A stretch of DNA of 64,000 nucleotides from Chloroflexota bacterium (lineage in GTDB: Bacteria > Chloroflexota > Dehalococcoidia > Lucifugimonadales > Lucifugimonadaceae): positions 32,305-96,304 of the forward strand of contig VXSB01000008.1 in assembly GCA_009838175.1 (NCBI GenBank), given 5' to 3'. The first letter of the stretch is position 1; the number at the start of each line of letters is the position of its first letter. Position numbers and translations under genes: made by a program. Under the pieces are notes generated by a model. It did no database searches. It was not told the DNA's origin and saw nothing but the letters and a program-made list of their open reading frames with translations. Below are positions 1 through 64,000 of this stretch, piece by piece.

Positions 1-732
1 GACATCCTTGAAGCCCACAACACCGAATTCATGCTCGCCGCCAGCTAGGTTGATAGGAGAAATCTTCGGACGAAGATTGCCGAGAGTAGCAAGGTCGTCG
101 GGAGTCAGGACGTCTTCGAACCAGTAGACGTTGAATTCAGAAAGATCGTTTGCCATTCTCACGGCTACGTCGGCATCCCAAGACATGTAGACATCGAACA
201 TGATCTTTGTGTCTGCGCCCATCACTTGTCTGGCTTTTGAGGCGGCTTCGACGGCATCGTCAGTCCTTCCAGCCCAACGGTGGGTCAGTTTCTGTCCGGC
301 AACCCCGAGTTCAGCGTACCACTCTGAGTCTGGTCCAGTCGCGTAGACATCGATCCGGTCTTTGCGCACTCCGCCGAGTAGTTCCGCGACCGGACGTCGT
401 TCCGCTTTGCCCAGCGCGTCCCACAGCGCCAAATCGACGCCGCTGAGGGCCATCATCGCAATACCCTTGCGTCCGTAAGGCAACGATTCATAATAGAGGC
501 AGTCCCATATGCGCATCACGTCTTCGGGAGAATTCAACGATTCGCCGACCAAAAGTTCGTTGAAGTGTCCGTTGACAATTGGCAGGGAGGCAAGCCCTCC
601 TCCACCATATCCGTAACCGGTAACTCCAGTGTCGGTTCGCACTTCAACTACGATCTGCCACAGATGCGTCCGCCAAGAGGAAGCAACGTTCCGGTAGTTC
701 GGATATATCGCTTTCAACGATTCGATTCGCAT
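1..732 (-). CDS. Enolase-superfamily enzyme (mandelate racemase/muconate lactonizing family, acid-sugar dehydratase-like); C-terminus runs off the window start
   Basis: My own translation of the minus strand from ATG at 732 gives MRIESLKAIYPNYRNV...VTGYGYGGGG...ALSGVDLALWDALGK...NVYWFEDVL... The frame is open to base 1. It is absent from the ORF track because no stop falls in the window. Confidence 0.75.
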   Translation of the reverse strand, partial: MRIESLKAIYPNYRNVASSWRTHLWQIVVEVRTDTGVTGYGYGGGGLASLPIVNGHFNELLVGESLNSPEDVMRIWDCLYYESLPYGRKGIAMMALSGVDLALWDALGKAERRPVAELLGGVRKDRIDVYATGPDSEWYAELGVAGQKLTHRWAGRTDDAVEAASKARQVMGADTKIMFDVYMSWDADVAVRMANDLSEFNVYWFEDVLTPDDLATLGNLRPKISPINLAGGEHEFGVVGFKDV

Positions 733-742
733 AACTGATCCC

Positions 743-2014
743 CTAAATGGCGAGAACTCCCTGCTCTGGTGATGGTGTCGAGTCATCCAACCTCGGTACT
801 GCGGATCCGTATACGCCGTCGTAACCCGGATCTACATCAACATCGTCGCGTCTCGCGTTGACAATTGCGTTAGCCACATCTGATCGGTGAAGCACGGATA
901 CGATGTCGGCTGCGTCTGCATGTAGCAGCACATCGAACTCGCCACCGATATCGTCGGTGAGGGCGGTGTACGCGCTGACGACGCGTTTCGATGCCTTTCC
1001 TACCCCTAACGCATACGACAAAATCTCGGTCAGTGGTATCAAATGACGATACGCCGCGTATTTGCCATCAGGATCATGCCACAAACCATCATCATTCTTG
1101 ACCGGTTGAACGAAGCTTCCGTCTGACAGCGAAAGCGCGCGATGCAGTACTCCAAGAGTCATTGCGCGTCCACACTCTGGACACACTCCCTTGAGACCCT
1201 TAGAGACTTCCGGATCTAATCGGATGTTGCAGTTGCGATGTCCGTCGAGGTGATACTTCCCGTGTTCAGGATGAAATTCGTATGTCTCAACGACACTGCA
1301 TTCTCGAAGAGCGCGGACAATGCCGTCGTAGCTCATCTCGTCTACTTCCAGCACTGTAGCTTCTCTACCCAACGACGCTATCGAGTGAGCATCGGAGAAG
1401 GATACTATCGAGCGAATCCTTGAATCGGGCACCGACCAATGCATCGAAGGATCGCTTGACAACCCTGTCTCCACTGCCAAAATCTCTTCGCTAGCATCCC
1501 CAAAGCACTCGTAAAGCGAGTCAAATCCCGACTTGGAACCGAAGATTCCGTACCAAGGTGTGAAAACGTGAGCTGGAATGACCTCAGATCTGGTATCTGC
1601 ATCGCGAATGATCGATAACAACTCGCGCGCCGATATCTTGAAAACTGGACGACCATCCGTCTCCAGATTTTGCAACTTGGCGAACGTCTCACACATGCTG
1701 TCTACGGCCTCGAAACTTGGCGCAGCAACCAACAGATGGACACGCCGCGAGCGTCTGTTCTGTCTCCAAATACACGAAACCTCGCTGACCAGCATGAACT
1801 CTTTGCCGTATGCGGAAAAGATGCCAGATCCTGGGCTAGTCTCGACCAGCTTATGTCTCATTTCATCTTGCCACGCTGGATGCGTGAAGTCGGGTGCCGC
1901 CAGCAAATCAATGCCGACACGAGTGCCGGCACTCGCAAGACTGAGAATATCCAGCTTCGGACTGGTCGCCAAGGAGTAACGCGAATGGAGGTGGAGATCG
2001 CAGATGATGCGCAT
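743..2014 (-). CDS. Endonuclease Q-like PHP-domain nuclease with zinc finger
   Basis: 423-aa ORF. It has the N-terminal PHP motif CDLHLHSRYS, then PAHVFTPW, FSDAHS..LGRE, GKYHLDGH, the CPECGR zinc finger and C-terminal DPGYDGVYG. These line up with the archaeal/Bacillus EndoQ family as I recall it. Confidence 0.7.
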   Translation of the reverse strand: MRIICDLHLHSRYSLATSPKLDILSLASAGTRVGIDLLAAPDFTHPAWQDEMRHKLVETSPGSGIFSAYGKEFMLVSEVSCIWRQNRRSRRVHLLVAAPSFEAVDSMCETFAKLQNLETDGRPVFKISARELLSIIRDADTRSEVIPAHVFTPWYGIFGSKSGFDSLYECFGDASEEILAVETGLSSDPSMHWSVPDSRIRSIVSFSDAHSIASLGREATVLEVDEMSYDGIVRALRECSVVETYEFHPEHGKYHLDGHRNCNIRLDPEVSKGLKGVCPECGRAMTLGVLHRALSLSDGSFVQPVKNDDGLWHDPDGKYAAYRHLIPLTEILSYALGVGKASKRVVSAYTALTDDIGGEFDVLLHADAADIVSVLHRSDVANAIVNARRDDVDVDPGYDGVYGSAVPRLDDSTPSPEQGVLAI

Positions 2015-2074
2015 TAACGTTACCTAGAGCCAGAATTCGAGACGAGTAAGCATAGAATCATAGTATTGGACTTA

Positions 2075-2149
2075 CGGGGAGTGGCGCAGTGGAAGCGCGC
2101 CTGCTTTGGGAGCAGGAGGTCGCGGGTTCGACCCCCGCCTCCCCGACCA
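2075..2149 (+). tRNA. tRNA-Pro (anticodon UGG), CCA encoded
   Basis: Hand-folded cloverleaf. Acceptor stem is CGGGGAG/CTCCCCG and D arm is GCGC-AGTGGAA-GCGC. Anticodon arm is CCTGC-TTTGGGA-GCAGG (anticodon TGG, G37). T arm is GCGGG-TTCGACC-CCCGC. Discriminator is A, followed by CCA. Total length 75 nt. Confidence 0.93.
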
Positions 2150-2170
2150 ACGACGGTAACAGCACCAAAT

Positions 2171-2938
2171 CTAGCGGTGCACGAGCATTTCACCGCCGTC
2201 CACCACAATCACCTGCCCCCGTATCATCTCGGCATCCGGGGAACACAACATCGCCACTACCTTAGCTACATCGTTGGGTGTAATAGGCCGCCCTGCCGGA
2301 GTGGGGCGGAGCGCCATATCCTTGATCTCTAATTCATCTGGAAACGCGTCCAGCGCGTCAGTCTCAACAAATCCTGCTGAAACGCCATTCACTACAATTC
2401 CCTTTGGCGCAAGATCAATAGCCATATAGCGAGTTACGGCCTCTAAAGCCGCTTTGGACACGCCCACAGGGAAATATTGGGGTAACACCCGGCTAGACCC
2501 TGGGGACGATATATTGATCACCCTCGAACCTTCGGGCATGTGGTCGGATGCCAGCGCCGCAAGCCGCCACGGTGCTTTGGCATTGATTCCGAGTGTCCAA
2601 TCCCAATGTTTTTCACTTATATCGACCGATGATCTCATCACGCCAGATGCCGCATTGTTGACCAATATGTCGATCTTCCCAAACTGTTCTACCGCCGCAT
2701 CAACTAATCCCTCAATTGCAACATCATCGGCGAGGTTAGCTCTATGTCGCAACGCAGCGACACCATGCGCCCCCAATTCTTCCTCCGCGGCCCGAGCAGC
2801 AGCATGGCTGCGAAGGTAGTTGAAGCAGATATTGGCACCGCGCCTCGCCAATTCGAGGGAGATAGCCTTGCCAATCCCACGCGAACCCCCAGTGACCAAT
2901 GCAACCCTACCGTCCAACGTTTTCTGTTCAGTGTTCAT
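2171..2938 (-). CDS. fabL: Enoyl-[acyl-carrier-protein] reductase, FabL-type SDR
   Basis: 255 aa. Contains TGGSRGIGK, NNAASGVMRSSVDISEKHWDWTLGINAKA, VGVSKAALEAVTRYMAIDLAPKGIVVNGVSAG..TDAL and MIRGQVIVVDGG. These closely parallel Bacillus FabL as I remember it. The gene sits next to fabG and plsX. Confidence 0.75.
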   Translation of the reverse strand: MNTEQKTLDGRVALVTGGSRGIGKAISLELARRGANICFNYLRSHAAARAAEEELGAHGVAALRHRANLADDVAIEGLVDAAVEQFGKIDILVNNAASGVMRSSVDISEKHWDWTLGINAKAPWRLAALASDHMPEGSRVINISSPGSSRVLPQYFPVGVSKAALEAVTRYMAIDLAPKGIVVNGVSAGFVETDALDAFPDELEIKDMALRPTPAGRPITPNDVAKVVAMLCSPDAEMIRGQVIVVDGGEMLVHR

Positions 2939-3013
2939 TGCTGCCCTGTAGACGGATACGATTCAACTGCCTAAGGTTCAACTTCTGCCGAAGTAAAAGC
3001 TAAGGGTAAGGCA

Positions 3014-3766
3014 CTATATCGCCAAACCACCGTCAACGCGGATCACCTCACCAGTGACGTAGCGAGCCTCTTCTTTGGTCAGGAACGCCACCATCGGTAC
3101 GATCTCTTCTACGTAACCGAACCTGCCCATCGGGATCAAATCCAACAGAAATTTCCGTGCCCTGTCTGAAATCACCTCGCTAGTGGCGGTCGCTACATAG
3201 CCTGGCGCTACCACATTGACCGTGATGTTGCGTTTGGCCAGTTCCTTCGCCACCGAGTATGTGAACCCATGTATGGCCGCCTTTGATGCCGAATAGTTCG
3301 ATTGCCCCAGGTTGCCACGCAATCCGACGATCGAGGAGATGTTGATGATACGGCCCCAACGCCCCTTGACCATGTCCGGTACCACTAACCTAGTGCAATG
3401 AATCGTGCCCCAGAGGTTCGTGTTTATCGTGTGTTCAAGCTGCTCATCCTTCATTCGCAAAAGCAGACTGTCCGATATTACGCCAGCATTGTTGATCAAG
3501 ATCTCAACTGGTCCGAGTGTCTCGACCGCGCCAGCCACAATCTGCTCACAGCCTTCTTTGCTTGCGACACTCCCGCCTACCGCAGTTGCCGTACCGCCTG
3601 CGCTGCGTATTTCCTCAACCACCTCCAATGCTTCATCCTCGTGTGAGTTGTAATTCACCGCCACAGAATGGCCCATGGACGCTAACCGAATGGCAATACC
3701 TCGACCGATGCCGCGTGAAGCACCGGTCACGAGTGCGGTTCGTGGTTGGTCAGTGAGGTCCAACAT
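3014..3766 (-). CDS. fabG: 3-oxoacyl-[acyl-carrier-protein] reductase
   Basis: 250-aa classical SDR. Contains TGASRGIGRGIA, NNAGV, GRIINISSIVGLRGNLGQSNYSASKAAIHGFT and NITVNVVAPGYV. It lies directly downstream of plsX. Confidence 0.85.
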   Translation of the reverse strand: MLDLTDQPRTALVTGASRGIGRGIAIRLASMGHSVAVNYNSHEDEALEVVEEIRSAGGTATAVGGSVASKEGCEQIVAGAVETLGPVEILINNAGVISDSLLLRMKDEQLEHTINTNLWGTIHCTRLVVPDMVKGRWGRIINISSIVGLRGNLGQSNYSASKAAIHGFTYSVAKELAKRNITVNVVAPGYVATATSEVISDRARKFLLDLIPMGRFGYVEEIVPMVAFLTKEEARYVTGEVIRVDGGLAI

Positions 3767-3796
3767 AAAATCTGGCAGGAGGTTCGCTGAACGGCG

Positions 3797-4807
3797 TCAA
3801 GAAACTTGAGTGTGGAACTCGTCCAGCTCCTTTTGCTGTGCCGCCACGAAGTCGTTGTCGAACACATGCTTAGCGGTTTTGATTGCCGTTGCGATGCCTG
3901 TAGAACCCGCGGCACCGTGCCCGACGACCGCTATGCCATTGACTCCCAACAACGGTCCACCACCATATGTGGCGAGCTGATTTGTCATTGAGTAAATCTC
4001 GTCAGCCAGCGCACCTGCTCCCTTGTCCCTAACTAGATCGGCGATTGCTTTCCCCAACCCTTCCGTCAGTTTCAAAACCACGTTACCCACGAACCCGTCA
4101 CAGATCACCACATCGGCTTTGTCGTAAGGCAGATCGTACGGTTCGATCATGCCGACATAGTTAAGGTTCGAACGCGTCAACAACTCGGCAGTTTCTTTCA
4201 CCAAAGTGTTGCCTTTGGTCTCCTCCGAACCGACGTTCAATAGTGCGATCCGAGGATTTTTCTGGCCGTAGATGATGCGCGACATCACGCTTCCGAGCGT
4301 GCCGAAATCGGCCAACTGTTGAGGTCGAACATCGATATTTGCGCCGAGGTCGATGATCGCCGTGTTCGGCGAAAATCCGATTATCGCACCACCGAGGCAT
4401 CCGCGCGTAATGCCTTCCATCGTGCCGTACGTCACGGTTGCTGCCGCTATCGACGCACCTGTAGAACCCATACTCACAAACGCGTGCGCTTTCCCCATCT
4501 TCACCAAACCAGAGCACACGAAGATCGACGCCCTTGGCTTGGATCGGAATACCATCGCCGGATTATCAGTCTCTTCGACGACGCCATCGGAAGGAATTAC
4601 TTGGAGCAACGGATGGTTCGTAGCGCTGTGCTCCGCCAAAACATCAGAGATGGCTTGAGGGTCGCCCACCAAGGCGATCGCGAGATCTCCGTTGGACACT
4701 ACGTCGAGAGCGGCTGGGATCGTCGCTCCCGGCCCGTGGTCACCGCCCATGGCGTCAAGGGCCACAACCATGCTGGGTCTTCCGCTAATGGACATGTTTT
4801 GCTTCAA
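3797..4807 (-). CDS. plsX: Phosphate acyltransferase PlsX
   Basis: 336 aa with VALDAMGGDHGP near the N-terminus, and with ICDGFVGNVVLK and GGGPLLGVNG motifs typical of PlsX. Confidence 0.9.
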   Translation of the reverse strand: MKQNMSISGRPSMVVALDAMGGDHGPGATIPAALDVVSNGDLAIALVGDPQAISDVLAEHSATNHPLLQVIPSDGVVEETDNPAMVFRSKPRASIFVCSGLVKMGKAHAFVSMGSTGASIAAATVTYGTMEGITRGCLGGAIIGFSPNTAIIDLGANIDVRPQQLADFGTLGSVMSRIIYGQKNPRIALLNVGSEETKGNTLVKETAELLTRSNLNYVGMIEPYDLPYDKADVVICDGFVGNVVLKLTEGLGKAIADLVRDKGAGALADEIYSMTNQLATYGGGPLLGVNGIAVVGHGAAGSTGIATAIKTAKHVFDNDFVAAQQKELDEFHTQVS

Positions 4808-4837
4808 AATTCGCCGCGCGAAACCACATCGCGACGC

Positions 4838-5293
4838 TCACATTAGTATACCCGCGTGGGTTGAATCATCGACTGACCAACGCCTAGCCCAGCGGACGGT
4901 AGCAGTTCCGGTCAGTGCTTTTTCGCCAGTAGGGCGGGTTACGGCGACATCACATTCGATGAATTGCCGACCGCCTACTTCTCGTACGCGTTTAACTGAT
5001 CCGTGAACTGTTACTTCTTCCCCGGGCACGACGGGTGATGTAAAACGCGTCTTGACAGTACCGCCGTCATGCCACTTGGCAGGGTAGTTGATCGACATCA
5101 TCTCCCACACAAAAGCGAGGCTCAGCATACCGTGAGCAATCCGTTGGCCGAAGCGGGTGGTGCTCGCAAATTCCTCGTCAAGATGTATCGGGTTGTGATC
5201 ACCCGAGGCACCGGCGTACGCGTTTACCCGATCTTGGGTCACCGTGCGGCGGAATCCCTTCAGTTCTTCGCCTGTCGCTTGAGGTGGGCTCAT
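4838..5293 (-). CDS. MaoC-like (R)-specific hydratase/dehydratase, catalytic hotdog subunit (HadB-like)
   Basis: 151 aa carrying the hydratase-2 motif YAGASGDHNPIHLDEEFA. There is a 4-nt ATGA overlap with the upstream hotdog gene. Confidence 0.75.
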   Translation of the reverse strand: MSPPQATGEELKGFRRTVTQDRVNAYAGASGDHNPIHLDEEFASTTRFGQRIAHGMLSLAFVWEMMSINYPAKWHDGGTVKTRFTSPVVPGEEVTVHGSVKRVREVGGRQFIECDVAVTRPTGEKALTGTATVRWARRWSVDDSTHAGILM

Positions 5294-6066
5294 GGCATCA
5301 TGATGATCGTCGAACTCGATTCCGCAACTCTGCGACCTGCTTCATCGACAAACGTAGTTTCAAAAATCGCCCAGATGCTGCCACGACGGTTCGAACAACT
5401 CTTGAGCGTGGAATTCGCGATGATCATTTCGCCGGGAGTAGCTTGCCGGTGCACAGTCATTTGCTGACCGGCATGAACCGTCTCGATGCGATTCTCGACG
5501 ATACCGATTTCCGCAATCAGCCTACTTAACACGTATGCGTCGAGTTGGAGGGGATGAGTATTCCCTGAAAAGTCGTGCAGTTTCTCGCTGTCGCCGGTTG
5601 CAGCGATGTAGGCGTCAGCATCAGGCTGCGAGATTTCGATCACATACGGGCCAAAGGCTTGTCCCGACTCGAGTTCGCCCAGATCCATCGGCGTCGCCTC
5701 ATTTCTCCCGCGGCTACTGCGCTGCATGTCGATGGCTTCGTTGACCAAGACATTAGCAAGCTCGAACGAGGCTGGGTTCCCAAAATCGAGGTCGGAAATC
5801 GCTAGCACACGATGCAGTAATCCGGTAGAGGCTAATACTTCCGATGTTTCGCCGGCTGCGGGGACATTGACGCCGAGTGCAACCGCCATTGCCGAGGCTG
5901 CATTGATGCCGGACTCGTCCAGTTGTACCCCCGTAAGTGTTTGTTCGCGGTAGTGCAGCAGCACTGCGTCTTCGGTTTGTTCGAGCTTTACCCGAAGATG
6001 TGAACGGGGCGTGCCAAGTAACTCGTACGCTGCCTCTATCGCTGACGCTCTTTGTGCCTTGTCCAT
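5290..6066 (-). CDS. Hotdog-fold protein (MaoC N-terminal/HadA-like, non-catalytic partner) with an unrecognised ~110-aa N-terminal domain
   Basis: 258 aa. The C-terminal ~140 aa (GPYVIEISQPDADAYIAATGD...HAGQQMTVHR...) resembles FAS1-like/HadA-type hotdog proteins but lacks the D-x-N-P-x-H motif. The gene is translationally coupled to the downstream MaoC gene. Confidence 0.55.
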   Translation of the reverse strand: MDKAQRASAIEAAYELLGTPRSHLRVKLEQTEDAVLLHYREQTLTGVQLDESGINAASAMAVALGVNVPAAGETSEVLASTGLLHRVLAISDLDFGNPASFELANVLVNEAIDMQRSSRGRNEATPMDLGELESGQAFGPYVIEISQPDADAYIAATGDSEKLHDFSGNTHPLQLDAYVLSRLIAEIGIVENRIETVHAGQQMTVHRQATPGEMIIANSTLKSCSNRRGSIWAIFETTFVDEAGRRVAESSSTIIMMP

Positions 6067-6117
6067 GACTGGGTCACTGCTCGATTCCCGGCGGCGACGA
6101 GTCTACGATTCACTCGA

Positions 6118-6651
6118 TTATGGCGAGATCAGTTCCAATTCCACCAACCGATTCCAGACCATTTCTGCACTGCCTTCAGGCGTTTCCTTGTCGGATCTGA
6201 ACATGATCTCCGGGTCTGTGGGCGGTTCGTAAGGGTCAGAAACGCCGGTGAAGTTCTCGATGCGACCCTCGAGCGCCATTTTGTATAGACCCTTAACGTC
6301 ACGTTCTATGAGGGCATCCAACTCGCAAGATGCGAAGACCTCGACGAAGTTCTCGTGCTTTTCGCGAATCTCGTCGCGGATCGCTTTGTATGGCGAGATT
6401 GCGGCAACGATGCAAATCACGCCGTTGCGCGCTAATAGTTCACTGACGAAACCGATGCGGCGGACATTCGTGTCGCGGTCTTCCTTTGAAAATCCCAAAC
6501 CAACGCTGAGGTTGGTTCGAACAACGTCGCCATCCAAGATTTCGACCTTCGCGCCTGCGTTCTGCAGCCGCTCCATGATCATATTGCCGATTGTGGTTTT
6601 TCCAGCCCCTGAAAGGCCAGTGAACCACAGCGTAAAACCCTTATGTTGCAT
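6118..6651 (-). CDS. cysC: Adenylylsulfate (APS) kinase
   Basis: 177 aa. Contains GFTLWFTGLSGAGKTTIG (P-loop), LDGDVVR and ISPY motifs. Confidence 0.9.
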   Translation of the reverse strand: MQHKGFTLWFTGLSGAGKTTIGNMIMERLQNAGAKVEILDGDVVRTNLSVGLGFSKEDRDTNVRRIGFVSELLARNGVICIVAAISPYKAIRDEIREKHENFVEVFASCELDALIERDVKGLYKMALEGRIENFTGVSDPYEPPTDPEIMFRSDKETPEGSAEMVWNRLVELELISP

Positions 6652-6691
6652 GTATCACCCGTGCGAATTTTGCGAAATCAACTTTACGATT

Positions 6692-7270
6692 CTAATTTCC
6701 GCCGATGCCGATGGCTTCGTCGCTCATCTGTGTGAGCACCGCGTCCAGAGATTGCGACGTGTTGGGTCCATTGACTTTCCGAACAATTTCACCCTGAGGA
6801 TTGACAAAGAATTTCTCGGGTATCCCTTTGACGCCGAATTCGACGGCGATGCTGCCGTCGTTGTCGATCCCATTTGGATACGTAATGTTGTGGATGTTTA
6901 TGAAATCAATGACATCCTCTTCGTTGTCCCAAATCGATACACCTACGAATTCGACTCCTATCTCTGACCAGCGTTCGTATGCTTCGGCGAGCACCGATGC
7001 TTCGGCTCGACACGGAGGGCACCACGATGACCAGAAATCGACCATCACGATCGAACCTCGTAGATCGCTGAGGTGCAATTCTCGACCGTCGAGAGTCGTA
7101 ATCTGAAAATCACTGTAGGTATCGGTAGTGACATCGACCTCGCCTAGCGTATCGTTCACACCTGGACGTCCGCTGTCGCGTCCAGATTGGAGCATGCCGA
7201 TGATCAAAACGGTGACGAAGATCAGCAACGGCACACCGACTGCCAAAATCGGAATTTTGCGGCTAGACAT
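6692..7270 (-). CDS. Membrane-anchored thioredoxin-fold thiol:disulfide oxidoreductase (TlpA/ResA/CcmG-like)
   Basis: 192 aa with an N-terminal TM helix and the WSSWCPPC active site. It lies in the ccm gene string, with a 1-nt TGATG overlap with the upstream gene. Confidence 0.8.
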   Translation of the reverse strand: MSSRKIPILAVGVPLLIFVTVLIIGMLQSGRDSGRPGVNDTLGEVDVTTDTYSDFQITTLDGRELHLSDLRGSIVMVDFWSSWCPPCRAEASVLAEAYERWSEIGVEFVGVSIWDNEEDVIDFINIHNITYPNGIDNDGSIAVEFGVKGIPEKFFVNPQGEIVRKVNGPNTSQSLDAVLTQMSDEAIGIGGN

Positions 7271-8520
7271 CAGTGACTGAGTTGATCGACTTCCGCGTTG
7301 ATTACTTCTCTCATCAATCGACCGCGGCGTGTCGAGTATTCGCCTTCATCGATTTTGCCCAACTCATGCATTTCATCTAACTCGGCGATCGCGGCGACCG
7401 TCGCAGATCGGGTACCGGGTTCTCCGCTCGGTTGTATCGCGTTAGCCACCGAGGCGACTTGATGCCGACGGGATGCGATTATGACGTATGCAACGATTGC
7501 GATCATGGCCAAAGCGACGCTCACGATGATTGCGATGCGGAACTGAACGCTTTCGAAGAAATCCAAGACTTGGCTTTGCAAGTCTGGTTTCGGCAGACCA
7601 GTGATCACTATGTCGAGTTCAGAGCTTCGTTCGTAGTTTGTCCCTTCGTACTTGACGTAACGTTCATCTCCGATTGTGACAGTATCGGTCTGTTGCAAAC
7701 CTAGGCCGGAAACCGTCCCGTTATCTTCGGGGATCAAGATCGAGACGCTTCCAGCACCAAACGGCAGTCTAAATGGGTAAGCAAACTTGCCGTCGTCGAA
7801 CGTCGCGGTATAACTGATCACCATGTTGTACTCGCCGGGCGGCACTGGGTTTGAGATGGCGAACCCAGTGCTGATTTCCATCACATTGCCGCTTGGCAAG
7901 TCGGACTCGACGGTCAACTCCTGGTACCCCTCGGGTAGATTGAAACGTAGGAGTTTGAAACCGGTGAGGGCAGGATCGGTTAGATCTGCAAGATAAACTG
8001 TGTCTCCGGAATTGACCAAGTTGACAGCTGCGAGAACGCCGAGAACACCGGTGGAGCCATCGATCACGGGTATCACAATCGAGTATGTGGTTACAGAAAT
8101 CTCGTCAAGTGATGTGGTGCTGTCGTATACCGTCAGAGTGACCTCCTCTTCTGCGTTATCCGGGAGGACATCCACGTAGGGGGTGTAAATGCCATCGTCG
8201 ACCACTACGCGGTAAAACCGAGGTTCAGAGACTTCAACGACTTCGAGGGCGAACGTCCCATTGATCCCTGTAACTGTTTCCACACGTTCGACGATCGCTT
8301 CTTCTGATTCGTCGATCACTAGAACGAACACGGTCAGTTCAGCGGGAGATTCCCCGCCTTCGGTGCCATTGACGACTTGACCTGAGATCGTGACAGTGTC
8401 TTCCGGAGACTGTGCCACAACTGAATGGGCGGGTTGGGTTAGAACGAGCACAGTTGCGATCACTACCAACACGAACAGCAACGAAGGTCTTGGGAATAAC
8501 GCGTAAACGATGTTACTCAT
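7270..8520 (-). CDS. Hypothetical bitopic membrane protein (N-terminal signal/anchor, beta-rich extracytoplasmic region, C-terminal TM helix plus charged tail)
   Basis: The ORF track gives 7270..8592. I prefer the ATG at 8520 (MSNIVYALFP...) because it forms an ATGAGTAA overlap with the stop of the upstream gene. No family was recognised. The tail motif is ELGKIDEGEYSTRRGRLM. Confidence 0.55.
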   Translation of the reverse strand: MSNIVYALFPRPSLLFVLVVIATVLVLTQPAHSVVAQSPEDTVTISGQVVNGTEGGESPAELTVFVLVIDESEEAIVERVETVTGINGTFALEVVEVSEPRFYRVVVDDGIYTPYVDVLPDNAEEEVTLTVYDSTTSLDEISVTTYSIVIPVIDGSTGVLGVLAAVNLVNSGDTVYLADLTDPALTGFKLLRFNLPEGYQELTVESDLPSGNVMEISTGFAISNPVPPGEYNMVISYTATFDDGKFAYPFRLPFGAGSVSILIPEDNGTVSGLGLQQTDTVTIGDERYVKYEGTNYERSSELDIVITGLPKPDLQSQVLDFFESVQFRIAIIVSVALAMIAIVAYVIIASRRHQVASVANAIQPSGEPGTRSATVAAIAELDEMHELGKIDEGEYSTRRGRLMREVINAEVDQLSH

Positions 8521-8887
8521 TGGTGTCGCCGCTTTCCGCCTCATCTGCTCCTCGGCGTCGTCGAACGCGTTGTACCTCAAGCTCAATCGCAAGTTCGGCT
8601 TCGATCATTCGGGACCGATGCTCCGCTCTTTGGCGCATCAAGCTAGCTGCATGCAACTTTAGTTCTTCCAACTGCTCCTCATACTCGTTGGATGTTATGT
8701 TCCCCGATTCGTATTCGTTGCGCAGAGTCACAGGCTCGCGGTGGAGGAGATGTCGCAGTGTATCGGATGATGCAACACGATCGACGGCATCAGCATTACC
8801 GGATGCGTCGCTTCTCCGCTTCATAAACGGGTAGAGGAGCACGGCTAATATGACCGTTGCCAAGAGAATCCCTACGATCGCTGCCAC
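8513..8887 (-). CDS. Small membrane-anchored protein, possible CcmI-like N-terminal module
   Basis: 124 aa. One N-terminal TM helix (AAIVGILLATVILAVLLYPF) is followed by a highly charged helical tail containing ESGNITSNEYEEQLEEL. The gene lies 12 nt downstream of ccmF. Confidence 0.5.
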   Translation of the reverse strand: MAAIVGILLATVILAVLLYPFMKRRSDASGNADAVDRVASSDTLRHLLHREPVTLRNEYESGNITSNEYEEQLEELKLHAASLMRQRAEHRSRMIEAELAIELEVQRVRRRRGADEAESGDTNE

Positions 8888-8899
8888 TGCTGCACGCCC

Positions 8900-11005
8900 T
8901 TAAGCTTTCATCGTGGCCGATACGGTGTCAACGATTTGTGAATCGATTGAGCGCCGCCGCCGCGCAGATCGTTCGAGCGCCGGATGGGGCCACAAAGCTA
9001 TAGCGGTACCCAGCAAGAAGATAGGTCCTGCGATCCACAACCACATAGCTAACGGGTTGATGCTCACTGCCAAAGAAACGCGTTCGCCTTTTTCGTCCTG
9101 TAGAAAGTCTCGTGGGATAACGTACAAATCTTCGACTGGGTTCGTTTTTATGCCCGAGCGCACCGAGACTTGGTTGAAGTTGCGGAAGAATTCATGGCTA
9201 GGTTCTAATTGCCCCACGAGCTTGTCGCCTGGTCTTGGCTGAGTTGTTAGCGTGAATCCAGCTTTGCCATTCGCTTCTGCAATGTTGAACTCATTGCTGT
9301 ATTGTGATTGATCGATTTCATATACGTCGATCCTCGCCCACTGCGCGAATCGATCGGGTCGGTCATGTGATCTCCGATCGACGTATTCGATGCGGTAGTC
9401 TTCCAACACGAGACTCTCACCCTCCGCGATCGCGGCGTCAAAACGTTGGTCGAAGAATTGTGTGCCGATTACGCCAACAGCTACCGACAAAACCGCGATA
9501 TGCACGATGTAACCGCCGTGGCGCGGGCGATTACCGCTGATAAGTCGCCAGAACGCGACAACATGTGGTTCGCGCAGATTGCGGACTCTAGCCCGAACGC
9601 CCATCCACCACTCTTCGAACACCGCGAGCGCCGCGAACGTGACGGCGGCGAAAGCGACAACCGCCCAAACCTCCGTAATCCCAAAAGCAACGAGTCCAAT
9701 CACGGTCAAAGACGAAGCCGCGGCAGGTACTAGCAACCAACGTTGGAGGGAACGTGTCGTCGTTCGTCGCCATGGCAGAAGTGGTCCGATTCCCATAACG
9801 ATTACCAGTAACAGCAGGACCGGGCCGTTCACGCGGTTGAAATAGGGCGCTGCGACGCTGACGTCAATGTCTCGGGCCAAGTTGGAAAACACCGGGTACA
9901 CGACGCCCCACAGTGTTATCGATGTCACGACGAGCAAAAGGAAGTTGTTTACGAGGAACGATGCTTCGCGGGACATGAACGATTCGATGGCGCGTTCACT
10001 CCTGAGGCGAGGATATCGCCAGATGAAAATGACAAACGCAAATGCAAGGCTTAACGCCATGAACGACAAGAAGAGAAGACCAAGCGATGATTCGGCGAAT
10101 GAGTGAACCGAGACGACGCTACCGCCGCGATTTATGGACATTCCGAGTTGCGCGAGAACGAACGCGATGTTGATGAGAACGATGTTCCACATTCGGAACA
10201 TCCCACGTCGTCTCTGAACCATGATTGAGTGGATGAACGCGGTGAGTACCAACCAAGGCATTAGAGCCACGTTTTCGATCGGGTCCCAGCTCCAGTACCC
10301 GCCCCAACCTAGGATCGTGTAAGCCCACCAAGCACCTAGCAGCATGCCGATACCCAATATTCCCCACATAACGATCGCAAACACGCGGGCGATGTCCACC
10401 CAATCATCGCCATACACCCCTGAGATGAGCGCGCCGGACGCGAATGCGAAGGGTATGGTGATGCCGACCAAACCGGCCATTATCAACGGCGGATGACTAT
10501 ACATCCCGGGATGCAGCAATAACGGGTTGATACCGCTTCCATCGGCCGGCACGATAGGCTGCGTTTCGAACGGATTGGCGAGCGTCGCCAAGGTCGCGAA
10601 GAAAAAAGCGAGCACAACCGCAAGAATGGCGATGGTGTAGGGCATCGCGACGGAGAAGCGCGGAGGTGACAACCGGATGCTAATCGACGACATTAGCGCC
10701 AAAGCGAGCGTGATGTAAAGCAGTGATCCTTCGTTAGCAGCGTAGAACGCGACTAGTGTGTAGCCGCGTCCCATCACAATGTTGGAGTTATTCGCGACGT
10801 ACTTGATACTGAAATCGTTGGTGATGAATGCCACGATCAGTGCCACAGACGCGACTAGTGCGGCTAATAAAGCCATGTAGACTGCGCGTCGTCCGCTGAC
10901 AATCATCTCGGGTATCCCAGCGCGCGCGCCTAAGATACACGTCACTGCGGCGTACGCAGAAACTGCAACACCGAGCCAGATTGCAATTGTGCCGATCTGA
11001 TCCAC
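8900..11005 (-). CDS. ccmF: Cytochrome c-type biogenesis heme lyase CcmF
   Basis: 701-aa polytopic membrane protein with the WWD motif WGGYWSWDPIEN. The GTG start overlaps the ccmH stop by 1 nt. Confidence 0.9.
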   Translation of the reverse strand: MDQIGTIAIWLGVAVSAYAAVTCILGARAGIPEMIVSGRRAVYMALLAALVASVALIVAFITNDFSIKYVANNSNIVMGRGYTLVAFYAANEGSLLYITLALALMSSISIRLSPPRFSVAMPYTIAILAVVLAFFFATLATLANPFETQPIVPADGSGINPLLLHPGMYSHPPLIMAGLVGITIPFAFASGALISGVYGDDWVDIARVFAIVMWGILGIGMLLGAWWAYTILGWGGYWSWDPIENVALMPWLVLTAFIHSIMVQRRRGMFRMWNIVLINIAFVLAQLGMSINRGGSVVSVHSFAESSLGLLFLSFMALSLAFAFVIFIWRYPRLRSERAIESFMSREASFLVNNFLLLVVTSITLWGVVYPVFSNLARDIDVSVAAPYFNRVNGPVLLLLVIVMGIGPLLPWRRTTTRSLQRWLLVPAAASSLTVIGLVAFGITEVWAVVAFAAVTFAALAVFEEWWMGVRARVRNLREPHVVAFWRLISGNRPRHGGYIVHIAVLSVAVGVIGTQFFDQRFDAAIAEGESLVLEDYRIEYVDRRSHDRPDRFAQWARIDVYEIDQSQYSNEFNIAEANGKAGFTLTTQPRPGDKLVGQLEPSHEFFRNFNQVSVRSGIKTNPVEDLYVIPRDFLQDEKGERVSLAVSINPLAMWLWIAGPIFLLGTAIALWPHPALERSARRRRSIDSQIVDTVSATMKA

Positions 11006-11562
11006 TACTGGTTTTCTTGAGTCTCTTGTTGCACTGGTGGCACCCTGTCTGGCTCACCGATCGCAGATGCGATTTCACGTTTTGCGCGTTCCAGATACTC
11101 GTCCATTTCGTCATCCGATGGGGGTTGCGGCCCGACCGACTCGACATCTTGAGATTTCGAGTTGTGAGTTTCTCCACCGTTGAAACGATGTCTGCGTCGC
11201 ATGTTTAGAAACGCGTTTCCGACCAACAGTGCACCACCAAGAAAAATAACAACCGGCATCAGCCAAGCGATCAAGTTGAAGCCACCTGCATCGGGTGACG
11301 CGAGCACGATCTCACCGTAACGCTCAACGAAGTATTCGCGGATCTGCTGGTTGCTGTCTCCGTCTTCAATCTTCTGACGTATCACTGCCTTCATGTCTTC
11401 CGACAGTTGGGCTTGCGATTGGTCAAGAGTTTGTCCGTCGCAGACAGGACACATCAACTGCTGCGACAGTTGGTAAATACGTTGATCCCCTGTCAGATCA
11501 TCCTCGCGGACACAACCGGATGCGAGGACTACTGCAATCAGTGAGATCAAGATCACAGACAT
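11005..11562 (-). CDS. ccmH: Cytochrome c-type biogenesis protein CcmH/NrfF family
   Basis: Contains LMCPVCDGQTLDQS (the CXXC motif of CcmH), followed by a REYFVERYGE helix and a C-terminal TM helix. I chose the ATG at 11562 (MSVILISLIAVVLASGC signal). The ORF track extends to a TTG at 11694. Confidence 0.8.
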   Translation of the reverse strand: MSVILISLIAVVLASGCVREDDLTGDQRIYQLSQQLMCPVCDGQTLDQSQAQLSEDMKAVIRQKIEDGDSNQQIREYFVERYGEIVLASPDAGGFNLIAWLMPVVIFLGGALLVGNAFLNMRRRHRFNGGETHNSKSQDVESVGPQPPSDDEMDEYLERAKREIASAIGEPDRVPPVQQETQENQ

Positions 11563-11704
11563 CGTGAAGATGCTTCCGACACGCCCTGAATCGCGATAAT
11601 TCGACGTGAACTCGCTACCCGTGAAATAGAAGTGGATTGTCCTAACGCGTAGCGTCCGAGACGTTTGAAATCTACGCCACAGGATTAGAGGCAACGGTTC
11701 GCGG

Positions 11705-12289
11705 TTATTTGCCGATGCCGGTGTTTTGATCGTAGACGTAAGCCACGATCTCCCGAATATCTTCCTCTGGGAGGAGGTTTCTAAATCGCGGCATCACAAC
11801 GATGCCGTTCGAGACCAAGTTGAACATTGCTTCTTGGTCATACGTCGCGCGTTTTTCGATCAGATCTGCGGGGCCAACATATGGCGAATCGTTGGTCTGA
11901 GCCCAGAAGCTGTTCGTAGACGTGATGTGCTGAGCGGCCGGGCCGTCGCCATTGCCGGATGTGCCGTGACAAGTCGCGCAGTTGATGCGGTAAAGTTCGC
12001 GTGCACGGGCGGCATCGTATGGGCGTTCCGCGCGCGCAGGAACCGTTAGGACCTGTTCAGTACCGATCTCTTGGAAGGGCACCGCGTCAGCTGCTGGAGC
12101 CAACCGCGGAGGTTCTTGCATCCGCGTCGATTGAGAGTAGTGCATCTCTGAGAAGATCTCGATCGGATACGTGTTCGATTCCTGAACCGCGCAGCCGACC
12201 GCGCTGATTGCAACCACGACAACTGCCACCAACAGCAGCAGGGCGCGCGAGGCAACTCTCGGAGAGTTTTGAGCGATCAAGGGTTTCAC
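11705..12289 (-). CDS. actE: Alternative complex III monoheme cytochrome c subunit ActE
   Basis: 194 aa with a signal/anchor sequence and a single CATCH heme motif. It lies immediately downstream of, and overlapping, the ActD-like gene. Confidence 0.7.
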   Translation of the reverse strand: MKPLIAQNSPRVASRALLLLVAVVVVAISAVGCAVQESNTYPIEIFSEMHYSQSTRMQEPPRLAPAADAVPFQEIGTEQVLTVPARAERPYDAARARELYRINCATCHGTSGNGDGPAAQHITSTNSFWAQTNDSPYVGPADLIEKRATYDQEAMFNLVSNGIVVMPRFRNLLPEEDIREIVAYVYDQNTGIGK

Positions 12290-12789
12290 GCCTGTTTGAT
12301 CTCCATTGCACCTGCGCCGTTCAACGCGTCGATTGCAGTATCGGCTTTGTCGTCATCTGTTGTGATGACCACGCCGATGAGTCCTTCGGTGATTCGATTG
12401 TCGTAGACGCCCGGATTGACATTCGGCAAGCGCGATTCAATAACGATCCCAACCACAGTCGAGATGACCGCCGAGAGCATCGACATCTCGTAGAGGATGA
12501 CAAGCATAGCGAACAACGACAAGATCGGCTTTCCGCCGGTAACCAACGGATAGGCGATCTGCGTCGCTGCGGTTAGGAACAGCGCCAGAGTGAAGCCGAT
12601 GATCGCTCCGAATGCTGGAAACCGGAACAGTCGATGTTGGGGGACGTGCTCGCCGAAGGCACCTTCGGGATACGGCGTCCCAGTTAGCACGTCGAATGTT
12701 CCTTGTGCGAAGCCTGCGTTTTTCAGCGCATCCATGGCATCCGCAGCTTGGTTGGGATCGTTGTATAGACCAAGTACGCTCTTGCTCAT
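12286..12789 (-). CDS. actD: Alternative complex III membrane subunit ActD (DUF3341-like)
   Basis: 167 aa. The N-terminus GLYNDPNQAADAMDALKNAGF is followed by two TM helices, which is the DUF3341/ActD architecture. The gene sits in the act gene order. Confidence 0.65.
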   Translation of the reverse strand: MSKSVLGLYNDPNQAADAMDALKNAGFAQGTFDVLTGTPYPEGAFGEHVPQHRLFRFPAFGAIIGFTLALFLTAATQIAYPLVTGGKPILSLFAMLVILYEMSMLSAVISTVVGIVIESRLPNVNPGVYDNRITEGLIGVVITTDDDKADTAIDALNGAGAMEIKQA

Positions 12790-12815
12790 TTCGGTAGCTT
12801 CCTGAATCCTCTCGT

Positions 12816-14195
12816 TTAATCAGCCTCGCGGACAATCGCCGGCACCCTGACGCGGCCGATCTTGATCGAGTCTCCAAATGTCTGGCTCTCTTTTTGTTCG
12901 AACAATGGCACCAATGGGAAGAAGCGCGAGAACAGCAACATCAGGAACGTCACCCACGCCAACGACCAGAATAGGATGAACCACTCCAATCCACTTGGCC
13001 GGTAAGCCTCCCAGGTGTAGACGAACGGGGTTTTACGCGCCAAGCCCGGCACGATGATCATGAACCTCTCCAACCACATCCCGATGTTCACGAACAGAGA
13101 CGACCAGAACATCAACGCGATATTGTTCCTGACGCTCTTTTGTAACCACATCCCAACGGGAATGATGTAGCCCGTGAACAAGAACGTAACGAATAGCAAA
13201 TTCCATGGCCATTGGAAGATCTGCATGTCACGCAACTCCAGCTCCGGAGCGTCCAACCCGTACACCGCGAACAGCAGCTCTAGGAACGTGAACGCGAGCC
13301 AACCGGTCGCCACAACGATCAGCAGTCGTGCCAAAGCGTCGAAGTGCTCGGGGCGAATGAAGTCTTCCCACTTCCACAACCACCTCATCAATGCCATCAT
13401 AGTCACCACGGCTGAAACGCCGGAGTGGACTGCACCAATAACGAAGTATGGAGCGAAGATAGTCGAGTGCCAGCCTTCGACTGCGGGTGTGACAGCAAAG
13501 TCCCACGACACTATCGAGTGCACCGAAACGAAGATGGGAAGCATCAACGCGGAAAGCAATATGCCGCCTACAGTCTGCAACTTCCACTGCCTCGGATTAC
13601 CGCGCCATCCCAAAGCAAGGATTGTATAGAGCGCATTTTGCCATCCGGTGGTGCGGTCTCTAAGGTTGCCCAAGTCGGGTAGGAGGGCGATGTAGAGGAA
13701 CAGCGTTGAACCAGTCAGATAAGTGCTGATCGCCACTGGGTCCCAGATGAGTGGCGAGCGAACGTTAGGCATGATGCCGCGCGCAAAGTCGTACGGCAGG
13801 ATGAAGTAGATGATGCGCCAAGGTCGTCCCGCGTGCATCAGCGGGAACAGCAGCGCGGTTAACAGCGAGAATACGGTGAGAAGTTCAGCTGCCCGTGTGA
13901 CAGGACGCCTCCACTCGGCTTGCGACAGTCGCAGAATTGCGGAGATCATGATACCGGCGTGGCTGATACCGACCCAGAACACAAAGGTCGTGATAAACAG
14001 TCCCCAGTAGACGGGTCTTGAGAGGCCAGTTACACCAAGTCCCTTGTTGACCATGATGCCGATGAGGAAGAACCCTATGGCGACGATGATGCCAAGGACT
14101 ATCACGGTTGGTGCCCACCACTTAGGCGTGTCCAGCTGGCCGTTCAGCAAGACACGGTTAGTGTGGATCTGGTCGATTGTTCTGCGTTGTTGCAT
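12816..14195 (-). CDS. actC: Alternative complex III quinol-interacting membrane subunit, NrfD/PsrC family (ActC-type)
   Basis: 459-aa polytopic protein with NrfD-like helices (VYWGLFITTFVFWVGISHAGIMISA...). It lies directly upstream of actD. Confidence 0.7.
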   Translation of the reverse strand: MQQRRTIDQIHTNRVLLNGQLDTPKWWAPTVIVLGIIVAIGFFLIGIMVNKGLGVTGLSRPVYWGLFITTFVFWVGISHAGIMISAILRLSQAEWRRPVTRAAELLTVFSLLTALLFPLMHAGRPWRIIYFILPYDFARGIMPNVRSPLIWDPVAISTYLTGSTLFLYIALLPDLGNLRDRTTGWQNALYTILALGWRGNPRQWKLQTVGGILLSALMLPIFVSVHSIVSWDFAVTPAVEGWHSTIFAPYFVIGAVHSGVSAVVTMMALMRWLWKWEDFIRPEHFDALARLLIVVATGWLAFTFLELLFAVYGLDAPELELRDMQIFQWPWNLLFVTFLFTGYIIPVGMWLQKSVRNNIALMFWSSLFVNIGMWLERFMIIVPGLARKTPFVYTWEAYRPSGLEWFILFWSLAWVTFLMLLFSRFFPLVPLFEQKESQTFGDSIKIGRVRVPAIVREAD

Positions 14196-14226
14196 AGTGG
14201 CTTAGAGCGCTTGCAGCCTGCCAGCT

Positions 14227-15663
14227 TTAGTCGGGTTTGCCGATCAACGAAACCTTTGTCTTCATGTATTCCACTGGTCGGTAGAGAAGGTTGAATTGCT
14301 GCACATCCCAGATACTCAGGATTGGCAAGACGCGCGTGGCGGCGAGGATCAATAGGATGCTTCCTGCCAACGCGCCGACCATGATGAAAATGTCCATGAC
14401 GTCGGGATACACGGTCGACGGGTACTCAGTGAGGAACCGCTCGTGGATGCGATCCTCGGGCACCGTCCAAGCCGCGACGTAGAGCCGCACACGGTCCAAG
14501 AACACGCCTAGCAATATCAATCCGGCACCGATGGCAGTTCCGTTGTAGCTCCGACGGACCCGGTTCCAGATCAACCACCACCAAGGGGTGAACCAGATGA
14601 ATAACACGGCCAATATGAAAACCCAGAAGTAAGGGCCCAGAATCAGATAGTCGATCCACATCTGGTCGGAGCCGCTTCGGCCATACCAGAAGACGATGAA
14701 TGCCGAGATGAAGAAGTAGCCCCACAGCAGCGTGAATGCAAACATCAGGCGACCTATCGACCAGAACTGGTCTAAGTGGAGGTACTTGTTGAGGCCGAGA
14801 TACTTCCTAGCTGCCCACAGTCCGATTACCGTAACTGCCAATCCTGCTTGGATCGAGGAGATCGCGTGGTACATCGGGAATATGGCGTCTCGCCAACCCG
14901 GCACTAAGCTCATAGCGAAATCGGTGCTGATGATGAAGTGGACGAACACGAATGTGAAGAAGTAGAGCGTGCCCATCATACCAATGCGCATGCGCATCGT
15001 TCTCCATTGAACCGTAGTTCCGATCCAACCACGCGCCAACCACGCGCCAAATCGTTGCTTCCAACCAGTCGAGTGATCACGCATCGCTGCGAAATCTGGT
15101 ATCGCATAGGCATAGATCAAGCCGAGGGCTGAGATGATCAGCGTGATCATCGCAACCAACGCCCAGATATGGGGAGAGACATCCGGTCCTTCGAACCAGA
15201 TCGAGCGCCGACGTGCACCATCCACCACGAGCATCGGGAGGTTCAGGATCAGTGGAATCATCCAGATCGTGCAGATGATTGACACGAGCGAACATAGGGC
15301 GGCGAATCGAGCGATAGGACGCACCCAATTCCCCTTAGCTAATGTCCCAGCGATCGCCACCAGTGGGGCACCACCAAACGCGCTGAACAGGAAAGCCACC
15401 ATTGCCGCGGTGTAACCCCATTCATCTTGGTCGCTCCACTCGATCAAGACCTTCACAAACGCGACAACAATCCCTACGAGTGTCAACGCGCCGAGAATCC
15501 ACATCCAATTTCGAACACCAGTCGCGTTGGCTTCGGTCGTGGCGATCAATTCCGACGTAGTGACGTCGGGTTCAACGCGCGCGGGCAGCTCGTGATGTGC
15601 TTCCTCGTGCGCCTCAGCGTGTACGCCAGAATGCGCTCCTGAATGTACTGCTTCGCTAGCCAT
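14227..15663 (-). CDS. Second NrfD-like polytopic membrane subunit of alternative complex III (ActF-like) with His-rich N-terminus
   Basis: The ORF track gives 14227..15711. I prefer the ATG at 15663 (MASEAVHSGAHSGVH...), which overlaps the actB2 stop by 8 nt. The protein has about 10 predicted hydrophobic helices. Confidence 0.6.
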   Translation of the reverse strand: MASEAVHSGAHSGVHAEAHEEAHHELPARVEPDVTTSELIATTEANATGVRNWMWILGALTLVGIVVAFVKVLIEWSDQDEWGYTAAMVAFLFSAFGGAPLVAIAGTLAKGNWVRPIARFAALCSLVSIICTIWMIPLILNLPMLVVDGARRRSIWFEGPDVSPHIWALVAMITLIISALGLIYAYAIPDFAAMRDHSTGWKQRFGAWLARGWIGTTVQWRTMRMRIGMMGTLYFFTFVFVHFIISTDFAMSLVPGWRDAIFPMYHAISSIQAGLAVTVIGLWAARKYLGLNKYLHLDQFWSIGRLMFAFTLLWGYFFISAFIVFWYGRSGSDQMWIDYLILGPYFWVFILAVLFIWFTPWWWLIWNRVRRSYNGTAIGAGLILLGVFLDRVRLYVAAWTVPEDRIHERFLTEYPSTVYPDVMDIFIMVGALAGSILLILAATRVLPILSIWDVQQFNLLYRPVEYMKTKVSLIGKPD

Positions 15664-16393
15664 GTGATGCGCCTGCTGATCTGTCAGGATCGATCTTCGC
15701 CAGATATACAACGTTGGGATCCGTCGCCAAATGCGGAAGGAGGGTGTAGTGGCGATCGTCCTTCTTCATCTTGGAGACTTTGCTGTCTTCGTCGTTGAAG
15801 TTGCCAAATACAAGAGCGTCAGTCGGACAAGCCTGTGTGCATGCCGTCTGTATCTCGCCATCGATCACGTCGCGGTTCTCACGTTCGGCGTTCCTGACGC
15901 CTCGTCGGATGCGCTGGATGCAGAATGAGCACTTCTCCATGATTCCCCGACTGCGAACCGTAACGTCAGGGTTGAGGTGGTTGCGGAAGGCCTCGGGCCA
16001 CACCGGTTCCCAGTAGTTGAAGAAACGAACGATGTAGGGACAACCGTTCGCGCAGTACCTCGTGCCGACGCATCGGTTGTAGACCTGAACATTCAAGCCT
16101 TCATTGTTGTGGTAGGTCGCAAATACCGGGCACACTGGTTCGCATGGCGCGTTTTCGCAGTGCTGGCACATGATCGGAATGAACCGCGCCTTGATGTCCG
16201 GGAACTCGCCTTCCCAGTAACGCTCCACGCGGATCCACGACATGGCTCTGGCTCGCTCAAACCGGTCTTGGAGGTTCAAGGGAACGTTGTTCTCGGCCTG
16301 ACAGGCCAATACACAAGCCTGACACCCGGTGCACTTGTCGACATCGACAACCATGCCCCAGCTGTACTGTCTCTTTTCCCGTTGCAATGTCAT
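15656..16393 (-). CDS. Alternative complex III iron-sulfur subunit ActB2 (4Fe-4S ferredoxin-type, PsrB/NrfC-like)
   Basis: 245 aa with Cys clusters CTGCQACVLAC, CQHCENAPCEPVC, CVGTRYCANGC and CSFC...CTQAC. Confidence 0.8.
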   Translation of the reverse strand: MTLQREKRQYSWGMVVDVDKCTGCQACVLACQAENNVPLNLQDRFERARAMSWIRVERYWEGEFPDIKARFIPIMCQHCENAPCEPVCPVFATYHNNEGLNVQVYNRCVGTRYCANGCPYIVRFFNYWEPVWPEAFRNHLNPDVTVRSRGIMEKCSFCIQRIRRGVRNAERENRDVIDGEIQTACTQACPTDALVFGNFNDEDSKVSKMKKDDRHYTLLPHLATDPNVVYLAKIDPDRSAGASHG

Positions 16394-16439
16394 GTGGTTA
16401 ATCCACGTTCATGGTATGCGCGCAAGCGACAACCACTCT

Positions 16440-18788
16440 TCAGTGGCCTCCTCCTGACTCTTCTTCGCCCTCTCCGCCTTTGTCGGGGAGCAGGAATTCT
16501 TGCTGATAAGCGTGATGGTTGGCGATCTCAGCGTCGTGTGCGCTTTCGCCAGGGGCGACAACGAGAACAGGCACGCCAGGTTCGACCGGGAACGCGGTTA
16601 CTTCACCCTCAAACTTAGCTAACTCGCGTTTACGACCAGATCGGGCCACCCGGACGCGAGTGGCTGCCCAAGCCAGTGAGCCGCTAGCAGGCTCAACTTG
16701 GGGAGCAAGAATCTTCAATACGTTCGCACCAAGTCCTTCGTCATATCGGCCACCGTTTTCGTGGCCAAGGCCGATCGGGACGGCAATAACTCCGGGGCGG
16801 CCGCCGGGAGTCGGGTAGGCGAGCGCTTCGATCTCGCCGTATTCAGATTTGATGAAGAGCACATCGCCTTCGCGAATACCGAGGTGTTCAGCCTCTTGAT
16901 CGTTCATTTCAGCCCAAGTCGTCCAAGCTGCACTGCTCATCGGGTCCGGGTTCTGCATCGCAAACGGGGTCGCGGAAAGCCTTCCTTCGTAGAGGCTGTT
17001 CGAAAGGAACGGCACCAAGTGGAAATCGTCTCCGTCGCCCAAACCGCTTGTGTCTGAGTAGTGGACTGCGCTTTCGAGGTCGAACACGTTCGGCGGCGCG
17101 TGATCCGACGGGGTATCGGCTGTTGATTCGGTGTCCCACCAACCACCACGTTGAAGGACGCCTTGCTTGAAGAGTCGCTTGTCAGGCGCAGAAACAGAAC
17201 CACGATCCAGTTCGTAAAGCTGATCGATCGAGATGTTGACTAACTCTTCCATGTCGTCAGCGCCGAGATCGCCGCTGGCGATTCGCAACAGTTCGTCACC
17301 AAAACCGCGGGCGTCAGAGATCAATCCGCCGCCACTGAACAGTTCTGTCTGTCCGATGACGGGCTGCTGAATCGTTACCACTTCGTATCCGGGTGCCGGA
17401 TCCGGGATGGTGGTCCCCCAGGTTTCCAAGAACGTCTTCTCAGGAAGGATGAGGTCACAGTTGGCGAGTGTGTCGTTCATGACACTGCCGAATCCGATTA
17501 CCGTCGGGACGCCGTCCATAGCTCCGATCACGTCGACCGAGTTAGGCATCCCGTGGACGATGTCGGCGCCACGGATGATGACGGTTTGAACGTCGCCGCT
17601 ACGCCACTGAGCAAGCTCAACCTCCCAATCGCTGAATGAATCGCCACTACACCTTCCGGTGACGCCTTCCAAAACTGGCAACGGGTTGTATTTCACTCCG
17701 CCATCGGATCCGACCGCTCCAACGAGAGTGTTGAGCGCGTGTGTCGCAGCGATGTTGAATTGCCCGTTGGTATGCGCTCCCGCGCTCCCGCCCGCGAAAG
17801 CGAGGCTGGGGCGATGCTCCGCGAAATGCCGTGCCGCCTTCCGAATCTTGTAGGCGGACACGCCAACGCGTTCCTCGACGTCCTCGGGTCGGAATCCAAC
17901 CAACGAAGATGTCGGGATCTGATTGAAGAATCGAGCGATTTCGCCGGATCCAGCAAGACGTTCATCGACGATGACCTGCGCCATGCTCATGGCCAAATGG
18001 CCTTCATATCCGGGGATTACCGGAAGCCAGAGGTCGGCATTCGCCGCAGTCATCGACATTCGAGGTTCGGCGTGGATTAGGTAACCGCGATCGTCCTTGG
18101 AACGGAACTCGCCGTATCTGACCGAGTATCCGACCGACGACTGCCAAGTGCTGAGCCAATCGGCCCCGATTGAAAGGATCGTGTTTGCGTTGGAGATGTC
18201 GTAGTGCGGTGGATCCTCTTGTTCGTATACGAACCTGATCGCGTCCTGCATCACGCCCTGTTCGGTCGGATCGAACTTGATGTGACGGCCACCGTTCAAA
18301 GCCGCGAAGTTGATGGCGACCCATTCCAAATGCCCGCCAAGCGGATTGGTGACAACCGACATGTTGTCCTTGCCCGCTTCAACAGCGCGTTGCATCAGCT
18401 GCTCAGCGCGTTGCCACGATATTGGGTCATACAACCCGCCCTTGCTCTGTCGGAACATGGGTTCACTGATGCGGTCAGGGTGGTAGGTCAGCTGAATCGC
18501 TGCGTCGTGTCGGGCACTCTGCTTGCCCAGGTTGACAGGATGATCGGGGTTGCCGGCGATCTTCTTCGCCCGACCCTGCATGACACGAACGATTAGACCG
18601 TCGCCGCCGGGCATATCTGGCCAAGTCGTCGCGTACCAAGCGTCTTCGCCACGCACGAGGTCCTCGGGCATGTCGACGGGACTCTGCACAATGAGTTCAC
18701 GTTCCGGCAGACCGCAGGCGGCGAAAATCATCGTGCCTGCAGTCGCCTTTGCGCCTAGCGCCAGGAACTCTCTTCGACTTAGTTTCAT
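16440..18788 (-). CDS. Alternative complex III molybdopterin-oxidoreductase-like subunit ActB1 (Tat signal)
   Basis: 782 aa with the twin-arginine leader MKLSRREFLALGA. It is DMSO-reductase-family-like throughout. It sits between the pentaheme and FeS subunits. Confidence 0.75.
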   Translation of the reverse strand: MKLSRREFLALGAKATAGTMIFAACGLPERELIVQSPVDMPEDLVRGEDAWYATTWPDMPGGDGLIVRVMQGRAKKIAGNPDHPVNLGKQSARHDAAIQLTYHPDRISEPMFRQSKGGLYDPISWQRAEQLMQRAVEAGKDNMSVVTNPLGGHLEWVAINFAALNGGRHIKFDPTEQGVMQDAIRFVYEQEDPPHYDISNANTILSIGADWLSTWQSSVGYSVRYGEFRSKDDRGYLIHAEPRMSMTAANADLWLPVIPGYEGHLAMSMAQVIVDERLAGSGEIARFFNQIPTSSLVGFRPEDVEERVGVSAYKIRKAARHFAEHRPSLAFAGGSAGAHTNGQFNIAATHALNTLVGAVGSDGGVKYNPLPVLEGVTGRCSGDSFSDWEVELAQWRSGDVQTVIIRGADIVHGMPNSVDVIGAMDGVPTVIGFGSVMNDTLANCDLILPEKTFLETWGTTIPDPAPGYEVVTIQQPVIGQTELFSGGGLISDARGFGDELLRIASGDLGADDMEELVNISIDQLYELDRGSVSAPDKRLFKQGVLQRGGWWDTESTADTPSDHAPPNVFDLESAVHYSDTSGLGDGDDFHLVPFLSNSLYEGRLSATPFAMQNPDPMSSAAWTTWAEMNDQEAEHLGIREGDVLFIKSEYGEIEALAYPTPGGRPGVIAVPIGLGHENGGRYDEGLGANVLKILAPQVEPASGSLAWAATRVRVARSGRKRELAKFEGEVTAFPVEPGVPVLVVAPGESAHDAEIANHHAYQQEFLLPDKGGEGEEESGGGH

Positions 18789-18834
18789 ATAGTGGTTTGG
18801 CTCGTGTTCGTCTCTAAATTATGAGTTGCCCCGG

Positions 18835-19542
18835 TCAGTGATGACATGAGGCGCAATCGGTCGGCGCATTGTTGTCGCGGTGGCAATTCACACATTGTCC
18901 CATCTTCAAAGGCTCGACCTGCGTCACGGTTTTCGTCATAGATGCGACATCGCCATGGCAAGTCGAGCAAACCCCTGCCGCTCCAGTTTTCACTCCGCTC
19001 GTGCTGTTCGTAATTGCTTCCGGGTTTGCAGTCAAATAACGAATATGGGGTTCGTGGACGAATCTCACGTGATCCGGCATCCGGTGAACCCGCTTCCAGT
19101 TGATCGGGTGCGGATCGTCACCTATCACCCCAGCCGCCATTCGAATCTGTGTCAGCGGTTCACTCTGGTCTTTCCCTATCACTTGGTGACAATACGCGCA
19201 GAACTGCACTGGTGGAATACCAGCGTTAGCCTGAGTCGTCACCGTCCGATGACAGAACGTGCAATCCATTCCCAGTCCCTGCACCTGATCCCCTAAGGAG
19301 TTCTCATAAACACCTGTTCCCGCATGAATCGTGTGCGAAAAAGGAATCGGTTGCTCGATGGACTGATCAAATCCCAGCACCGGGATCGGTTGACCGAGCC
19401 AAGCGGTTATGACAAAAGCCAATACCGCGCCCGTTACGGCTACTACGCCGAGAGTTCCGAGTCCGAGGATCGGGATCAACACCTTTAGCCACAGAGGCGT
19501 GGTTCGGTGTTTCTCGCGCAGAAACTCAAGCAACGCTGCCAA
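18835..19542 (-). CDS. actA: Alternative complex III pentaheme cytochrome c subunit ActA
   Basis: 235 aa with an N-terminal TM anchor and five CXXCH motifs (CTFCH, CAYCH, CSTCH, CVNCH, CASCH). The TTG start is preceded by AGGAG at 10 nt. Confidence 0.8.
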   Translation of the reverse strand: MAALLEFLREKHRTTPLWLKVLIPILGLGTLGVVAVTGAVLAFVITAWLGQPIPVLGFDQSIEQPIPFSHTIHAGTGVYENSLGDQVQGLGMDCTFCHRTVTTQANAGIPPVQFCAYCHQVIGKDQSEPLTQIRMAAGVIGDDPHPINWKRVHRMPDHVRFVHEPHIRYLTANPEAITNSTSGVKTGAAGVCSTCHGDVASMTKTVTQVEPLKMGQCVNCHRDNNAPTDCASCHH

Positions 19543-19623
19543 GATTTATCAACTCCTGGGTTGCTGAGTAAGCCGAGTTAAGCAAGGTTGCCGGCCGAAT
19601 ATCCGCTGTAATGGTAGTCGGTT

Positions 19624-19914
19624 TCACTGCCAATACCTGGGATATCTGACTTCAAGCCAGTCCATGTTGAGCGCCGCAAGTACGAAGCAAGTGATGACAC
19701 CGACAACTGCGACAAGGCCGATAGCATAGAAGACGGGGCGGAGGCTGGACCATCGAGATGAGATCGTATTCGTGTCGACCAGTGTGACGATGATGGCGTG
19801 GGCGGTGAGGAGGCTGAAACCTGCAACTATTGCGCAACCCAACGCAGCCCAGAGAAACTTGAGCGCGGTGCCTATCTGCGCCCATTCGGACGATGAAAGC
19901 GGTTGTGGGTCCAT
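19624..19914 (-). CDS. Small two-helix membrane protein, function unknown (possibly first gene of the act operon)
   Basis: 96-aa ORF with two clear hydrophobic helices, on the same strand 81 nt upstream of actA. No recognisable family. Confidence 0.4.
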   Translation of the reverse strand: MDPQPLSSSEWAQIGTALKFLWAALGCAIVAGFSLLTAHAIIVTLVDTNTISSRWSSLRPVFYAIGLVAVVGVITCFVLAALNMDWLEVRYPRYWQ

Positions 19915-20088
19915 TCGCCGTTCTCTTGGTCAAATAATGGGCAGACGGTCTCGAACTGCCGGAATCATCTTTCAGTTGTGCCTAAACGATCTTTCCAGTG
20001 GCGCAAGTTCTCGCTGCGCGCAATCATCTATCTTATTTGCCATTACGCTTCAGTGTCAAAGCGCGCAACACACGCCAAATAAGGCATT

Positions 20089-20460
20089 TTAGCAACTCCG
20101 CGGAGACTCGATGAATTCGATCTCGGACCCTGTGGGCAACAGCATGTACGGTTCACCGAATTCGTCGTCTGATTGAAGCGACCAACCGGCTCTCGAATTA
20201 ACGGAACGCAGCCTGATTCCATGATTGCCACCGTGAACCAATATCGACTCGCCAGCTCCTGAGTCGCCAACAGGAACTACGCGGATCTCGCAAGGTCCTT
20301 CATCAGACCATCCAACGGCCTCGCAACGCCCGTCAACGTTCGTCACGTCAACCAGCAGAATGCGAGACGCGACTCGCTCCTCACCACGGATCTCGAAAGT
20401 CTGCATTGGGAAATACCCGCAGTTGTCGTTGTCCTCTATGTCAATCCAAACCTGAGCCAT
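20089..20460 (-). CDS. Hypothetical protein
   Basis: This is the inner ATG of the 243-aa track ORF. The longer form would overlap the well-supported E1-alpha start. No motif and no obvious SD. Confidence 0.3.
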   Translation of the reverse strand: MAQVWIDIEDNDNCGYFPMQTFEIRGEERVASRILLVDVTNVDGRCEAVGWSDEGPCEIRVVPVGDSGAGESILVHGGNHGIRLRSVNSRAGWSLQSDDEFGEPYMLLPTGSEIEFIESPRSC

Positions 20461-20658
20461 CGGAAATACTTTGGCGACTGCCGAACATCGATTGTAGTCG
20501 CACCTACCAAGGCGATTTTTAGCGTCGCGATCAATGCCGATGTTCGAAACTTCATTCAAAGGCGTTTCGACTTGTAATATCAATCTCAATGAACCTAAAC
20601 AAGCGGGAAACCGTTGGCCGTTGTCTCGATGCTTCGCCAACGGCAGGGAAACTGCGTG

Positions 20659-21657
20659 ATGCGAATAACCAAAGAAAAACTGCGTTGGCTCTACGAAACG
20701 ATGTATCGGATCCGACGATTCGAAGAGACGATGCTCGAGCAGACGTTCCGCGGAAACGCGATGGGCGTAACGCACCCTTCCGATGGTCAAGAAGCGGTGC
20801 CTACAGGCATCTGCGCCCATTTGACCGAGAAAGACTGGATCGGATCAACGCACCGAGGTCACGGCCACTGCATCGCCAAAGGCCTTGACACGAAGGCGAT
20901 GATGGCGGAGATCATGGGGCGATACACCGGTCAATGCAAAGGTAAAGGCGGCAGTATGCACATCGCCGACTTTTCCAAAGGCATGCTCGGCGCGAACGCG
21001 ATTGTCGGTGCTTCGGTGCCCCTTGCTGTTGGTGCAGCGTTGACTTCCAAATATCGCGGCATGGAAGACGAGTCCGTAGGGGTTGCGTTCTTCGGAGACG
21101 GTGCCACAAGCCAAGGAGTCGTCCACGAATCGATGAACTTGGCCGCGATCTGGGACCTCCCAGTCATATTTGCCTGCGAGAACAACCAATATGCCGAAGC
21201 CACGCCGGCATGGTACGCGGTTTCAACCGAAGACATCGCCGCCAGAGCCGATTCTTATGGCATTCCGGGCGTCCAAGTTGACGGCATGAACGTCTTCGCC
21301 GTTTACGAAGCCGCCGGAGAAGCAGTCGCCCGAGCGCGCGCTGGCGAAGGCCCTACATTGCTTGAACTGAAGACTTACCGGTACCATGGACACTTCCACG
21401 CGGATGACCCCAAGAAATACCGCAAGCCCGACGAGGAGGAAGAGTACCTGGAACGCGACTGCCTCAAACACTTCGAGGGATTGGTGACGCAACAAGGCGC
21501 AATGACCGAAGAGGAATTGCAAGGGATTCGAGACGAGATCGAGCAGGAGATGCAAGATGCGGTCGATTTCGCATTAAACAGCCCTATGCCTCCAATTGAC
21601 GAGCTCTACTCTGACGTCTACGTCGACTACTCCAACCCACTGGCCGGGTTGCGCTAA
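20659..21657 (+). CDS. Thiamine-diphosphate-dependent 2-oxoacid (pyruvate/acetoin) dehydrogenase E1 alpha subunit
   Basis: Starts MRITKEKLRWLYETMYRIRRFEE. Contains GQEAVPTG, FFGDGATSQGVVHESMNLAA..LPVIFACENNQYA and TYRYHGH. The ATG at 20659 lies within the track ORF 20614..21657. Confidence 0.85.
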   Translation: MRITKEKLRWLYETMYRIRRFEETMLEQTFRGNAMGVTHPSDGQEAVPTGICAHLTEKDWIGSTHRGHGHCIAKGLDTKAMMAEIMGRYTGQCKGKGGSMHIADFSKGMLGANAIVGASVPLAVGAALTSKYRGMEDESVGVAFFGDGATSQGVVHESMNLAAIWDLPVIFACENNQYAEATPAWYAVSTEDIAARADSYGIPGVQVDGMNVFAVYEAAGEAVARARAGEGPTLLELKTYRYHGHFHADDPKKYRKPDEEEEYLERDCLKHFEGLVTQQGAMTEEELQGIRDEIEQEMQDAVDFALNSPMPPIDELYSDVYVDYSNPLAGLR

Positions 21658-21707
21658 GCGTCAACATCCAGAACGAATTCTGTAATCAGAAAGGCAACCA
21701 GAAAGCT

Positions 21708-22808
21708 ATGACGACAGCCGATGCAACACAGACAAGGTCTGTGCTGAGCGATCCTGGAGTTCTCGTGCCCGGCCCGGGCTACGATGTCTCCGGAACCGTT
21801 GAGCGTTACCGCGACACATTTAACCGCACGCTCCGCGACGAGTTGGACCGCGATGCCGACGTGTTCATCATGGGAGAGGACATATCTGGTGGCTTTGATC
21901 GAGACACCAATGAGCCTCTCGATGCTTGGGGAGGCCCGTTCGCAGCCACCAAAGGGTTAGTCCAAGATTTCGGTCCGGACCGCATCAGAGACGCTCCAAT
22001 CTCCGAAGCCGGGTTTGTCGGTGCTGCCGTCGGCGCTGCGCTTACCGGACTGCGCCCGGTGGTCGATCTGATGTACTTCGACTTTGTGACCGTCGCTTAC
22101 GATCAACTGCTCTCCAACGCTGCCAAATCTCGTTATATGTTCGGCGGGCAAACCAAGGTTCCGTTGACGCTTTTCGCCCGTTCCGGCGGAGGAACCGGTC
22201 ACGCGGCTCAGCACTCCGAGAGTTTTTACTCCATGCTGGCACACATCCCGGGGTTAAAGGTAGTGGTACCTTCAGATCCGTACACGGTGCGTGGCCTGCT
22301 CGCTTCGGCGATTCGCGACGATGATCCTGTTTTCCTTGTCAACGACAAGAAACTCATCAACATGGAAGGTTTCGCTCCTGATGAGTCGTTCGCATTCCCT
22401 CTAGGCAAGGGACGTTACCTTAAGCACGGCGACGATGTCACGTTGATCGGCATGTCATACACCTCGGTAGTCTGCAAACAAGCAGCTGATATGTTGGCCG
22501 AAGAGGGCATCGAGGCGGAGGTTGTCGACATGCTGAGCTTGTCGCCATTCGACGAAGAGATCATCGTCGAATCGGTAATGAAGACCAATCGCGTCGTGAT
22601 TGTTGACGAAGACACCCCGCGCGCCAGTATGGCGTCGGAGTTTGCTGCGATCGTTGCCGACAAGGCGTTCGACTACCTTGATGCGCCGGTCAAACGCGTT
22701 ACCGGGCCTCACACGCCAGTGCCTTACAACAAGGGATTGGAAACCGCTTTCATGCCCCAACCAGATGATGTGGTGAGCACCGTTCGAGCGATGTTGGACG
22801 GAGAGTAA
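21708..22808 (+). CDS. 2-oxoacid dehydrogenase E1 beta subunit
   Basis: 366 aa. Contains IMGEDI, RIRDAPISEAGFVGAAVGAALTGLRPVV, and the transketolase C-terminal region EAEVVDMLSLSPFD. It follows E1 alpha by 50 nt. Confidence 0.85.
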   Translation: MTTADATQTRSVLSDPGVLVPGPGYDVSGTVERYRDTFNRTLRDELDRDADVFIMGEDISGGFDRDTNEPLDAWGGPFAATKGLVQDFGPDRIRDAPISEAGFVGAAVGAALTGLRPVVDLMYFDFVTVAYDQLLSNAAKSRYMFGGQTKVPLTLFARSGGGTGHAAQHSESFYSMLAHIPGLKVVVPSDPYTVRGLLASAIRDDDPVFLVNDKKLINMEGFAPDESFAFPLGKGRYLKHGDDVTLIGMSYTSVVCKQAADMLAEEGIEAEVVDMLSLSPFDEEIIVESVMKTNRVVIVDEDTPRASMASEFAAIVADKAFDYLDAPVKRVTGPHTPVPYNKGLETAFMPQPDDVVSTVRAMLDGE

Positions 22809-22826
22809 CCCGCTGATTAGACGGGC

Positions 22827-23150
22827 TCAGTCACACTTCACGGCGTCATCTTCGTTCGCCAATCGTTGCAACATTCGAAACGGGTAGATGCCCGTCGAAT
22901 GGCCATCGGTCCATAAGAACTGCAGGGCGTACCTGCCGACTTCCAAGTAGTCGACGGCGATGATGTCTTCCGGTACCATCGCGACGTTTAACAGTTGGCG
23001 ACCGCTCATCTCTTCGACGCAACCCGCGCACGCACATTGCAAACGTAAGTAGCGGTACGGAAAAACGCAAGTTCGACCGTCTGACCAAGTAATGGCGATG
23101 CCGTCGCCGACTAGATCGACACTAGTTGCCGTAATGTTCGTACCTTCCAT
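22827..23150 (-). CDS. DUF971 / gamma-butyrobetaine hydroxylase-like N-terminal domain protein
   Basis: 107 aa. ITWSDGRTCVFPYRYLRLQCACAGC and LQFLWTDGHSTGIYPF are typical of DUF971. Confidence 0.7.
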   Translation of the reverse strand: MEGTNITATSVDLVGDGIAITWSDGRTCVFPYRYLRLQCACAGCVEEMSGRQLLNVAMVPEDIIAVDYLEVGRYALQFLWTDGHSTGIYPFRMLQRLANEDDAVKCD

Positions 23151-23245
23151 AGACGTTTAGCTCATGCATGCCCACCGAGCGATCATTTCGGTATCGCAAT
23201 TTGCATTGCTGGGCTAACCTTGTTTAAGCGTATCCGACAACCAAC

Positions 23246-24349
23246 ATGACTATCCGACAATTCAGGAGCGAAACTGTGACGACAGACAGTGACAACATCG
23301 TAATGGGCCTCATCGGTGCTGGCGGCAACACCCAACTCAGACATATTCCGGGGCTCCGAGCTCAACCGGGTGTCGAGATAAAAGGTCTGGTTAACCGATC
23401 ACGAGAATCTTCTGAGCGAGTCGCCGGCGAGTTTGAAATCCCAGAGGTCTACGAAGATTGGGACGAACTGCTCGAAGACGATGAAATCGACGCTGTATGT
23501 ATCGGTACATGGCCGTATATGCACGCACCTTTAGTCATTGAAACGCTCGAAGCTGATAAGCACGTCCTTTGCGAAGCCCGTATGGCGATGAATTCTAACG
23601 AGGCTCTACAGATGTTGGACGCGTCAAAACGCGCTCCTCATCTGGTGGCCCAGATAGTTCCAGCGCCTCACACACTCGAAATCGATCAGACGGTGATCAG
23701 GTTGATCTCCGAGGGCTATATCGGCGATCTGGTTAACGTAAAGCTCCATGTGGGAACCGGCAGCGATTTCCCAAACCCTGATCTGCCTTTGCACTGGCGG
23801 CACAACCGCGATCTATCAGGCAACAACATCATGACAATGGGTATCTGGTACGAAGCTATGATGCGTTGGTTCGGACCCGCCAAGACGGTGCAGGCCTTGG
23901 GGCAGACCGTCGTGAGTCACCGCTTGGATGAAGGCGGTCGCCGTCGTTCAACAACCATTCCCGACCACATCGACATTCTGATGTCCATGGAGTGCGGCGG
24001 AACAATGAACTACACCACTACGGCGGTGTCTGCTTTCTCTCGTGAACTCGATCTGTGGGTCCACGGTACCGACGGAGCGCTACGCGTCGAGAACGCAGAT
24101 CTTGACGAGCCGACGGGCGCAGTCTTTAAACTGAGTGGCGCACGCCGTGGAGATGATGGATTGAGCCAGATCGAGATACCGCCGGAAAACCGCGGCGCGT
24201 GGCGGGTCGAAGAGGAGTTCATCAATGCGATCAGAGGAATCGAGCCGATTACCCACACGAATTTCATCGATGGACTGAAGTACATGCAGTTCACCGACGC
24301 AGTGACGGAATCGGTCAAGACGGGCAACTTAGTGAGACTGCCGTTCTGA
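23246..24349 (+). CDS. Gfo/Idh/MocA family NAD(P)-dependent oxidoreductase
   Basis: 367 aa with the Rossmann start MGLIGAGGNTQLRHIPG, and VLCEARMA typical of the family. The exact start is uncertain. Confidence 0.75.
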   Translation: MTIRQFRSETVTTDSDNIVMGLIGAGGNTQLRHIPGLRAQPGVEIKGLVNRSRESSERVAGEFEIPEVYEDWDELLEDDEIDAVCIGTWPYMHAPLVIETLEADKHVLCEARMAMNSNEALQMLDASKRAPHLVAQIVPAPHTLEIDQTVIRLISEGYIGDLVNVKLHVGTGSDFPNPDLPLHWRHNRDLSGNNIMTMGIWYEAMMRWFGPAKTVQALGQTVVSHRLDEGGRRRSTTIPDHIDILMSMECGGTMNYTTTAVSAFSRELDLWVHGTDGALRVENADLDEPTGAVFKLSGARRGDDGLSQIEIPPENRGAWRVEEEFINAIRGIEPITHTNFIDGLKYMQFTDAVTESVKTGNLVRLPF

Positions 24350-24393
24350 AAACTCGCGCATTGTGACATTCCGACTCGAATGAGTCGAACGGA

Positions 24394-25464
24394 GTGTCCG
24401 AAAATCTCTGCATCATGAATGTAGAGATTTCTGATTTCCATCAACAGATAGCAAAATCAAGCCAGCGTTCGGCATTTGTAGACGTTGATAAACTGGCGTC
24501 TTTCATCGAGACTCCGTCAGTTGAGCCTGACTGTCGCGCTCTGCCGCTTAGTACGTTGTTTGCGGCTGATGTCAATGCCGAAGTACCGAACGCAGCATCG
24601 CGAAGCGGATCAGAACTGATTGGGGACAAACTCGGTACGGTATCGTTTTCTGGCCCCAAAGAAGATGCCGGCCATCAACTCAATAAGTTCCGATTGAAGG
24701 ACGTTCCTGAACGTGAGCGACCGCGGGAACGCATGCACGAACTCGGTCCCGCCGGCATAACGAATACCGAACTGCTGGCGATCATCCTGGGCTCCGGGAT
24801 TCAAGGCATCAACGTGAAAAACGTCGCAGACAATCTGCTGACTGAGTTTGATGGACTGCGCGGTCTAAGCCGCGTGAGCTCATTCAATATGCAGAACGTT
24901 GGAGGTATTGGCGATGTGAAAGCTGACGTGCTTACCGCGGCGTTCGAATTGGGCAGAAGAGCAGCCCAAGAAGAGATCGAAGCGCCGGGGAACGCATATG
25001 GGGGCCACTTGCCGAACGGCGAGACGATCGCATGGTCCGTCGCCAGACAGTTCACTACACGGCTGCGCGACAACGCCCAAGAGGAGATGTGGGTCGTGCT
25101 GCTAGACGTTAGGAATCGTTATCGTGGCAAGGCTCGCGTCTACATCGGTTGCTGCGACCAGCTGGTGGCCAAGACGGGCGAGATTCTGAGCCGTGTCGTC
25201 GAACGAAACCTTCCCCGTTATGCGCTAGTTCACAACCACCCATCAGGAAAAGGAGACCCAAGCGGAGCCGACATTTCATTTACTGAGCGATTGGTCAGAG
25301 CTGGGCAATTTCTAGACGTCGAACTAGTGGACCACGTCGTTCTCGGTGAAGACCTGCGAAGTTTCGTCAGCATGAGGCAGAGAAAGCTAGTCGACTTCAG
25401 TTGTTCGCCCATTTCGGGGCGACGGATCATGGACGATGACGATCTCTCTGCGAGGGACCACTAA
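24394..25464 (+). CDS. RadC-like JAB/MPN domain protein (UPF0758) with long N-terminal extension
   Basis: Contains ERPRERMHELGPAGITNTELLAIILGSG (HhH region) and LVHNHPSGKGDPSGADISFT (JAMM motif). About 100 extra N-terminal residues have no recognisable motif. The start codon is uncertain (GTG 24394 or ATG 24415). Confidence 0.75.
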   Translation: MSENLCIMNVEISDFHQQIAKSSQRSAFVDVDKLASFIETPSVEPDCRALPLSTLFAADVNAEVPNAASRSGSELIGDKLGTVSFSGPKEDAGHQLNKFRLKDVPERERPRERMHELGPAGITNTELLAIILGSGIQGINVKNVADNLLTEFDGLRGLSRVSSFNMQNVGGIGDVKADVLTAAFELGRRAAQEEIEAPGNAYGGHLPNGETIAWSVARQFTTRLRDNAQEEMWVVLLDVRNRYRGKARVYIGCCDQLVAKTGEILSRVVERNLPRYALVHNHPSGKGDPSGADISFTERLVRAGQFLDVELVDHVVLGEDLRSFVSMRQRKLVDFSCSPISGRRIMDDDDLSARDH

Positions 25465-25503
25465 ATTCGGGAACGAACATCGGTTGTAGGGCGAAGAAAA
25501 CCG

Positions 25504-25635
25504 CTAACCGCTGTCGCCTCCAATCGCATCACCGATCTTGGACACGAGCATGTAGACACCAATCGAGATCACGAGTGTGCCAATCGCGACGAGTAGCCCG
25601 GAGAAAGCTGTGATTAGCATTACGACATCCGACAT
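25504..25635 (-). CDS. 43-aa hydrophobic single-helix peptide (unannotated small ORF)
   Basis: Found by reading the minus strand: AGGAGG, then 6 nt, then ATG. Translation is MSDVVMLITAFSGLLVAIGTLVISIGVYMLVSKIGDAIGGDSG followed by a stop. It is below the ORF-track length cut-off. Confidence 0.45.
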   Translation of the reverse strand: MSDVVMLITAFSGLLVAIGTLVISIGVYMLVSKIGDAIGGDSG

Positions 25636-25829
25636 CTGATACCTCCTCATAGTATCGATTCAGGAAAATTACATCCCATTGATAGCAGATTATGCCATGA
25701 TTCTCAATAAATGTGCGTTTAGGAACCGAGAAACAGCCATCAAATCATGACGGCGGGAGTGGTACGAGGTGTAGCGAGCGACTCTGGTTCGGAATTGAAC
25801 CGAGGAACGGCAATTCAGGGTCGACTCGA

Positions 25830-26498
25830 CTATGCCGCCAGCCAATGGGATCTATTGATCCAAGCGAAGCGTGTGACTGGCCCACCGCTCGGTAATTTTC
25901 CGCCTTGAGATATGCCTGAAACTGGCAGACTGCCCCCTCGCAGGACATCCGCAATGGCGACGCTCGGACGATCTTCCGATCTGCTGCCGTATGCGCCGAA
26001 AATCAACGCTCCGTTGTCTGCAACAGCATGTTCGAGCAGATGAAGAGCCAGCTGCGGCAGGTATTCGATCGGCACGAGATCCCAAATGGCGTAAACCCAC
26101 CGGAATCTTCGTGGCGGCAACCATCCCCACGCATTAGCTACCCAAAAGTGATCCACTTGGTCACGAAATCGCCTCATAGCCTCATGTATCAGGCGCGGAT
26201 TTAGATCCACGCCGTACGGCGTCAATTCGATTCCGCTCTTGTAGGCCCAATCAACAACTGATTCAAGCAAGTGTCCATTTGCGCAACCGAGATCCAAACA
26301 CTCCCCGTCCCCATCTATTGCATCGAGTAACGGAGATCGCTCGATGCGCCATCGCTCGGGTCCCCCGCTGAATCCAGACTGCTTAATCGGGTCGCGGTGG
26401 CGCAGATAGGCAGTTTCCAATACGCGGATCGAATCCATATGTGATTCAGGGAGTCGCGACAGTCGTGCGCAGGCGGGATCAAGAAGCTGAGTGTCCAT
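25830..26498 (-). CDS. Class I SAM-dependent methyltransferase
   Basis: Contains the LDLGCANGHL motif I and a downstream acidic loop. I prefer the internal ATG at 26498 (MDTQLLD...) because the 26636 start would overlap the divergent pxpA. Confidence 0.65.
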   Translation of the reverse strand: MDTQLLDPACARLSRLPESHMDSIRVLETAYLRHRDPIKQSGFSGGPERWRIERSPLLDAIDGDGECLDLGCANGHLLESVVDWAYKSGIELTPYGVDLNPRLIHEAMRRFRDQVDHFWVANAWGWLPPRRFRWVYAIWDLVPIEYLPQLALHLLEHAVADNGALIFGAYGSRSEDRPSVAIADVLRGGSLPVSGISQGGKLPSGGPVTRFAWINRSHWLAA

Positions 26499-26598
26499 CA
26501 GTGTTACGATACTAATCGCGATCGAATCGCTTAAAACCGTCGATTGAAATCCCCGCGCGATTCGAAAAGAAACGCAACACACATCGGGAGCACATGCC

Positions 26599-27372
26599 AT
26601 GAGCGCAACGGTGGCGATTGATCTAAACGCCGACATCGGAGAGTCTTACGCCTCCTACAAGATGGGTATGGATGAAGAAATCGTCAAACACATCACCTCT
26701 GCAAACATTGCTTGCGGATTCCACGCCGGAGATCCCGATTGGATGGCACAAACGGTCGCCCTAGCTGAGGAACACGGCGTTAGCATCGGCGCACACCCGG
26801 CATACCCTGACCTTGCAGGTTTCGGACGACGCGATATGGCATTGACCCCCGACGAGGTCGCTCACGCCATCACCTACCAAGTTGGTGCCCTCACCGCCTT
26901 CACCAAAGGCAAGAAACTCGCACACGTCAAACCGCATGGTGCACTTTACAATCGCGCTGTCGGCGACAAGGACATCGCCGCAGCGATTGTAAAAGCGATC
27001 CGCAAGATTGACGACGAGTTGATACACGTGGTTCTTGCAAACTCCGTATGGGAAGACGTGGCGCGCAACGAAAATGTGCTTGTAGCACGCGAGTGTTACG
27101 CTGACCGAGCGGTTACGCCAGAAGGCACTCTTATGCCTCGTTCCCAACCCGGGTCCGTCATACACGATGTCAATGAGGTTACATCTCGTTCGCTTCGCCT
27201 TGCATCCGAAGGGAAAGTGACAGCGTCGGATGGCAACGATATCGACTTTGCGGCAGATACTATCTGTCTGCATGGGGATACCCCGGGTGCTGTTGAGATG
27301 GCGGCATCGGTCAAGTCAACGTTCGAATCAAGCGGTATCCAAGTCAAACCGTTGTCATCAATCCTCGGATAA
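26599..27372 (+). CDS. pxpA: 5-oxoprolinase subunit A (LamB/YcsF family)
   Basis: 257 aa. Contains DLNADIGESY, ANIACGFHAGDP and KPHGALYN. Confidence 0.85.
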   Translation: MSATVAIDLNADIGESYASYKMGMDEEIVKHITSANIACGFHAGDPDWMAQTVALAEEHGVSIGAHPAYPDLAGFGRRDMALTPDEVAHAITYQVGALTAFTKGKKLAHVKPHGALYNRAVGDKDIAAAIVKAIRKIDDELIHVVLANSVWEDVARNENVLVARECYADRAVTPEGTLMPRSQPGSVIHDVNEVTSRSLRLASEGKVTASDGNDIDFAADTICLHGDTPGAVEMAASVKSTFESSGIQVKPLSSILG

Positions 27373-27402
27373 CGACGAGCCGCAGATCAGATTTCGACAG
27401 AA

Positions 27403-28113
27403 TTGACTTTGTCTGAATACCCTCGCATCCTTCCGGCCAACGATTCGTCAATACTGATCGAGTTCGGCGACTCCATTGATTACTCGATCAACGCGCAGGT
27501 GTACGCTCTGCAAACCGAAATCGAGAATTCTAACTTCGTCGATGCGGTCATAGAGACCATTCCGTCGTACAGATCCTTACTGGTTGAGTATGACGTCGGA
27601 ACGCTAAATTACGGGGATATCCGAGACCAAGTGTCTGTCTTGGTTAAAAGAACGACTGTGATGGAAGCAGCGATCTCCGACCAAGCGTCGGAACTGCATC
27701 AGATTCCCGTAGCTTACGGCGGTGAGTTGGGGCCCGACTTAGAGACAGTCGCTGAGCATGCCGGTCTAGACGTCGAAGAGGTGATCGCGATCCACTCGGG
27801 AACCGACTACCACGTCTTCATGCTGGGTTTCGCTCCTGGATTTCCGTATTTAGGCGGCATGGACGAGCGAATTGCTTGCCCGCGCCTATCGACGCCGCGT
27901 ACGCGCGTACCGGCCGGCTCCGTGGGCATCGCAGAATCGCAAACCGGGGTTTATCCGAACGAGAGCCCCGGGGGATGGCAACTAATCGGACGCACGCCGA
28001 TCGCGCTTTTCGACGTGGATGCCGATCCGCCAGCTGCTATGTTGCCGGGGACTCAGGTCAACTTCGTACCGATATCGCAACAAGAGTACGAAGATAGGGC
28101 CCGGTCCGAGTAA
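27403..28113 (+). CDS. pxpB: 5-oxoprolinase subunit B / KipI family (former allophanate hydrolase subunit 1)
   Basis: 236 aa with a TTG start. Contains ILIEFGD, YHVFMLGFAPGFPYLGG and GSVGIAESQTGVYP. Confidence 0.8.
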   Translation: MTLSEYPRILPANDSSILIEFGDSIDYSINAQVYALQTEIENSNFVDAVIETIPSYRSLLVEYDVGTLNYGDIRDQVSVLVKRTTVMEAAISDQASELHQIPVAYGGELGPDLETVAEHAGLDVEEVIAIHSGTDYHVFMLGFAPGFPYLGGMDERIACPRLSTPRTRVPAGSVGIAESQTGVYPNESPGGWQLIGRTPIALFDVDADPPAAMLPGTQVNFVPISQQEYEDRARSE

Positions 28114-28118
28114 GCGAC

Positions 28119-29252
28119 ATGCTGAGCTCGAAATCAAACGTAGAGGTTCTAACGGCGGGTAGTCGTTTGACTATTCAGGATCTGGGCCGTCGCGGCAGTC
28201 AACGGTTCGGTGTCTCCGTTAGTGGAGTTCTTGATCTACAAGCTGCGGTTCTAGCAAATCGACTCGTAGGCAATCCAGCATCATCGGCTGTGTTCGAGTC
28301 GCTTTTTGGCGGTATGTCGCTTGTCTTTTATGCAGATACCAAGATAGCTATTACTGGAGCTGAGGTCACTGTCGACGTTGACGGACATACCCTACCTATT
28401 TGGGAAACACTGATTGCGCCTGCAAACTCGGTATTGAATATCTCGGTGCCGAGTGCAGGGTTGTACGCCTACGTGGCTGTTGCCGGCGGATTGGATATTC
28501 CCTCAGTATTGGGATCGCGTTCGACTCATGCCGCGTCAGGGATAGGCGGTCTTGATGGGCGTGCATTGGCCTCCGGAGATATTCTGCCTATTGGTGATGA
28601 AACGGACGGGGATGTGAGACCCTCTGCGGGCACGACCTGTCCAGACGTGATGGTGCCAGCGTGTCGTGAAACTGACCAACGAGTTCGAGTCACCGCCGGA
28701 CCTCAGTTCGATGCGTTCGATGATGGTGCGAAATCGAGTTTTTTGGCATCCAACTTCACGATTAGCAATTTGACCGACCGCCAGGGTGCAAGGCTGGATG
28801 GTGCCGAAATCCCGGCTATTGGCGGTAAACACGACATCGTTTCGGATCCGGCGTATATGGGGGCCGTACAAGTACCCGCCGATGGCAAGCCAATCATCCT
28901 CCTAGCCGATAGACAACCGACCGGTGGATACGCCAAGATCGCTTCGGTAATTTCCGCGAACCTTCCCAGCGTCGTACAAAAGGCTCCGGGATCAGACATT
29001 GCATTTGAACTGATCGAAGTCGAACAGGCGCAGGAATTGGCGCGTGAATTTAACAACATCATCCTTGATGCCCCACTCCAACAGCCTTCACACACGTACT
29101 CAACGCACTTCGAGATAGCCGGTGAAACCTACAATGTTCATTTAGTACGGCCCACGAATGTGAGCAACGGTGACGAGATCGTCTACGTAGATTTCGGCGA
29201 CAAAACCGAGATCGTGGCCACCGTCGAGGTGCTAGAGGAATCAAGCCACTAA
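28119..29252 (+). CDS. pxpC: 5-oxoprolinase subunit C / KipA family (former allophanate hydrolase subunit 2) with ~60-aa C-terminal extension
   Basis: 377 aa. Contains LTIQDLGRRG, GVSVSGVLD, PADGKPIILLADRQPTGGYAKI, and an extra tail ...THFEIAGETYNVHLV... Confidence 0.8.
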   Translation: MLSSKSNVEVLTAGSRLTIQDLGRRGSQRFGVSVSGVLDLQAAVLANRLVGNPASSAVFESLFGGMSLVFYADTKIAITGAEVTVDVDGHTLPIWETLIAPANSVLNISVPSAGLYAYVAVAGGLDIPSVLGSRSTHAASGIGGLDGRALASGDILPIGDETDGDVRPSAGTTCPDVMVPACRETDQRVRVTAGPQFDAFDDGAKSSFLASNFTISNLTDRQGARLDGAEIPAIGGKHDIVSDPAYMGAVQVPADGKPIILLADRQPTGGYAKIASVISANLPSVVQKAPGSDIAFELIEVEQAQELAREFNNIILDAPLQQPSHTYSTHFEIAGETYNVHLVRPTNVSNGDEIVYVDFGDKTEIVATVEVLEESSH

Positions 29253-29272
29253 ACGTTTACTCGAGAACGAAG

Positions 29273-29668
29273 TTGGATTTTGGACCGATATACGACGGCC
29301 TGCAGGTCAGTGGCATTGGCATGGGCATGACCTCGGTCGTGCTCATCATTTTGGCGGTCTCAGTCCGATTGATGGCGTTTACAGACGCGTATCTGCGAAA
29401 GAGAGAAGCAACCGCCAAAGAAGCATCAGAGAACGAAACTTCAGATCAACCCGCTTCCGAGCAAATTCTGGTCGACGAGTCTTCAAGCGGACCTGCTCGG
29501 GCCGCAGCAATTGCTGTCGCGATCGCGTTGTCGAGGCGATCTCAAGAGATCCATGTCAGCGGCGAAACGCGAATTGCGGGTAACGCGACGAACTCAACAT
29601 ACGATGCGTGGTTGACCGAAGGTCGTGCCAGACAGCGTGCGAAACAGGGCAGTAGAGGATGGCGATGA
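29273..29668 (+). CDS. OadG-like small membrane subunit of a Na+-translocating decarboxylase
   Basis: 131 aa. A single N-terminal TM helix (GLQVSGIGMGMTSVVLIILAVSVRLMAF) is followed by a charged linker and an AAAIAVAIAL helix, which is the pattern of OadG/MmdD/GcdD. It overlaps the next gene by 10 nt. Confidence 0.6.
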   Translation: MDFGPIYDGLQVSGIGMGMTSVVLIILAVSVRLMAFTDAYLRKREATAKEASENETSDQPASEQILVDESSSGPARAAAIAVAIALSRRSQEIHVSGETRIAGNATNSTYDAWLTEGRARQRAKQGSRGWR

Positions 29669-30111
29669 CCGGTAGGTACCGAATCACCGTTGATGGCGTC
29701 ACATACGAAGTCGAAGTTGGCGATGTCTCCGCGTCACCTGTGACAGTAGTCGTCGATGGCGTCGAATTTGAGATCGAACTACCCGACGATCCTCAATCAC
29801 AACCGACCGTTCAACGACCGCAGCGTTCGGTAACGCGCCCAACACCAAGACGATCCGCTGATCGGGCTCGACCTTCTGCGGTAGCGGCTGCCGACAGCCA
29901 AGACGTAGTTCGCGCGCCGATGCCCGGACGAATCATCAGGGTCAATGTATCGGTCGGTGACAGCGTCCAACGAGGTCAATCGATAGTCGTGCTCGAGTCG
30001 ATGAAGATGGAAAATACGATTGCGGCACCGCGAGATGGGGTTGTATCGCAGGTCCATATCGCGGCTGACGAGTCGGTGCAGCACGGCCAATCGTTGGTGG
30101 AGCTCGAATAA
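29659..30111 (+). CDS. Biotin carboxyl carrier protein (biotinyl/lipoyl domain; MmdC/GcdC/1.3S-like)
   Basis: 150 aa. The N-terminus YRITVDGVTYEVEV is followed by a Pro/Arg-rich linker and a C-terminal biotinyl domain with VLESMKMEN. Confidence 0.85.
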   Translation: MAMTGRYRITVDGVTYEVEVGDVSASPVTVVVDGVEFEIELPDDPQSQPTVQRPQRSVTRPTPRRSADRARPSAVAAADSQDVVRAPMPGRIIRVNVSVGDSVQRGQSIVVLESMKMENTIAAPRDGVVSQVHIAADESVQHGQSLVELE

Positions 30112-30114
30112 ACG

Positions 30115-31320
30115 ATGTCCGGCGAAGGAGTGCTTGATCAGATATTCGCCGGCTTTGAGGCCATCGGCGACGACCCGCGCATCGTAGCGATGTGGGTGAT
30201 TGCCGCTGCTTTGCTCTACGTCGGTATCGCGAAACGCAAAGAACCGCTGCTTCTCGTTCCCATTTCGATGGGGATCCTATTCGCCAATCTTCCGCTTGGA
30301 GAATTCATCCGCGAGGGCGGTGGAGGGGAGCCTACAGGTATTCTACGGACATTTCAGACGGTGGGATTGGAATCGGATATCTTCCCGTTGCTGATCTTCT
30401 TGGGAGTAGGTACTGCGACCGATTTTTCGCCGATGCTTTCCAATCCCAAGACTTTATTGCTGGGTGCTGGAGCACAGGCAGGAGTGTTTTTCGCTCTGGT
30501 TGGCGCACTGATCCTAGGCGCACTTGGTTGGTTCGATTTCGGACTACTCGAAGCTGCTTCGATCGGGATCATCGGAGGTGCAGACGGCCCGACGACGATA
30601 TTCATAGCGACTCGGATGCGGGAGTTAGGAGAGTCACTGCCGCATATTGAAGTGCGCGACATTGTCGGTGCAACCGCGGTAGCGGCATACTCCTACATGG
30701 CATTAGTGCCAATAATTCAACCGCCGTTGATAAAGCTGCTAACGACCAAGAGCGAACGCCAAATCCGCATGGAGTATTCGAGCGAACCGGTTTCACGAAG
30801 ATCGCTCATTCTGTTTCCCATCATCACGACTATCGTAGTGAGTGTATTAGTGCCGTCGGCGTCTCCGCTCATCGGGATGCTCATGCTGGGCAATCTGATC
30901 AAAGTTTCCGGCGTGGTTCCACGACTCGCTGACGTGTCCGAGAATGCATTGATGAACGCCACGATTGTGATTTTGGGTTTGTCGGTCGGTGCCACAATGC
31001 CTGGATCGATCTTCCTGCAACCTGAAACGCTGGGCATATTCGTACTTGGTCTGTTCGCATTCGCAACCGCCACAATCACTGGCATCCTGTTGGCGAAACT
31101 GATGAATTTGGTTTCTAAGAGCAAAGTAAATCCGATGATCGGCGCCGCGGGTGTCTCCGCAGTGCCAATGGCGGCGCGGGTCGTCCAAGACATGGGTCAA
31201 GAGGAGGATCCTGAGAACTTCCTTCTTATGCACGCCATGGGGCCGAACGTCGCTGGTGTGATCGGAACTGCGACTGTCGCGGGCGTCCTGATTGCGGTTG
31301 TGCCATCCTTGATCGGTTGA
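30115..31320 (+). CDS. Na+-translocating decarboxylase beta subunit (OadB/MmdB/GcdB family)
   Basis: 401-aa polytopic protein. Contains GIAKRKEPLLLVPISMGILFANLP, IGIIGGADGPT and AAGVSAVPMAARV, which are typical of OAD_beta as I recall. The start lies 3 nt after the BCCP stop. Confidence 0.8.
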   Translation: MSGEGVLDQIFAGFEAIGDDPRIVAMWVIAAALLYVGIAKRKEPLLLVPISMGILFANLPLGEFIREGGGGEPTGILRTFQTVGLESDIFPLLIFLGVGTATDFSPMLSNPKTLLLGAGAQAGVFFALVGALILGALGWFDFGLLEAASIGIIGGADGPTTIFIATRMRELGESLPHIEVRDIVGATAVAAYSYMALVPIIQPPLIKLLTTKSERQIRMEYSSEPVSRRSLILFPIITTIVVSVLVPSASPLIGMLMLGNLIKVSGVVPRLADVSENALMNATIVILGLSVGATMPGSIFLQPETLGIFVLGLFAFATATITGILLAKLMNLVSKSKVNPMIGAAGVSAVPMAARVVQDMGQEEDPENFLLMHAMGPNVAGVIGTATVAGVLIAVVPSLIG

Positions 31321-31410
31321 TCCTAGGATGCTTCACATTGCCGTTGTGTGTAACATCAATCTCTGTAATCCCATGTGCGGATAGTTCCGCCGATTCCCGG
31401 AGTATCTCCA

Positions 31411-32322
31411 ATGCCTGACCTCACTATGCGGGGTGTATACCCGATACTGTCGACGCCGTTCGATAAACGTGGCAACATCGTGTTCGACGACCTAGAAAAT
31501 CAAGTCGAATGGATCATCAACCAAGGCGTCCACGGCGTCGGAATAGCTATGGCGAGCGAGGTTTTCAAACTTACCGAGAGCGAACGCGACGCAGTCTTGA
31601 GATCCGTCGTTGACACGGCTAAGGGCCGTGTAAAGGTCGTCATGAACACTGGTATGGAAGGCACAGACGCGACGATCGCGTATTCGCAACGAGCAGAAGA
31701 ATTGGGCGCTGACGCGTTGATGATCAGGCCGACTACTTACACACCCACCGTTGCATCGGAACACATCGAATACTTCGTTCGGATTGCCGAATCTGTGGGT
31801 ATACCGATCTTCTTGCAAGACCAAAGCACCGCACCAGTCCCGCCGGGAATGGCGGTAGCATGTGCAAAGCGCCACGAAAACCTTTGCTACATCAAGGTCG
31901 AGACACCGCCGACGATTCCTAGGATGTCAGAGGCACAAAGTCTGATCGGCGATGATGCTGATCTGATTCTGTTTGGCGGCATGGGTGGAGCATTCCTGCT
32001 CGAAGAACTGCGAAGAGGTTCCGTCGGCACGATGCCGGGATCAACCTTGCCTGACAAGTTCGTGGAGGTCTGGGATTTGTGGGAAGCTGGAGACGAGGCA
32101 GGAGCCCTTGACGCTTTCGATCAGTACGCGTCGATTATCCGCTCGTTGGCGCAGGGACAAGGCCTAGCCAACTGGATCTACAAGCACATCATGTGGCGTC
32201 GAGGCATCTTTAGCAAAGAAGGCATCTATGCACGTGGCCCGTCGCTCAGGCCTGACGATGAGCACCTGAAGGAAATCGACGCTCTGTTGGATCGGGTTAG
32301 CTTGCTCGAGGTATCTGGTTAG
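31411..32322 (+). CDS. Dihydrodipicolinate synthase/N-acetylneuraminate lyase family class I aldolase
   Basis: GVYPILSTPF...VHGVGIAMASEVFKLTESER...YIKVE resembles DapA-family enzymes. I prefer the ATG at 31411 within the track ORF 31375..32322. Confidence 0.7.
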   Translation: MPDLTMRGVYPILSTPFDKRGNIVFDDLENQVEWIINQGVHGVGIAMASEVFKLTESERDAVLRSVVDTAKGRVKVVMNTGMEGTDATIAYSQRAEELGADALMIRPTTYTPTVASEHIEYFVRIAESVGIPIFLQDQSTAPVPPGMAVACAKRHENLCYIKVETPPTIPRMSEAQSLIGDDADLILFGGMGGAFLLEELRRGSVGTMPGSTLPDKFVEVWDLWEAGDEAGALDAFDQYASIIRSLAQGQGLANWIYKHIMWRRGIFSKEGIYARGPSLRPDDEHLKEIDALLDRVSLLEVSG

Positions 32323-32495
32323 TCACTCAGGGTTGTTTTTTGGAACATGACGGTCACTCCAAAAAGCCGCTCGACGACGAATTCGGTTCTCGAAATCGCA
32401 TTGGAATGCCCTGTTGAGGTCATTGACTGCAATTGTCGGCGCGCCAGTGCGTCGAATTTAACCAAAACTAAAACTTCCTATCTCCGGGAAACACG

Positions 32496-33341
32496 ATGGA
32501 TTTAATTCTCGGAACCAACACAGACCTCGCGGTCTGGCAGCTTGTCCTGATGAGTGCGATCTCACTCGCTGTAGGGCTGTCCGGTGGTGTCGTCGGGATC
32601 GCGTTGGGAGTCATAAGACTGCCGATGCTGACCCTTTTCGGAGTAGACCCCTTGATCGCCGCTGGCACCAATCTCATGATCAGCGTGATGGGTTCAACAA
32701 TCGGCACACTGGAAGCGTTTTTCGAAAAGCGCGTGGTACCAACTGTCGTGTTCGCCATGGGCGGCCCGGCAATCATCGGCGCATTCGTTGGTGGCTACTT
32801 CGCCGACGTAGTACCGATCTGGATACTTCTCGCAGTCGTGGCCCTGCTGATGGGTTGGTCGGCTCTTTTCCTGATCTTCTGGTCGCTCAGGATCATGCGT
32901 ATACGCCGCCGCTACCCCACCGCGCGCACTCGCCGCGCGATGACAGGCGGTGGTAACGGACAGCTCGAACTCGACGTGAAACAAGCCAGCAGGGAAGGTG
33001 TCGCCGGGTTTGTGATCGGTCTGATCGGCGGTGCGGTGGGATTGGTTTTGGGAGTGTTGCGAATGCCCGCGTTGCTTGCTATGAAGATGGACCCGCATAA
33101 GGCCGCAGGAACGAATTTGGCTATCACGGTGCTAGTCGGAATCTCGGGATTCGTTGGACATCTTCTGAAAGGGGGTGTTGACTGGCACTTGATCGCGATC
33201 GTTGGCATACCTGGTGTATTGGGCATGTACGCCGGAACAAGGTTGGCGAATCGATTTGACGCCGCCGGTCTCCGGCTAGTCGTGGGCATCGTAGTCCTAA
33301 TCGTCGCCCCGGCGGTTCTTTTAAGCGCGTTTCGCAACTAA
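32496..33341 (+). CDS. TauE/SafE (DUF81) family anion exporter/permease
   Basis: 281 aa. Two internally repeated halves have Gly-rich TM helices (GGVVGIALGVIRLPML / GGAVGLVLGVLRMPAL) and AAGTNL motifs. Confidence 0.7.
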   Translation: MDLILGTNTDLAVWQLVLMSAISLAVGLSGGVVGIALGVIRLPMLTLFGVDPLIAAGTNLMISVMGSTIGTLEAFFEKRVVPTVVFAMGGPAIIGAFVGGYFADVVPIWILLAVVALLMGWSALFLIFWSLRIMRIRRRYPTARTRRAMTGGGNGQLELDVKQASREGVAGFVIGLIGGAVGLVLGVLRMPALLAMKMDPHKAAGTNLAITVLVGISGFVGHLLKGGVDWHLIAIVGIPGVLGMYAGTRLANRFDAAGLRLVVGIVVLIVAPAVLLSAFRN

Positions 33342-33377
33342 ACTAACGGCAAACAATCCAACCGGATTCACAGATCG

Positions 33378-34277
33378 ATGTACAGAAACATGTACGAAGC
33401 GATGGAGGTCGAACGACCGTTACAGGTCGCAGGCGTTATCAACGCGTACGCCGCAATCCAAGCAGAAAGAGCAGGATTCAACGCCATCTATCTGTCAGGT
33501 AGCGGCGTTGCGACCGCCTCTTATGGTTTGCCGGATCTGGGGATGACTGGTTTGACCGATGTGCTAGCGGATGTTGAACGCATCAAGTCAGTAAGTGAAT
33601 TGCCATTGTTGGTGGATTGCGACACGGGGTGGGGCGCGGCGCTTTCGATTGCCCGAACCGTTCGAGAGATGGAACGCGCTGGAGTTGCTGCGATCCACAT
33701 TGAGGATCAGGTTCAAGAGAAGCGATGCGGGCACCTGCCTGGCAAAATGGTCGTCGAGATTGAAGAGATGTGCGACCGGATCAAGGCCGCGGTTGATGCG
33801 CGGATCGACAATCAGTTCATGATCATGGCCCGCACTGATGCGCTCGCCACGGATGGGTTGATGGGAACTTTGGACCGTTGTGCTGCCTACGTCGAAGCTG
33901 GCGCTGACGCGATTTTCGCTGAGGCGGTCACTGAATTGGGGCAGTACCAAGAATTCGCTACTCGGATCGGTGTGCCGATTCTTGCAAATCTAACGGAATT
34001 CGGCAGAACGCCGCAGTTCACTGTCGACGAGTTGCGATCAGCCGATGTAGCCATGGCGCTGTACCCTCTGTCTGCCTTCCGTGCAATGAACCGAGTGGCA
34101 GAAGCGGTGTACTCTGAAATCAAGAATGCAGGGACACAGCGCGATGTTGTGCATTTGATGCAGACTCGTGAAGAACTTTACGAGAACATCGGTTACCACG
34201 AATACGAGCAGAAGATAAACGACCTGTTCTTAGTTCGTACACAATCTGGGCGCAGGCAATCGGAACATACGAAATGA
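33378..34277 (+). CDS. prpB: Methylisocitrate lyase (isocitrate lyase/PEP mutase family)
   Basis: 299 aa. Contains LVDCDTGWG, AAIHIEDQVQEKRCGHLPGK and MARTDA. It overlaps prpC by 4 nt. Confidence 0.85.
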   Translation: MYRNMYEAMEVERPLQVAGVINAYAAIQAERAGFNAIYLSGSGVATASYGLPDLGMTGLTDVLADVERIKSVSELPLLVDCDTGWGAALSIARTVREMERAGVAAIHIEDQVQEKRCGHLPGKMVVEIEEMCDRIKAAVDARIDNQFMIMARTDALATDGLMGTLDRCAAYVEAGADAIFAEAVTELGQYQEFATRIGVPILANLTEFGRTPQFTVDELRSADVAMALYPLSAFRAMNRVAEAVYSEIKNAGTQRDVVHLMQTREELYENIGYHEYEQKINDLFLVRTQSGRRQSEHTK

Positions 34278-35395
34278 CCATCACCGCCAAAGGTTTGGCT
34301 GGCGTAATCGTCGGGGAAACCGGAATCTCAACCGTCGGCAAAGCTGGCGCTGGATTGACATATCGCGGCTACAGCATCGAGGACCTAGCCAAGAATGCCA
34401 CCTTCGAGGAGGTGGCATATCTGCTAATTTACGGCAAACTCCCAAACCGCACCGAATTGTGCGCCTACAACGATCGTCTCGCCAAACTTCGCGAACTGCC
34501 TTCCGATGTCTGCGCAATGCTCGAAGCATTGCCGATGTCGACTCACCCGATGGATGTGCTTCGAACTGGTGCGTCTATGATAGGTTCGCTCGAACCCGAA
34601 GGCGAGGACGGCAGAGGCGCACCATACGTGGCTGACCGTTTGATGGCCACCATGACATCAATGCTGGGCTACTGGCATCGATACGCGCATCGGAAACAGC
34701 GGATCGATACTCAGTCGGATGAGATTGGTCTAGCAGCGCATTTCCTACGATTGTTGACCGACCATAAGTCGAACGAATCAGCGCGTCGGACGCTCGACAC
34801 CATCCTTGTTCTTTACGCCGAACACGAATTCAACGCTTCCACATTCACCGGGCGTGTAGTGACCAGCACACTCGCGGATACCTACTCAGCAGTCGTCGCA
34901 GCCATAGGCGCACTACGGGGACCCTTACATGGCGGTGCGAACGAGGCGGCGATGGAGCTGGTAGCGTCATTCGACAACCCGCAACAAGCGGAGAAGTCAA
35001 TCCAACACATGCTTGAGGCGCGACGGTTGATCATGGGCTTTGGGCATCGGGTCTACAAATTCGGAGATCCTAGATCCGACATCGTTAAGGAACTTGCGCG
35101 GACGCTTGCCATCGAGAATGAAGATACGACGTACTTCAACATCTCCGAACGGATTGAGCATGTGATGATGCGTGAGAAAGGGTTGCACCCCAACCTCGAT
35201 TTCTATTCAGCGACCGCGTATCACCTGTGTGGCATACCCACCGTTATGTTTACTCCTTTGTTCGCTATCAGCCGCACGTCGGGTTGGGTTGCGCATGTGA
35301 TCGAACAACGAGACGACAATCGACTGATCCGTCCAAACGCCGACTACACGGGCCCGCCAGCACGAAAATACGTCGAGTTGCAAGACAGACAATGA
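34274..35395 (+). CDS. prpC: 2-methylcitrate synthase / citrate synthase family
   Basis: 373 aa. Contains LYAEHEFNAST, GPLHGGANE and GFGHRVYK. It lies between prpB and prpD. Confidence 0.85.
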   Translation: MTITAKGLAGVIVGETGISTVGKAGAGLTYRGYSIEDLAKNATFEEVAYLLIYGKLPNRTELCAYNDRLAKLRELPSDVCAMLEALPMSTHPMDVLRTGASMIGSLEPEGEDGRGAPYVADRLMATMTSMLGYWHRYAHRKQRIDTQSDEIGLAAHFLRLLTDHKSNESARRTLDTILVLYAEHEFNASTFTGRVVTSTLADTYSAVVAAIGALRGPLHGGANEAAMELVASFDNPQQAEKSIQHMLEARRLIMGFGHRVYKFGDPRSDIVKELARTLAIENEDTTYFNISERIEHVMMREKGLHPNLDFYSATAYHLCGIPTVMFTPLFAISRTSGWVAHVIEQRDDNRLIRPNADYTGPPARKYVELQDRQ

Positions 35396-36849
35396 CGAAC
35401 CGCTACGACGACGTCATTGCCGAGATTGCTGAATACGCCTGCCGTCAAGGGAGGGTTGGCACTGACGAGGCTTTTAGCACCGCGCGAATAGCGCTCATGG
35501 ATTCCATCGGTTGTGCCTTCTTAGCACTTGGTTTTCCGGCATGCCGCGATTTCATCACCACCGAAGATTCGGTAGGCAACTACAGCGGTGGCACACCGAT
35601 ACCCGGGACCTGCCACGTCAAATCTGCGCCCCAAGCCGCGTTCGACATCACGACGGCAATTCGATGGCTCGACTTCAACGACACATGGCTTGCCAAGGAA
35701 TGGGGTCATCCCTCCGACAATTTCGGAGGGATTCTCGCGTCGACAGACTGCATCTCCAGATCTCGTAGAAAAGCTGACGGCCATACGTTTCTTGTGCGTG
35801 ATGTTCTTGAGATGGCGATACGATCCTACGAAATCCAAGGCGTTTTAGCCCTTGACAACGCATTCAACCGGGTCGGGATCGATCACGTGTTGCTCGTCAA
35901 GGTAGCTTCGGCTGCGGTTGCGGCAGCGGTCATGTCGGACAGCAATGAAGAAATCGTGGCATCCGCAGTTTCGCATGCGTGGCTCGATGCAACTTTGCGA
36001 ACCTACCGGCATGCCCCCAATACCAACGCCCGTAAATCTTGGGCCGCTGGAGATGCGACATCTCGCGGCGTTTCAATGGCCACGTTCGCATTGCGGGGTA
36101 TGGACGGCTGCTACTCAGCTCTAACTGCACCAAACTACGGTTTTCAAGATGTGTGGTTCGAAGGGCAGGATGTCACGCTGGGCAGGCCCCTTGAGTCGTA
36201 CGTGATGGAAAACGTGCTGTTCAAAGTCAAGTACCCGGCGGAATTCCATGGACAGACCGCGGTTGAAGCCGGTGTCGCGTTGCACCCGTTGATAGCACAT
36301 CGATTAGATGAGATCCGATCTATTGAAATCAAAACCCAAGAACCTGCGGTACGCATCATCGACAAAAAAGGTGAACTGAACAATCCAGCAGATCGCGATC
36401 ACTGCATCCAATACATGACAGCGGTGGCGCTATTAAAGGGCGATGTCACATCGGACGACTACGAGGACGACGCGTCGAATGATCCTCGGATTGATGCCTT
36501 GCGCGAAAAGATGGTTATCTCCGAACGACCCGAGTACACAGTCGAGTATCTCGATCCGGAAAAGCGTTCAATCGCGAATGCTGTGAAGGTGAATTTCGAT
36601 GATGGAAGCAGCACTGACGAAGTGGAGGTCCGTTTTCCGATCGGGCACCGAACCCGACGATCCGAAGCAATTCCGTTACTTTTCGACAAGTTCCACGCAA
36701 ACCTTGAAGCCACGTTTGGCGATTCCGAATTCACTCGTGGAGTCGGTGCCAAGTTCCGAAATTTGGAAGATTTAGACGAGGTATCTGTTACCGATTTCAT
36801 GGACGCGTTGAAGATGGACGCTCGTGCGGAAAGGACTGCTAAGAGTTGA
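35392..36849 (+). CDS. prpD: 2-methylcitrate dehydratase (MmgE/PrpD family)
   Basis: The ATG at 35392 (MTNRYDDVIAEIAEY...) forms an ATGA overlap with the prpC stop. Length and motifs are those of the PrpD family. The track ORF starting at 35227 is an out-of-context extension. Confidence 0.85.
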   Translation: MTNRYDDVIAEIAEYACRQGRVGTDEAFSTARIALMDSIGCAFLALGFPACRDFITTEDSVGNYSGGTPIPGTCHVKSAPQAAFDITTAIRWLDFNDTWLAKEWGHPSDNFGGILASTDCISRSRRKADGHTFLVRDVLEMAIRSYEIQGVLALDNAFNRVGIDHVLLVKVASAAVAAAVMSDSNEEIVASAVSHAWLDATLRTYRHAPNTNARKSWAAGDATSRGVSMATFALRGMDGCYSALTAPNYGFQDVWFEGQDVTLGRPLESYVMENVLFKVKYPAEFHGQTAVEAGVALHPLIAHRLDEIRSIEIKTQEPAVRIIDKKGELNNPADRDHCIQYMTAVALLKGDVTSDDYEDDASNDPRIDALREKMVISERPEYTVEYLDPEKRSIANAVKVNFDDGSSTDEVEVRFPIGHRTRRSEAIPLLFDKFHANLEATFGDSEFTRGVGAKFRNLEDLDEVSVTDFMDALKMDARAERTAKS

Positions 36850-38531
36850 CCAAAAAACTGACCGGAAGCGATCTGTTGAACATGTCGCTCAAAGCCGAGG
36901 GTGTTGACACGCTTTTCGGTATCGCGGGCGACCACATTCTCGATGTGTTGGATCGCATGGTCGATGAACCGTTCCGCATGATCGACACGCGTCACGAATC
37001 GGGCGCGGTTCATGCCGCCGACTCGTATGCACGCACACTCCGTCGCGCTTCGGTCGCATTATCGACGACGCCAGGACATGCCAACGCTGTGCCAGCTTTG
37101 GCGAACGCGTTGCATTCGGAGGCGCCTGTGGTCAACATCGCGGGCAGCGCCGATTCCCCAAATTTGGGACGTGGCGCGATGCAAGAGATCGATCAAGTTG
37201 GTATCGCCAAGCCAGTGACAAAGGGCGCTTGGGAAGTCCCGTCGCCGGAACGCATCCCAGAATACGTCGCGTTGGCTTTCCGCACTGCTCTTAGTGGTCG
37301 CCAAGGCCCGGTTCATCTGACTATCCCTCACGACTACCAGTCGGCGACCGTGGATGCTTCCGATTTCGAGCGATACGCGCCCCGCGAGTACAGCACACCT
37401 GCGAGAGTAATGGCGGATCCGGACCGGGTCCGACGAGCTGTTCGGCTGCTCAATTCTGCAAATCGACCATTGATAATGGCCGGTTCCTCAGCTGGAGCGA
37501 CAGCGGATCCTGACGAAGTTCTGCGATTAGTCGAAACTACTCGAATCCCGTTCGTGTCGGAAGACTCCGGGCGGGCACTCATCCCCGACTCTCATCCTTA
37601 CAGCATCGGTTTGGGATACCTCCCTTTGAACCGTGCAGCTCAGATGGTACGTGATGCCGACGTGATTCTTATGTTGGGTAAACGTTTGGACTACACGCTT
37701 GGTTTCGGCGGCAACCCACCGTTCAACAAGAATGTCAAGTTCATAATCGTCGATCCTTCGCCTGCCGAAATCGGGAGAGCGCGCACAGCCGAGGTCGCGG
37801 TTCTAAGTGATGTCGGCCCAGCGATTTCTCAACTTGCCGACGAAGCATCAGCATTAACTTGGCAAGAACCTGCGGAGTGGCTATCAGCGCTGCGAAACGA
37901 ACGGGAAGCATGGATGGAAGAGCTTTATGAACATGCCAGTCCATCTATGCCGATGCACCCGATGTATGTAAGTGAGACGCTCCAAAAGCATCTGGACGAG
38001 GATGCGCACATCACTTTCGACGGTGGTGATTACTGCCATTTCCTACGGGCCACAGTGCCCCGAGAAAGGCCATTCAGATTCCACAATGTTTCGAGCTTTG
38101 GCATGATCGGAGTCGGCATCGCTTATGGGATGGGAGCGCAGACGGCATTGCCGGGTACACAGTGCGTCGTTTGCGTTGGAGACGGTTCGTTCGGATTCAA
38201 CGGCATGGAACTCGATACGATGGTGCGCCATGATCTGCCAGTGAAGATATTGCTGGGCAACAACTCGATCTGGGGTATCGATTGGCAGATACAGAAGGGA
38301 ATCTATGGACGCCCTGTGTGGACCGATCTAGCTCAGGGAACACGCTACGACCTAGTGGCTAGGGGTCTCGGTGCGTACGGCGAGAACGTCCAAACCGCGG
38401 AGGAGCTAGAGCCAGCCATGAAACGCGCGTTCGCACACAACGGGCCGGCGTTGCTGAACATAGAAGTCGATCAAATCATCAGCCCGGTCGCCGAAGCGGC
38501 GATCGATCGCAAGGTCGGTTCGCACGGTTAG
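36846..38531 (+). CDS. Thiamine-diphosphate-dependent enzyme (acetolactate synthase large subunit / 2-hydroxyacyl-CoA lyase / oxalyl-CoA decarboxylase-like)
   Basis: 561 aa. The N-terminal Pyr domain contains GVDTLFGIAGDHIL...RHESGAVHAADSYAR. The C-terminal ThDP motif is GDGSFGFNGMELDT...LLGNN. The TTG start overlaps the prpD stop. Confidence 0.75.
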   Translation: MTKKLTGSDLLNMSLKAEGVDTLFGIAGDHILDVLDRMVDEPFRMIDTRHESGAVHAADSYARTLRRASVALSTTPGHANAVPALANALHSEAPVVNIAGSADSPNLGRGAMQEIDQVGIAKPVTKGAWEVPSPERIPEYVALAFRTALSGRQGPVHLTIPHDYQSATVDASDFERYAPREYSTPARVMADPDRVRRAVRLLNSANRPLIMAGSSAGATADPDEVLRLVETTRIPFVSEDSGRALIPDSHPYSIGLGYLPLNRAAQMVRDADVILMLGKRLDYTLGFGGNPPFNKNVKFIIVDPSPAEIGRARTAEVAVLSDVGPAISQLADEASALTWQEPAEWLSALRNEREAWMEELYEHASPSMPMHPMYVSETLQKHLDEDAHITFDGGDYCHFLRATVPRERPFRFHNVSSFGMIGVGIAYGMGAQTALPGTQCVVCVGDGSFGFNGMELDTMVRHDLPVKILLGNNSIWGIDWQIQKGIYGRPVWTDLAQGTRYDLVARGLGAYGENVQTAEELEPAMKRAFAHNGPALLNIEVDQIISPVAEAAIDRKVGSHG

Positions 38532-38561
38532 TTCCCGAGACGCGTCGAAGGAGAAGAGAGC

Positions 38562-38963
38562 ATGACGATCAAAGTTGACAAGACGCGGGTGCCCGACGGT
38601 AATGCCGGCTATTTTGATCCCGCTTTCGTCGAGCGACGAGAGCTGCTGCCCGGCGTTCAGGCCCAATTGATTTGGGGCGAGCGAATAATGATGGGCATTA
38701 TCGATATCGAGCCGAACGCTGTAGTCCCGTGGCATTCACACATGCACGAACAGTGCGGACGTGTCTTGGAAGGGTCGGCCTGGTTCGAACTAGAGGGTCA
38801 CGAAAAGACCAAATTGGTTGCGGGAGAACACTACGTCATCCCCGGCCACGTCCCGCATCAGGTGACCGCGACTAACGAGGGTTGCGTAGCACTTGACATT
38901 TGGTCGCCGATTCGAGAAGAGTACATTTCCGACGACATCGGATTCTTCAGCGATTCAGATTAG
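38562..38963 (+). CDS. Cupin-domain protein
   Basis: 133 aa with cupin motifs (PWHSHMHEQCGRVLEG ... HYVIPGHVPHQV). Confidence 0.7.
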   Translation: MTIKVDKTRVPDGNAGYFDPAFVERRELLPGVQAQLIWGERIMMGIIDIEPNAVVPWHSHMHEQCGRVLEGSAWFELEGHEKTKLVAGEHYVIPGHVPHQVTATNEGCVALDIWSPIREEYISDDIGFFSDSD

Positions 38964-39000
38964 TCGCCGATAACTCAATAGAACCGACGCTAACCCGAGA

Positions 39001-39030
39001 ATCCCGTCCGCTTAATCCGACGGACGGGAT
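39001..39030. terminator. Perfect 10-bp stem hairpin between the convergent cupin and sodN genes
   Basis: ATCCCGTCCG-cttaatccga-CGGACGGGAT, read directly. No strong U-tract on either side, so terminator function is uncertain. Confidence 0.4.
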
Positions 39031-39055
39031 AGTATTCGATCCGAATGGGAATGGG

Positions 39056-39490
39056 TTACTGCTTGGTTTCCCAGAAGATTTTGCCGATCTCTTCTAGGGT
39101 GGCTTTGAAGCTCTGCGCCGCTTCCATGTCGACGTTTTGCTTCGCTTGGCTACCTAGTTTGCAAGCGTTCCAGACCAGTTCGTGAAGGTTCGGGTACTGC
39201 TCGAGATGCTCGGGCTTGAAGTAGTCTGTCCAGATGACGAGGATGTCGTCCTTGGCCTTTTTGGCGTGTTCTTCCTTAGCGACGACATATCGGATGAGAT
39301 TATTCCGTGTCGAAACGTCCGACACGTCACCCGCTTCTTCGATCAGCTCAGTCATCCGGATGACGGTCTGGGCTGCCTGAATTGCGTCGTGAGGGTCATA
39401 AATCCCGCACGGTATGTCGCAGTGCGCATGGGCAACGCCGATTGGGGACAAACGGTCAGCTATTCTTCTGACACTTCGTAGCATCGTCAT
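39056..39490 (-). CDS. sodN: Nickel superoxide dismutase precursor
   Basis: Carries the Ni-hook sequence HCDIPCGIYDP directly after a leader ending ...GVAHA. I prefer the ATG at 39490 (MTMLRSV..., AAGGA 5 nt upstream). The track ORF starts at 39502. Confidence 0.9.
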   Translation of the reverse strand: MTMLRSVRRIADRLSPIGVAHAHCDIPCGIYDPHDAIQAAQTVIRMTELIEEAGDVSDVSTRNNLIRYVVAKEEHAKKAKDDILVIWTDYFKPEHLEQYPNLHELVWNACKLGSQAKQNVDMEAAQSFKATLEEIGKIFWETKQ

Positions 39491-39505
39491 GGTTCCTTTC
39501 ATGTT

Positions 39506-39526
39506 TCCGCGAGACCACCTCGCGGA
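39506..39526. promoter_or_regulatory. 8-5-8 perfect inverted repeat in the sodN/sodX divergent control region
   Basis: TCCGCGAG-accac-CTCGCGGA, read directly, located 16 nt upstream of the preferred sodN start. Confidence 0.35.
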
Positions 39527-39584
39527 CCAGTAGGGCGATAGTCGATAACATGTCGATTACCGGTATCAAGAATAGACTAATCCG

Positions 39585-40070
39585 ATGTTCGCTAGCGTCA
39601 AAACGAAATTACAGGCGATCGTCGAAGCTCCGGGCAGATTTCTCGATCGTCTGACTAGCAAATGGGTGCTGATTGTAGGTCACTCGATGCACCCGGTATT
39701 GCGAGACCGGCAAAAAGTGCGCGTTAGCCGTCGTGCCTTCAAGCATTCCGAACCGGCACGCTGGGATATCGTCCTATTCGAACACCCTGAACGGGAACGT
39801 TTCTGGGAGACGAAGCGAATCGTGGGTTTACCAGGTGAGGACGTGCAGCTAATTGACGGACGACTTCAAATCGATGGTGTCGAAACCGAGGATCCGTTTA
39901 TCTACGGCGGTCAACCTCGGATGGATCGAACTTGGGCATTACGAGAGGACGAATACGTCGTGATGGGCGACAACCGCAAACGTTCAACTGACAGCAGGAC
40001 GTTCGGCCCCGTCCCACGCGGCAACATCTTGGGCAAGGTAATCGTCGATCCTCAACAGCCACCGAGTTAA
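39585..40070 (+). CDS. sodX: S26 signal-peptidase-like NiSOD maturation protease
   Basis: 161 aa. Contains GHSMHPVL (catalytic Ser box), RIVGLPGE and GDNRKRSTDSR. It is divergent from sodN, as in the known sodN-sodX pairs. Confidence 0.8.
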   Translation: MFASVKTKLQAIVEAPGRFLDRLTSKWVLIVGHSMHPVLRDRQKVRVSRRAFKHSEPARWDIVLFEHPERERFWETKRIVGLPGEDVQLIDGRLQIDGVETEDPFIYGGQPRMDRTWALREDEYVVMGDNRKRSTDSRTFGPVPRGNILGKVIVDPQQPPS

Positions 40071-40498
40071 CGGCCGCTGGTCATCTCGTGAATCAACGTG
40101 TTCACTCTACGAGCAATGTCGTGGATAAGCGGCACGATCTCATCGTCAGACGACATCTTGGACGGGTCGGGCAATCCCCAATCATCTACATCCGCGAAGT
40201 TGATGGCGGGGCAAGACTCAGCGTCCACTTCGCAGCCCATCGTGACAGTCCTTGGTCCGCGTTGCAACATTTCGTCTGTCATCAACTTCGGAACTTCCTG
40301 CGACGCGTCGAGATTGAACGACTCCAATACACGTTGAACTGCTGGATTGATTCGTGCTCCCGGCGCGGTTCCTGCGGATTGAGCGCGCATTTCCAAACCT
40401 AGCTTGGAGGCGCGGTCGTTGAATATGGTTTTTGCGGCGACGCTTCGTCCCGCATTGTGAGTGCAAACGAATAGCACGTCTATCTGGTCTTTACTCAT
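40067..40498 (-). CDS. arsC: Arsenate reductase, low-molecular-weight phosphatase family
   Basis: 143 aa with the P-loop VLFVCTHNAGRS. The start has an 8-nt ATGAGTAA overlap with the upstream MIP gene stop. Confidence 0.75.
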   Translation of the reverse strand: MSKDQIDVLFVCTHNAGRSVAAKTIFNDRASKLGLEMRAQSAGTAPGARINPAVQRVLESFNLDASQEVPKLMTDEMLQRGPRTVTMGCEVDAESCPAINFADVDDWGLPDPSKMSSDDEIVPLIHDIARRVNTLIHEMTSGR

Positions 40499-41375
40499 AT
40501 TTGCTCCTCGCGATTTGGACGGGTTCCGGTTTACCGCCTGGCAAACCAGGTTCGATGACCAGTTTGAACATCAACGCACCCAACGGTGCGCCGACGAGTG
40601 GGCCAAGAATGTAGACCCAGAATCCGCCTTCTGGTCCTGGGATAGCGATATCTCCCCAGCCCGCGAGCCACGAAACGATCCGCGGTCCGAAATCCCGCGC
40701 TGGGTTCCATCCCCCCTGCGTTATCGGCGCGAACAAACTGATCAGTGCGGCAACGGTAAACCCGATGAAGAACGGCACCATTCCGTTCGTCGGGATACCA
40801 GCGTTGCGTCGTTCGGTCAGCGCAAATATGACGAAAGCGAGGATTGCAGTCCCGAACGCCTCAACGGCGAACGCGTGCAGAGGAGATACGGAGAATATAG
40901 CCGAATCAAACATGCCAGGGTTAGGAAAATACTCGCCGAACGCCATCGCAGACCTTTGGCTACCCGCTTCACCCCGAACGATGTCGTTTTCTGTTTCAAA
41001 TCGGTCGATGAACGGGTTGAATAGGATCAAGACCACCACACCCGCAATGACGGCCCCGATCAACTGTGCAGCCCAATATGCGAACAGGCGGTTCAACGGG
41101 AACTGATCGCGTCGGAAGATTGCGAATGACAGACTCACCGCTGGGTTGAGATGAGCACCGGATACCGCGCCGCTGACGTATATTGCCAATGTGACACCGA
41201 ATCCCCACACGGCTGCGACTTGCCATAAACCAACCTGCGCACCGGTGAAAACTGCGGCAGCGACTGAACCTATTCCGAACAATACCAGAATGAAAGTACC
41301 CAATATCTCCGCCAAGCAAGCGCTCAACAGCGGGGTTGATTCCAAATTGGACGCGCCATGTCGCAATAAGCTCAT
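40491..41375 (-). CDS. MIP-family aquaglyceroporin (AqpS/GlpF-like, candidate arsenite channel)
   Basis: 294 aa with two NPA boxes (HLNPAVS and WNPARD). The start forms an ATGA overlap with the hemB stop. Confidence 0.8.
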   Translation of the reverse strand: MSLLRHGASNLESTPLLSACLAEILGTFILVLFGIGSVAAAVFTGAQVGLWQVAAVWGFGVTLAIYVSGAVSGAHLNPAVSLSFAIFRRDQFPLNRLFAYWAAQLIGAVIAGVVVLILFNPFIDRFETENDIVRGEAGSQRSAMAFGEYFPNPGMFDSAIFSVSPLHAFAVEAFGTAILAFVIFALTERRNAGIPTNGMVPFFIGFTVAALISLFAPITQGGWNPARDFGPRIVSWLAGWGDIAIPGPEGGFWVYILGPLVGAPLGALMFKLVIEPGLPGGKPEPVQIARSKYE

Positions 41376-42382
41376 TGACTATCGCCTTTAATCCATCTGG
41401 TAGCGTCGATGGAAAAGTAGCTGATGATGTTGTCTGCTCCCGCCCGCTTGATGCTCAGGAGCACCTCTAGGACGGTGTTCTTCAAGTCGATCCAACCATT
41501 CTCCGCCGCAGCGTGGATCATAGAAAATTCGCCGCTCACGTTGTAGGCGTACAGCGGGCGTTCAGGAAATTGTGCTTTTGCGTGGGTAATGACGTCGAGA
41601 TATGCGAGTGCGGGTTTGACCATGATGTAGTCGGCGCCCTCTGCGATGTCGGCTTCGATCTCATTCATGGCTTCAACCCGCTGGCTCGTTGCCATCTGGT
41701 AGCTTCGCCGATCCCCGAAGCTCGGAGTTGAATCCGCCGCATCCCTAAACGGCCCGTAAAAGGCAGACGCATACTTTGCTGAGTAGCCAAGTATCTTGAC
41801 GTCTCGATGTCCCGCGTCGTCAAGGGCTGTTCTAATAGCCGCAACCTGACCGTCCATCATTGCCGATGGTGCTACTACTTGTGCGCCGGCGTCGGCATGT
41901 GAAACCGCGGCGGACGCTAGCAAGGGTAGGGTGGCGTCGTTATCAACTTCACTGTTTTCGGTCAATTTGCCGCAATGCCCATGATCGGTGTATTCACACA
42001 TGCAGACATCGGTGATCGCTAAAGCCTCGGGAAATCCCTTTCGAAGTTCTGATACAGTGCGTTGAACCGCTTCCTCAGGTGACCATGCCTTTGATCCCGT
42101 CGCATCTTTTTCATCTGGTATCCCGAAAAACAGGAAGCGATTGATCCCAACTGTCAGCGCGGTTTCCGCCTCCGCCATGGCTTCGTCGACCGACAGTCTC
42201 GCGATGCCGGGCATGGACGGCACTGGTTCTCGACGGTTTTCGCCGTTAATCACGAACATGGGGTAAACGAATTCAGAACCATCCAACCGCGTCTCGGCAT
42301 TCTGCGAGCGCACTTCGGCATTCGAACGCAAAGGACGAAATCTTTGGAAATCGGGTAGGGCAGAGGACGACATTGCGTTCAA
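41372..42382 (-). CDS. hemB: Porphobilinogen synthase (delta-aminolevulinate dehydratase), Zn-type
   Basis: 336 aa. Contains the Cys-rich metal site DVCMCEYTDHGHCG and IMVKPAL (the Schiff-base Lys region). Confidence 0.9.
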   Translation of the reverse strand: MNAMSSSALPDFQRFRPLRSNAEVRSQNAETRLDGSEFVYPMFVINGENRREPVPSMPGIARLSVDEAMAEAETALTVGINRFLFFGIPDEKDATGSKAWSPEEAVQRTVSELRKGFPEALAITDVCMCEYTDHGHCGKLTENSEVDNDATLPLLASAAVSHADAGAQVVAPSAMMDGQVAAIRTALDDAGHRDVKILGYSAKYASAFYGPFRDAADSTPSFGDRRSYQMATSQRVEAMNEIEADIAEGADYIMVKPALAYLDVITHAKAQFPERPLYAYNVSGEFSMIHAAAENGWIDLKNTVLEVLLSIKRAGADNIISYFSIDATRWIKGDSQ

Positions 42383-43899
42383 CTATCGCAGAAGTGGTTT
42401 TCGATCGCTGAGACTAGCCCAGAAATTGATTGCTCTTCGGGAATTATGTCGACTCGTAATCCGAACGATTGCGCTGTAGACGCGGTTATAGGTCCCATAC
42501 AGGCTACGACGCAGTTGTTAATTGGCGTTACATTCCCACCGAGCAATTGCCGGAGGTTCTTTACCGTTGACGAGCTGGTGAAGGTGACAATATCGATTCC
42601 ATCTTCGAATGCTCGAACAGCCACATCGGCAGAATCTTCCGCCAAAACAGTTCTGTATGCGGCAACTTCAGTTACTTCAGCACCGAGTCGCCGCAATCCC
42701 TCTGGCAATGTCTCCCGCCCGATATCTGATTTGAAGACTAAAGCCGACTTTGGCGCTAAACCCGCTGATCGAAACTTGTCTACAAGACCTTCGGCAGTGT
42801 AAGTGTCTGGAGTCAGATCGGCGACGACACCGTGCTGTTTCAACGCATCGACTGTTGCCGGACCAACAGCGGCAACGTTGCAACCATGGAACGACCGTGC
42901 ATCCATTCCGAGTGCATTCAAACGTTTGAACACCTGATTGACCCCGTTCGGGCTTGCGAACGCGACCCATTCGTACTTGCTTAGTCCACATAAAGAAGCA
43001 TCGAGGTCGTCCGTATTTTTGACCGCGACGGATTTGATCGCGGGACACTCTACGACGATCGCACCGAGGGCCGTCAGACCAGAGGCAAGCCTACTCGCTT
43101 GACTCCTGGCACGCGTCACCAAGACGCGTTTGCCAAATAACGGACGATTGTCAAACCACCTGACCGTATCGCGCAGGTTTACGACATCGCCAACGATCAT
43201 CGCGATTGGCGCGCCGAGGCCAGCGAGATTGATTTTCGAATCAATATCAGAAAGGGTCCCCACAACTGTCTGCTGAGCTGTGGATGTTCCGCGGTGAATG
43301 GCAGCGGTCGGCTCGTTCGGCGATCGTCCGCACATGATCAACTCCGACGCAATCTCGCTTATCCGGGAAGCGCCCATCAGGACTACGATAGTCCCATTCG
43401 TATTCGCAATCGCTTGCCAGTTGGCGCTCGCTTGAGGTGGTTTCTCGAACTCGCTTCCGGTTACGACGGTCACTGAAGACGCGATTCCGCGATGCGTCAC
43501 AGGTATCCCAGCATACGAAGCGGCTCCAATCGCCGAGGTGATGCCTGGGATCACGACGAACGGCACTCCCGCATTGGCGAGTGCGATAGCTTCTTCGCCA
43601 CCGCGACCAAAAATGAACGGGTCGCCGCCTTTCAGACGACACACGTTTTGTCCGAGCAAGGCACGTGTTACTAGCAAATCGTTAATCTCACTCTGCGAGA
43701 GTGAAACCGACCCTGGAGCCTTGGCAGCGGAAATTAACTCCGCATCATCGCGGGTGTTGTCGAGCAACTCCGCGGGAGCCAGTCGGTCGTATACCACCAC
43801 ATCAGCGCGATGCAGCGCATTGAGACCCCTGACAGTGATAAGTCCGGGATCACCGGGTCCCGCCCCAACCAGATAGACGGTTCCGATTTCAGCCATCAC
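42379..43899 (-). CDS. Bifunctional uroporphyrinogen-III C-methyltransferase / uroporphyrinogen-III synthase
   Basis: 506 aa. The N-terminus VYLVGAGPGDPGLITVRG...GGDPFIFGRGGEE is CobA/SUMT-like. The C-terminal ~250 aa is HemD-like. Confidence 0.85.
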   Translation of the reverse strand: MMAEIGTVYLVGAGPGDPGLITVRGLNALHRADVVVYDRLAPAELLDNTRDDAELISAAKAPGSVSLSQSEINDLLVTRALLGQNVCRLKGGDPFIFGRGGEEAIALANAGVPFVVIPGITSAIGAASYAGIPVTHRGIASSVTVVTGSEFEKPPQASANWQAIANTNGTIVVLMGASRISEIASELIMCGRSPNEPTAAIHRGTSTAQQTVVGTLSDIDSKINLAGLGAPIAMIVGDVVNLRDTVRWFDNRPLFGKRVLVTRARSQASRLASGLTALGAIVVECPAIKSVAVKNTDDLDASLCGLSKYEWVAFASPNGVNQVFKRLNALGMDARSFHGCNVAAVGPATVDALKQHGVVADLTPDTYTAEGLVDKFRSAGLAPKSALVFKSDIGRETLPEGLRRLGAEVTEVAAYRTVLAEDSADVAVRAFEDGIDIVTFTSSSTVKNLRQLLGGNVTPINNCVVACMGPITASTAQSFGLRVDIIPEEQSISGLVSAIENHFCDS

Positions 43900-44843
43900 G
43901 CTGTTGAGGCGACCGCCGCTTGAGGCAACAGGTCGCGGGCACCATCTGCGACTATCCGTTTGGCAACTCGCTGACCAAGTTCAACTGCTTCAGGTGCCGG
44001 TGCGGATTCTCGGTGGCGTATCAAATTTACACCGGAAGGATCAGAAACGACTACGGCGAGGGTGATTATGTTGTCATCGATTCGGGCATGTGCACCGATT
44101 GGGGCACTACAACCCCCGCCGATGTCAGCCATGAATGCACGTTCGGCATCTACGCACAAACGTGTGCCTGCATGCTCAATGGCTGAGCAGAAGGCAATCG
44201 AACGCGAATCATCGCTGCGAGTTTGAAGGGCGAGTGCCCCTTGACCCGGTGCCGCGACGAACCACATGCAACTGAGGTACTCAGACACGCGATCGGCCAT
44301 TTTGATGCGTTTCAATCCTGCGGCGGCCAGCACTAATGCATCGATAACGGAATCCTCGTCGTCAAGCATCGCCAGTCTGGTAGTGACATTGCCTCGGATC
44401 GGCTTCAGAATGAGGTCGCCACGCTCTGCGTTGACCAATGCTCTCCGACGCGCACTGCCGGTTGCGATAATGGCACCAGGCCGAAGATCATGCAACCCGC
44501 TACCGTTCCTGCTAACGACAACGTCGCGCGGGTCCTCGCGGTAGGGAACACCTGCGATCGTCAAGCCTTCAGGCATCGCTGATGGAAGATCCTTGAGGCT
44601 GTGCACCGCAACGTCGATTTCGCCGCGTAGGAGCGCGGTTTCTATCTCTTTGACGAAGACGCCTACACCGATCTCAGAAACTGGTGCGTCTTGCTTGATA
44701 TCCCCGCTGGTCTTGATCGAAACTCGTTCGATTTTGATGTTCTCAAACCGGCTTTGCAACGCGCCCGCGACTTCGTTGGCCTGAGCAATCGCTAGTTTGC
44801 TGTCGCGGCAACCAAGGACTAACTTTCCACCCAAATCCGTCAT
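43896..44843 (-). CDS. hemC: Hydroxymethylbilane synthase (porphobilinogen deaminase)
   Basis: 315 aa. Contains LVLGCRDSKLAIAQ, AVHSLKDLP, RGNVTTRL, and GGCSAPIG (the cofactor Cys). Confidence 0.9.
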   Translation of the reverse strand: MTDLGGKLVLGCRDSKLAIAQANEVAGALQSRFENIKIERVSIKTSGDIKQDAPVSEIGVGVFVKEIETALLRGEIDVAVHSLKDLPSAMPEGLTIAGVPYREDPRDVVVSRNGSGLHDLRPGAIIATGSARRRALVNAERGDLILKPIRGNVTTRLAMLDDEDSVIDALVLAAAGLKRIKMADRVSEYLSCMWFVAAPGQGALALQTRSDDSRSIAFCSAIEHAGTRLCVDAERAFMADIGGGCSAPIGAHARIDDNIITLAVVVSDPSGVNLIRHRESAPAPEAVELGQRVAKRIVADGARDLLPQAAVASTA

Positions 44844-44854
44844 GTCTAGGCATT

Positions 44855-45526
44855 TTATGCCCGATTGTTTGCTTCGGCGCGATCTTCCAAAGCTTCGACC
44901 AACATATCCCTTGCGGCATCTGGTTCTCCGTTTTGGAAAGCACGAAGCATGTCATCAGTGATCGATTGCGCCCAATCTTCCGGGGTAACCGGCAACTCAC
45001 GCGAACGAACATCTTTTCTGACATCTGCCAACATGGGTCCCATGTCCGCCCACTGCAGGCAACGGCAGTAGTCGTGATCAGAAATTCGCTCCCGGAGACG
45101 GCGCGCTAAAGCCGGGCTGGTACCCGCGGTCGAAACCGCGACAGTGACATCTTGCCGCTGGATCAACGCCGGTGCGATGAAGGTGCAGAGTGGTGTCACA
45201 TCCATTACGTTGAGCAAGATGTTTCGTTCAGCGGCTTCAACTGAGATAGCGTGGTTAACGTTCGCATCAGATGTATCGGCGACGATGACAATCCAAGCAC
45301 TGGCCAAATCGCCGCTTTTGTATCCCCGTTTGACCCAATCGATCTCACCAGCACGCGCTAAGGCTTTCAAGTCGTCGGAGGTGTCGTTTTCCGGACTGAA
45401 AAGCGTCACTTGACCGCCGCATTCGAGGAGGTACTTTACCTTGCGCTCGCCTTCATGTGGGTCTCCGCCGAAGACAAGGCAACGACGATCTTGAATGTCG
45501 ACGAAAACGCCGTAGTAACGAGGCAT
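44855..45526 (-). CDS. Precorrin-2 dehydrogenase / sirohydrochlorin ferrochelatase (SirC/CysG-N/Met8-like)
   Basis: 223 aa with a Rossmann start (VFGGDPHEGERK) and STAGTSPALARRLRE, typical of siroheme synthase N-domains. Confidence 0.75.
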   Translation of the reverse strand: MPRYYGVFVDIQDRRCLVFGGDPHEGERKVKYLLECGGQVTLFSPENDTSDDLKALARAGEIDWVKRGYKSGDLASAWIVIVADTSDANVNHAISVEAAERNILLNVMDVTPLCTFIAPALIQRQDVTVAVSTAGTSPALARRLRERISDHDYCRCLQWADMGPMLADVRKDVRSRELPVTPEDWAQSITDDMLRAFQNGEPDAARDMLVEALEDRAEANNRA

Positions 45527-45527
45527 T

Positions 45528-46604
45528 CTACGTTCCGATCAAAGCTGCTGCGCGTTCCACATCGACGTTGTCATCGACGAAGTACCGCACACGCGTCTTC
45601 TTGTATTCCCTGTGGCTGTATAGCAGTTGGTAGTCGTCCAACTCAGTTTCGGTAGCAATGTCTCTAGCGATCTCCTCGCATTCGCCGCGAGTGACGGCGT
45701 GGATCATCGTGAAATGCGAGAAACGCCAGTCGTCGTATCGCGGTCGTTCGTAACAGTGGGTAACCGCGGGGTGTTCGGCCATTTGTTGGCCAACCGCAAC
45801 CGAACGTCCCTCAGGCACGTTCCAGACCGCCATAGCGTTAGCGGAGAATCCTGCACGACGGTGGTGCAACACAGCAGCATACCGGCGCATCAGCTTCCGA
45901 TCCATCATTTCATCAGCCTTCGCGAAAAGTTCGGTTACGGTCAGGTCTAACCGGTCAGCCATGTCGTCGAATGGCCTTGGTTCGAGCGGCAAGTCTTCTT
46001 GTAGTTCACGCACGAATTCGATGTCGAACTTGGAAAGATCCGTTGCGGCCGTTGGTACAGCGGCAGGCGTAGCACCGTTTCTCGTATCGTTCCCGTACTG
46101 AGTGTCTGGGACGAAGTAGTCCGTCGCGTTCGAAACGCGATTGACCATATCGAAGTTGACACCGATCTTGAAGAACCGGATTGTTGGCAGAAGACGGGAC
46201 GTTTCCGCGCCTGACAATCGCGTCAGTTTGTGCACTTCACTCGCGATGTCCTTGCCAGGCGGTAACGCCAGTGTGAACCAGAGATTGAATTCACCGTTTC
46301 TCGCGTAGTTGTGACTGATGCCGGGGTGTGCGTTAAGAATCTGCGCGCCGCGATCGAGTGCATCTTCGGGGAATCGCATCGCGACGAGGGTCGATGTGTA
46401 CCCGAGGCGACGGGTGTCGAAAATCGCGCCGATTTGCCGGACAACGTTCTTGCGTTTCAGTTCCTTAACGCGGGCGATCACCTCGGACTCATCCGCCTCA
46501 CAACGTTCGCCGATTACGCGGAAAGGCTCCCTGACCAATGGGAAGTCGGACTGCAAGATGTTCATTATCTCGCGGTCGATGGGTTCGAATTCGTCGCGGT
46601 ACAA
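45528..46604 (-). CDS. Siroheme decarboxylase, fused AhbA/AhbB (NirD/NirL-like, Lrp/AsnC-type fold)
   Basis: 358 aa built as two repeated halves. The halves carry HPGISHNYARNGEFNLWFTL and HPAVTHCYERPRYDDWRFSHFTMIH respectively. Confidence 0.75.
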   Translation of the reverse strand: MYRDEFEPIDREIMNILQSDFPLVREPFRVIGERCEADESEVIARVKELKRKNVVRQIGAIFDTRRLGYTSTLVAMRFPEDALDRGAQILNAHPGISHNYARNGEFNLWFTLALPPGKDIASEVHKLTRLSGAETSRLLPTIRFFKIGVNFDMVNRVSNATDYFVPDTQYGNDTRNGATPAAVPTAATDLSKFDIEFVRELQEDLPLEPRPFDDMADRLDLTVTELFAKADEMMDRKLMRRYAAVLHHRRAGFSANAMAVWNVPEGRSVAVGQQMAEHPAVTHCYERPRYDDWRFSHFTMIHAVTRGECEEIARDIATETELDDYQLLYSHREYKKTRVRYFVDDNVDVERAAALIGT

Positions 46605-46660
46605 GGTGGGAGGTTAGTCAGCGATATGAGACGCACGCCCGAATCGGCGTTAGTTTCCGA

Positions 46661-48082
46661 TTATAAACCTGCGAATCTATTGGCCTCTTCATTCGAAGGC
46701 TCGCAGTGCATACCCCGAGCCCTCAACCAATCGATCACCCGTATCGCGGCTGCATTGCCGCTCTGCACAGCGCCCTCCATTGTTGCTGGCAGTCTTGTGT
46801 CGGTCCAGTCACCAGCAATGAAAAAACCAGAAATGTCCTGCATAGTGGTGGGACGCAATTCCTGTGACCCCGGTTCAACTTTTACGGTTGCTTCGAGAGT
46901 CTTGACGACAGACGAATTAACGACGCTCGTATCACGGGTCATTGGGAAAGCAGCGTTCATCGCTGCTTGGGTACGTTCCAGCACCTGCTGTTTGCTCAAT
47001 AAGACCCACTCGTCCGCGGCACTCAACGAAACTACGATGTGTTGCCGTCTCGTTGACGAAGTGTTACGCAGTGCCGAATCGTTAAAGACCCACTGCAAAC
47101 CCAGGTCCAAGAAGGCTGTTACCCGCTCATCCATCACTGTTCGTTCGTACCAAAGATGAACTGCCACGATCGGCGAATACTGGAATTTGACGAGTTGCGA
47201 TGCCAGTTTGGCGTATCGTGCATCGGATTGCGGCAAGATGCGGTTCAGCACGTTAGGCGGCAACGCGGATATGACGGTATCGGTTCTCAATTGCTGACCA
47301 TTAGATAGTCGAACCTCGAAACCGCCTCCATCGAATGACGCGAGAGCATCGACACCTGTGCGGTCGATCACTTCGGCGCCGTTTGCACGCAGATACTCGA
47401 ACGCGGGATGCCCAATAAGATACGAAAGACCCTTTTTCGGGTAGCCGATAGCGGCATCGCTGGTGCTACTTAGTAGCGCGGCTCTGGTGAATTCGATCGC
47501 GTCGTATGCCGCAACTTCGTCAATTCGGCAATTGAATACTGGGAGAATAAACATCGACCAAAAACACTCGATAGCTTCGTCAGATTGCCCGCGTGCGGAC
47601 AGCCACTTCGCGAACGTGAGGGATTTTTGAGCTTCTTCGTCTTGGGTTCCGTATCGAGCGAACTTCATACCCACCAAAACTCGCGTGACTGCCAAACGAT
47701 CCTTGACGCTCAGGTGGCCGTATCTCAATAATGCAGCTCCGTTGCCAAATATCCGACTAGCGCGGAGGCTGGATATTCGACCACCAAGTGACACGGGGAC
47801 TTCAAGAACCGAGCCCAACTCGATGTCCTGCCGGGTTCCAAGTTGCTCAAGCAGCTTCAAAAACTGGTCGCATACGCCGAGGATCACATGTTGGCCGTTG
47901 TCGATCTCTTCGCCGCTGCTTCGATCAGCAAACGAGAATGCGCGACCGCCGAGGAATGGTCGACGTTCGACTAATGTCGGCTTTATGCCGTGATCGAGCA
48001 GTTGAACCGCCGCCGCGATACCCGCAAGTCCGCCGCCGAATATGACCACATCCCGATGTTCCAAATCAACACCTGCGAACAT
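46661..48082 (-). CDS. hpnE: Hydroxysqualene dehydroxylase (FAD-dependent amine-oxidase fold)
   Basis: Contains VVIFGGGLAGIAAA (FAD dinucleotide fold) and has phytoene-desaturase-like length. It lies downstream of hpnC/hpnD. I prefer the ATG at 48082 (TAATG overlap with the hpnD stop). The track start is 48115. Confidence 0.75.
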   Translation of the reverse strand: MFAGVDLEHRDVVIFGGGLAGIAAAVQLLDHGIKPTLVERRPFLGGRAFSFADRSSGEEIDNGQHVILGVCDQFLKLLEQLGTRQDIELGSVLEVPVSLGGRISSLRASRIFGNGAALLRYGHLSVKDRLAVTRVLVGMKFARYGTQDEEAQKSLTFAKWLSARGQSDEAIECFWSMFILPVFNCRIDEVAAYDAIEFTRAALLSSTSDAAIGYPKKGLSYLIGHPAFEYLRANGAEVIDRTGVDALASFDGGGFEVRLSNGQQLRTDTVISALPPNVLNRILPQSDARYAKLASQLVKFQYSPIVAVHLWYERTVMDERVTAFLDLGLQWVFNDSALRNTSSTRRQHIVVSLSAADEWVLLSKQQVLERTQAAMNAAFPMTRDTSVVNSSVVKTLEATVKVEPGSQELRPTTMQDISGFFIAGDWTDTRLPATMEGAVQSGNAAAIRVIDWLRARGMHCEPSNEEANRFAGL

Positions 48083-48984
48083 TAACTGCTCACGGAACGC
48101 AATGCCCATCTCCATCCTACGCCAGCGGTGATGGTCAGTTTCTCCGACGCTGACAGGCTTACTCGTTGCGAGAGCACATCAGCATCACACGCTTCGATCT
48201 TTGCCAAGATTCGTGAATAGAACCCGCTCATCAGTTCCAAGCACTGCCGACCTCTGGCGACCATCGGGATCACATGTTCGCCACTCTCGTAGTACCCGCG
48301 TGCTCTGTTGAGTTGAAACCTCATCATCTCACGGAAGTTATCACTCAGAGTTTCTCCCGCGAACTCAGCCTCCGCAACTCCGAAGCGTGTCAAATCCTCT
48401 TGCGGTAGATAAACCCTTCCGTTGTTGTAGTCCTCCTGAATGTCGCGAAGGATATTCGTCAACTGGAATGCGATGCCGAGATCATTGGCGTATCGGATCG
48501 CCTCTGGCGATTGGTTTCCGAATATGCTGATGCAGATTATCCCGACCGCGCTCGCCACGCGGCGGCAGTAAACCTGCAGGTCCTCGAATGTGTTATACCG
48601 GTTTGTATCGATGTCCATCCGGCATCCATCGATAACGTCGACGAAGTACTGGGTGCCCAGATCGAATTTATCTATAGCGTGGGGAAGGGCAGTGAATATC
48701 GGATTTCTGGCATATTCACCTTCATGAGGCTCGGATAGCGCGAGTTCCACCTTGTCCAGTTCAGTAGACGGGTTTGTTCCGGCCTCGGGTTCATCCACGA
48801 TGTCATCGCAAAGTCGACAGAAGGCGTAAGTCGCGTATATGGCTCGGCGCAACTCTTTAGGTAGCGACAAGAAAGCTATGTAGAAATTTGAGCTTGCCGT
48901 GCGCGTCAATGACGCACACTCTCGGTACGCGGATTCAATCTGATTGTCGGTTGGTTGCGACATTTGATATTGCGGAGACCGCAT
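48082..48984 (-). CDS. hpnD: Presqualene diphosphate synthase (squalene/phytoene synthase family)
   Basis: Contains SSNFYIAFLSLPKELRRAIYATYAFCRLCDDIVDE and ILRDIQEDYNNGRVYLP. The start is uncertain (GTG 49017, ATG 48984 or ATG 48963). Confidence 0.75.
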   Translation of the reverse strand: MRSPQYQMSQPTDNQIESAYRECASLTRTASSNFYIAFLSLPKELRRAIYATYAFCRLCDDIVDEPEAGTNPSTELDKVELALSEPHEGEYARNPIFTALPHAIDKFDLGTQYFVDVIDGCRMDIDTNRYNTFEDLQVYCRRVASAVGIICISIFGNQSPEAIRYANDLGIAFQLTNILRDIQEDYNNGRVYLPQEDLTRFGVAEAEFAGETLSDNFREMMRFQLNRARGYYESGEHVIPMVARGRQCLELMSGFYSRILAKIEACDADVLSQRVSLSASEKLTITAGVGWRWALRSVSS

Positions 48985-48988
48985 CTGC

Positions 48989-49912
48989 TCATCGAACCGA
49001 ACGACTGATAAACGCACTCGCTGGAACTGGTGTCATGCCGATTAGGTTGCGCCCGACGATCTTTAGCATGATCCGAATCTTCGTAGATCTTGAAACCGTT
49101 GGTCGAACCGTCAACGTGTCGTAGTCCAATGCCTCGATCGCGTTTAGGACTGACAAACCTCCCGCCGTTATCGCCGAAAATTCGAGACGGAAGTCGCGTT
49201 GTAAGTGATCGTGGAGTTGGTAACCAGTGCGGAACAATTCTCGGGTGCGATCGACTTGGAATTTCATCAACTGTCGAAATCTAGACGTGGGTTCCTGGTC
49301 GCGGATCGATGCTAGCCCAACGCCGAATTCATCCATGTCGGATATGGGTATGTAGATACGCCCTTTCTCATAATCGCGAGCGACGTCTTGCCAAAAGTTG
49401 GCCAATTGCAGAGCGACGCACGTGTCGTCCGAGTAACTCGCCATCTCATCCGAGAAGTATCCGTAGAGATAAAGAACCAAGTGCCCGACCGGCGTCGCCG
49501 AGTACGTGCAGTATTCGATCAACGCGTCGAAATCGGCATATTCTTTGTCGCGTTGATCTCGACGGTTTGCTTCGATCAGGCGCAGAAACGGTTCAGGCGG
49601 TATATCGAACTCGTCAATCGTGCGTTGCAATGCTTGGAACCAGATGAGTTTTGGCGAACCGGAGTAGCAAAGAGCCAGCTCGTCTTCCCACCTATCGAGC
49701 AAATCCAGGCGATCGCCTTCTAACTCGTCTCCTAGGTCGTCAACCAACCTGCAAAATGCGTATACGGAATAGAAGTGGGGGCGCAATCGTCGTTTGATGA
49801 ATCGACTGCCAACATTGAAGTTCTCGTAGCTGTCTGCCGCCAACTGCCGACACGCTTTATACGCCGATCCCACATCCGGAACGGCTGCCGTGAGGTGTTT
49901 CGTCGCGTTCAT
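48989..49912 (-). CDS. hpnC: Hydroxysqualene synthase (squalene/phytoene synthase family)
   Basis: 307 aa. Contains YENFNVGSRFIKRRLRPHFYSVYAFCRLVDDLGDE and FWQDVARDYEKGRIYIP. Confidence 0.7.
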   Translation of the reverse strand: MNATKHLTAAVPDVGSAYKACRQLAADSYENFNVGSRFIKRRLRPHFYSVYAFCRLVDDLGDELEGDRLDLLDRWEDELALCYSGSPKLIWFQALQRTIDEFDIPPEPFLRLIEANRRDQRDKEYADFDALIEYCTYSATPVGHLVLYLYGYFSDEMASYSDDTCVALQLANFWQDVARDYEKGRIYIPISDMDEFGVGLASIRDQEPTSRFRQLMKFQVDRTRELFRTGYQLHDHLQRDFRLEFSAITAGGLSVLNAIEALDYDTLTVRPTVSRSTKIRIMLKIVGRNLIGMTPVPASAFISRSVR

Positions 49913-49947
49913 TCCAATTTCAGGTCGGCAATCAAATACGGATGTCG

Positions 49948-51000
49948 TTAGGAACTCCGTTCGACCAAGAATTCGCCCAAATCGAAGAAGTCTTTTCGGA
50001 TCCGTTCGTCAATGTCTAAGCCATCAATGATTTCCGATGCCGCGGCCCAGTGTTTTGCTGACATGGATTCACAGAATTCGTAGGTGCCGGCTTCATCCAT
50101 GATCTTGAGAACCGATTGAACGTCGCGGTCGTCAAGTTCCTCTCTGTCGTAAATCTCTCGCATCTGCGCGGCAGCCTTGCCCGTAGAGCTGTTCAAGGCG
50201 TGTATCGCCGGTAGCGACTTCTTCTTGTTCAGGATGTCTCCACAAACAGGTTTGCCAGTTTCGTCGCTACCCCACACGCCTAGAATGTCGTCCCGGATCT
50301 GGAAAAGTCGCCCAAATTCGTACCCGGCGCGCCTCAATCCGTCTGGAACCCTACCATTGGAGTTTCCGTTTGACGCGACCAAAGCTCCTAGATACAAACT
50401 CGTTTCAATCAGTGCACCAGTTTTGCGTTCAATCATCGATAGATACTCATCGACGGACACAGTGTTGCGATCTTCAAAAGCGATATCCATGTACTGTCCC
50501 TCGATCATCCGCATATAAGCTTGCGCGATCTGCTGTTGGGCCACCAATGAAACGCCTAGGCTTACGCCGATCTCACACAATGCCCGTGTCGACCGATCCG
50601 CCAGCTTCAACATCGAGTTGCCCGAAACTATCGCAGTCTCTTCACCCCATACCACCCAAAGAGTCGGTCGATGGTGACGAAATCGATCGCGATCTTCTAT
50701 GTCATCGTGAATCAGCGAAAAGTTATGGACGTACTCAAGTGCAGTTGCAACGGGCAGTACGGAACGCGTCTCGCCGCCTACAGCATCCGCCCCCAGCAGC
50801 ACCATGGCCGGTCTCAGACGTTTCCCTTGTGTAGCATCTATGTCGGCTCCGTTCTTGTCCGCCCAACCCATGTGGTACCGTTGCGTCGTTCGAATATCCG
50901 ACGCGTATCGCGCAAGCTCTGAGCGCAACGCGGTATCGATCATCGGTTGATACCGGGCGAAGAACTCGGGCACGTTCGCACGGTCTGTAACTACAGGCAT
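49948..51000 (-). CDS. Polyprenyl diphosphate synthase (farnesyl/geranylgeranyl diphosphate synthase family)
   Basis: 350 aa. The first Asp-rich motif is LIHDDIEDRD and the second is FQIRDDILG. Confidence 0.85.
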   Translation of the reverse strand: MPVVTDRANVPEFFARYQPMIDTALRSELARYASDIRTTQRYHMGWADKNGADIDATQGKRLRPAMVLLGADAVGGETRSVLPVATALEYVHNFSLIHDDIEDRDRFRHHRPTLWVVWGEETAIVSGNSMLKLADRSTRALCEIGVSLGVSLVAQQQIAQAYMRMIEGQYMDIAFEDRNTVSVDEYLSMIERKTGALIETSLYLGALVASNGNSNGRVPDGLRRAGYEFGRLFQIRDDILGVWGSDETGKPVCGDILNKKKSLPAIHALNSSTGKAAAQMREIYDREELDDRDVQSVLKIMDEAGTYEFCESMSAKHWAAASEIIDGLDIDERIRKDFFDLGEFLVERSS

Positions 51001-51072
51001 AGGGTGAATTTATTGATACGCGATATCAATGTTACGCAATCGCTCATTTGTTACGCCGCACTCAACAAACAA

Positions 51073-51100
51073 CTGCGCCCCGCATTCGAACGGGGCGCAG
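51073..51100 (-). terminator. Rho-independent terminator of hsp20
   Basis: 10-bp GC-rich stem CTGCGCCCCG/CGGGGCGCAG with an 8-nt loop. On the minus strand it is followed by TTGTTTGTTG. It lies 26 nt past the hsp20 stop. Confidence 0.7.
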
Positions 51101-51125
51101 TGCTAGCTCTAGGCTTGGATCGATG

Positions 51126-51551
51126 TTAAGCCGCGATGGGCAATCGCTTGGGTTGCGTGCCGTCGTTCTTCGGCAACTCTATCTTCAAAACGCCGTCCTT
51201 GTAGCCGGTCGTCGCGGAATCGACATCCACGCCGTCAGGAACTCGGAGCGCCCTGAAGTACTTGCCGTACCTCCGCTCTCGAACGAGATAACGACTGTTC
51301 TCCGAGGTCTCATCGCTGGAGTTGGTTGCCGCGATGCGCAATACGCCGTCGTCGACCGTAACATCGATGTCCTCAGCGCTGAAACCTGGCAGAGACGCCT
51401 CGATGGTGTAGTAGTCCGCATTTTGGATCACGTCCACGCCTAGCTTAAACGGCGCATTCGATGCGCGCCTGACAGGTGCGTAGTCGCTCCAGAGATCGAA
51501 CGGCCAACCAGCGGTGCGAGGGAAGGGGTTCCAACGGGTCAATGATGTCAT
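51126..51551 (-). CDS. Hsp20/alpha-crystallin family small heat-shock protein
   Basis: The ATG at 51551 is preceded by AAGGAG. The protein MTSLTRWNPF...YYTIEASLPGFSAEDIDVTVDDGVLRI...GKYFRALRVPDGVD...ATTGYKDGVLKIELPK contains the ACD core. The track ORF extension to 51752 crosses the promoter region. Confidence 0.88.
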   Translation of the reverse strand: MTSLTRWNPFPRTAGWPFDLWSDYAPVRRASNAPFKLGVDVIQNADYYTIEASLPGFSAEDIDVTVDDGVLRIAATNSSDETSENSRYLVRERRYGKYFRALRVPDGVDVDSATTGYKDGVLKIELPKNDGTQPKRLPIAA

Positions 51552-51600
51552 GTGTTTTCTCCTTGTGACTTGTCGTGAGGTCCATCGCTCACATATAGAA

Positions 51601-51629
51601 ATAATAAAACTTGATACGAAGAATATCAA
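51601..51629 (-). promoter_or_regulatory. Near-consensus sigma-70-type promoter of hsp20 (-35 TTGATA, 17-nt spacer, -10 TATTAT)
   Basis: Read on the minus strand as TTGATA-ttcttcgtatcaagttt-TATTAT, about 50 nt upstream of the hsp20 ATG. Confidence 0.55.
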
Positions 51630-51630
51630 G
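51610..51630. promoter_or_regulatory. HAIR-like (HspR-type) operator: CTTGATA-N7-TATCAAG
   Basis: Perfect 7-bp inverted repeat with a 7-nt spacer. The published HAIR consensus is CTTGAGT-N7-ACTCAAG. It sits between the divergent hsp20 and Clp ATPase genes and overlaps the hsp20 -35 box and spacer. Confidence 0.55.
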
Positions 51631-51739
51631 TAACGTGGTGATGATGTTACAATAATCAACACTTGGCGCCTCAAACGCGCACCTGAATTTAGCCAAATCC
51701 CGGGAGTCATAAATAGCCCAACAGCACTCAAGGAGACAG

Positions 51740-54112
51740 ATGGCAATCTCACCAGAAAACTTCACGCATCAAACCCGCGCAGTCATCGACGCGGCGGTGC
51801 AACTCATGATGCAGCGAAAAAACGTGCAACTCGATGTTGAACACATCCTCTTTGCCATGACTGACGGCAACGAAAGTCCGGTCCGGAAAATCCTTGACGT
51901 TCTGGAAGTCGAGATTGAGGCTTTTCGGACCGACCTGATCGCGTTGATCGATGCGAGACCCAAAGGTATTGGGCATCCGACTGGACGGCAACGACAGATC
52001 TTTATAACCCCTCGGGCGCAAAACGCGATGAGCAAAGCACAGTCCATTCAGCGCAAGACGTTCCGGGACGAGTTGATGAGCATGGACCATCTGTTAATTG
52101 CCATCGTTGAGGAAGCGGATGGCGACCTTGCGCGAGTCCTTGCGAAGCATCGAGTTACAGCCGAGCGCGTCTATCAAGCGGACCACCAAGTGCGCGGAGC
52201 AGCTCGTGTAACTTCACCCGACGCTGAGGAAGGGTACGGGACGCTCAGCAAGTACACGACCGATTTGACGCGATTGGCTCGCGACGGAAAACTCGATCCG
52301 ATTGTTGGTCGAGATTATGAGATTCGTCGTGTGATGCAGACGTTGACGCGGCGAAGCAAGAACAATCCAGTACTGATCGGAGATGCTGGTGTAGGCAAGA
52401 CTGCGATCGTCGAGGGCTTGGCTCAGATGCTCGTGAGTGAGGGTGTCCCAGAGATGCTTGCCAACAAGCGTGTACTGGCGCTGAGCATCGGGGTCCTTCT
52501 CGCCGGCGCGAAATTCCGGGGCGAGTTCGAGGAGCGACTAAAAGCAGTGATCGACGAAGCGCAATCTTCGGCTGGTGAGATTATTCTGTTCATCGACGAG
52601 TTGCACTCGGTTGTAGGCGCAGGGACTGGTAGCGAAGGGTCACTCGATGCGGCCAACATGATGAAACCGGCGCTCGCGCGCGGCGAGCTTCAAGTCGTTG
52701 GTGCGACAACGCCTGAAGAGTACCGGAGGTTCATCGAAAAAGATTCAGCCTTGGAACGTAGGTTCACACCGATCTGGGTCGAGGAACCAGAGGAAGAATC
52801 GGCCGTTGAAATGCTGAAGGCGCTAAGAAAAAACTATGAAACCCACCACGGTGTTCAACTTACTGATGCGGCGTTGGACGCTGCGGTCAGGTTAAGTGAT
52901 CGCTACGTTACCGATCGGCAGCTGCCCGACAAAGCGGTTGACTTGATTGACGAGGCTGCTGCCAAGGCGAGAATCGAACGCGCCCCTGTAGTCATGGTTG
53001 ATCAATCAGACGAACCAACTGAACCGGAGCGTCTGGTCATCAGCGAAAAAGACATCGCAGCGTTGATATCGGAACGCATCGGCGTCCCTCTCGATCAACT
53101 CGTCGAAGAAGAGGTCGAAAAACTCCTGAAGCTCGAAGATCGCTTGCATGAGCGAGTCATCGGACAGGATCGCGCGGTCAGCACTTTGGCAGATGCTGTC
53201 CGACGCGGCCGCATGGGGTTGAAGGACGCAAGTCGTCCGACGGGCGTGTTTCTGTTCATGGGACCGACCGGTGTCGGAAAAACCGAACTTGCAAAGGCTC
53301 TAGCCGAGTTCATGTTCGACGACCCGAACCACATGATCAGGCTCGACATGTCCGAATACGAAGGGCGGCACTCGATCTCTCGCATGATCGGGGCACCGCC
53401 GGGATACGTCGGGTACGAAGACGCCGGTCAGCTGACTGAGGCTGTGAGACGACGCCCGTACTCGGTGATACTGCTTGACGAGATTGAGAAAGCGCATCCG
53501 AACATCTACGACAGCATGTTGCAGATCTTCGACGACGGCCGGTTGACTGATGGGCATGGACGAACTGTGGACTTCAGCAACACGATCATCATCATGACCA
53601 GCAACTTAGGAACCGCCGACCAGAATAAAGGCGGTTTGGGATTTGCGATTGGGGGTAGCGAAGCGGCTTCGAACGGCTTCGACTCGCCGGGCCTAACTAA
53701 CCGACATGAATCAGCTTTGAAGTCGAGATTCTCACCCGAATTCTTGAACCGGATCGATGACGTTGTCGTGTTCGATCCGCTCGGTCGCGATGAAATCGAC
53801 CAGATCGTGGATAAATTCGTTCGCCAAGTCGAACAACGACTGGCAGATCGATCGATCGGTATCGAGTTGACGCCGGATGCGAAGAGTTGGATTGCTGAGC
53901 GAGGTTACGACACTTGGATGGGGGCACGACCGATGGCTCGAGCCATGCAGCGCTACGTCGAGTCGCCACTCGCGCTTGCGCTCATCAAGGGCGAGGTCAA
54001 TGATGGTGCTCATGTCGTAGTTGACATAGTTGAGGATGCGATCTTGTTCGATTCAGGCGTCGTTGATGAGGAGTTTACGAAGTCAGAATCGACTTTGGCA
54101 TCGACACACTGA
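51740..54112 (+). CDS. Clp/Hsp100 AAA+ ATPase, two nucleotide-binding domains, ClpA/ClpC-like (no long middle domain)
   Basis: 790 aa with a double Clp_N repeat. Walker A motifs are GDAGVGKTA and GPTGVGKTE. Sensor regions include SALERRF and FLNRID. AAGGAG lies upstream of the ATG. Confidence 0.85.
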
Positions 54113-54196
54113 GCACTTCCTACGCATTAGAATCGGTGCGATGTCTGAACCGAACTACACTCTACGACCATCGGTTCGGGCTGTCTTGGTGCGTTA

Positions 54197-54868
54197 TTGA
54201 CAGTCGATGAAGGTAGCTGCGACGATCAAGTCGTCAGTAGCGGCAGAAGTGGCAGCTATTCATTCCGCAGGCTGCGTTATTCGGCGTTAAGGTGTCTCGC
54301 TGGGCATCCCAAGTGGGTTCAGGCTGCGCTTTGGAGCGTCGTACTCGGCTCCACTGTGATTGGAATCTCGTTGTGGTCGGGTGGTTTCTTGGACATCACC
54401 GATGTCGGTTACCTAGCGACGTTCTACTTGAACCTCGTTGGCGCTGCCACGATAATCTTGCCGGTTCCTGGGGTTTTGGCGGCGTGTGTCGCAGCAGAAC
54501 CTTCGCTTGGACTTAGTCCGGTCTTTATCGGCGTCGTCGGTGCAGCCGGCGCGACTCTAGGGGAGACGACCGCGTACCTAGTTGGGCTCGCCGGTCACGA
54601 CGCGGCGATGAAACTGCGATGGTATCCGCGTATCCACGATCTGATGGAACGCCATGGTTCGGTGACGCTTTTCTTGGTGTCGGTGATTCCGACTCCGTTC
54701 TTCGATCTCGCAGGAATCGCAGCAGGAGCTTTGAATTATCCCTTCCGGAAGTTCATGATTTACGTTTTCGCAGGCAAAACGATCCGTCTCATAATCATGG
54801 CGTACGCTTGTCGACAGGGCATTGAGTGGCTCAGAAACATCTACGAATTCAATCTGCCTTTTGGGTGA
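54197..54868 (+). CDS. VTT/DedA-superfamily membrane protein (YqaA-like)
   Basis: 223 aa. Contains LGETTAYLVG, HGSVTLFLVSVIPTPFFDLAGIAAG and GKTIRL, resembling E. coli YqaA. The TTG start is uncertain. Confidence 0.6.
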   Translation: MTVDEGSCDDQVVSSGRSGSYSFRRLRYSALRCLAGHPKWVQAALWSVVLGSTVIGISLWSGGFLDITDVGYLATFYLNLVGAATIILPVPGVLAACVAAEPSLGLSPVFIGVVGAAGATLGETTAYLVGLAGHDAAMKLRWYPRIHDLMERHGSVTLFLVSVIPTPFFDLAGIAAGALNYPFRKFMIYVFAGKTIRLIIMAYACRQGIEWLRNIYEFNLPFG

Positions 54869-54940
54869 TTGGGTCCTGAGTCAAACGGGATTGAATCCCT
54901 GCCACTGACTGCAATCAGTCAAGCCTTGCCGAATGACCTC

Positions 54941-56149
54941 ATGACGGACGTCCCAACACAACGCTCGAATGATCCATACGCCGGGCTATCGGTAATCATC
55001 GTTGCGGCTGGACAATCAACGCGCATGGAAGGTGTCGACAAGCTTGCGTTGGATATAGGCAGTCGATCAATCTTGTGGCATTCGCTGGAAGTCGTTGACC
55101 GAAGTCCATTAGTAAGCGGAGCGGTTGTGGTGACGCATGAAACCAAAGTAGCTGACATCAGCGAGAGCATCGCCAACGGTAATTTCTCTATGCCTATCCG
55201 AGTCGTTTCCGGTGGCGCTCGACGACAAGATTCGGTACGAAATGGGATTGGGGAATTGGACCGGGCACAGATGGCTTCCGAATTCATCGCAGTTCACGAC
55301 GCCGCACGTCCCTTCGTAAATGAAGACATGCTCAAGCGGGGTCTTGCTGCAGCCCGTCACGTCGGCGCGGCGATACCTGTTGTTCCACTCAAGGATACGA
55401 TCAAGCGCGTTGAGCACGGAATCGTTGTTGACACTCCTGATCGAGAAGCGATGTTCTCGGTGCAAACACCTCAAGTTTTCCGCGCTGAGATCCTGCGCGC
55501 GGCGCATCAAACCGTCGAGGCAGATGTAACTGATGATGCATCGATGGTGGAAGTAGCGGGTGGATTGGTCGCTACGTTTGAAGGAGCTTACGAAAACATC
55601 AAAATAACGACTCCATCGGATATCGATATCGCCCGAGCGATAGCTGCCGAAAGTGGTGGCGAATGGACATATCGTTGGGGAAGCGGATTCGACGGACACA
55701 AACTACTGGAAGGCGGACCCCTCAAATTAGGCGGATGCGAGATCGAGTTTGATATGCGTTTGCAGGGTCACTCTGACGGCGATGTCTTGTTTCATGCAGT
55801 CGCAAGCGCCATCCTTGGTGCCGCGGGTCTCGGAGATCTCGGTGGAAGATTCCCGTCTACTGATCCCAAATACGCCGGCGCAGACAGTTCGACATTTATC
55901 CGAGACGCAACGCTAGAGGCTAGAGCGTTAGGATGGTGCATTGACCATCTCGATGCGACGATCATCGCTCAGCGCCCAAGGCTGGCGGCATATGTTCCCG
56001 ATTTCGAAGCGAATATCGCGGATGCTGTAGATACCGAGACCGATCGAGTAAACATCAAAGTGACATCGACTGACGAAGTCGGCGCCATCGGGCAAGGTGA
56101 GGGCATAGCGGCTCAAGCGATCGTGACTTTGAGGCGTCAGAGCAGTTGA
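54941..56149 (+). CDS. ispDF: Bifunctional 2-C-methyl-D-erythritol 4-phosphate cytidylyltransferase / 2-C-methyl-D-erythritol 2,4-cyclodiphosphate synthase
   Basis: The IspD motif is VIIVAAGQSTRM. The IspF motifs are GSGFDGHKL and GHSDGDVLFHA. I prefer the ATG at 54941 within the track ORF 54869..56149. Confidence 0.88.
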   Translation: MTDVPTQRSNDPYAGLSVIIVAAGQSTRMEGVDKLALDIGSRSILWHSLEVVDRSPLVSGAVVVTHETKVADISESIANGNFSMPIRVVSGGARRQDSVRNGIGELDRAQMASEFIAVHDAARPFVNEDMLKRGLAAARHVGAAIPVVPLKDTIKRVEHGIVVDTPDREAMFSVQTPQVFRAEILRAAHQTVEADVTDDASMVEVAGGLVATFEGAYENIKITTPSDIDIARAIAAESGGEWTYRWGSGFDGHKLLEGGPLKLGGCEIEFDMRLQGHSDGDVLFHAVASAILGAAGLGDLGGRFPSTDPKYAGADSSTFIRDATLEARALGWCIDHLDATIIAQRPRLAAYVPDFEANIADAVDTETDRVNIKVTSTDEVGAIGQGEGIAAQAIVTLRRQSS

Positions 56150-56193
56150 GATTAAAATCTCCGTTAAACCGCACCCCGACTTTTTAACCAACC

Positions 56194-57561
56194 ATGCAGC
56201 TTTACAACACCCTCACGCGCCAAAAAGAAGAGTTTAAGCAGATATCCGATCCAGTTCGGATGTATGTGTGTGGCGTGACGACCTACGACGAACCGCACCT
56301 CGGTCACGCGTTGGCAACGGTGATCTTTGAAGTGTTGCAGTCGTATATGCAATACCGTGGTATCAACGTCAAACGGGTACAGAACTTCACCGATGTGGAC
56401 GACAAAATCATTGATCGGGCTGCCGAAAACGGTGTTGATTGGTTCGATCTGACACAAGAACACGTCGCTTCGTTTTTCGAGGCCATGGATGGTCTCAACG
56501 TCAAACGGGCAGACGTCCATCCTCGAGTCACTGAGGAGATCGACCATATAATCGCTCTGATCGACGAACTCGTGAACTCAGGAGCGGCGTACGAGGCCGG
56601 TGGTTCCGTCTACTACCGCGTACGGCGCAATGAGCAGTATGGCAAGTTGAGTGGTCGTACCGTCGACGGCGTGGCGGAGTTGGCGCGCCTTGAACCAGAT
56701 CTCCTCAAAGAAAAGCCTGAAGATTTCGCTTTGTGGAAAGCCTGGAAACCCGGCGAACCATCATGGGACAGTCCATGGGGCCCCGGTCGACCCGGATGGC
56801 ATATTGAGTGCTCCGCAATGGCTCGGCGTTATCTCGGCGACCAAGTCGATATCCATGGTGGCGGTTTAGACCTCGTATTTCCGCATCATGAGAATGAGGT
56901 GGCGCAGTCAGAGTCGGCGACGGGCGTAGTTCCGTTCGCACGTTTCTGGGTTCATAACGGGCTGCTGCGGATGGGTGGCGATCAGAAGATGTCAAAGTCG
57001 CTCGGGAATTTCGTGACTGTCAGGGATGCGCTTAAAACCTACTCAACCGACGCGATCAGGATGTGGGTATTCCAAAGCCACTACCGGAGCCCTGCCACTT
57101 ACGATGTCGAAAATCTGGTTGCCGCGGAGAGGGCAGTCCGCAGGTTGCGACAGGCGGCAGAGGCAGTTAACGCGGGTGTCGGGACGGGCGAAGCTTACGA
57201 TGCGGACCACGTAAGGCAACGCTTCGTCGAAGCGATGGACGATGATCTGAACACACCTAGGGCATTGGCGGCGATTTTCGATCTGGCTAGGGAGATTTTC
57301 ACCGAGCAAGCAAAAGGATCGGATATCTCAGATGCGCAGGCAACCTTGCGTGAGTTGGTCGGCGTGTTGGGACTGACGCTCGAAGAGCCTGAAAGCAACG
57401 ACACGACAGACGACGCGAAGATCGAAGAACTGATCGAAAAGCGGCAGTCAGCGCGACAGGACAGGGATTACTCAACGGCCGACGAGATTCGCGACCAGTT
57501 GGCTGAGATGGGGGTTGAGATTATGGACACGCCACAGGGAACTACCTGGCGGCGGGCATAA
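56194..57561 (+). CDS. cysS: Cysteine--tRNA ligase
   Basis: 455 aa. MQLYNTLTR... is followed by the HIGH-type motif PHLGHA, then KMSKSLGN. Confidence 0.93.
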   Translation: MQLYNTLTRQKEEFKQISDPVRMYVCGVTTYDEPHLGHALATVIFEVLQSYMQYRGINVKRVQNFTDVDDKIIDRAAENGVDWFDLTQEHVASFFEAMDGLNVKRADVHPRVTEEIDHIIALIDELVNSGAAYEAGGSVYYRVRRNEQYGKLSGRTVDGVAELARLEPDLLKEKPEDFALWKAWKPGEPSWDSPWGPGRPGWHIECSAMARRYLGDQVDIHGGGLDLVFPHHENEVAQSESATGVVPFARFWVHNGLLRMGGDQKMSKSLGNFVTVRDALKTYSTDAIRMWVFQSHYRSPATYDVENLVAAERAVRRLRQAAEAVNAGVGTGEAYDADHVRQRFVEAMDDDLNTPRALAAIFDLAREIFTEQAKGSDISDAQATLRELVGVLGLTLEEPESNDTTDDAKIEELIEKRQSARQDRDYSTADEIRDQLAEMGVEIMDTPQGTTWRRA

Positions 57562-57579
57562 CTTGGCTTCTTGTTAGCG

Positions 57580-57789
57580 TCAGCTGAACCGGACGTTCGC
57601 TATCGCAACCGCTACGAACACGATCGTCAACACGATCGTCGCTCTGAACAGTATCTTCTCTACGCCGCGACGAACGCGGAACGTGCTCTCCGACTGTCCG
57701 AAAACAGACGGGTTGTTGCCGCGGGCTTGCAAGAGCAAGATCACTATCAGCACAACGGCAATGATGAGGAGCGATATCTGAAACCACAT
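57580..57789 (-). CDS. secG: Preprotein translocase subunit SecG
   Basis: 69 aa with two TM helices and the LLQARGNN..FG loop typical of SecG. Confidence 0.6.
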   Translation of the reverse strand: MWFQISLLIIAVVLIVILLLQARGNNPSVFGQSESTFRVRRGVEKILFRATIVLTIVFVAVAIANVRFS

Positions 57790-57840
57790 GTCTACAAGGT
57801 TAATTCAGCGAAACCGTTGCCGAGACTTAGCAGAGCACCT

Positions 57841-59322
57841 TTATCCGTCCATCGCCTCGCCCAACAGCCGCATCACAGATTGCGCGTCCGCACGGCCGCG
57901 GGTCGCCTTCATCACCTGTCCCATCAAGAACCGGATTGCGTTGGTTTTGCCTGAGCGATAATCTTCGACCGCCGACGGGTTGCTCGCCAAAACCTCGTCG
58001 ATTATCGGTGCCAATTCATCAGCATCACCTACCGATGCCAGACCAAGACGCTCGATCACTTCTTCGGGATCGGCGCCATTGTCGAACATTTCACCGAACA
58101 CTCGTTTAGCCGAGTTATTGTTAATCTCCCGTTTCTGGAACTTGCGAACTAACACCGCTAACGCGGTCGGCTCGACTCGGGTTTCTTGGATGCTGGGAAC
58201 GTCGTTCTCGTGCATTAACCGAGCCATTTCGCCGTTGAGCCAGTTAGCGGTCTCTTTGGCGAAACTGGCTTGGTCGCTCTCCGATTCACCACCCACAGTT
58301 TTCATCACGGCTTCAAAATATTCGGCCGAAGATAGTGAATCGACTAGCAGCGATGCATCGTAGTCCGAGAGTCCCCATGATCCGATGAAGCGCTGCTTCT
58401 TCGCCAACGGTAGTTCCGGCATTTGCGACTGAATATCAGCGACCCAATTTCGTCCAATATGGAGGGGCGGGATGTCTGGTTCGGGGAAGTAGCGGTAGTC
58501 GTGAGCATCCTCTTTCGACCGCTGAGTAACGGTGTACTTCTCGCCATCCATCCAACCGCGCGTCTCCTGCACGATCCGTTCTCCTCGTTTGATCGCGGCA
58601 ATTTGCCGTTCGATCTCGTGCTCGACGGCCTCGCGTACGGCTCGGACGCGGTTCATGTTTTTGACTTCGACTTTCTCTCCGAGTTCTGTCGAACCTGCTG
58701 GTCTGACGCTGATGTTGGCATCGCAGCGGAAAGAGCCTTCTTCCATGTTGGCAGTGCCAACGCCGAGGTAGCGAATGATCGATTGCAACGTTGTGATGTA
58801 GGCCTCGACCTGGTCCGGTGTGCGCATGTCCGGTTCGGTGACGATCTCCATCAACGGTACACCGGCGCGGTTAATGTCTAGCAAGGAGTGCATCACTCCA
58901 CCCGTCGGAGAATCGATGTGGATTAGACGCGCAACGTCTTCTTCCATGTGGACACGGTTGATGCCGACGCGGTGTGGCGTTTCTGTCGGTAAGTCAATCC
59001 AACCGTCGATACAGATCGGCTCGTCGTATTGGGATATCTGGTACCCCTTCATGAGATCGGGGTAGGTGTATTGCTTGCGATCGAATTTTGTGACTTCGGC
59101 GATTTCGCAATTCAAAGCGAGGCCGATAGCGATCGCGGATTCGACAGCACGTTTGTTGACGACCGGCAAAGTCCCTGGCAGCGCCATCGACACTGGGTCG
59201 ACCAAAGTGTTGGGCGATGCTTTTTGGTATCCGGCACCCGACCAAGAGAACATCTTGCTCTTGGTGTTCAACTGGACGTGCGTTTCGAGTCCAATTACTG
59301 CTTCGAATTCGGTTTCTGACAT
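57841..59322 (-). CDS. gatB: Aspartyl/glutamyl-tRNA(Asn/Gln) amidotransferase subunit B
   Basis: 493 aa. Contains FEAVIGLETHVQL, GYQISQYD, CDANISVR and a C-terminal YqeY-like tail. Confidence 0.92.
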   Translation of the reverse strand: MSETEFEAVIGLETHVQLNTKSKMFSWSGAGYQKASPNTLVDPVSMALPGTLPVVNKRAVESAIAIGLALNCEIAEVTKFDRKQYTYPDLMKGYQISQYDEPICIDGWIDLPTETPHRVGINRVHMEEDVARLIHIDSPTGGVMHSLLDINRAGVPLMEIVTEPDMRTPDQVEAYITTLQSIIRYLGVGTANMEEGSFRCDANISVRPAGSTELGEKVEVKNMNRVRAVREAVEHEIERQIAAIKRGERIVQETRGWMDGEKYTVTQRSKEDAHDYRYFPEPDIPPLHIGRNWVADIQSQMPELPLAKKQRFIGSWGLSDYDASLLVDSLSSAEYFEAVMKTVGGESESDQASFAKETANWLNGEMARLMHENDVPSIQETRVEPTALAVLVRKFQKREINNNSAKRVFGEMFDNGADPEEVIERLGLASVGDADELAPIIDEVLASNPSAVEDYRSGKTNAIRFLMGQVMKATRGRADAQSVMRLLGEAMDG

Positions 59323-59396
59323 TTAGTGTTCCCAGTACTGGGCGTGATTGCAGCTGACCATTTCTATTTTCTAATACGACTAGAAGCGTTTTTGCT

Positions 59397-60092
59397 TCAC
59401 CAAGCCTGGGGCCCGATCAGCGGCACGAAGACGCATTCAACGCCGTAGCTGACATTGCAACCTTCATCAGTCTTAACGACGGTAGCAACGCGTTGCCTTC
59501 TGCGAGTGCCGACTGGTATCACCATACGTCCGTGAGGTTTTAGTTGATCTACTAAAGACTGCGGGACTTCTGGAGCTGATGCCCCCACAATAATGGCGTC
59601 ATAAGGCGCGCGTTCCGGACAACCCAAGACTTCATCAGATGCCTCCACTACTTCGACGTTTTCGTAGCCCAGTCGCTTTAGACGATAGCGTGCGGCATCT
59701 GCGAGTTCGCCTATTCTTTCCACCGTGACTACTTGGTTTGCCAGCAACGACAATATCGCTGCTTGGTAACCAGAACCACATCCGACGTCTAGGACGCGCG
59801 CCACGCCTGGTTCTAGACCAAGTTCGGAGATCATGTGTGCGACGAGGCTCGGCTGCGAAATCGTTTGGCCTTTACCTATCGAAAGTGCACGGTCGCATGT
59901 GGCTCGACCGCGATCGTTTTCCTGCACGAAATCTTCGCGTTTAACAGTCAACGTCGCTTCTGCAACGCGGGAATCAACTTCGCGCCTCGACCGCAATGCG
60001 TGAGCAATCTCCGAGAGTCCGGAAGCGGGTTCAGTTATGGAGCGCCCGATCAGAATGTCGGACAATCTTCTCTTGATCTGTTGGAGCGGCAA
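59397..60092 (-). CDS. pcm: Protein-L-isoaspartate O-methyltransferase
   Basis: 231 aa. Contains TISQPSLVAHM, VLDVGCGSGYQAAIL and GRMVIPVG. Confidence 0.85.
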   Translation of the reverse strand: MPLQQIKRRLSDILIGRSITEPASGLSEIAHALRSRREVDSRVAEATLTVKREDFVQENDRGRATCDRALSIGKGQTISQPSLVAHMISELGLEPGVARVLDVGCGSGYQAAILSLLANQVVTVERIGELADAARYRLKRLGYENVEVVEASDEVLGCPERAPYDAIIVGASAPEVPQSLVDQLKPHGRMVIPVGTRRRQRVATVVKTDEGCNVSYGVECVFVPLIGPQAW

Positions 60093-60376
60093 GTTCGTGT
60101 TCGTAGATGATCGGCAATGGCAGTCTTTGAGTGATAAGGCTTAGGATACGGGTTGATCTAATGCCGCTTCGGATTGTTTAGTCGATGTCATAGTCGTCCG
60201 ATAAGGTTGTGATTTCGATGGTTTCGTTTGACTGGTAAAATTAATGACAGAAGCAATCAGGAGTTCAATCGGGACGTCAAACGGGCGAAGACAGCCTGAA
60301 TTGTCGGGTCGTTGATAGCGTGGCCAAACGTGTAGCCAAAACCCTATCCAAACGGTTGCAGAAACTGGAAAGTTAG

Positions 60377-61846
60377 TTGACAACGCAAGACAGACTCACC
60401 ATCTCACGGGAATCCAAGCTCGATGATGCGGGCTACAAGTGGGGATTCTCGACCGATGTCGAGATGGAACTGGCACCCAAGGGTCTGAGTCCTGACATCG
60501 TCCGACTGATCTCGGAGAAAAAGGATGAGCCTGATTGGATGCTCGAGTGGCGGTTGAAGGCGTTCGAGTACTGGAGCAAGTTACAGCGCGAAGACGCCGA
60601 GCCTCGATGGGCCAAGCTGCGATATCCGGACATCGACTACCAAGATATCTACTATTACGCAGCTCCTAAATCCTTCGACGACGCTCCGAAGAGTTTGGAC
60701 GAAGTCGATCCTGAGATGCTGGAGACGTTCGACAAGCTCGGGATTCCGCTTCACGAGCGAGAGCGCCTTGCCGGCGTCGCCGTCGACGCGGTGTTCGACT
60801 CGGTATCGGTTGCGACGACTTACGCGGATCAGCTTGAAGAGCGAGGCATCATCTTCTGCTCGTTCACCGAGGCAGTCCAGAACCATCCGGAGCTTGTCCA
60901 GAAGTATCTTGGATCAGTAGTTCCTTACACGGACAACTTCTTCGCGGCGTTGAATTCGGCAGTTTTCTCGGACGGTTCGTTTGCGTACGTGCCCCCCGGC
61001 GTACGGTGTCCGATTGAGTTGATGACTTATTTCCGTATCAATACTGAGGGATCAGGTCAATTCGAGCGTACGCTCATCGTCGCCGATGAGGGCGCATACG
61101 TGAGCTACCTCGAAGGATGCACGGCTCCGATACGCCGCACGAGTCAGCTACACGCAGCAGTCGTGGAGCTCGTCGCACTCGACCGCGGTGAGATCAAGTA
61201 CTCGACGATCCAGAACTGGTATCCGGGGACCAAGGATGGGCAGGGCGGCGTCTACAACTTCGTGACCAAGCGGGGGATCACAGAACGCGATGCCAAAATC
61301 TCATGGACGCAGGTCGAAACTGGTTCAGCGATCACTTGGAAATATCCGTCGGTCATCTTGCGAGGGGACAACTCGGTGGGCGAATTCTACTCTGTTGCTC
61401 TCGCCAACAACTATCAGCAGGCCGACACCGGGACCAAGATGATCCACATCGGCAAGAACACCAAGTCGACCATCGTGTCGAAGGGCATCTCTGCTGGTCA
61501 TGGTGAAAACACCTATCGAGGCGGCGTGAAGATTCTGCCGGGCGCAGAGAACGCCACGAATCACACGCAATGCGACTCGCTGCTGGTCGGCGATCAATGC
61601 GGTGCTCATACCGTTCCATATATCGAGGTGCGCAACCCGACCGCCCGGTTGGAACACGAGGCCAGCACATCCAAAGTGAGCGACGAGCAGCTTTTCTACT
61701 TGATGTCGCGCGGAATATCCGAAGAGGATGCTCACCACATGATCATCACTGGCTGGAGCCGGAACGTGATCAAGGAGCTGCCGTTCGAATTCGCGCTTGA
61801 AGCCGGACAATTGCTGAAAGTCAGCTTGGAAGGCGCAGTCGGGTAG
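60377..61846 (+). CDS. sufB: Fe-S cluster assembly scaffold protein SufB
   Basis: 489 aa with a TTG start. Contains [30 protein letters not shown] and [21 protein letters not shown]. Confidence 0.92.
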
Positions 61847-62006
61847 TGAAGCCGCGAAGCATCACTCGACCAATTGAGTTTGTTCGGGATCCGAACGTAG
61901 CCAACAGTAGCGAACTGATACCTGAATCGATCATCCGACATCTGGGCGCGTCTCATGGCGCAACGACAGTCGGAAAACAACTTGGACAATCTACACGAGA
62001 GACCGA

Positions 62007-62771
62007 ATGCTGAAGATTGAAAATCTGCACGCCACTGTCACAGACAGCGACGAAGTCATACTGAAGGGTATCGATCTGGAAGTAAGTCCGGGCGAGGTGC
62101 ATGCAATCATGGGACCCAACGGTAGCGGCAAGAGCACGCTTGCCAATGTGCTGATGGGTAAACCGTCGTACACCGTCTCTGAGGGCGATATCACTGTCGA
62201 CGGCGAGAGCATCGTCGAAATGATGCCGGACGAACGCGCCCATCTGGGATTGTTTTTGGCGATGCAGTACCCGTCAGAAGTTCCGGGTGTCCGACCTTGG
62301 CAGTTCCTCAAGGCGGCCAAGGACGCGATAGACGACGCTAATGGTCAGAAAAAGACTTCGGTGCGCCAGTTCTCCAAGCTGTTCGATGAAAAAGTCGAGG
62401 AAATAGGCATCAATCTAGATTTGATCAAGAGGTCCTTGAACGAGGGGTTCTCAGGTGGCGAGAAGAAGCGCAACGAGATGCTTCAGATGCAGGTTCTGGA
62501 CCCAAGGATCGCGATCATGGACGAGACCGATTCGGGACTCGACATCGATGCGTTGCAGGCGGTTGCCGATGGCGTCAACAAGATGCGCTCGCCGGAGCGT
62601 AGTTTTGTCATTGTCACGCACTACCAGCGATTGCTCCACTTCGTGCATCCGGACATCGTGCACGTCCTCGTAGACGGCAAGATTGTCGAGACGGGCGATG
62701 CATCGTTGGCAGAGAAGGTCGAGCAGAACGGTTATCGGGACTACCTCGCTGCTCAACGCAACGGGAAGTAG
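62007..62771 (+). CDS. sufC: Fe-S cluster assembly ATPase SufC
   Basis: 254 aa. Contains MLKIENLHA, GPNGSGKST, the signature NEGFSGGEKKR and Walker B AIMDETDSGLD. Confidence 0.93.
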   Translation: MLKIENLHATVTDSDEVILKGIDLEVSPGEVHAIMGPNGSGKSTLANVLMGKPSYTVSEGDITVDGESIVEMMPDERAHLGLFLAMQYPSEVPGVRPWQFLKAAKDAIDDANGQKKTSVRQFSKLFDEKVEEIGINLDLIKRSLNEGFSGGEKKRNEMLQMQVLDPRIAIMDETDSGLDIDALQAVADGVNKMRSPERSFVIVTHYQRLLHFVHPDIVHVLVDGKIVETGDASLAEKVEQNGYRDYLAAQRNGK

Positions 62772-62781
62772 CAAAAATCCT

Positions 62782-64000
62782 ATGACCCTGAACGTAGCCG
62801 TGATGCCGAAGAACACGGCTCGGCATTTAGCGCGGTACCGTGACGACTGGCACCACTTGGCTGAGCATCAAGAGGGCTACATGAGCGGTGCCGATGCGCA
62901 CCACGAATTACGACGTGCTGCTTGGGAAGAGTTTGAGCGCATCGGTTTCCCGGTCCATCGCCGAGGCAACGAACTATGGAAGTACACCGATCTGAGGCAG
63001 GTTGACCGGATTGATTTCCGATTCGGGGATTGGGATAGGCATGTGGACCTTGCGCGGATCGCGGAACTCGTTCCCATGCCGGAAGAGTGGTCCAATCTCG
63101 TATTCGTAAATGGGAGCCTCGAACACAGTTCAGGTGATGCGCCTTTGACTCGGATCCAAGCGTGCGATTGGGTGGGTGAGTTGGCGGATTACCGATCCAA
63201 TGGGTTCGTTGCGTTAGCCACGGCGTTCTTACGGATCCGCGGCGGTTCTTATCTACAATTCGACCGTCCTCGGGAGTATGTTCGCCCGGTTCACATCATC
63301 CACGTGATAGACGGTTCCGTGGGCGGGCCAATCGTAGACAATCCGCGCGTAGCTGTTGAAATGGGCGACGGTAGCCGTGCGACATTGATCGAATCTCACG
63401 TCTCGCTAACGGACGATGTCCACATGACGTTGCCTGTCGTCGAGATAAAAATGGGCGAAGGTGCGGAGCTGTCTCACTATCGTTATCAGGACAACAGCGA
63501 AAAGTCGTTCCATTTCGCCACAACTCGCGTGTTGCAGGAAGCGAACTCCAACTACCGCTCGACCTCGTTCAGCGTTGGTTCGGACATTGGTCGCAACGAT
63601 GTTTTTACGCACTTGGTCGGTGAATATGCTGAGTCGACGCTGCATGGCGTGTATCTGACTACCAATCGGCAACACCAAGACAACGAGATCAGCACGACTC
63701 ATGCCGCTCCGCATTGCACGAGCGACCAGTATTACAAGGGAGTTCTTTCGGGACGGTCTCGAGCGGTGTTCAGTGGCAAGATCACGGTCGAGCGCGGTGC
63801 TCAGAAGACGGATGCGAACCAGAAGGACTTGAACCTGTTGCTCTCACACGGCGCGGAGGTCGACACTAAACCGTCTTTGGAAATCTATGCGGATGATGTG
63901 AAATGTGCGCATGGCGCGACCGCGGGTCATGTCGATGAGGACACGTTGTTCTATCTCCAATCGCGTGGTGTTGACTACCACACGGCGCAGGCGATGCTAA
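62782..64000 (+). CDS. sufD: Fe-S cluster assembly protein SufD, C-terminus beyond the window end
   Basis: My own translation from the ATG at 62782 gives MTLNVAVMPKNTARH...WKYTDL...GKITVERGAQKTDANQKDLNLLLS...DTKPSLEIYADDVKCAHGATAGHVDEDTLFYLQSRGV. The frame is open to base 64000. It is absent from the ORF track because no stop falls in the window. Confidence 0.85.
   Translation, partial: MTLNVAVMPKNTARHLARYRDDWHHLAEHQEGYMSGADAHHELRRAAWEEFERIGFPVHRRGNELWKYTDLRQVDRIDFRFGDWDRHVDLARIAELVPMPEEWSNLVFVNGSLEHSSGDAPLTRIQACDWVGELADYRSNGFVALATAFLRIRGGSYLQFDRPREYVRPVHIIHVIDGSVGGPIVDNPRVAVEMGDGSRATLIESHVSLTDDVHMTLPVVEIKMGEGAELSHYRYQDNSEKSFHFATTRVLQEANSNYRSTSFSVGSDIGRNDVFTHLVGEYAESTLHGVYLTTNRQHQDNEISTTHAAPHCTSDQYYKGVLSGRSRAVFSGKITVERGAQKTDANQKDLNLLLSHGAEVDTKPSLEIYADDVKCAHGATAGHVDEDTLFYLQSRGVDYHTAQAML

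Follow-up and report, generated by a model that had tools for sequence, protein, structure and literature searches.

Canonical PxpABC uses ATP directly and does not need biotin (PMC13274462), and the characterised enzymes of the OadB family, which comprise four types, are all Na+ exporters driven by decarboxylation (PMC8085960). A PxpC/PxpB homologue from M. smegmatis, MSMEG_0435-0436, was found by cryo-EM to hold BCCP domains (PDB 9YX5), with the bound biotin “positioned to participate in a carboxylation reaction”; it serves as an inhibitor or sequestering factor that lowers mycobacterial acyl-CoA carboxylase activity, and carboxylase activity of its own was undetected (PMC13012033). KipI and KipA were originally described as regulators as well (cited in PMC13012033). 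Among the relatives of these proteins, pxpBC of Bacillales occurs with accB-accC and a D-Glu cyclase. The gene order in Domibacillus is pxpB-pxpC-BCCP-biotin carboxylase-D-Glu cyclase-IclR-pxpA-NRAMP, and PxpBC in this 5-oxoproline/glutamate context must, to judge from its neighbours, consume carboxybiotin. In NC10, a fused CT_C_D-CT_A_B-Biotin_lipoyl protein is followed by a dehydrogenase of the Glu/Leu/Phe/Val (glutamate-type) family. The relatives in Bacillales and NC10, on their gene content, point to chemistry that uses up carboxybiotin.

In this study, we analysed a window of 64,000 nucleotides from a Chloroflexota genome and its related loci, which suggest that in marine SAR202 bacteria the 5-oxoprolinase-like PxpABC, a biotin carrier and an OadB-type sodium pump seem to form one membrane machine. 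Our literature search found no paper on this combination.

Six-gene operon and its protein families

Six open reading frames on the + strand occupy positions 26599-31320 of the window, with spacings of +30, +5, +20, -10 and +3 nt in order, so that the gene layout given in the earlier note was reproduced; terminator-like sites were looked for in the intergenic gaps and none was seen. Its family assignments held in Pfam, with agreement from NCBIfam, for all six proteins. The first gene, pxpA (26599..27372, 257 aa), encodes a LamB/YcsF-family hydrolase (LamB_YcsF, 320.7 bits), the proposed lactam ring-opening subunit, and passes the NCBIfam model NF003814 “PxpA” with 349 bits (cutoff 226). It is followed by pxpB (27403..28113, 236 aa), which carries the KipI-type carboxyltransferase subdomains C and D (CT_C_D, 261 bits), passes TIGR00370 PxpB (208 bits, cutoff 145.55) and partially matches the urea carboxylase model TIGR02712 at positions 971-1052. 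PxpA and PxpB thereby score as genuine 5-oxoprolinase subunits. The third gene (28119..29252, 377 aa) is a long form of pxpC with the KipA-type subdomains A and B (CT_A_B, 273.8 bits, residues 30-297) and a C-terminal extension. It fails the NCBIfam PxpC equivalog (214 bits, cutoff 500) and passes only the domain-level TIGR00724; among solved structures it is closest to E. coli YbgK (5DUD), M. smegmatis MSMEG_0435 (3MML/9YX5) and K. lactis urea carboxylase (3VA7), and no alignment with these runs past residue 308.

The remaining three genes encode relatives of Na+-pump subunits. An OadG-like protein (29273..29668, 131 aa) has an N-terminal membrane helix, GIGMGMTSVVLIILAV, an AAAIAVAIAL helix and a C-terminal W..GRARQ motif; it matches OAD_gamma with 40.3 bits (cutoff 27) and narrowly passes TIGR01195 (37.3 against 36.05). 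The biotin carboxyl carrier (29659..30111, 150 aa; Biotin_lipoyl, 73 bits, residues 83-149) consists of an N-terminal double hairpin (YRITVDGVTYEVEV...VTVVVDGVEFEIEL), a Pro/Ala-rich linker and the ESMKMEN-bearing biotinyl domain. The translations show all three features claimed before, namely the membrane helix, ESMKMEN and the AAAIAVAIAL helix. In NCBIfam the carrier is closest to MmdC-type carriers and to the last 120-130 residues of OadA/PycB (profile positions 467-595), and in the PDB to the P. horikoshii “methylmalonyl-CoA decarboxylase gamma chain” 2D5D. The carrier's true start is likely the second ATG at 29665, which turns the -10 spacing into a classic 4-nt ATGA overlap (29665-29668) with the preceding gene. 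The last gene, oadB (30115..31320, 401 aa), encodes the Na+-translocating carboxybiotin decarboxylase (beta) subunit (OAD_beta, 463 bits; TIGR01109, 457 bits, a pass) and matches Salmonella OadB 6IVA/6IWW with an E value of 1.4e-103. The equivalents of Salmonella D203, Y229, N373, G377, S382, R389 and N412 are all identical, and by this alignment OadB keeps every residue required for Na+-coupled catalysis. The biotinylation motif and the OadB motifs are intact.

As the earlier note had remarked, the operon encodes no canonical carboxyltransferase. Carboxyl_trans, HMGL-like/PYC_OADA, ACCA and biotin-carboxylase domains were absent from all 34 window ORFs scanned with Pfam, which included the six operon genes, the two genes next to them and another 20 ORFs of at least 315 aa, the scan leaving aside twelve window ORFs of 231-311 aa. 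Precomputed Pfam tables likewise gave no canonical carboxyltransferase among the called genes nearby in eleven relatives.

The PxpC C-terminal module and the OadG-like protein

The extension of PxpC contains a predicted double beta-hairpin module (residues about 321-377, positions 29079..29249, + strand), which we propose to be a docking (“association”) module. In the AlphaFold2 model of PxpC (mean pLDDT 87), the tail forms four strands (326-333, 336-343, 352-358 and 364-370) with pLDDT of about 68-75. Past the conserved F296, the tail measures 69-93 aa in every pump-linked PxpC, compared with about 30 aa in the ordinary protein. When tails were classed as long (65-95 aa) or short (40 aa or less), oadB was present at 37 of the 42 genome loci with a long tail and at none of the 30 with a short one. 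The five exceptions are two loci at contig ends (L033, L036), one disrupted by a repeat (L031) and two whose gamma-like protein has no membrane helix (L058, L085).

The tail profile aligns with the profile of the carrier N-terminus over 38 columns (hhalign 95.6%, E 1.2e-8), and the real pair scored 37.5 in a control where column shuffles gave 9.2 +/- 2.1 (maximum 16.3) and the reversed profile 11.3. In an unbiased search of 1.84 billion proteins, the tail profile retrieved long PxpCs and low-complexity repeat proteins; when ten matches were checked with Pfam, the only recognisable domain proteins apart from long PxpCs were three biotin carriers. The carrier N-terminus itself aligns with OadA/PycB profile positions of about 467-510, immediately ahead of their biotinyl domain. 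On these profile comparisons, the module specific to pump-linked PxpC is homologous to the carrier N-terminus, and PxpC would have acquired such a double beta-hairpin module.

In the gamma-like protein, the membrane helix is present or absent together with oadB, and the C-terminal half is retained alongside PxpC and the carrier. The hydrophobic membrane helix occurs at each of the 48 oadB loci. The three long-tail loci without oadB at the locus (L058, L085, L091) encode a gamma-like protein that has lost only this helix and keeps the W..GR.R motif and the AAIA helix, the latter once or twice; the carrier is still there, and in L091 its gene overlaps that of the soluble gamma-like protein by 4 nt. 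The long-tail clade has a bootstrap of 100%, and the oadB-less loci nest within the oadB clade (nesting nodes 66-77%), which suggests that the module is still functional without the pump. Such pump-less function would be easy if any biotin carboxylase supplies carboxybiotin, but hard if carboxybiotin is the product.

Conservation and neighbourhood

A survey of the neighbourhoods proposed earlier, for pxpBC together with oadB, found the whole block (pxpABC, gamma, carrier, oadB) at 36 of 80 species-level representative loci, all in Chloroflexota and including the cultured “Ca. Lucifugimonas marina”. Since it recurs so often while PxpC identity falls to 41%, the arrangement lies far beyond chance, although the co-occurrence counts are phylogenetically non-independent because all carriers of the block come from a single phylum in which synteny is broadly conserved. 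Among the pump-linked loci, identity ranges from 61 to 98% for PxpA, which is co-conserved in every locus, and from 58 to 100% for OadB. The gene junctions are conserved as tight, with a median carrier-to-oadB gap of 5 nt (40 loci).

Directly after oadB lies a DHDPS-family (class I aldolase/dehydratase-like) gene (31375..32322, + strand; DHDPS, 85.7 bits), whose product has the L-2-keto-3-deoxyarabonate dehydratase 3FKK as its closest solved relative (E 1.2e-29). It holds this place in 35 of the 36 complete loci, directly follows the carrier gene in L085 and L091, which have no oadB, and is tandemly duplicated in L040 and L095; this constant neighbour may be part of the same pathway. A TauE/SafE-family permease (32496..33341, + strand; Pfam TauE on orthologues), found in 34 of the 36 and still linked in the rearranged, oadB-less L091, is a candidate transporter of substrate or product. 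Methylcitrate genes begin 2,057 nt past oadB, as had been noted, and 31 of the 36 loci have prpBCD 2 kb downstream. The suggested link from methylmalonyl-CoA to these genes is weak, because they are missing from the neighbourhood in sublineage L095, whereas the DHDPS-family gene and the permease are constant neighbours.

Proposed enzyme, pump direction and alternative readings

We consider it quite probable, from the combined comparative evidence, that the six genes of this single operon encode a single membrane-anchored biotin enzyme, in which PxpB and long PxpC would form a urea-carboxylase-type carboxyltransferase acting on the biotin of the 150-aa carrier. The OadG-like protein would be a bridge, its C-terminal half (the AAAIAVAIAL helix and W..GRARQ tail) holding PxpC and the carrier, and its N-terminal membrane helix resting on OadB, which would interconvert carboxybiotin and CO2 coupled to Na+ movement. 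The earlier proposal of one uncharacterised membrane-bound biotin enzyme, with PxpB/PxpC in the place of the alpha subunit, is thus supported by the PxpC module, the helix co-variation, the tight junctions and the cryo-EM homologue (PMC13012033). Its conservative counterpart, two merely adjacent units, would combine an ordinary ATP-dependent 5-oxoprolinase with an Mmd-like pump that has its alpha subunit encoded elsewhere and supplies the methylcitrate genes with propionyl-CoA. PxpA and PxpB do pass the 5-oxoprolinase models, prpBCD is usually near, and RadC, GFO/IDH/MocA and prpBCD are likewise syntenic across the clade, so that adjacency alone is weak evidence. We nevertheless regard this as very improbable: PxpC fails its equivalog, its long tail, a homologue of the carrier N-terminus, is confined to loci with this carrier type, the carrier and the gamma-like C-terminal half remain with pxpABC when oadB is absent, the junctions are tight, L095 lacks prpBCD nearby, and the scanned window ORFs yielded no alpha subunit. 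Hardly more probable is a regulatory role, in which long PxpBC would bind to the pump's carrier and sequester its biotin, with a true MmdA/OadA/GcdA-type carboxyltransferase encoded elsewhere. A distant alpha gene has a precedent in Acidaminococcus, where gcdA is located apart from gcdDCB. Both the sequestering M. smegmatis homologue and the first description of KipI/KipA fit such a role (PMC13012033). On the other hand, PxpA is conserved in every locus, the PxpABC/gamma-like/carrier set survives at loci with no pump to regulate, translational coupling and a module devoted to docking speak for a stoichiometric subunit, and no canonical transferase is conserved near the operon in eleven relatives or present among the scanned window ORFs.

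Two readings of the single complex differ in the direction of the pump. The earlier note took it that carboxybiotin decarboxylation drives Na+ export, which was an assumption; PxpBC would then move a carboxyl group from a donor (an N-carboxy-amide, e.g., an allophanate-like or N-carboxy-lactam compound) to biotin, OadB would decarboxylate carboxybiotin and export Na+, and PxpA would make the donor or remove the product. All four characterised OadB-type systems run so (PMC8085960). Known pumps share the gamma-carrier-beta order and the catalytic residues that are intact in this OadB, everything that speaks for a single complex holds here as well, and decarboxylation energy would presumably be worth conserving for an energy-limited deep-sea heterotroph. 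However, the urea-carboxylase-type transferase fold carboxylates amide or guanidine nitrogens, and we know of no plausible, abundant carboxyl donor for it; glutamate cyclisation is, by our own estimate, too weakly exergonic for charging biotin. Carboxybiotin would lack a sink in the pump-less L058, L085 and L091, the relatives combine PxpBC with a biotin carboxylase, that is, a supply of carboxybiotin, and PxpA is left without a defined role. We hold a new Na+-pumping decarboxylase, the strongest of the alternatives, to be unlikely, and the opposite direction fits the biotin-carboxylase relatives and the pump-less derivatives better.

Our leading, still tentative, reading is a lactam hydrolase resembling urea amidolyase, which would open a 5-oxoproline-like lactam as that enzyme opens urea. 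Carboxybiotin on PxpBC would carboxylate the lactam nitrogen, PxpA would hydrolyse the activated ring, CO2 would leave the N-carboxy amino acid spontaneously, and OadB in reverse, powered by Na+ influx, would remake carboxybiotin, thus standing in for the ATP-dependent biotin carboxylase that adjoins pxpBC in Bacillales. To our knowledge, there is no demonstrated case of a lactam being hydrolysed after activation by carboxylation. Reverse operation of OadB-type enzymes is documented in vitro and has been proposed in vivo for the glutaconyl-CoA decarboxylase of Syntrophus; our literature search for either gave no confirmation. We estimate the energetics to be tight, with two Na+ in and one H+ out set against about +20 kJ/mol for carboxybiotin. 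The net reaction would be lactam plus water to amino acid, with the sodium gradient in place of the ATP that canonical PxpABC uses directly. If this is true, lactam rings would be opened in these bacteria on a sodium gradient instead of ATP, by a previously undescribed combination of proteins.

The pxp-oad operon and its protein families

The operon (26599-31320, forward strand) comprises pxpA, pxpB, a long pxpC, an OadG-like gamma gene, a biotin carrier gene and oadB. Translation of the reading frames in the window confirmed the strand, lengths and spacings that the earlier note had given for all six genes, with one refinement: the −10 nt spacing between the gamma-like and carrier genes holds for the genes as called, but the carrier more likely starts at its second ATG, which gives a 4-nt ATGA overlap (29665-29668). 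No terminator-like site was found by a terminator scan in the operon's intergenic gaps, and Rfam returned no match in 24000-34000, hence none in the pxpA leader. A weak methyltransferase-like reading frame (25830-26636, reverse strand) diverges from pxpA and, as called, overlaps its start by 38 nt; in relatives this gene is shorter (200-254 aa) and is separated from pxpA by about 40-190 nt.

Profile-HMM searches against Pfam placed the six proteins above the curated cutoffs of LamB_YcsF, CT_C_D, CT_A_B, OAD_gamma, Biotin_lipoyl and OAD_beta, as expected from the first reading. Against NCBIfam, PxpA exceeds the subfamily model NF003814 (349 bits, cutoff 226) and PxpB the equivalog TIGR00370 (208 bits, cutoff 145.55); PxpC falls below the PxpC equivalog NF045499 (214 bits, cutoff 500) and is recognised at the domain level only, by TIGR00724. 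It is 377 aa long, including an 81-aa tail after F296, compared with the usual 310-335 aa or so. The carboxyltransferase (CT) subdomains PF02626 and PF02682 are both present, split over two proteins, with the carrier as a separate protein; the urea carboxylase model TIGR02712 gives partial matches to PxpC (174 bits) and to PxpB (46 bits).

On the pump side, the gamma-like protein consists of a membrane helix and an Ala-rich helix, and scores above PF04277 (40.3 bits, cutoff 27) and barely above TIGR01195 (37.3 bits, cutoff 36.05). The carrier (PF00364, 73 bits) bears the ESMKMEN motif and finds its best matches among MmdC-type carriers, while also resembling the final 120-130 residues of OadA/PycB in NCBIfam. 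OadB scores 463 bits with PF03977 and 457 bits with TIGR01109, and matches the solved Salmonella OadB (6IVA) with an E-value of 1.4e-103. In the Salmonella protein, mutagenesis and structural work have identified D203, Y229, N373, G377, S382, R389 and N412 as functional residues for Na+ and carboxybiotin; the equivalents in the window OadB are all identical.

The lack of a canonical carboxyltransferase, already pointed out in the earlier note, extends beyond the operon to all 34 reading frames of the window that were scanned with Pfam, among them the six operon genes, their two direct neighbours and 20 further frames of at least 315 aa (twelve frames of 231-311 aa lay outside the scan). An ATP-grasp biotin carboxylase (Biotin_carb_N/CPSase_L_D2) was likewise absent from these 34 frames. 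In eleven related loci, the called genes within 7-8 kb included no HMGL-like plus PYC_OADA protein, no Carboxyl_trans protein (PF01039) and no MadC/D.

The PxpC tail and the gamma-like protein

Measured in every locus as the residues after the invariant F296, the tail of PxpC has about 30 aa in ordinary pxpABC loci and 69-93 aa in all loci with an Mmd-type carrier or oadB; it reaches about 140-150 aa in NC10 genomes, whose PxpC is fused to the carrier. Among the genome loci collected, oadB accompanies 37 of the 42 long-tail genes and none of the 30 short-tail genes. Of the five long-tail loci without oadB, L033 and L036 lie at contig ends and L031 is disrupted by repeats; the others are L058 and L085. 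In L031, tandem repeats (about 9100-10100) follow the long-tail pxpC in place of the gamma-like, carrier and oadB genes, probably reflecting a rearrangement or an assembly artefact.

In the AlphaFold2 model of PxpC, the tail forms a helix and then four strands (pLDDT about 68-75, against a mean of 87 for the whole protein). No solved structure aligns past PxpC residue 308, and a Foldseek search with the whole model matched the YbgK/AHS2/urea-carboxylase core only, with no match to the tail. Single tail sequences found no match in NCBIfam, and only comparison at the profile level was informative: the tail-hairpin profile matches that of the carrier N-terminus ('YRITVDGxxYEVEV...VTVxVDGxxYEVE') with 95.6% probability and an E-value of 1.2e-8. 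The real comparison scored 37.5; 100 column shuffles gave 9.2 ± 2.1 (maximum 16.3) and the reversed profile 11.3. Furthermore, a scan of 1.84 billion proteins with the tail profile returned long PxpCs and low-complexity repeat proteins; apart from these, just three of the ten matches checked with Pfam had a recognisable domain, all three being biotin carriers, and in two of them the match fell in the N-terminal region. The carrier N-terminus in turn aligns to OadA/PycB directly upstream of the biotinyl domain, the region of OadA that contains the 'association domain' binding OadG.

The gamma-like protein varies together with the pump. In all 48 loci with oadB it begins with a hydrophobic helix, mostly with a GMG motif, which is followed by an 'AAVIAVALAL' helix and, in many loci, by a C-terminal W..GRxRQ motif. 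Three long-tail loci lacking oadB, namely L058 (groundwater Chloroflexi), L085 (Thermoflexus) and L091, encode a gamma-like protein that has lost the membrane helix and kept the AAIA helix and the W..GR.R motif; the AAIA helix is duplicated in L085 and has a looser second copy in L091, where the gamma-like and carrier genes overlap by 4 nt. As the membrane helix is lost with oadB and the rest is kept, the C-terminal half of the protein appears to be tied to PxpC and the carrier, its membrane half to OadB. In 40 loci, the median gap between the carrier gene and oadB is 5 nt.

These observations, all comparative and drawn from one phylum, make it quite probable that the six proteins form a single complex, in which PxpBC would serve as the carboxyltransferase, and the gamma-like protein would bind OadB through its membrane helix and receive the hairpins of PxpC and of the carrier on its C-terminal helix. 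A precedent from experiment also speaks for one machine: in cryo-EM, the PxpC/PxpB homologues of M. smegmatis hold BCCP domains (PMC13012033). Canonical PxpABC is ATP-dependent and biotin-independent (PMC13274462); the dedicated carrier and the putative docking module argue against biotin independence of the present PxpABC.

Conservation and gene neighbourhood in Chloroflexota

The closest relatives of these proteins are found in metagenome-assembled genomes (MAGs) of Dehalococcoidia and other Chloroflexota. One genome per species was scanned with an alignment of long PxpCs, and the returned loci were searched by tblastn with all proteins of the window. This survey, a check proposed with the first reading, recovered the order pxpA-pxpB-pxpC-(gamma)-carrier-oadB in 36 of 80 loci, at identities ranging from 94% down to 41% for PxpC and from 100% down to 58% for OadB; the carriers, which include the cultured 'Ca. 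Lucifugimonas marina' JH545 (L070), belong to one phylum with broadly conserved synteny, and the counts are phylogenetically non-independent. The operon is also present in two complete SAR202 genomes, OZ220682.1, whose PxpC is 94% identical to that of the window, and NZ_CP046146.1. A second phylum seemed to be represented by a 'Gemmatimonadetes' MAG contig of 4.9 kb (L092; GCA_016872455.1, VGZS01000018.1), which was rejected: it shares the RadC-x-pxpABC-gamma synteny of Chloroflexota and is probably a mis-binned fragment from that phylum, and we therefore claim the spread for Chloroflexota only.

Downstream of the 36 operons, a DHDPS-family gene is present in 35, a TauE-family permease gene in 34 and prpB/prpC in 31. 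The DHDPS-family gene (31375-32322, forward strand) lies 3' of oadB, or of the carrier gene where oadB is missing, and the closest solved relative of its product is L-2-keto-3-deoxyarabonate dehydratase (3FKK, E-value 1.2e-29). It is tandemly duplicated in one sublineage (L040, 11387-13271; L095, 11346-13222); in L095 the methylcitrate genes are non-adjacent, both DHDPS paralogues and the TauE gene being kept. The DHDPS-family protein may process the product of the complex. It was also considered as a hidden 'alpha' subunit for oxaloacetate, an idea that we rejected because Schiff-base decarboxylation frees CO2 directly and needs no biotin.

The TauE/SafE-family permease gene (32496-33341, forward strand) and a gene for a three-domain TPP enzyme (36846-38531, forward strand) are linked to the pxp-carrier block. 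Both remain so despite an inversion in L091, and in L095 a TPP gene lies upstream on the opposite strand. This linkage might reflect sulfonate metabolism or a transporter of this pathway. Elsewhere in the window, genes for a CcmF-like protein, a pair of NrfD-like membrane proteins and a molybdopterin oxidoreductase follow one another on the reverse strand (8900-18788) and resemble a respiratory module of the Alternative Complex III type, and HemB, fused CobA/HemD, HemC and a NirDL/AhbAB-like siroheme decarboxylase (41372-46604, reverse strand) suggest a siroheme-dependent (alternative) haem pathway.

Relation to known biotin enzymes and direction of the pump

With the Oad/Mmd/Gcd/Mad pumps the system shares an OAD_beta protein with all key residues, a single-helix anchor of the OAD_gamma type whose C-terminal helix is Ala-rich, a small MKM carrier with the Mmd/Gcd-type N-terminal double hairpin (its best PDB match is 2D5D, the P. 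horikoshii 'methylmalonyl-CoA decarboxylase gamma chain'), and the gene order gamma-carrier-beta with overlapping or near-abutting genes. In contrast to these pumps, the operon encodes PxpB, a long PxpC and a LamB/YcsF hydrolase in place of an HMGL-like/PYC_OADA or Carboxyl_trans alpha subunit, the docking module would sit on PxpC, and the pump may work in reverse; it is found in aerobic marine Chloroflexota, not in fermenting anaerobes like the known pumps. With the PxpABC systems (E. coli YbgJKL, B. subtilis PxpA/KipI/KipA, C. glutamicum Cg1139-1141) it has three families in identical order in common, and the modelled PxpC core is predicted to fold like YbgK (TM about 0.9 on the target). It differs from them in the extra module of about 50-60 aa on PxpC, in the biotin carrier and Na+ pump of the operon, and in having a TauE-family permease in place of the NRAMP-type transporter PxpT.

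Urea amidolyase (urea carboxylase plus allophanate hydrolase) and guanidine carboxylase also combine an A/B + C/D CT with a biotin carrier, the urea-carboxylase structures 3VA7 and 5I8I are among the structural matches of PxpC, and the logic proposed here, to carboxylate an amide nitrogen and then hydrolyse, is that of this family. On the other hand, the CT is here split in two, OadB stands where an ATP-grasp biotin carboxylase would be, and the hydrolase is of the LamB/YcsF rather than the amidase-signature type. The system resembles a hybrid: beta, gamma and carrier are those of the Oad/Mmd/Gcd pumps, PxpA, PxpB and the PxpC core those of PxpABC, and the CT fold and logic those of urea amidolyase. 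It is a strict member of none, since it lacks the pump alpha subunit, fails the PxpC equivalog while carrying an extra module, and lacks the biotin carboxylase of urea carboxylase.

Evidence on the direction of the pump comes from relatives in which PxpBC is tied genetically to a biotin carrier in a glutamate/5-oxoproline context. Domibacillus robiginosus (L074, 7225-14490) has the order pxpB-pxpC-BCCP-biotin carboxylase-D-glutamate cyclase (PF07286)-IclR-pxpA-NRAMP, a gene set from which PxpBC there must use ATP-made carboxybiotin, in a 5-oxoproline/glutamate context; the cluster is apparently an uncharacterised ATP- and biotin-dependent pxp variant, possibly acting on 5-oxo-D-proline. Used as a tblastn query on 90 loci, its biotin carboxylase matched in L074 only. 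NC10/Methylomirabilota MAGs (L057, 7233-10554; also L049 and L052) encode a 684-aa CT_C_D + CT_A_B + Biotin_lipoyl fusion, resembling urea carboxylase minus its biotin carboxylase, with pxpA and an ABC-transporter ATPase gene upstream and a Glu/Leu/Phe/Val-family dehydrogenase gene downstream, by context a glutamate dehydrogenase. Both groups are without gamma and beta subunits, with carboxybiotin coming from an ATP-dependent biotin carboxylase in Bacillales, whose PxpC tail has 34 aa and no hairpins, and from an unlinked one in NC10.

In a bootstrapped neighbour-joining tree of concatenated PxpA, PxpB and PxpC, the long-tail clade is monophyletic (100%) and the pump-less loci are nested within it (support 66-77%), which indicates that oadB and the membrane helix were secondarily lost. 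The module thus persists without the pump. This is easy to see if carboxybiotin is consumed, because any biotin carboxylase could supply it, and hard to understand if carboxybiotin is its product. The comparative evidence therefore leans towards the reverse direction. Of the three pump-less loci, one comes from groundwater and one from Thermoflexus, a hot-spring genus, and the pump-bearing loci are largely marine by sample names, a split that weakly fits dependence on external Na+.

The overall chemistry, by analogy with urea amidolyase, could plausibly be carboxylation of a lactam followed by hydrolysis, though we put this at somewhat below even chances. The lactam nitrogen of a 5-oxoproline-like substrate would be carboxylated by carboxybiotin, the activated ring would be hydrolysed by PxpA, CO2 would be lost from the N-carboxy amino acid, and carboxybiotin would be regenerated from CO2 by OadB using Na+ influx. 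By our own estimate, the energetics in a marine cell are feasible but tight. The DHDPS-family neighbour, closest to 3FKK, and the TauE-type permease suggest, speculatively, a substituted 5-oxoproline or related cyclic acid rather than plain pyroglutamate. Oad-type pumps are reportedly reversible in vitro, and in Syntrophus the reversal of glutaconyl-CoA decarboxylase in vivo has reportedly been proposed; our literature search confirmed neither.

That the OadB-type pump physiologically runs backwards, the Na+-motive force paying for lactam opening through N-carboxylation by PxpBC and hydrolysis by PxpA, is our tentative preference among several readings. The same complex might instead run forward as a new decarboxylase pump, the direction assumed in the earlier note, whose idea of one enzyme gains from the tail, the co-variation of the gamma-like protein and the conserved junctions; this is rather unlikely, with the subunits shared with known pumps on one side and the persistence of the module in pump-less loci on the other. 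Glutamate cyclisation as a driver of such a forward pump was rejected on energetics, again by our own estimate.

PxpBC might also regulate or sequester the carrier while the true alpha subunit is encoded elsewhere, a role with a precedent in mycobacteria. The M. smegmatis PxpC/PxpB homologues MSMEG_0435-0436 (PDB 9YX5), whose group ranks second among the relatives of the PxpC core by sequence and by structure, form a heterodimer that in cryo-EM binds BCCP domains and biotin, with biotin 'positioned to participate in a carboxylation reaction'; the pair sits on the long-chain acyl-CoA carboxylase and behaves as an inhibitor (PMC13012033). The mycobacterial pair is, in contrast to the present system, without docking tail, dedicated carrier and pump, and we regard such a role here as improbable. 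Slightly more improbable still are two unrelated adjacent units, the conservative alternative of the earlier note, which is contradicted by the evidence from the PxpC tail and the gamma-like protein.

To our knowledge, the transferases of all known Na+-translocating biotin decarboxylases are HMGL-like or have the crotonase fold, and the list of classes has not changed for decades. Reviews recognise four substrate classes only (PMC8085960). The literature searched contained no paper linking pxp, LamB/YcsF, 5-oxoprolinase or SAR202 to oadB or oxaloacetate decarboxylase, and the SAR202 cultivation paper names none of these genes. The link to biotin is already implicit in annotation, where NCBI names the long PxpC 'biotin-dependent carboxyltransferase'. 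The annotation implies neither the connection to the pump, nor the putative docking module, nor the way in which the gamma-like protein co-varies.

With a urea-carboxylase-type transferase as its fifth architecture, the family of Na+-translocating decarboxylases would grow, and the PxpBC 'biotin-dependent carboxyltransferase family', so far labelled 5-oxoprolinase subunits, kinase regulators or BCCP binders, would gain a concrete biotin partner. Since 'Ca. Lucifugimonas marina' JH545 carries the operon and is in culture, the question can be tested directly. If the pump is reversed, amide hydrolysis that requires energy would proceed without ATP, which is relevant to the attack of oligotrophic SAR202 on refractory dissolved organic nitrogen. 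If this holds, an OadB-type pump would for the first time be known to carboxylate biotin as its physiological task, and lactam hydrolysis would have a third mode of energy coupling, besides direct phosphorylation by ATP and carboxybiotin from an ATP-dependent carboxylase; the mode would be fixed across the abundant deep-ocean SAR202 clade, with possible consequences for how refractory amide nitrogen is turned over.
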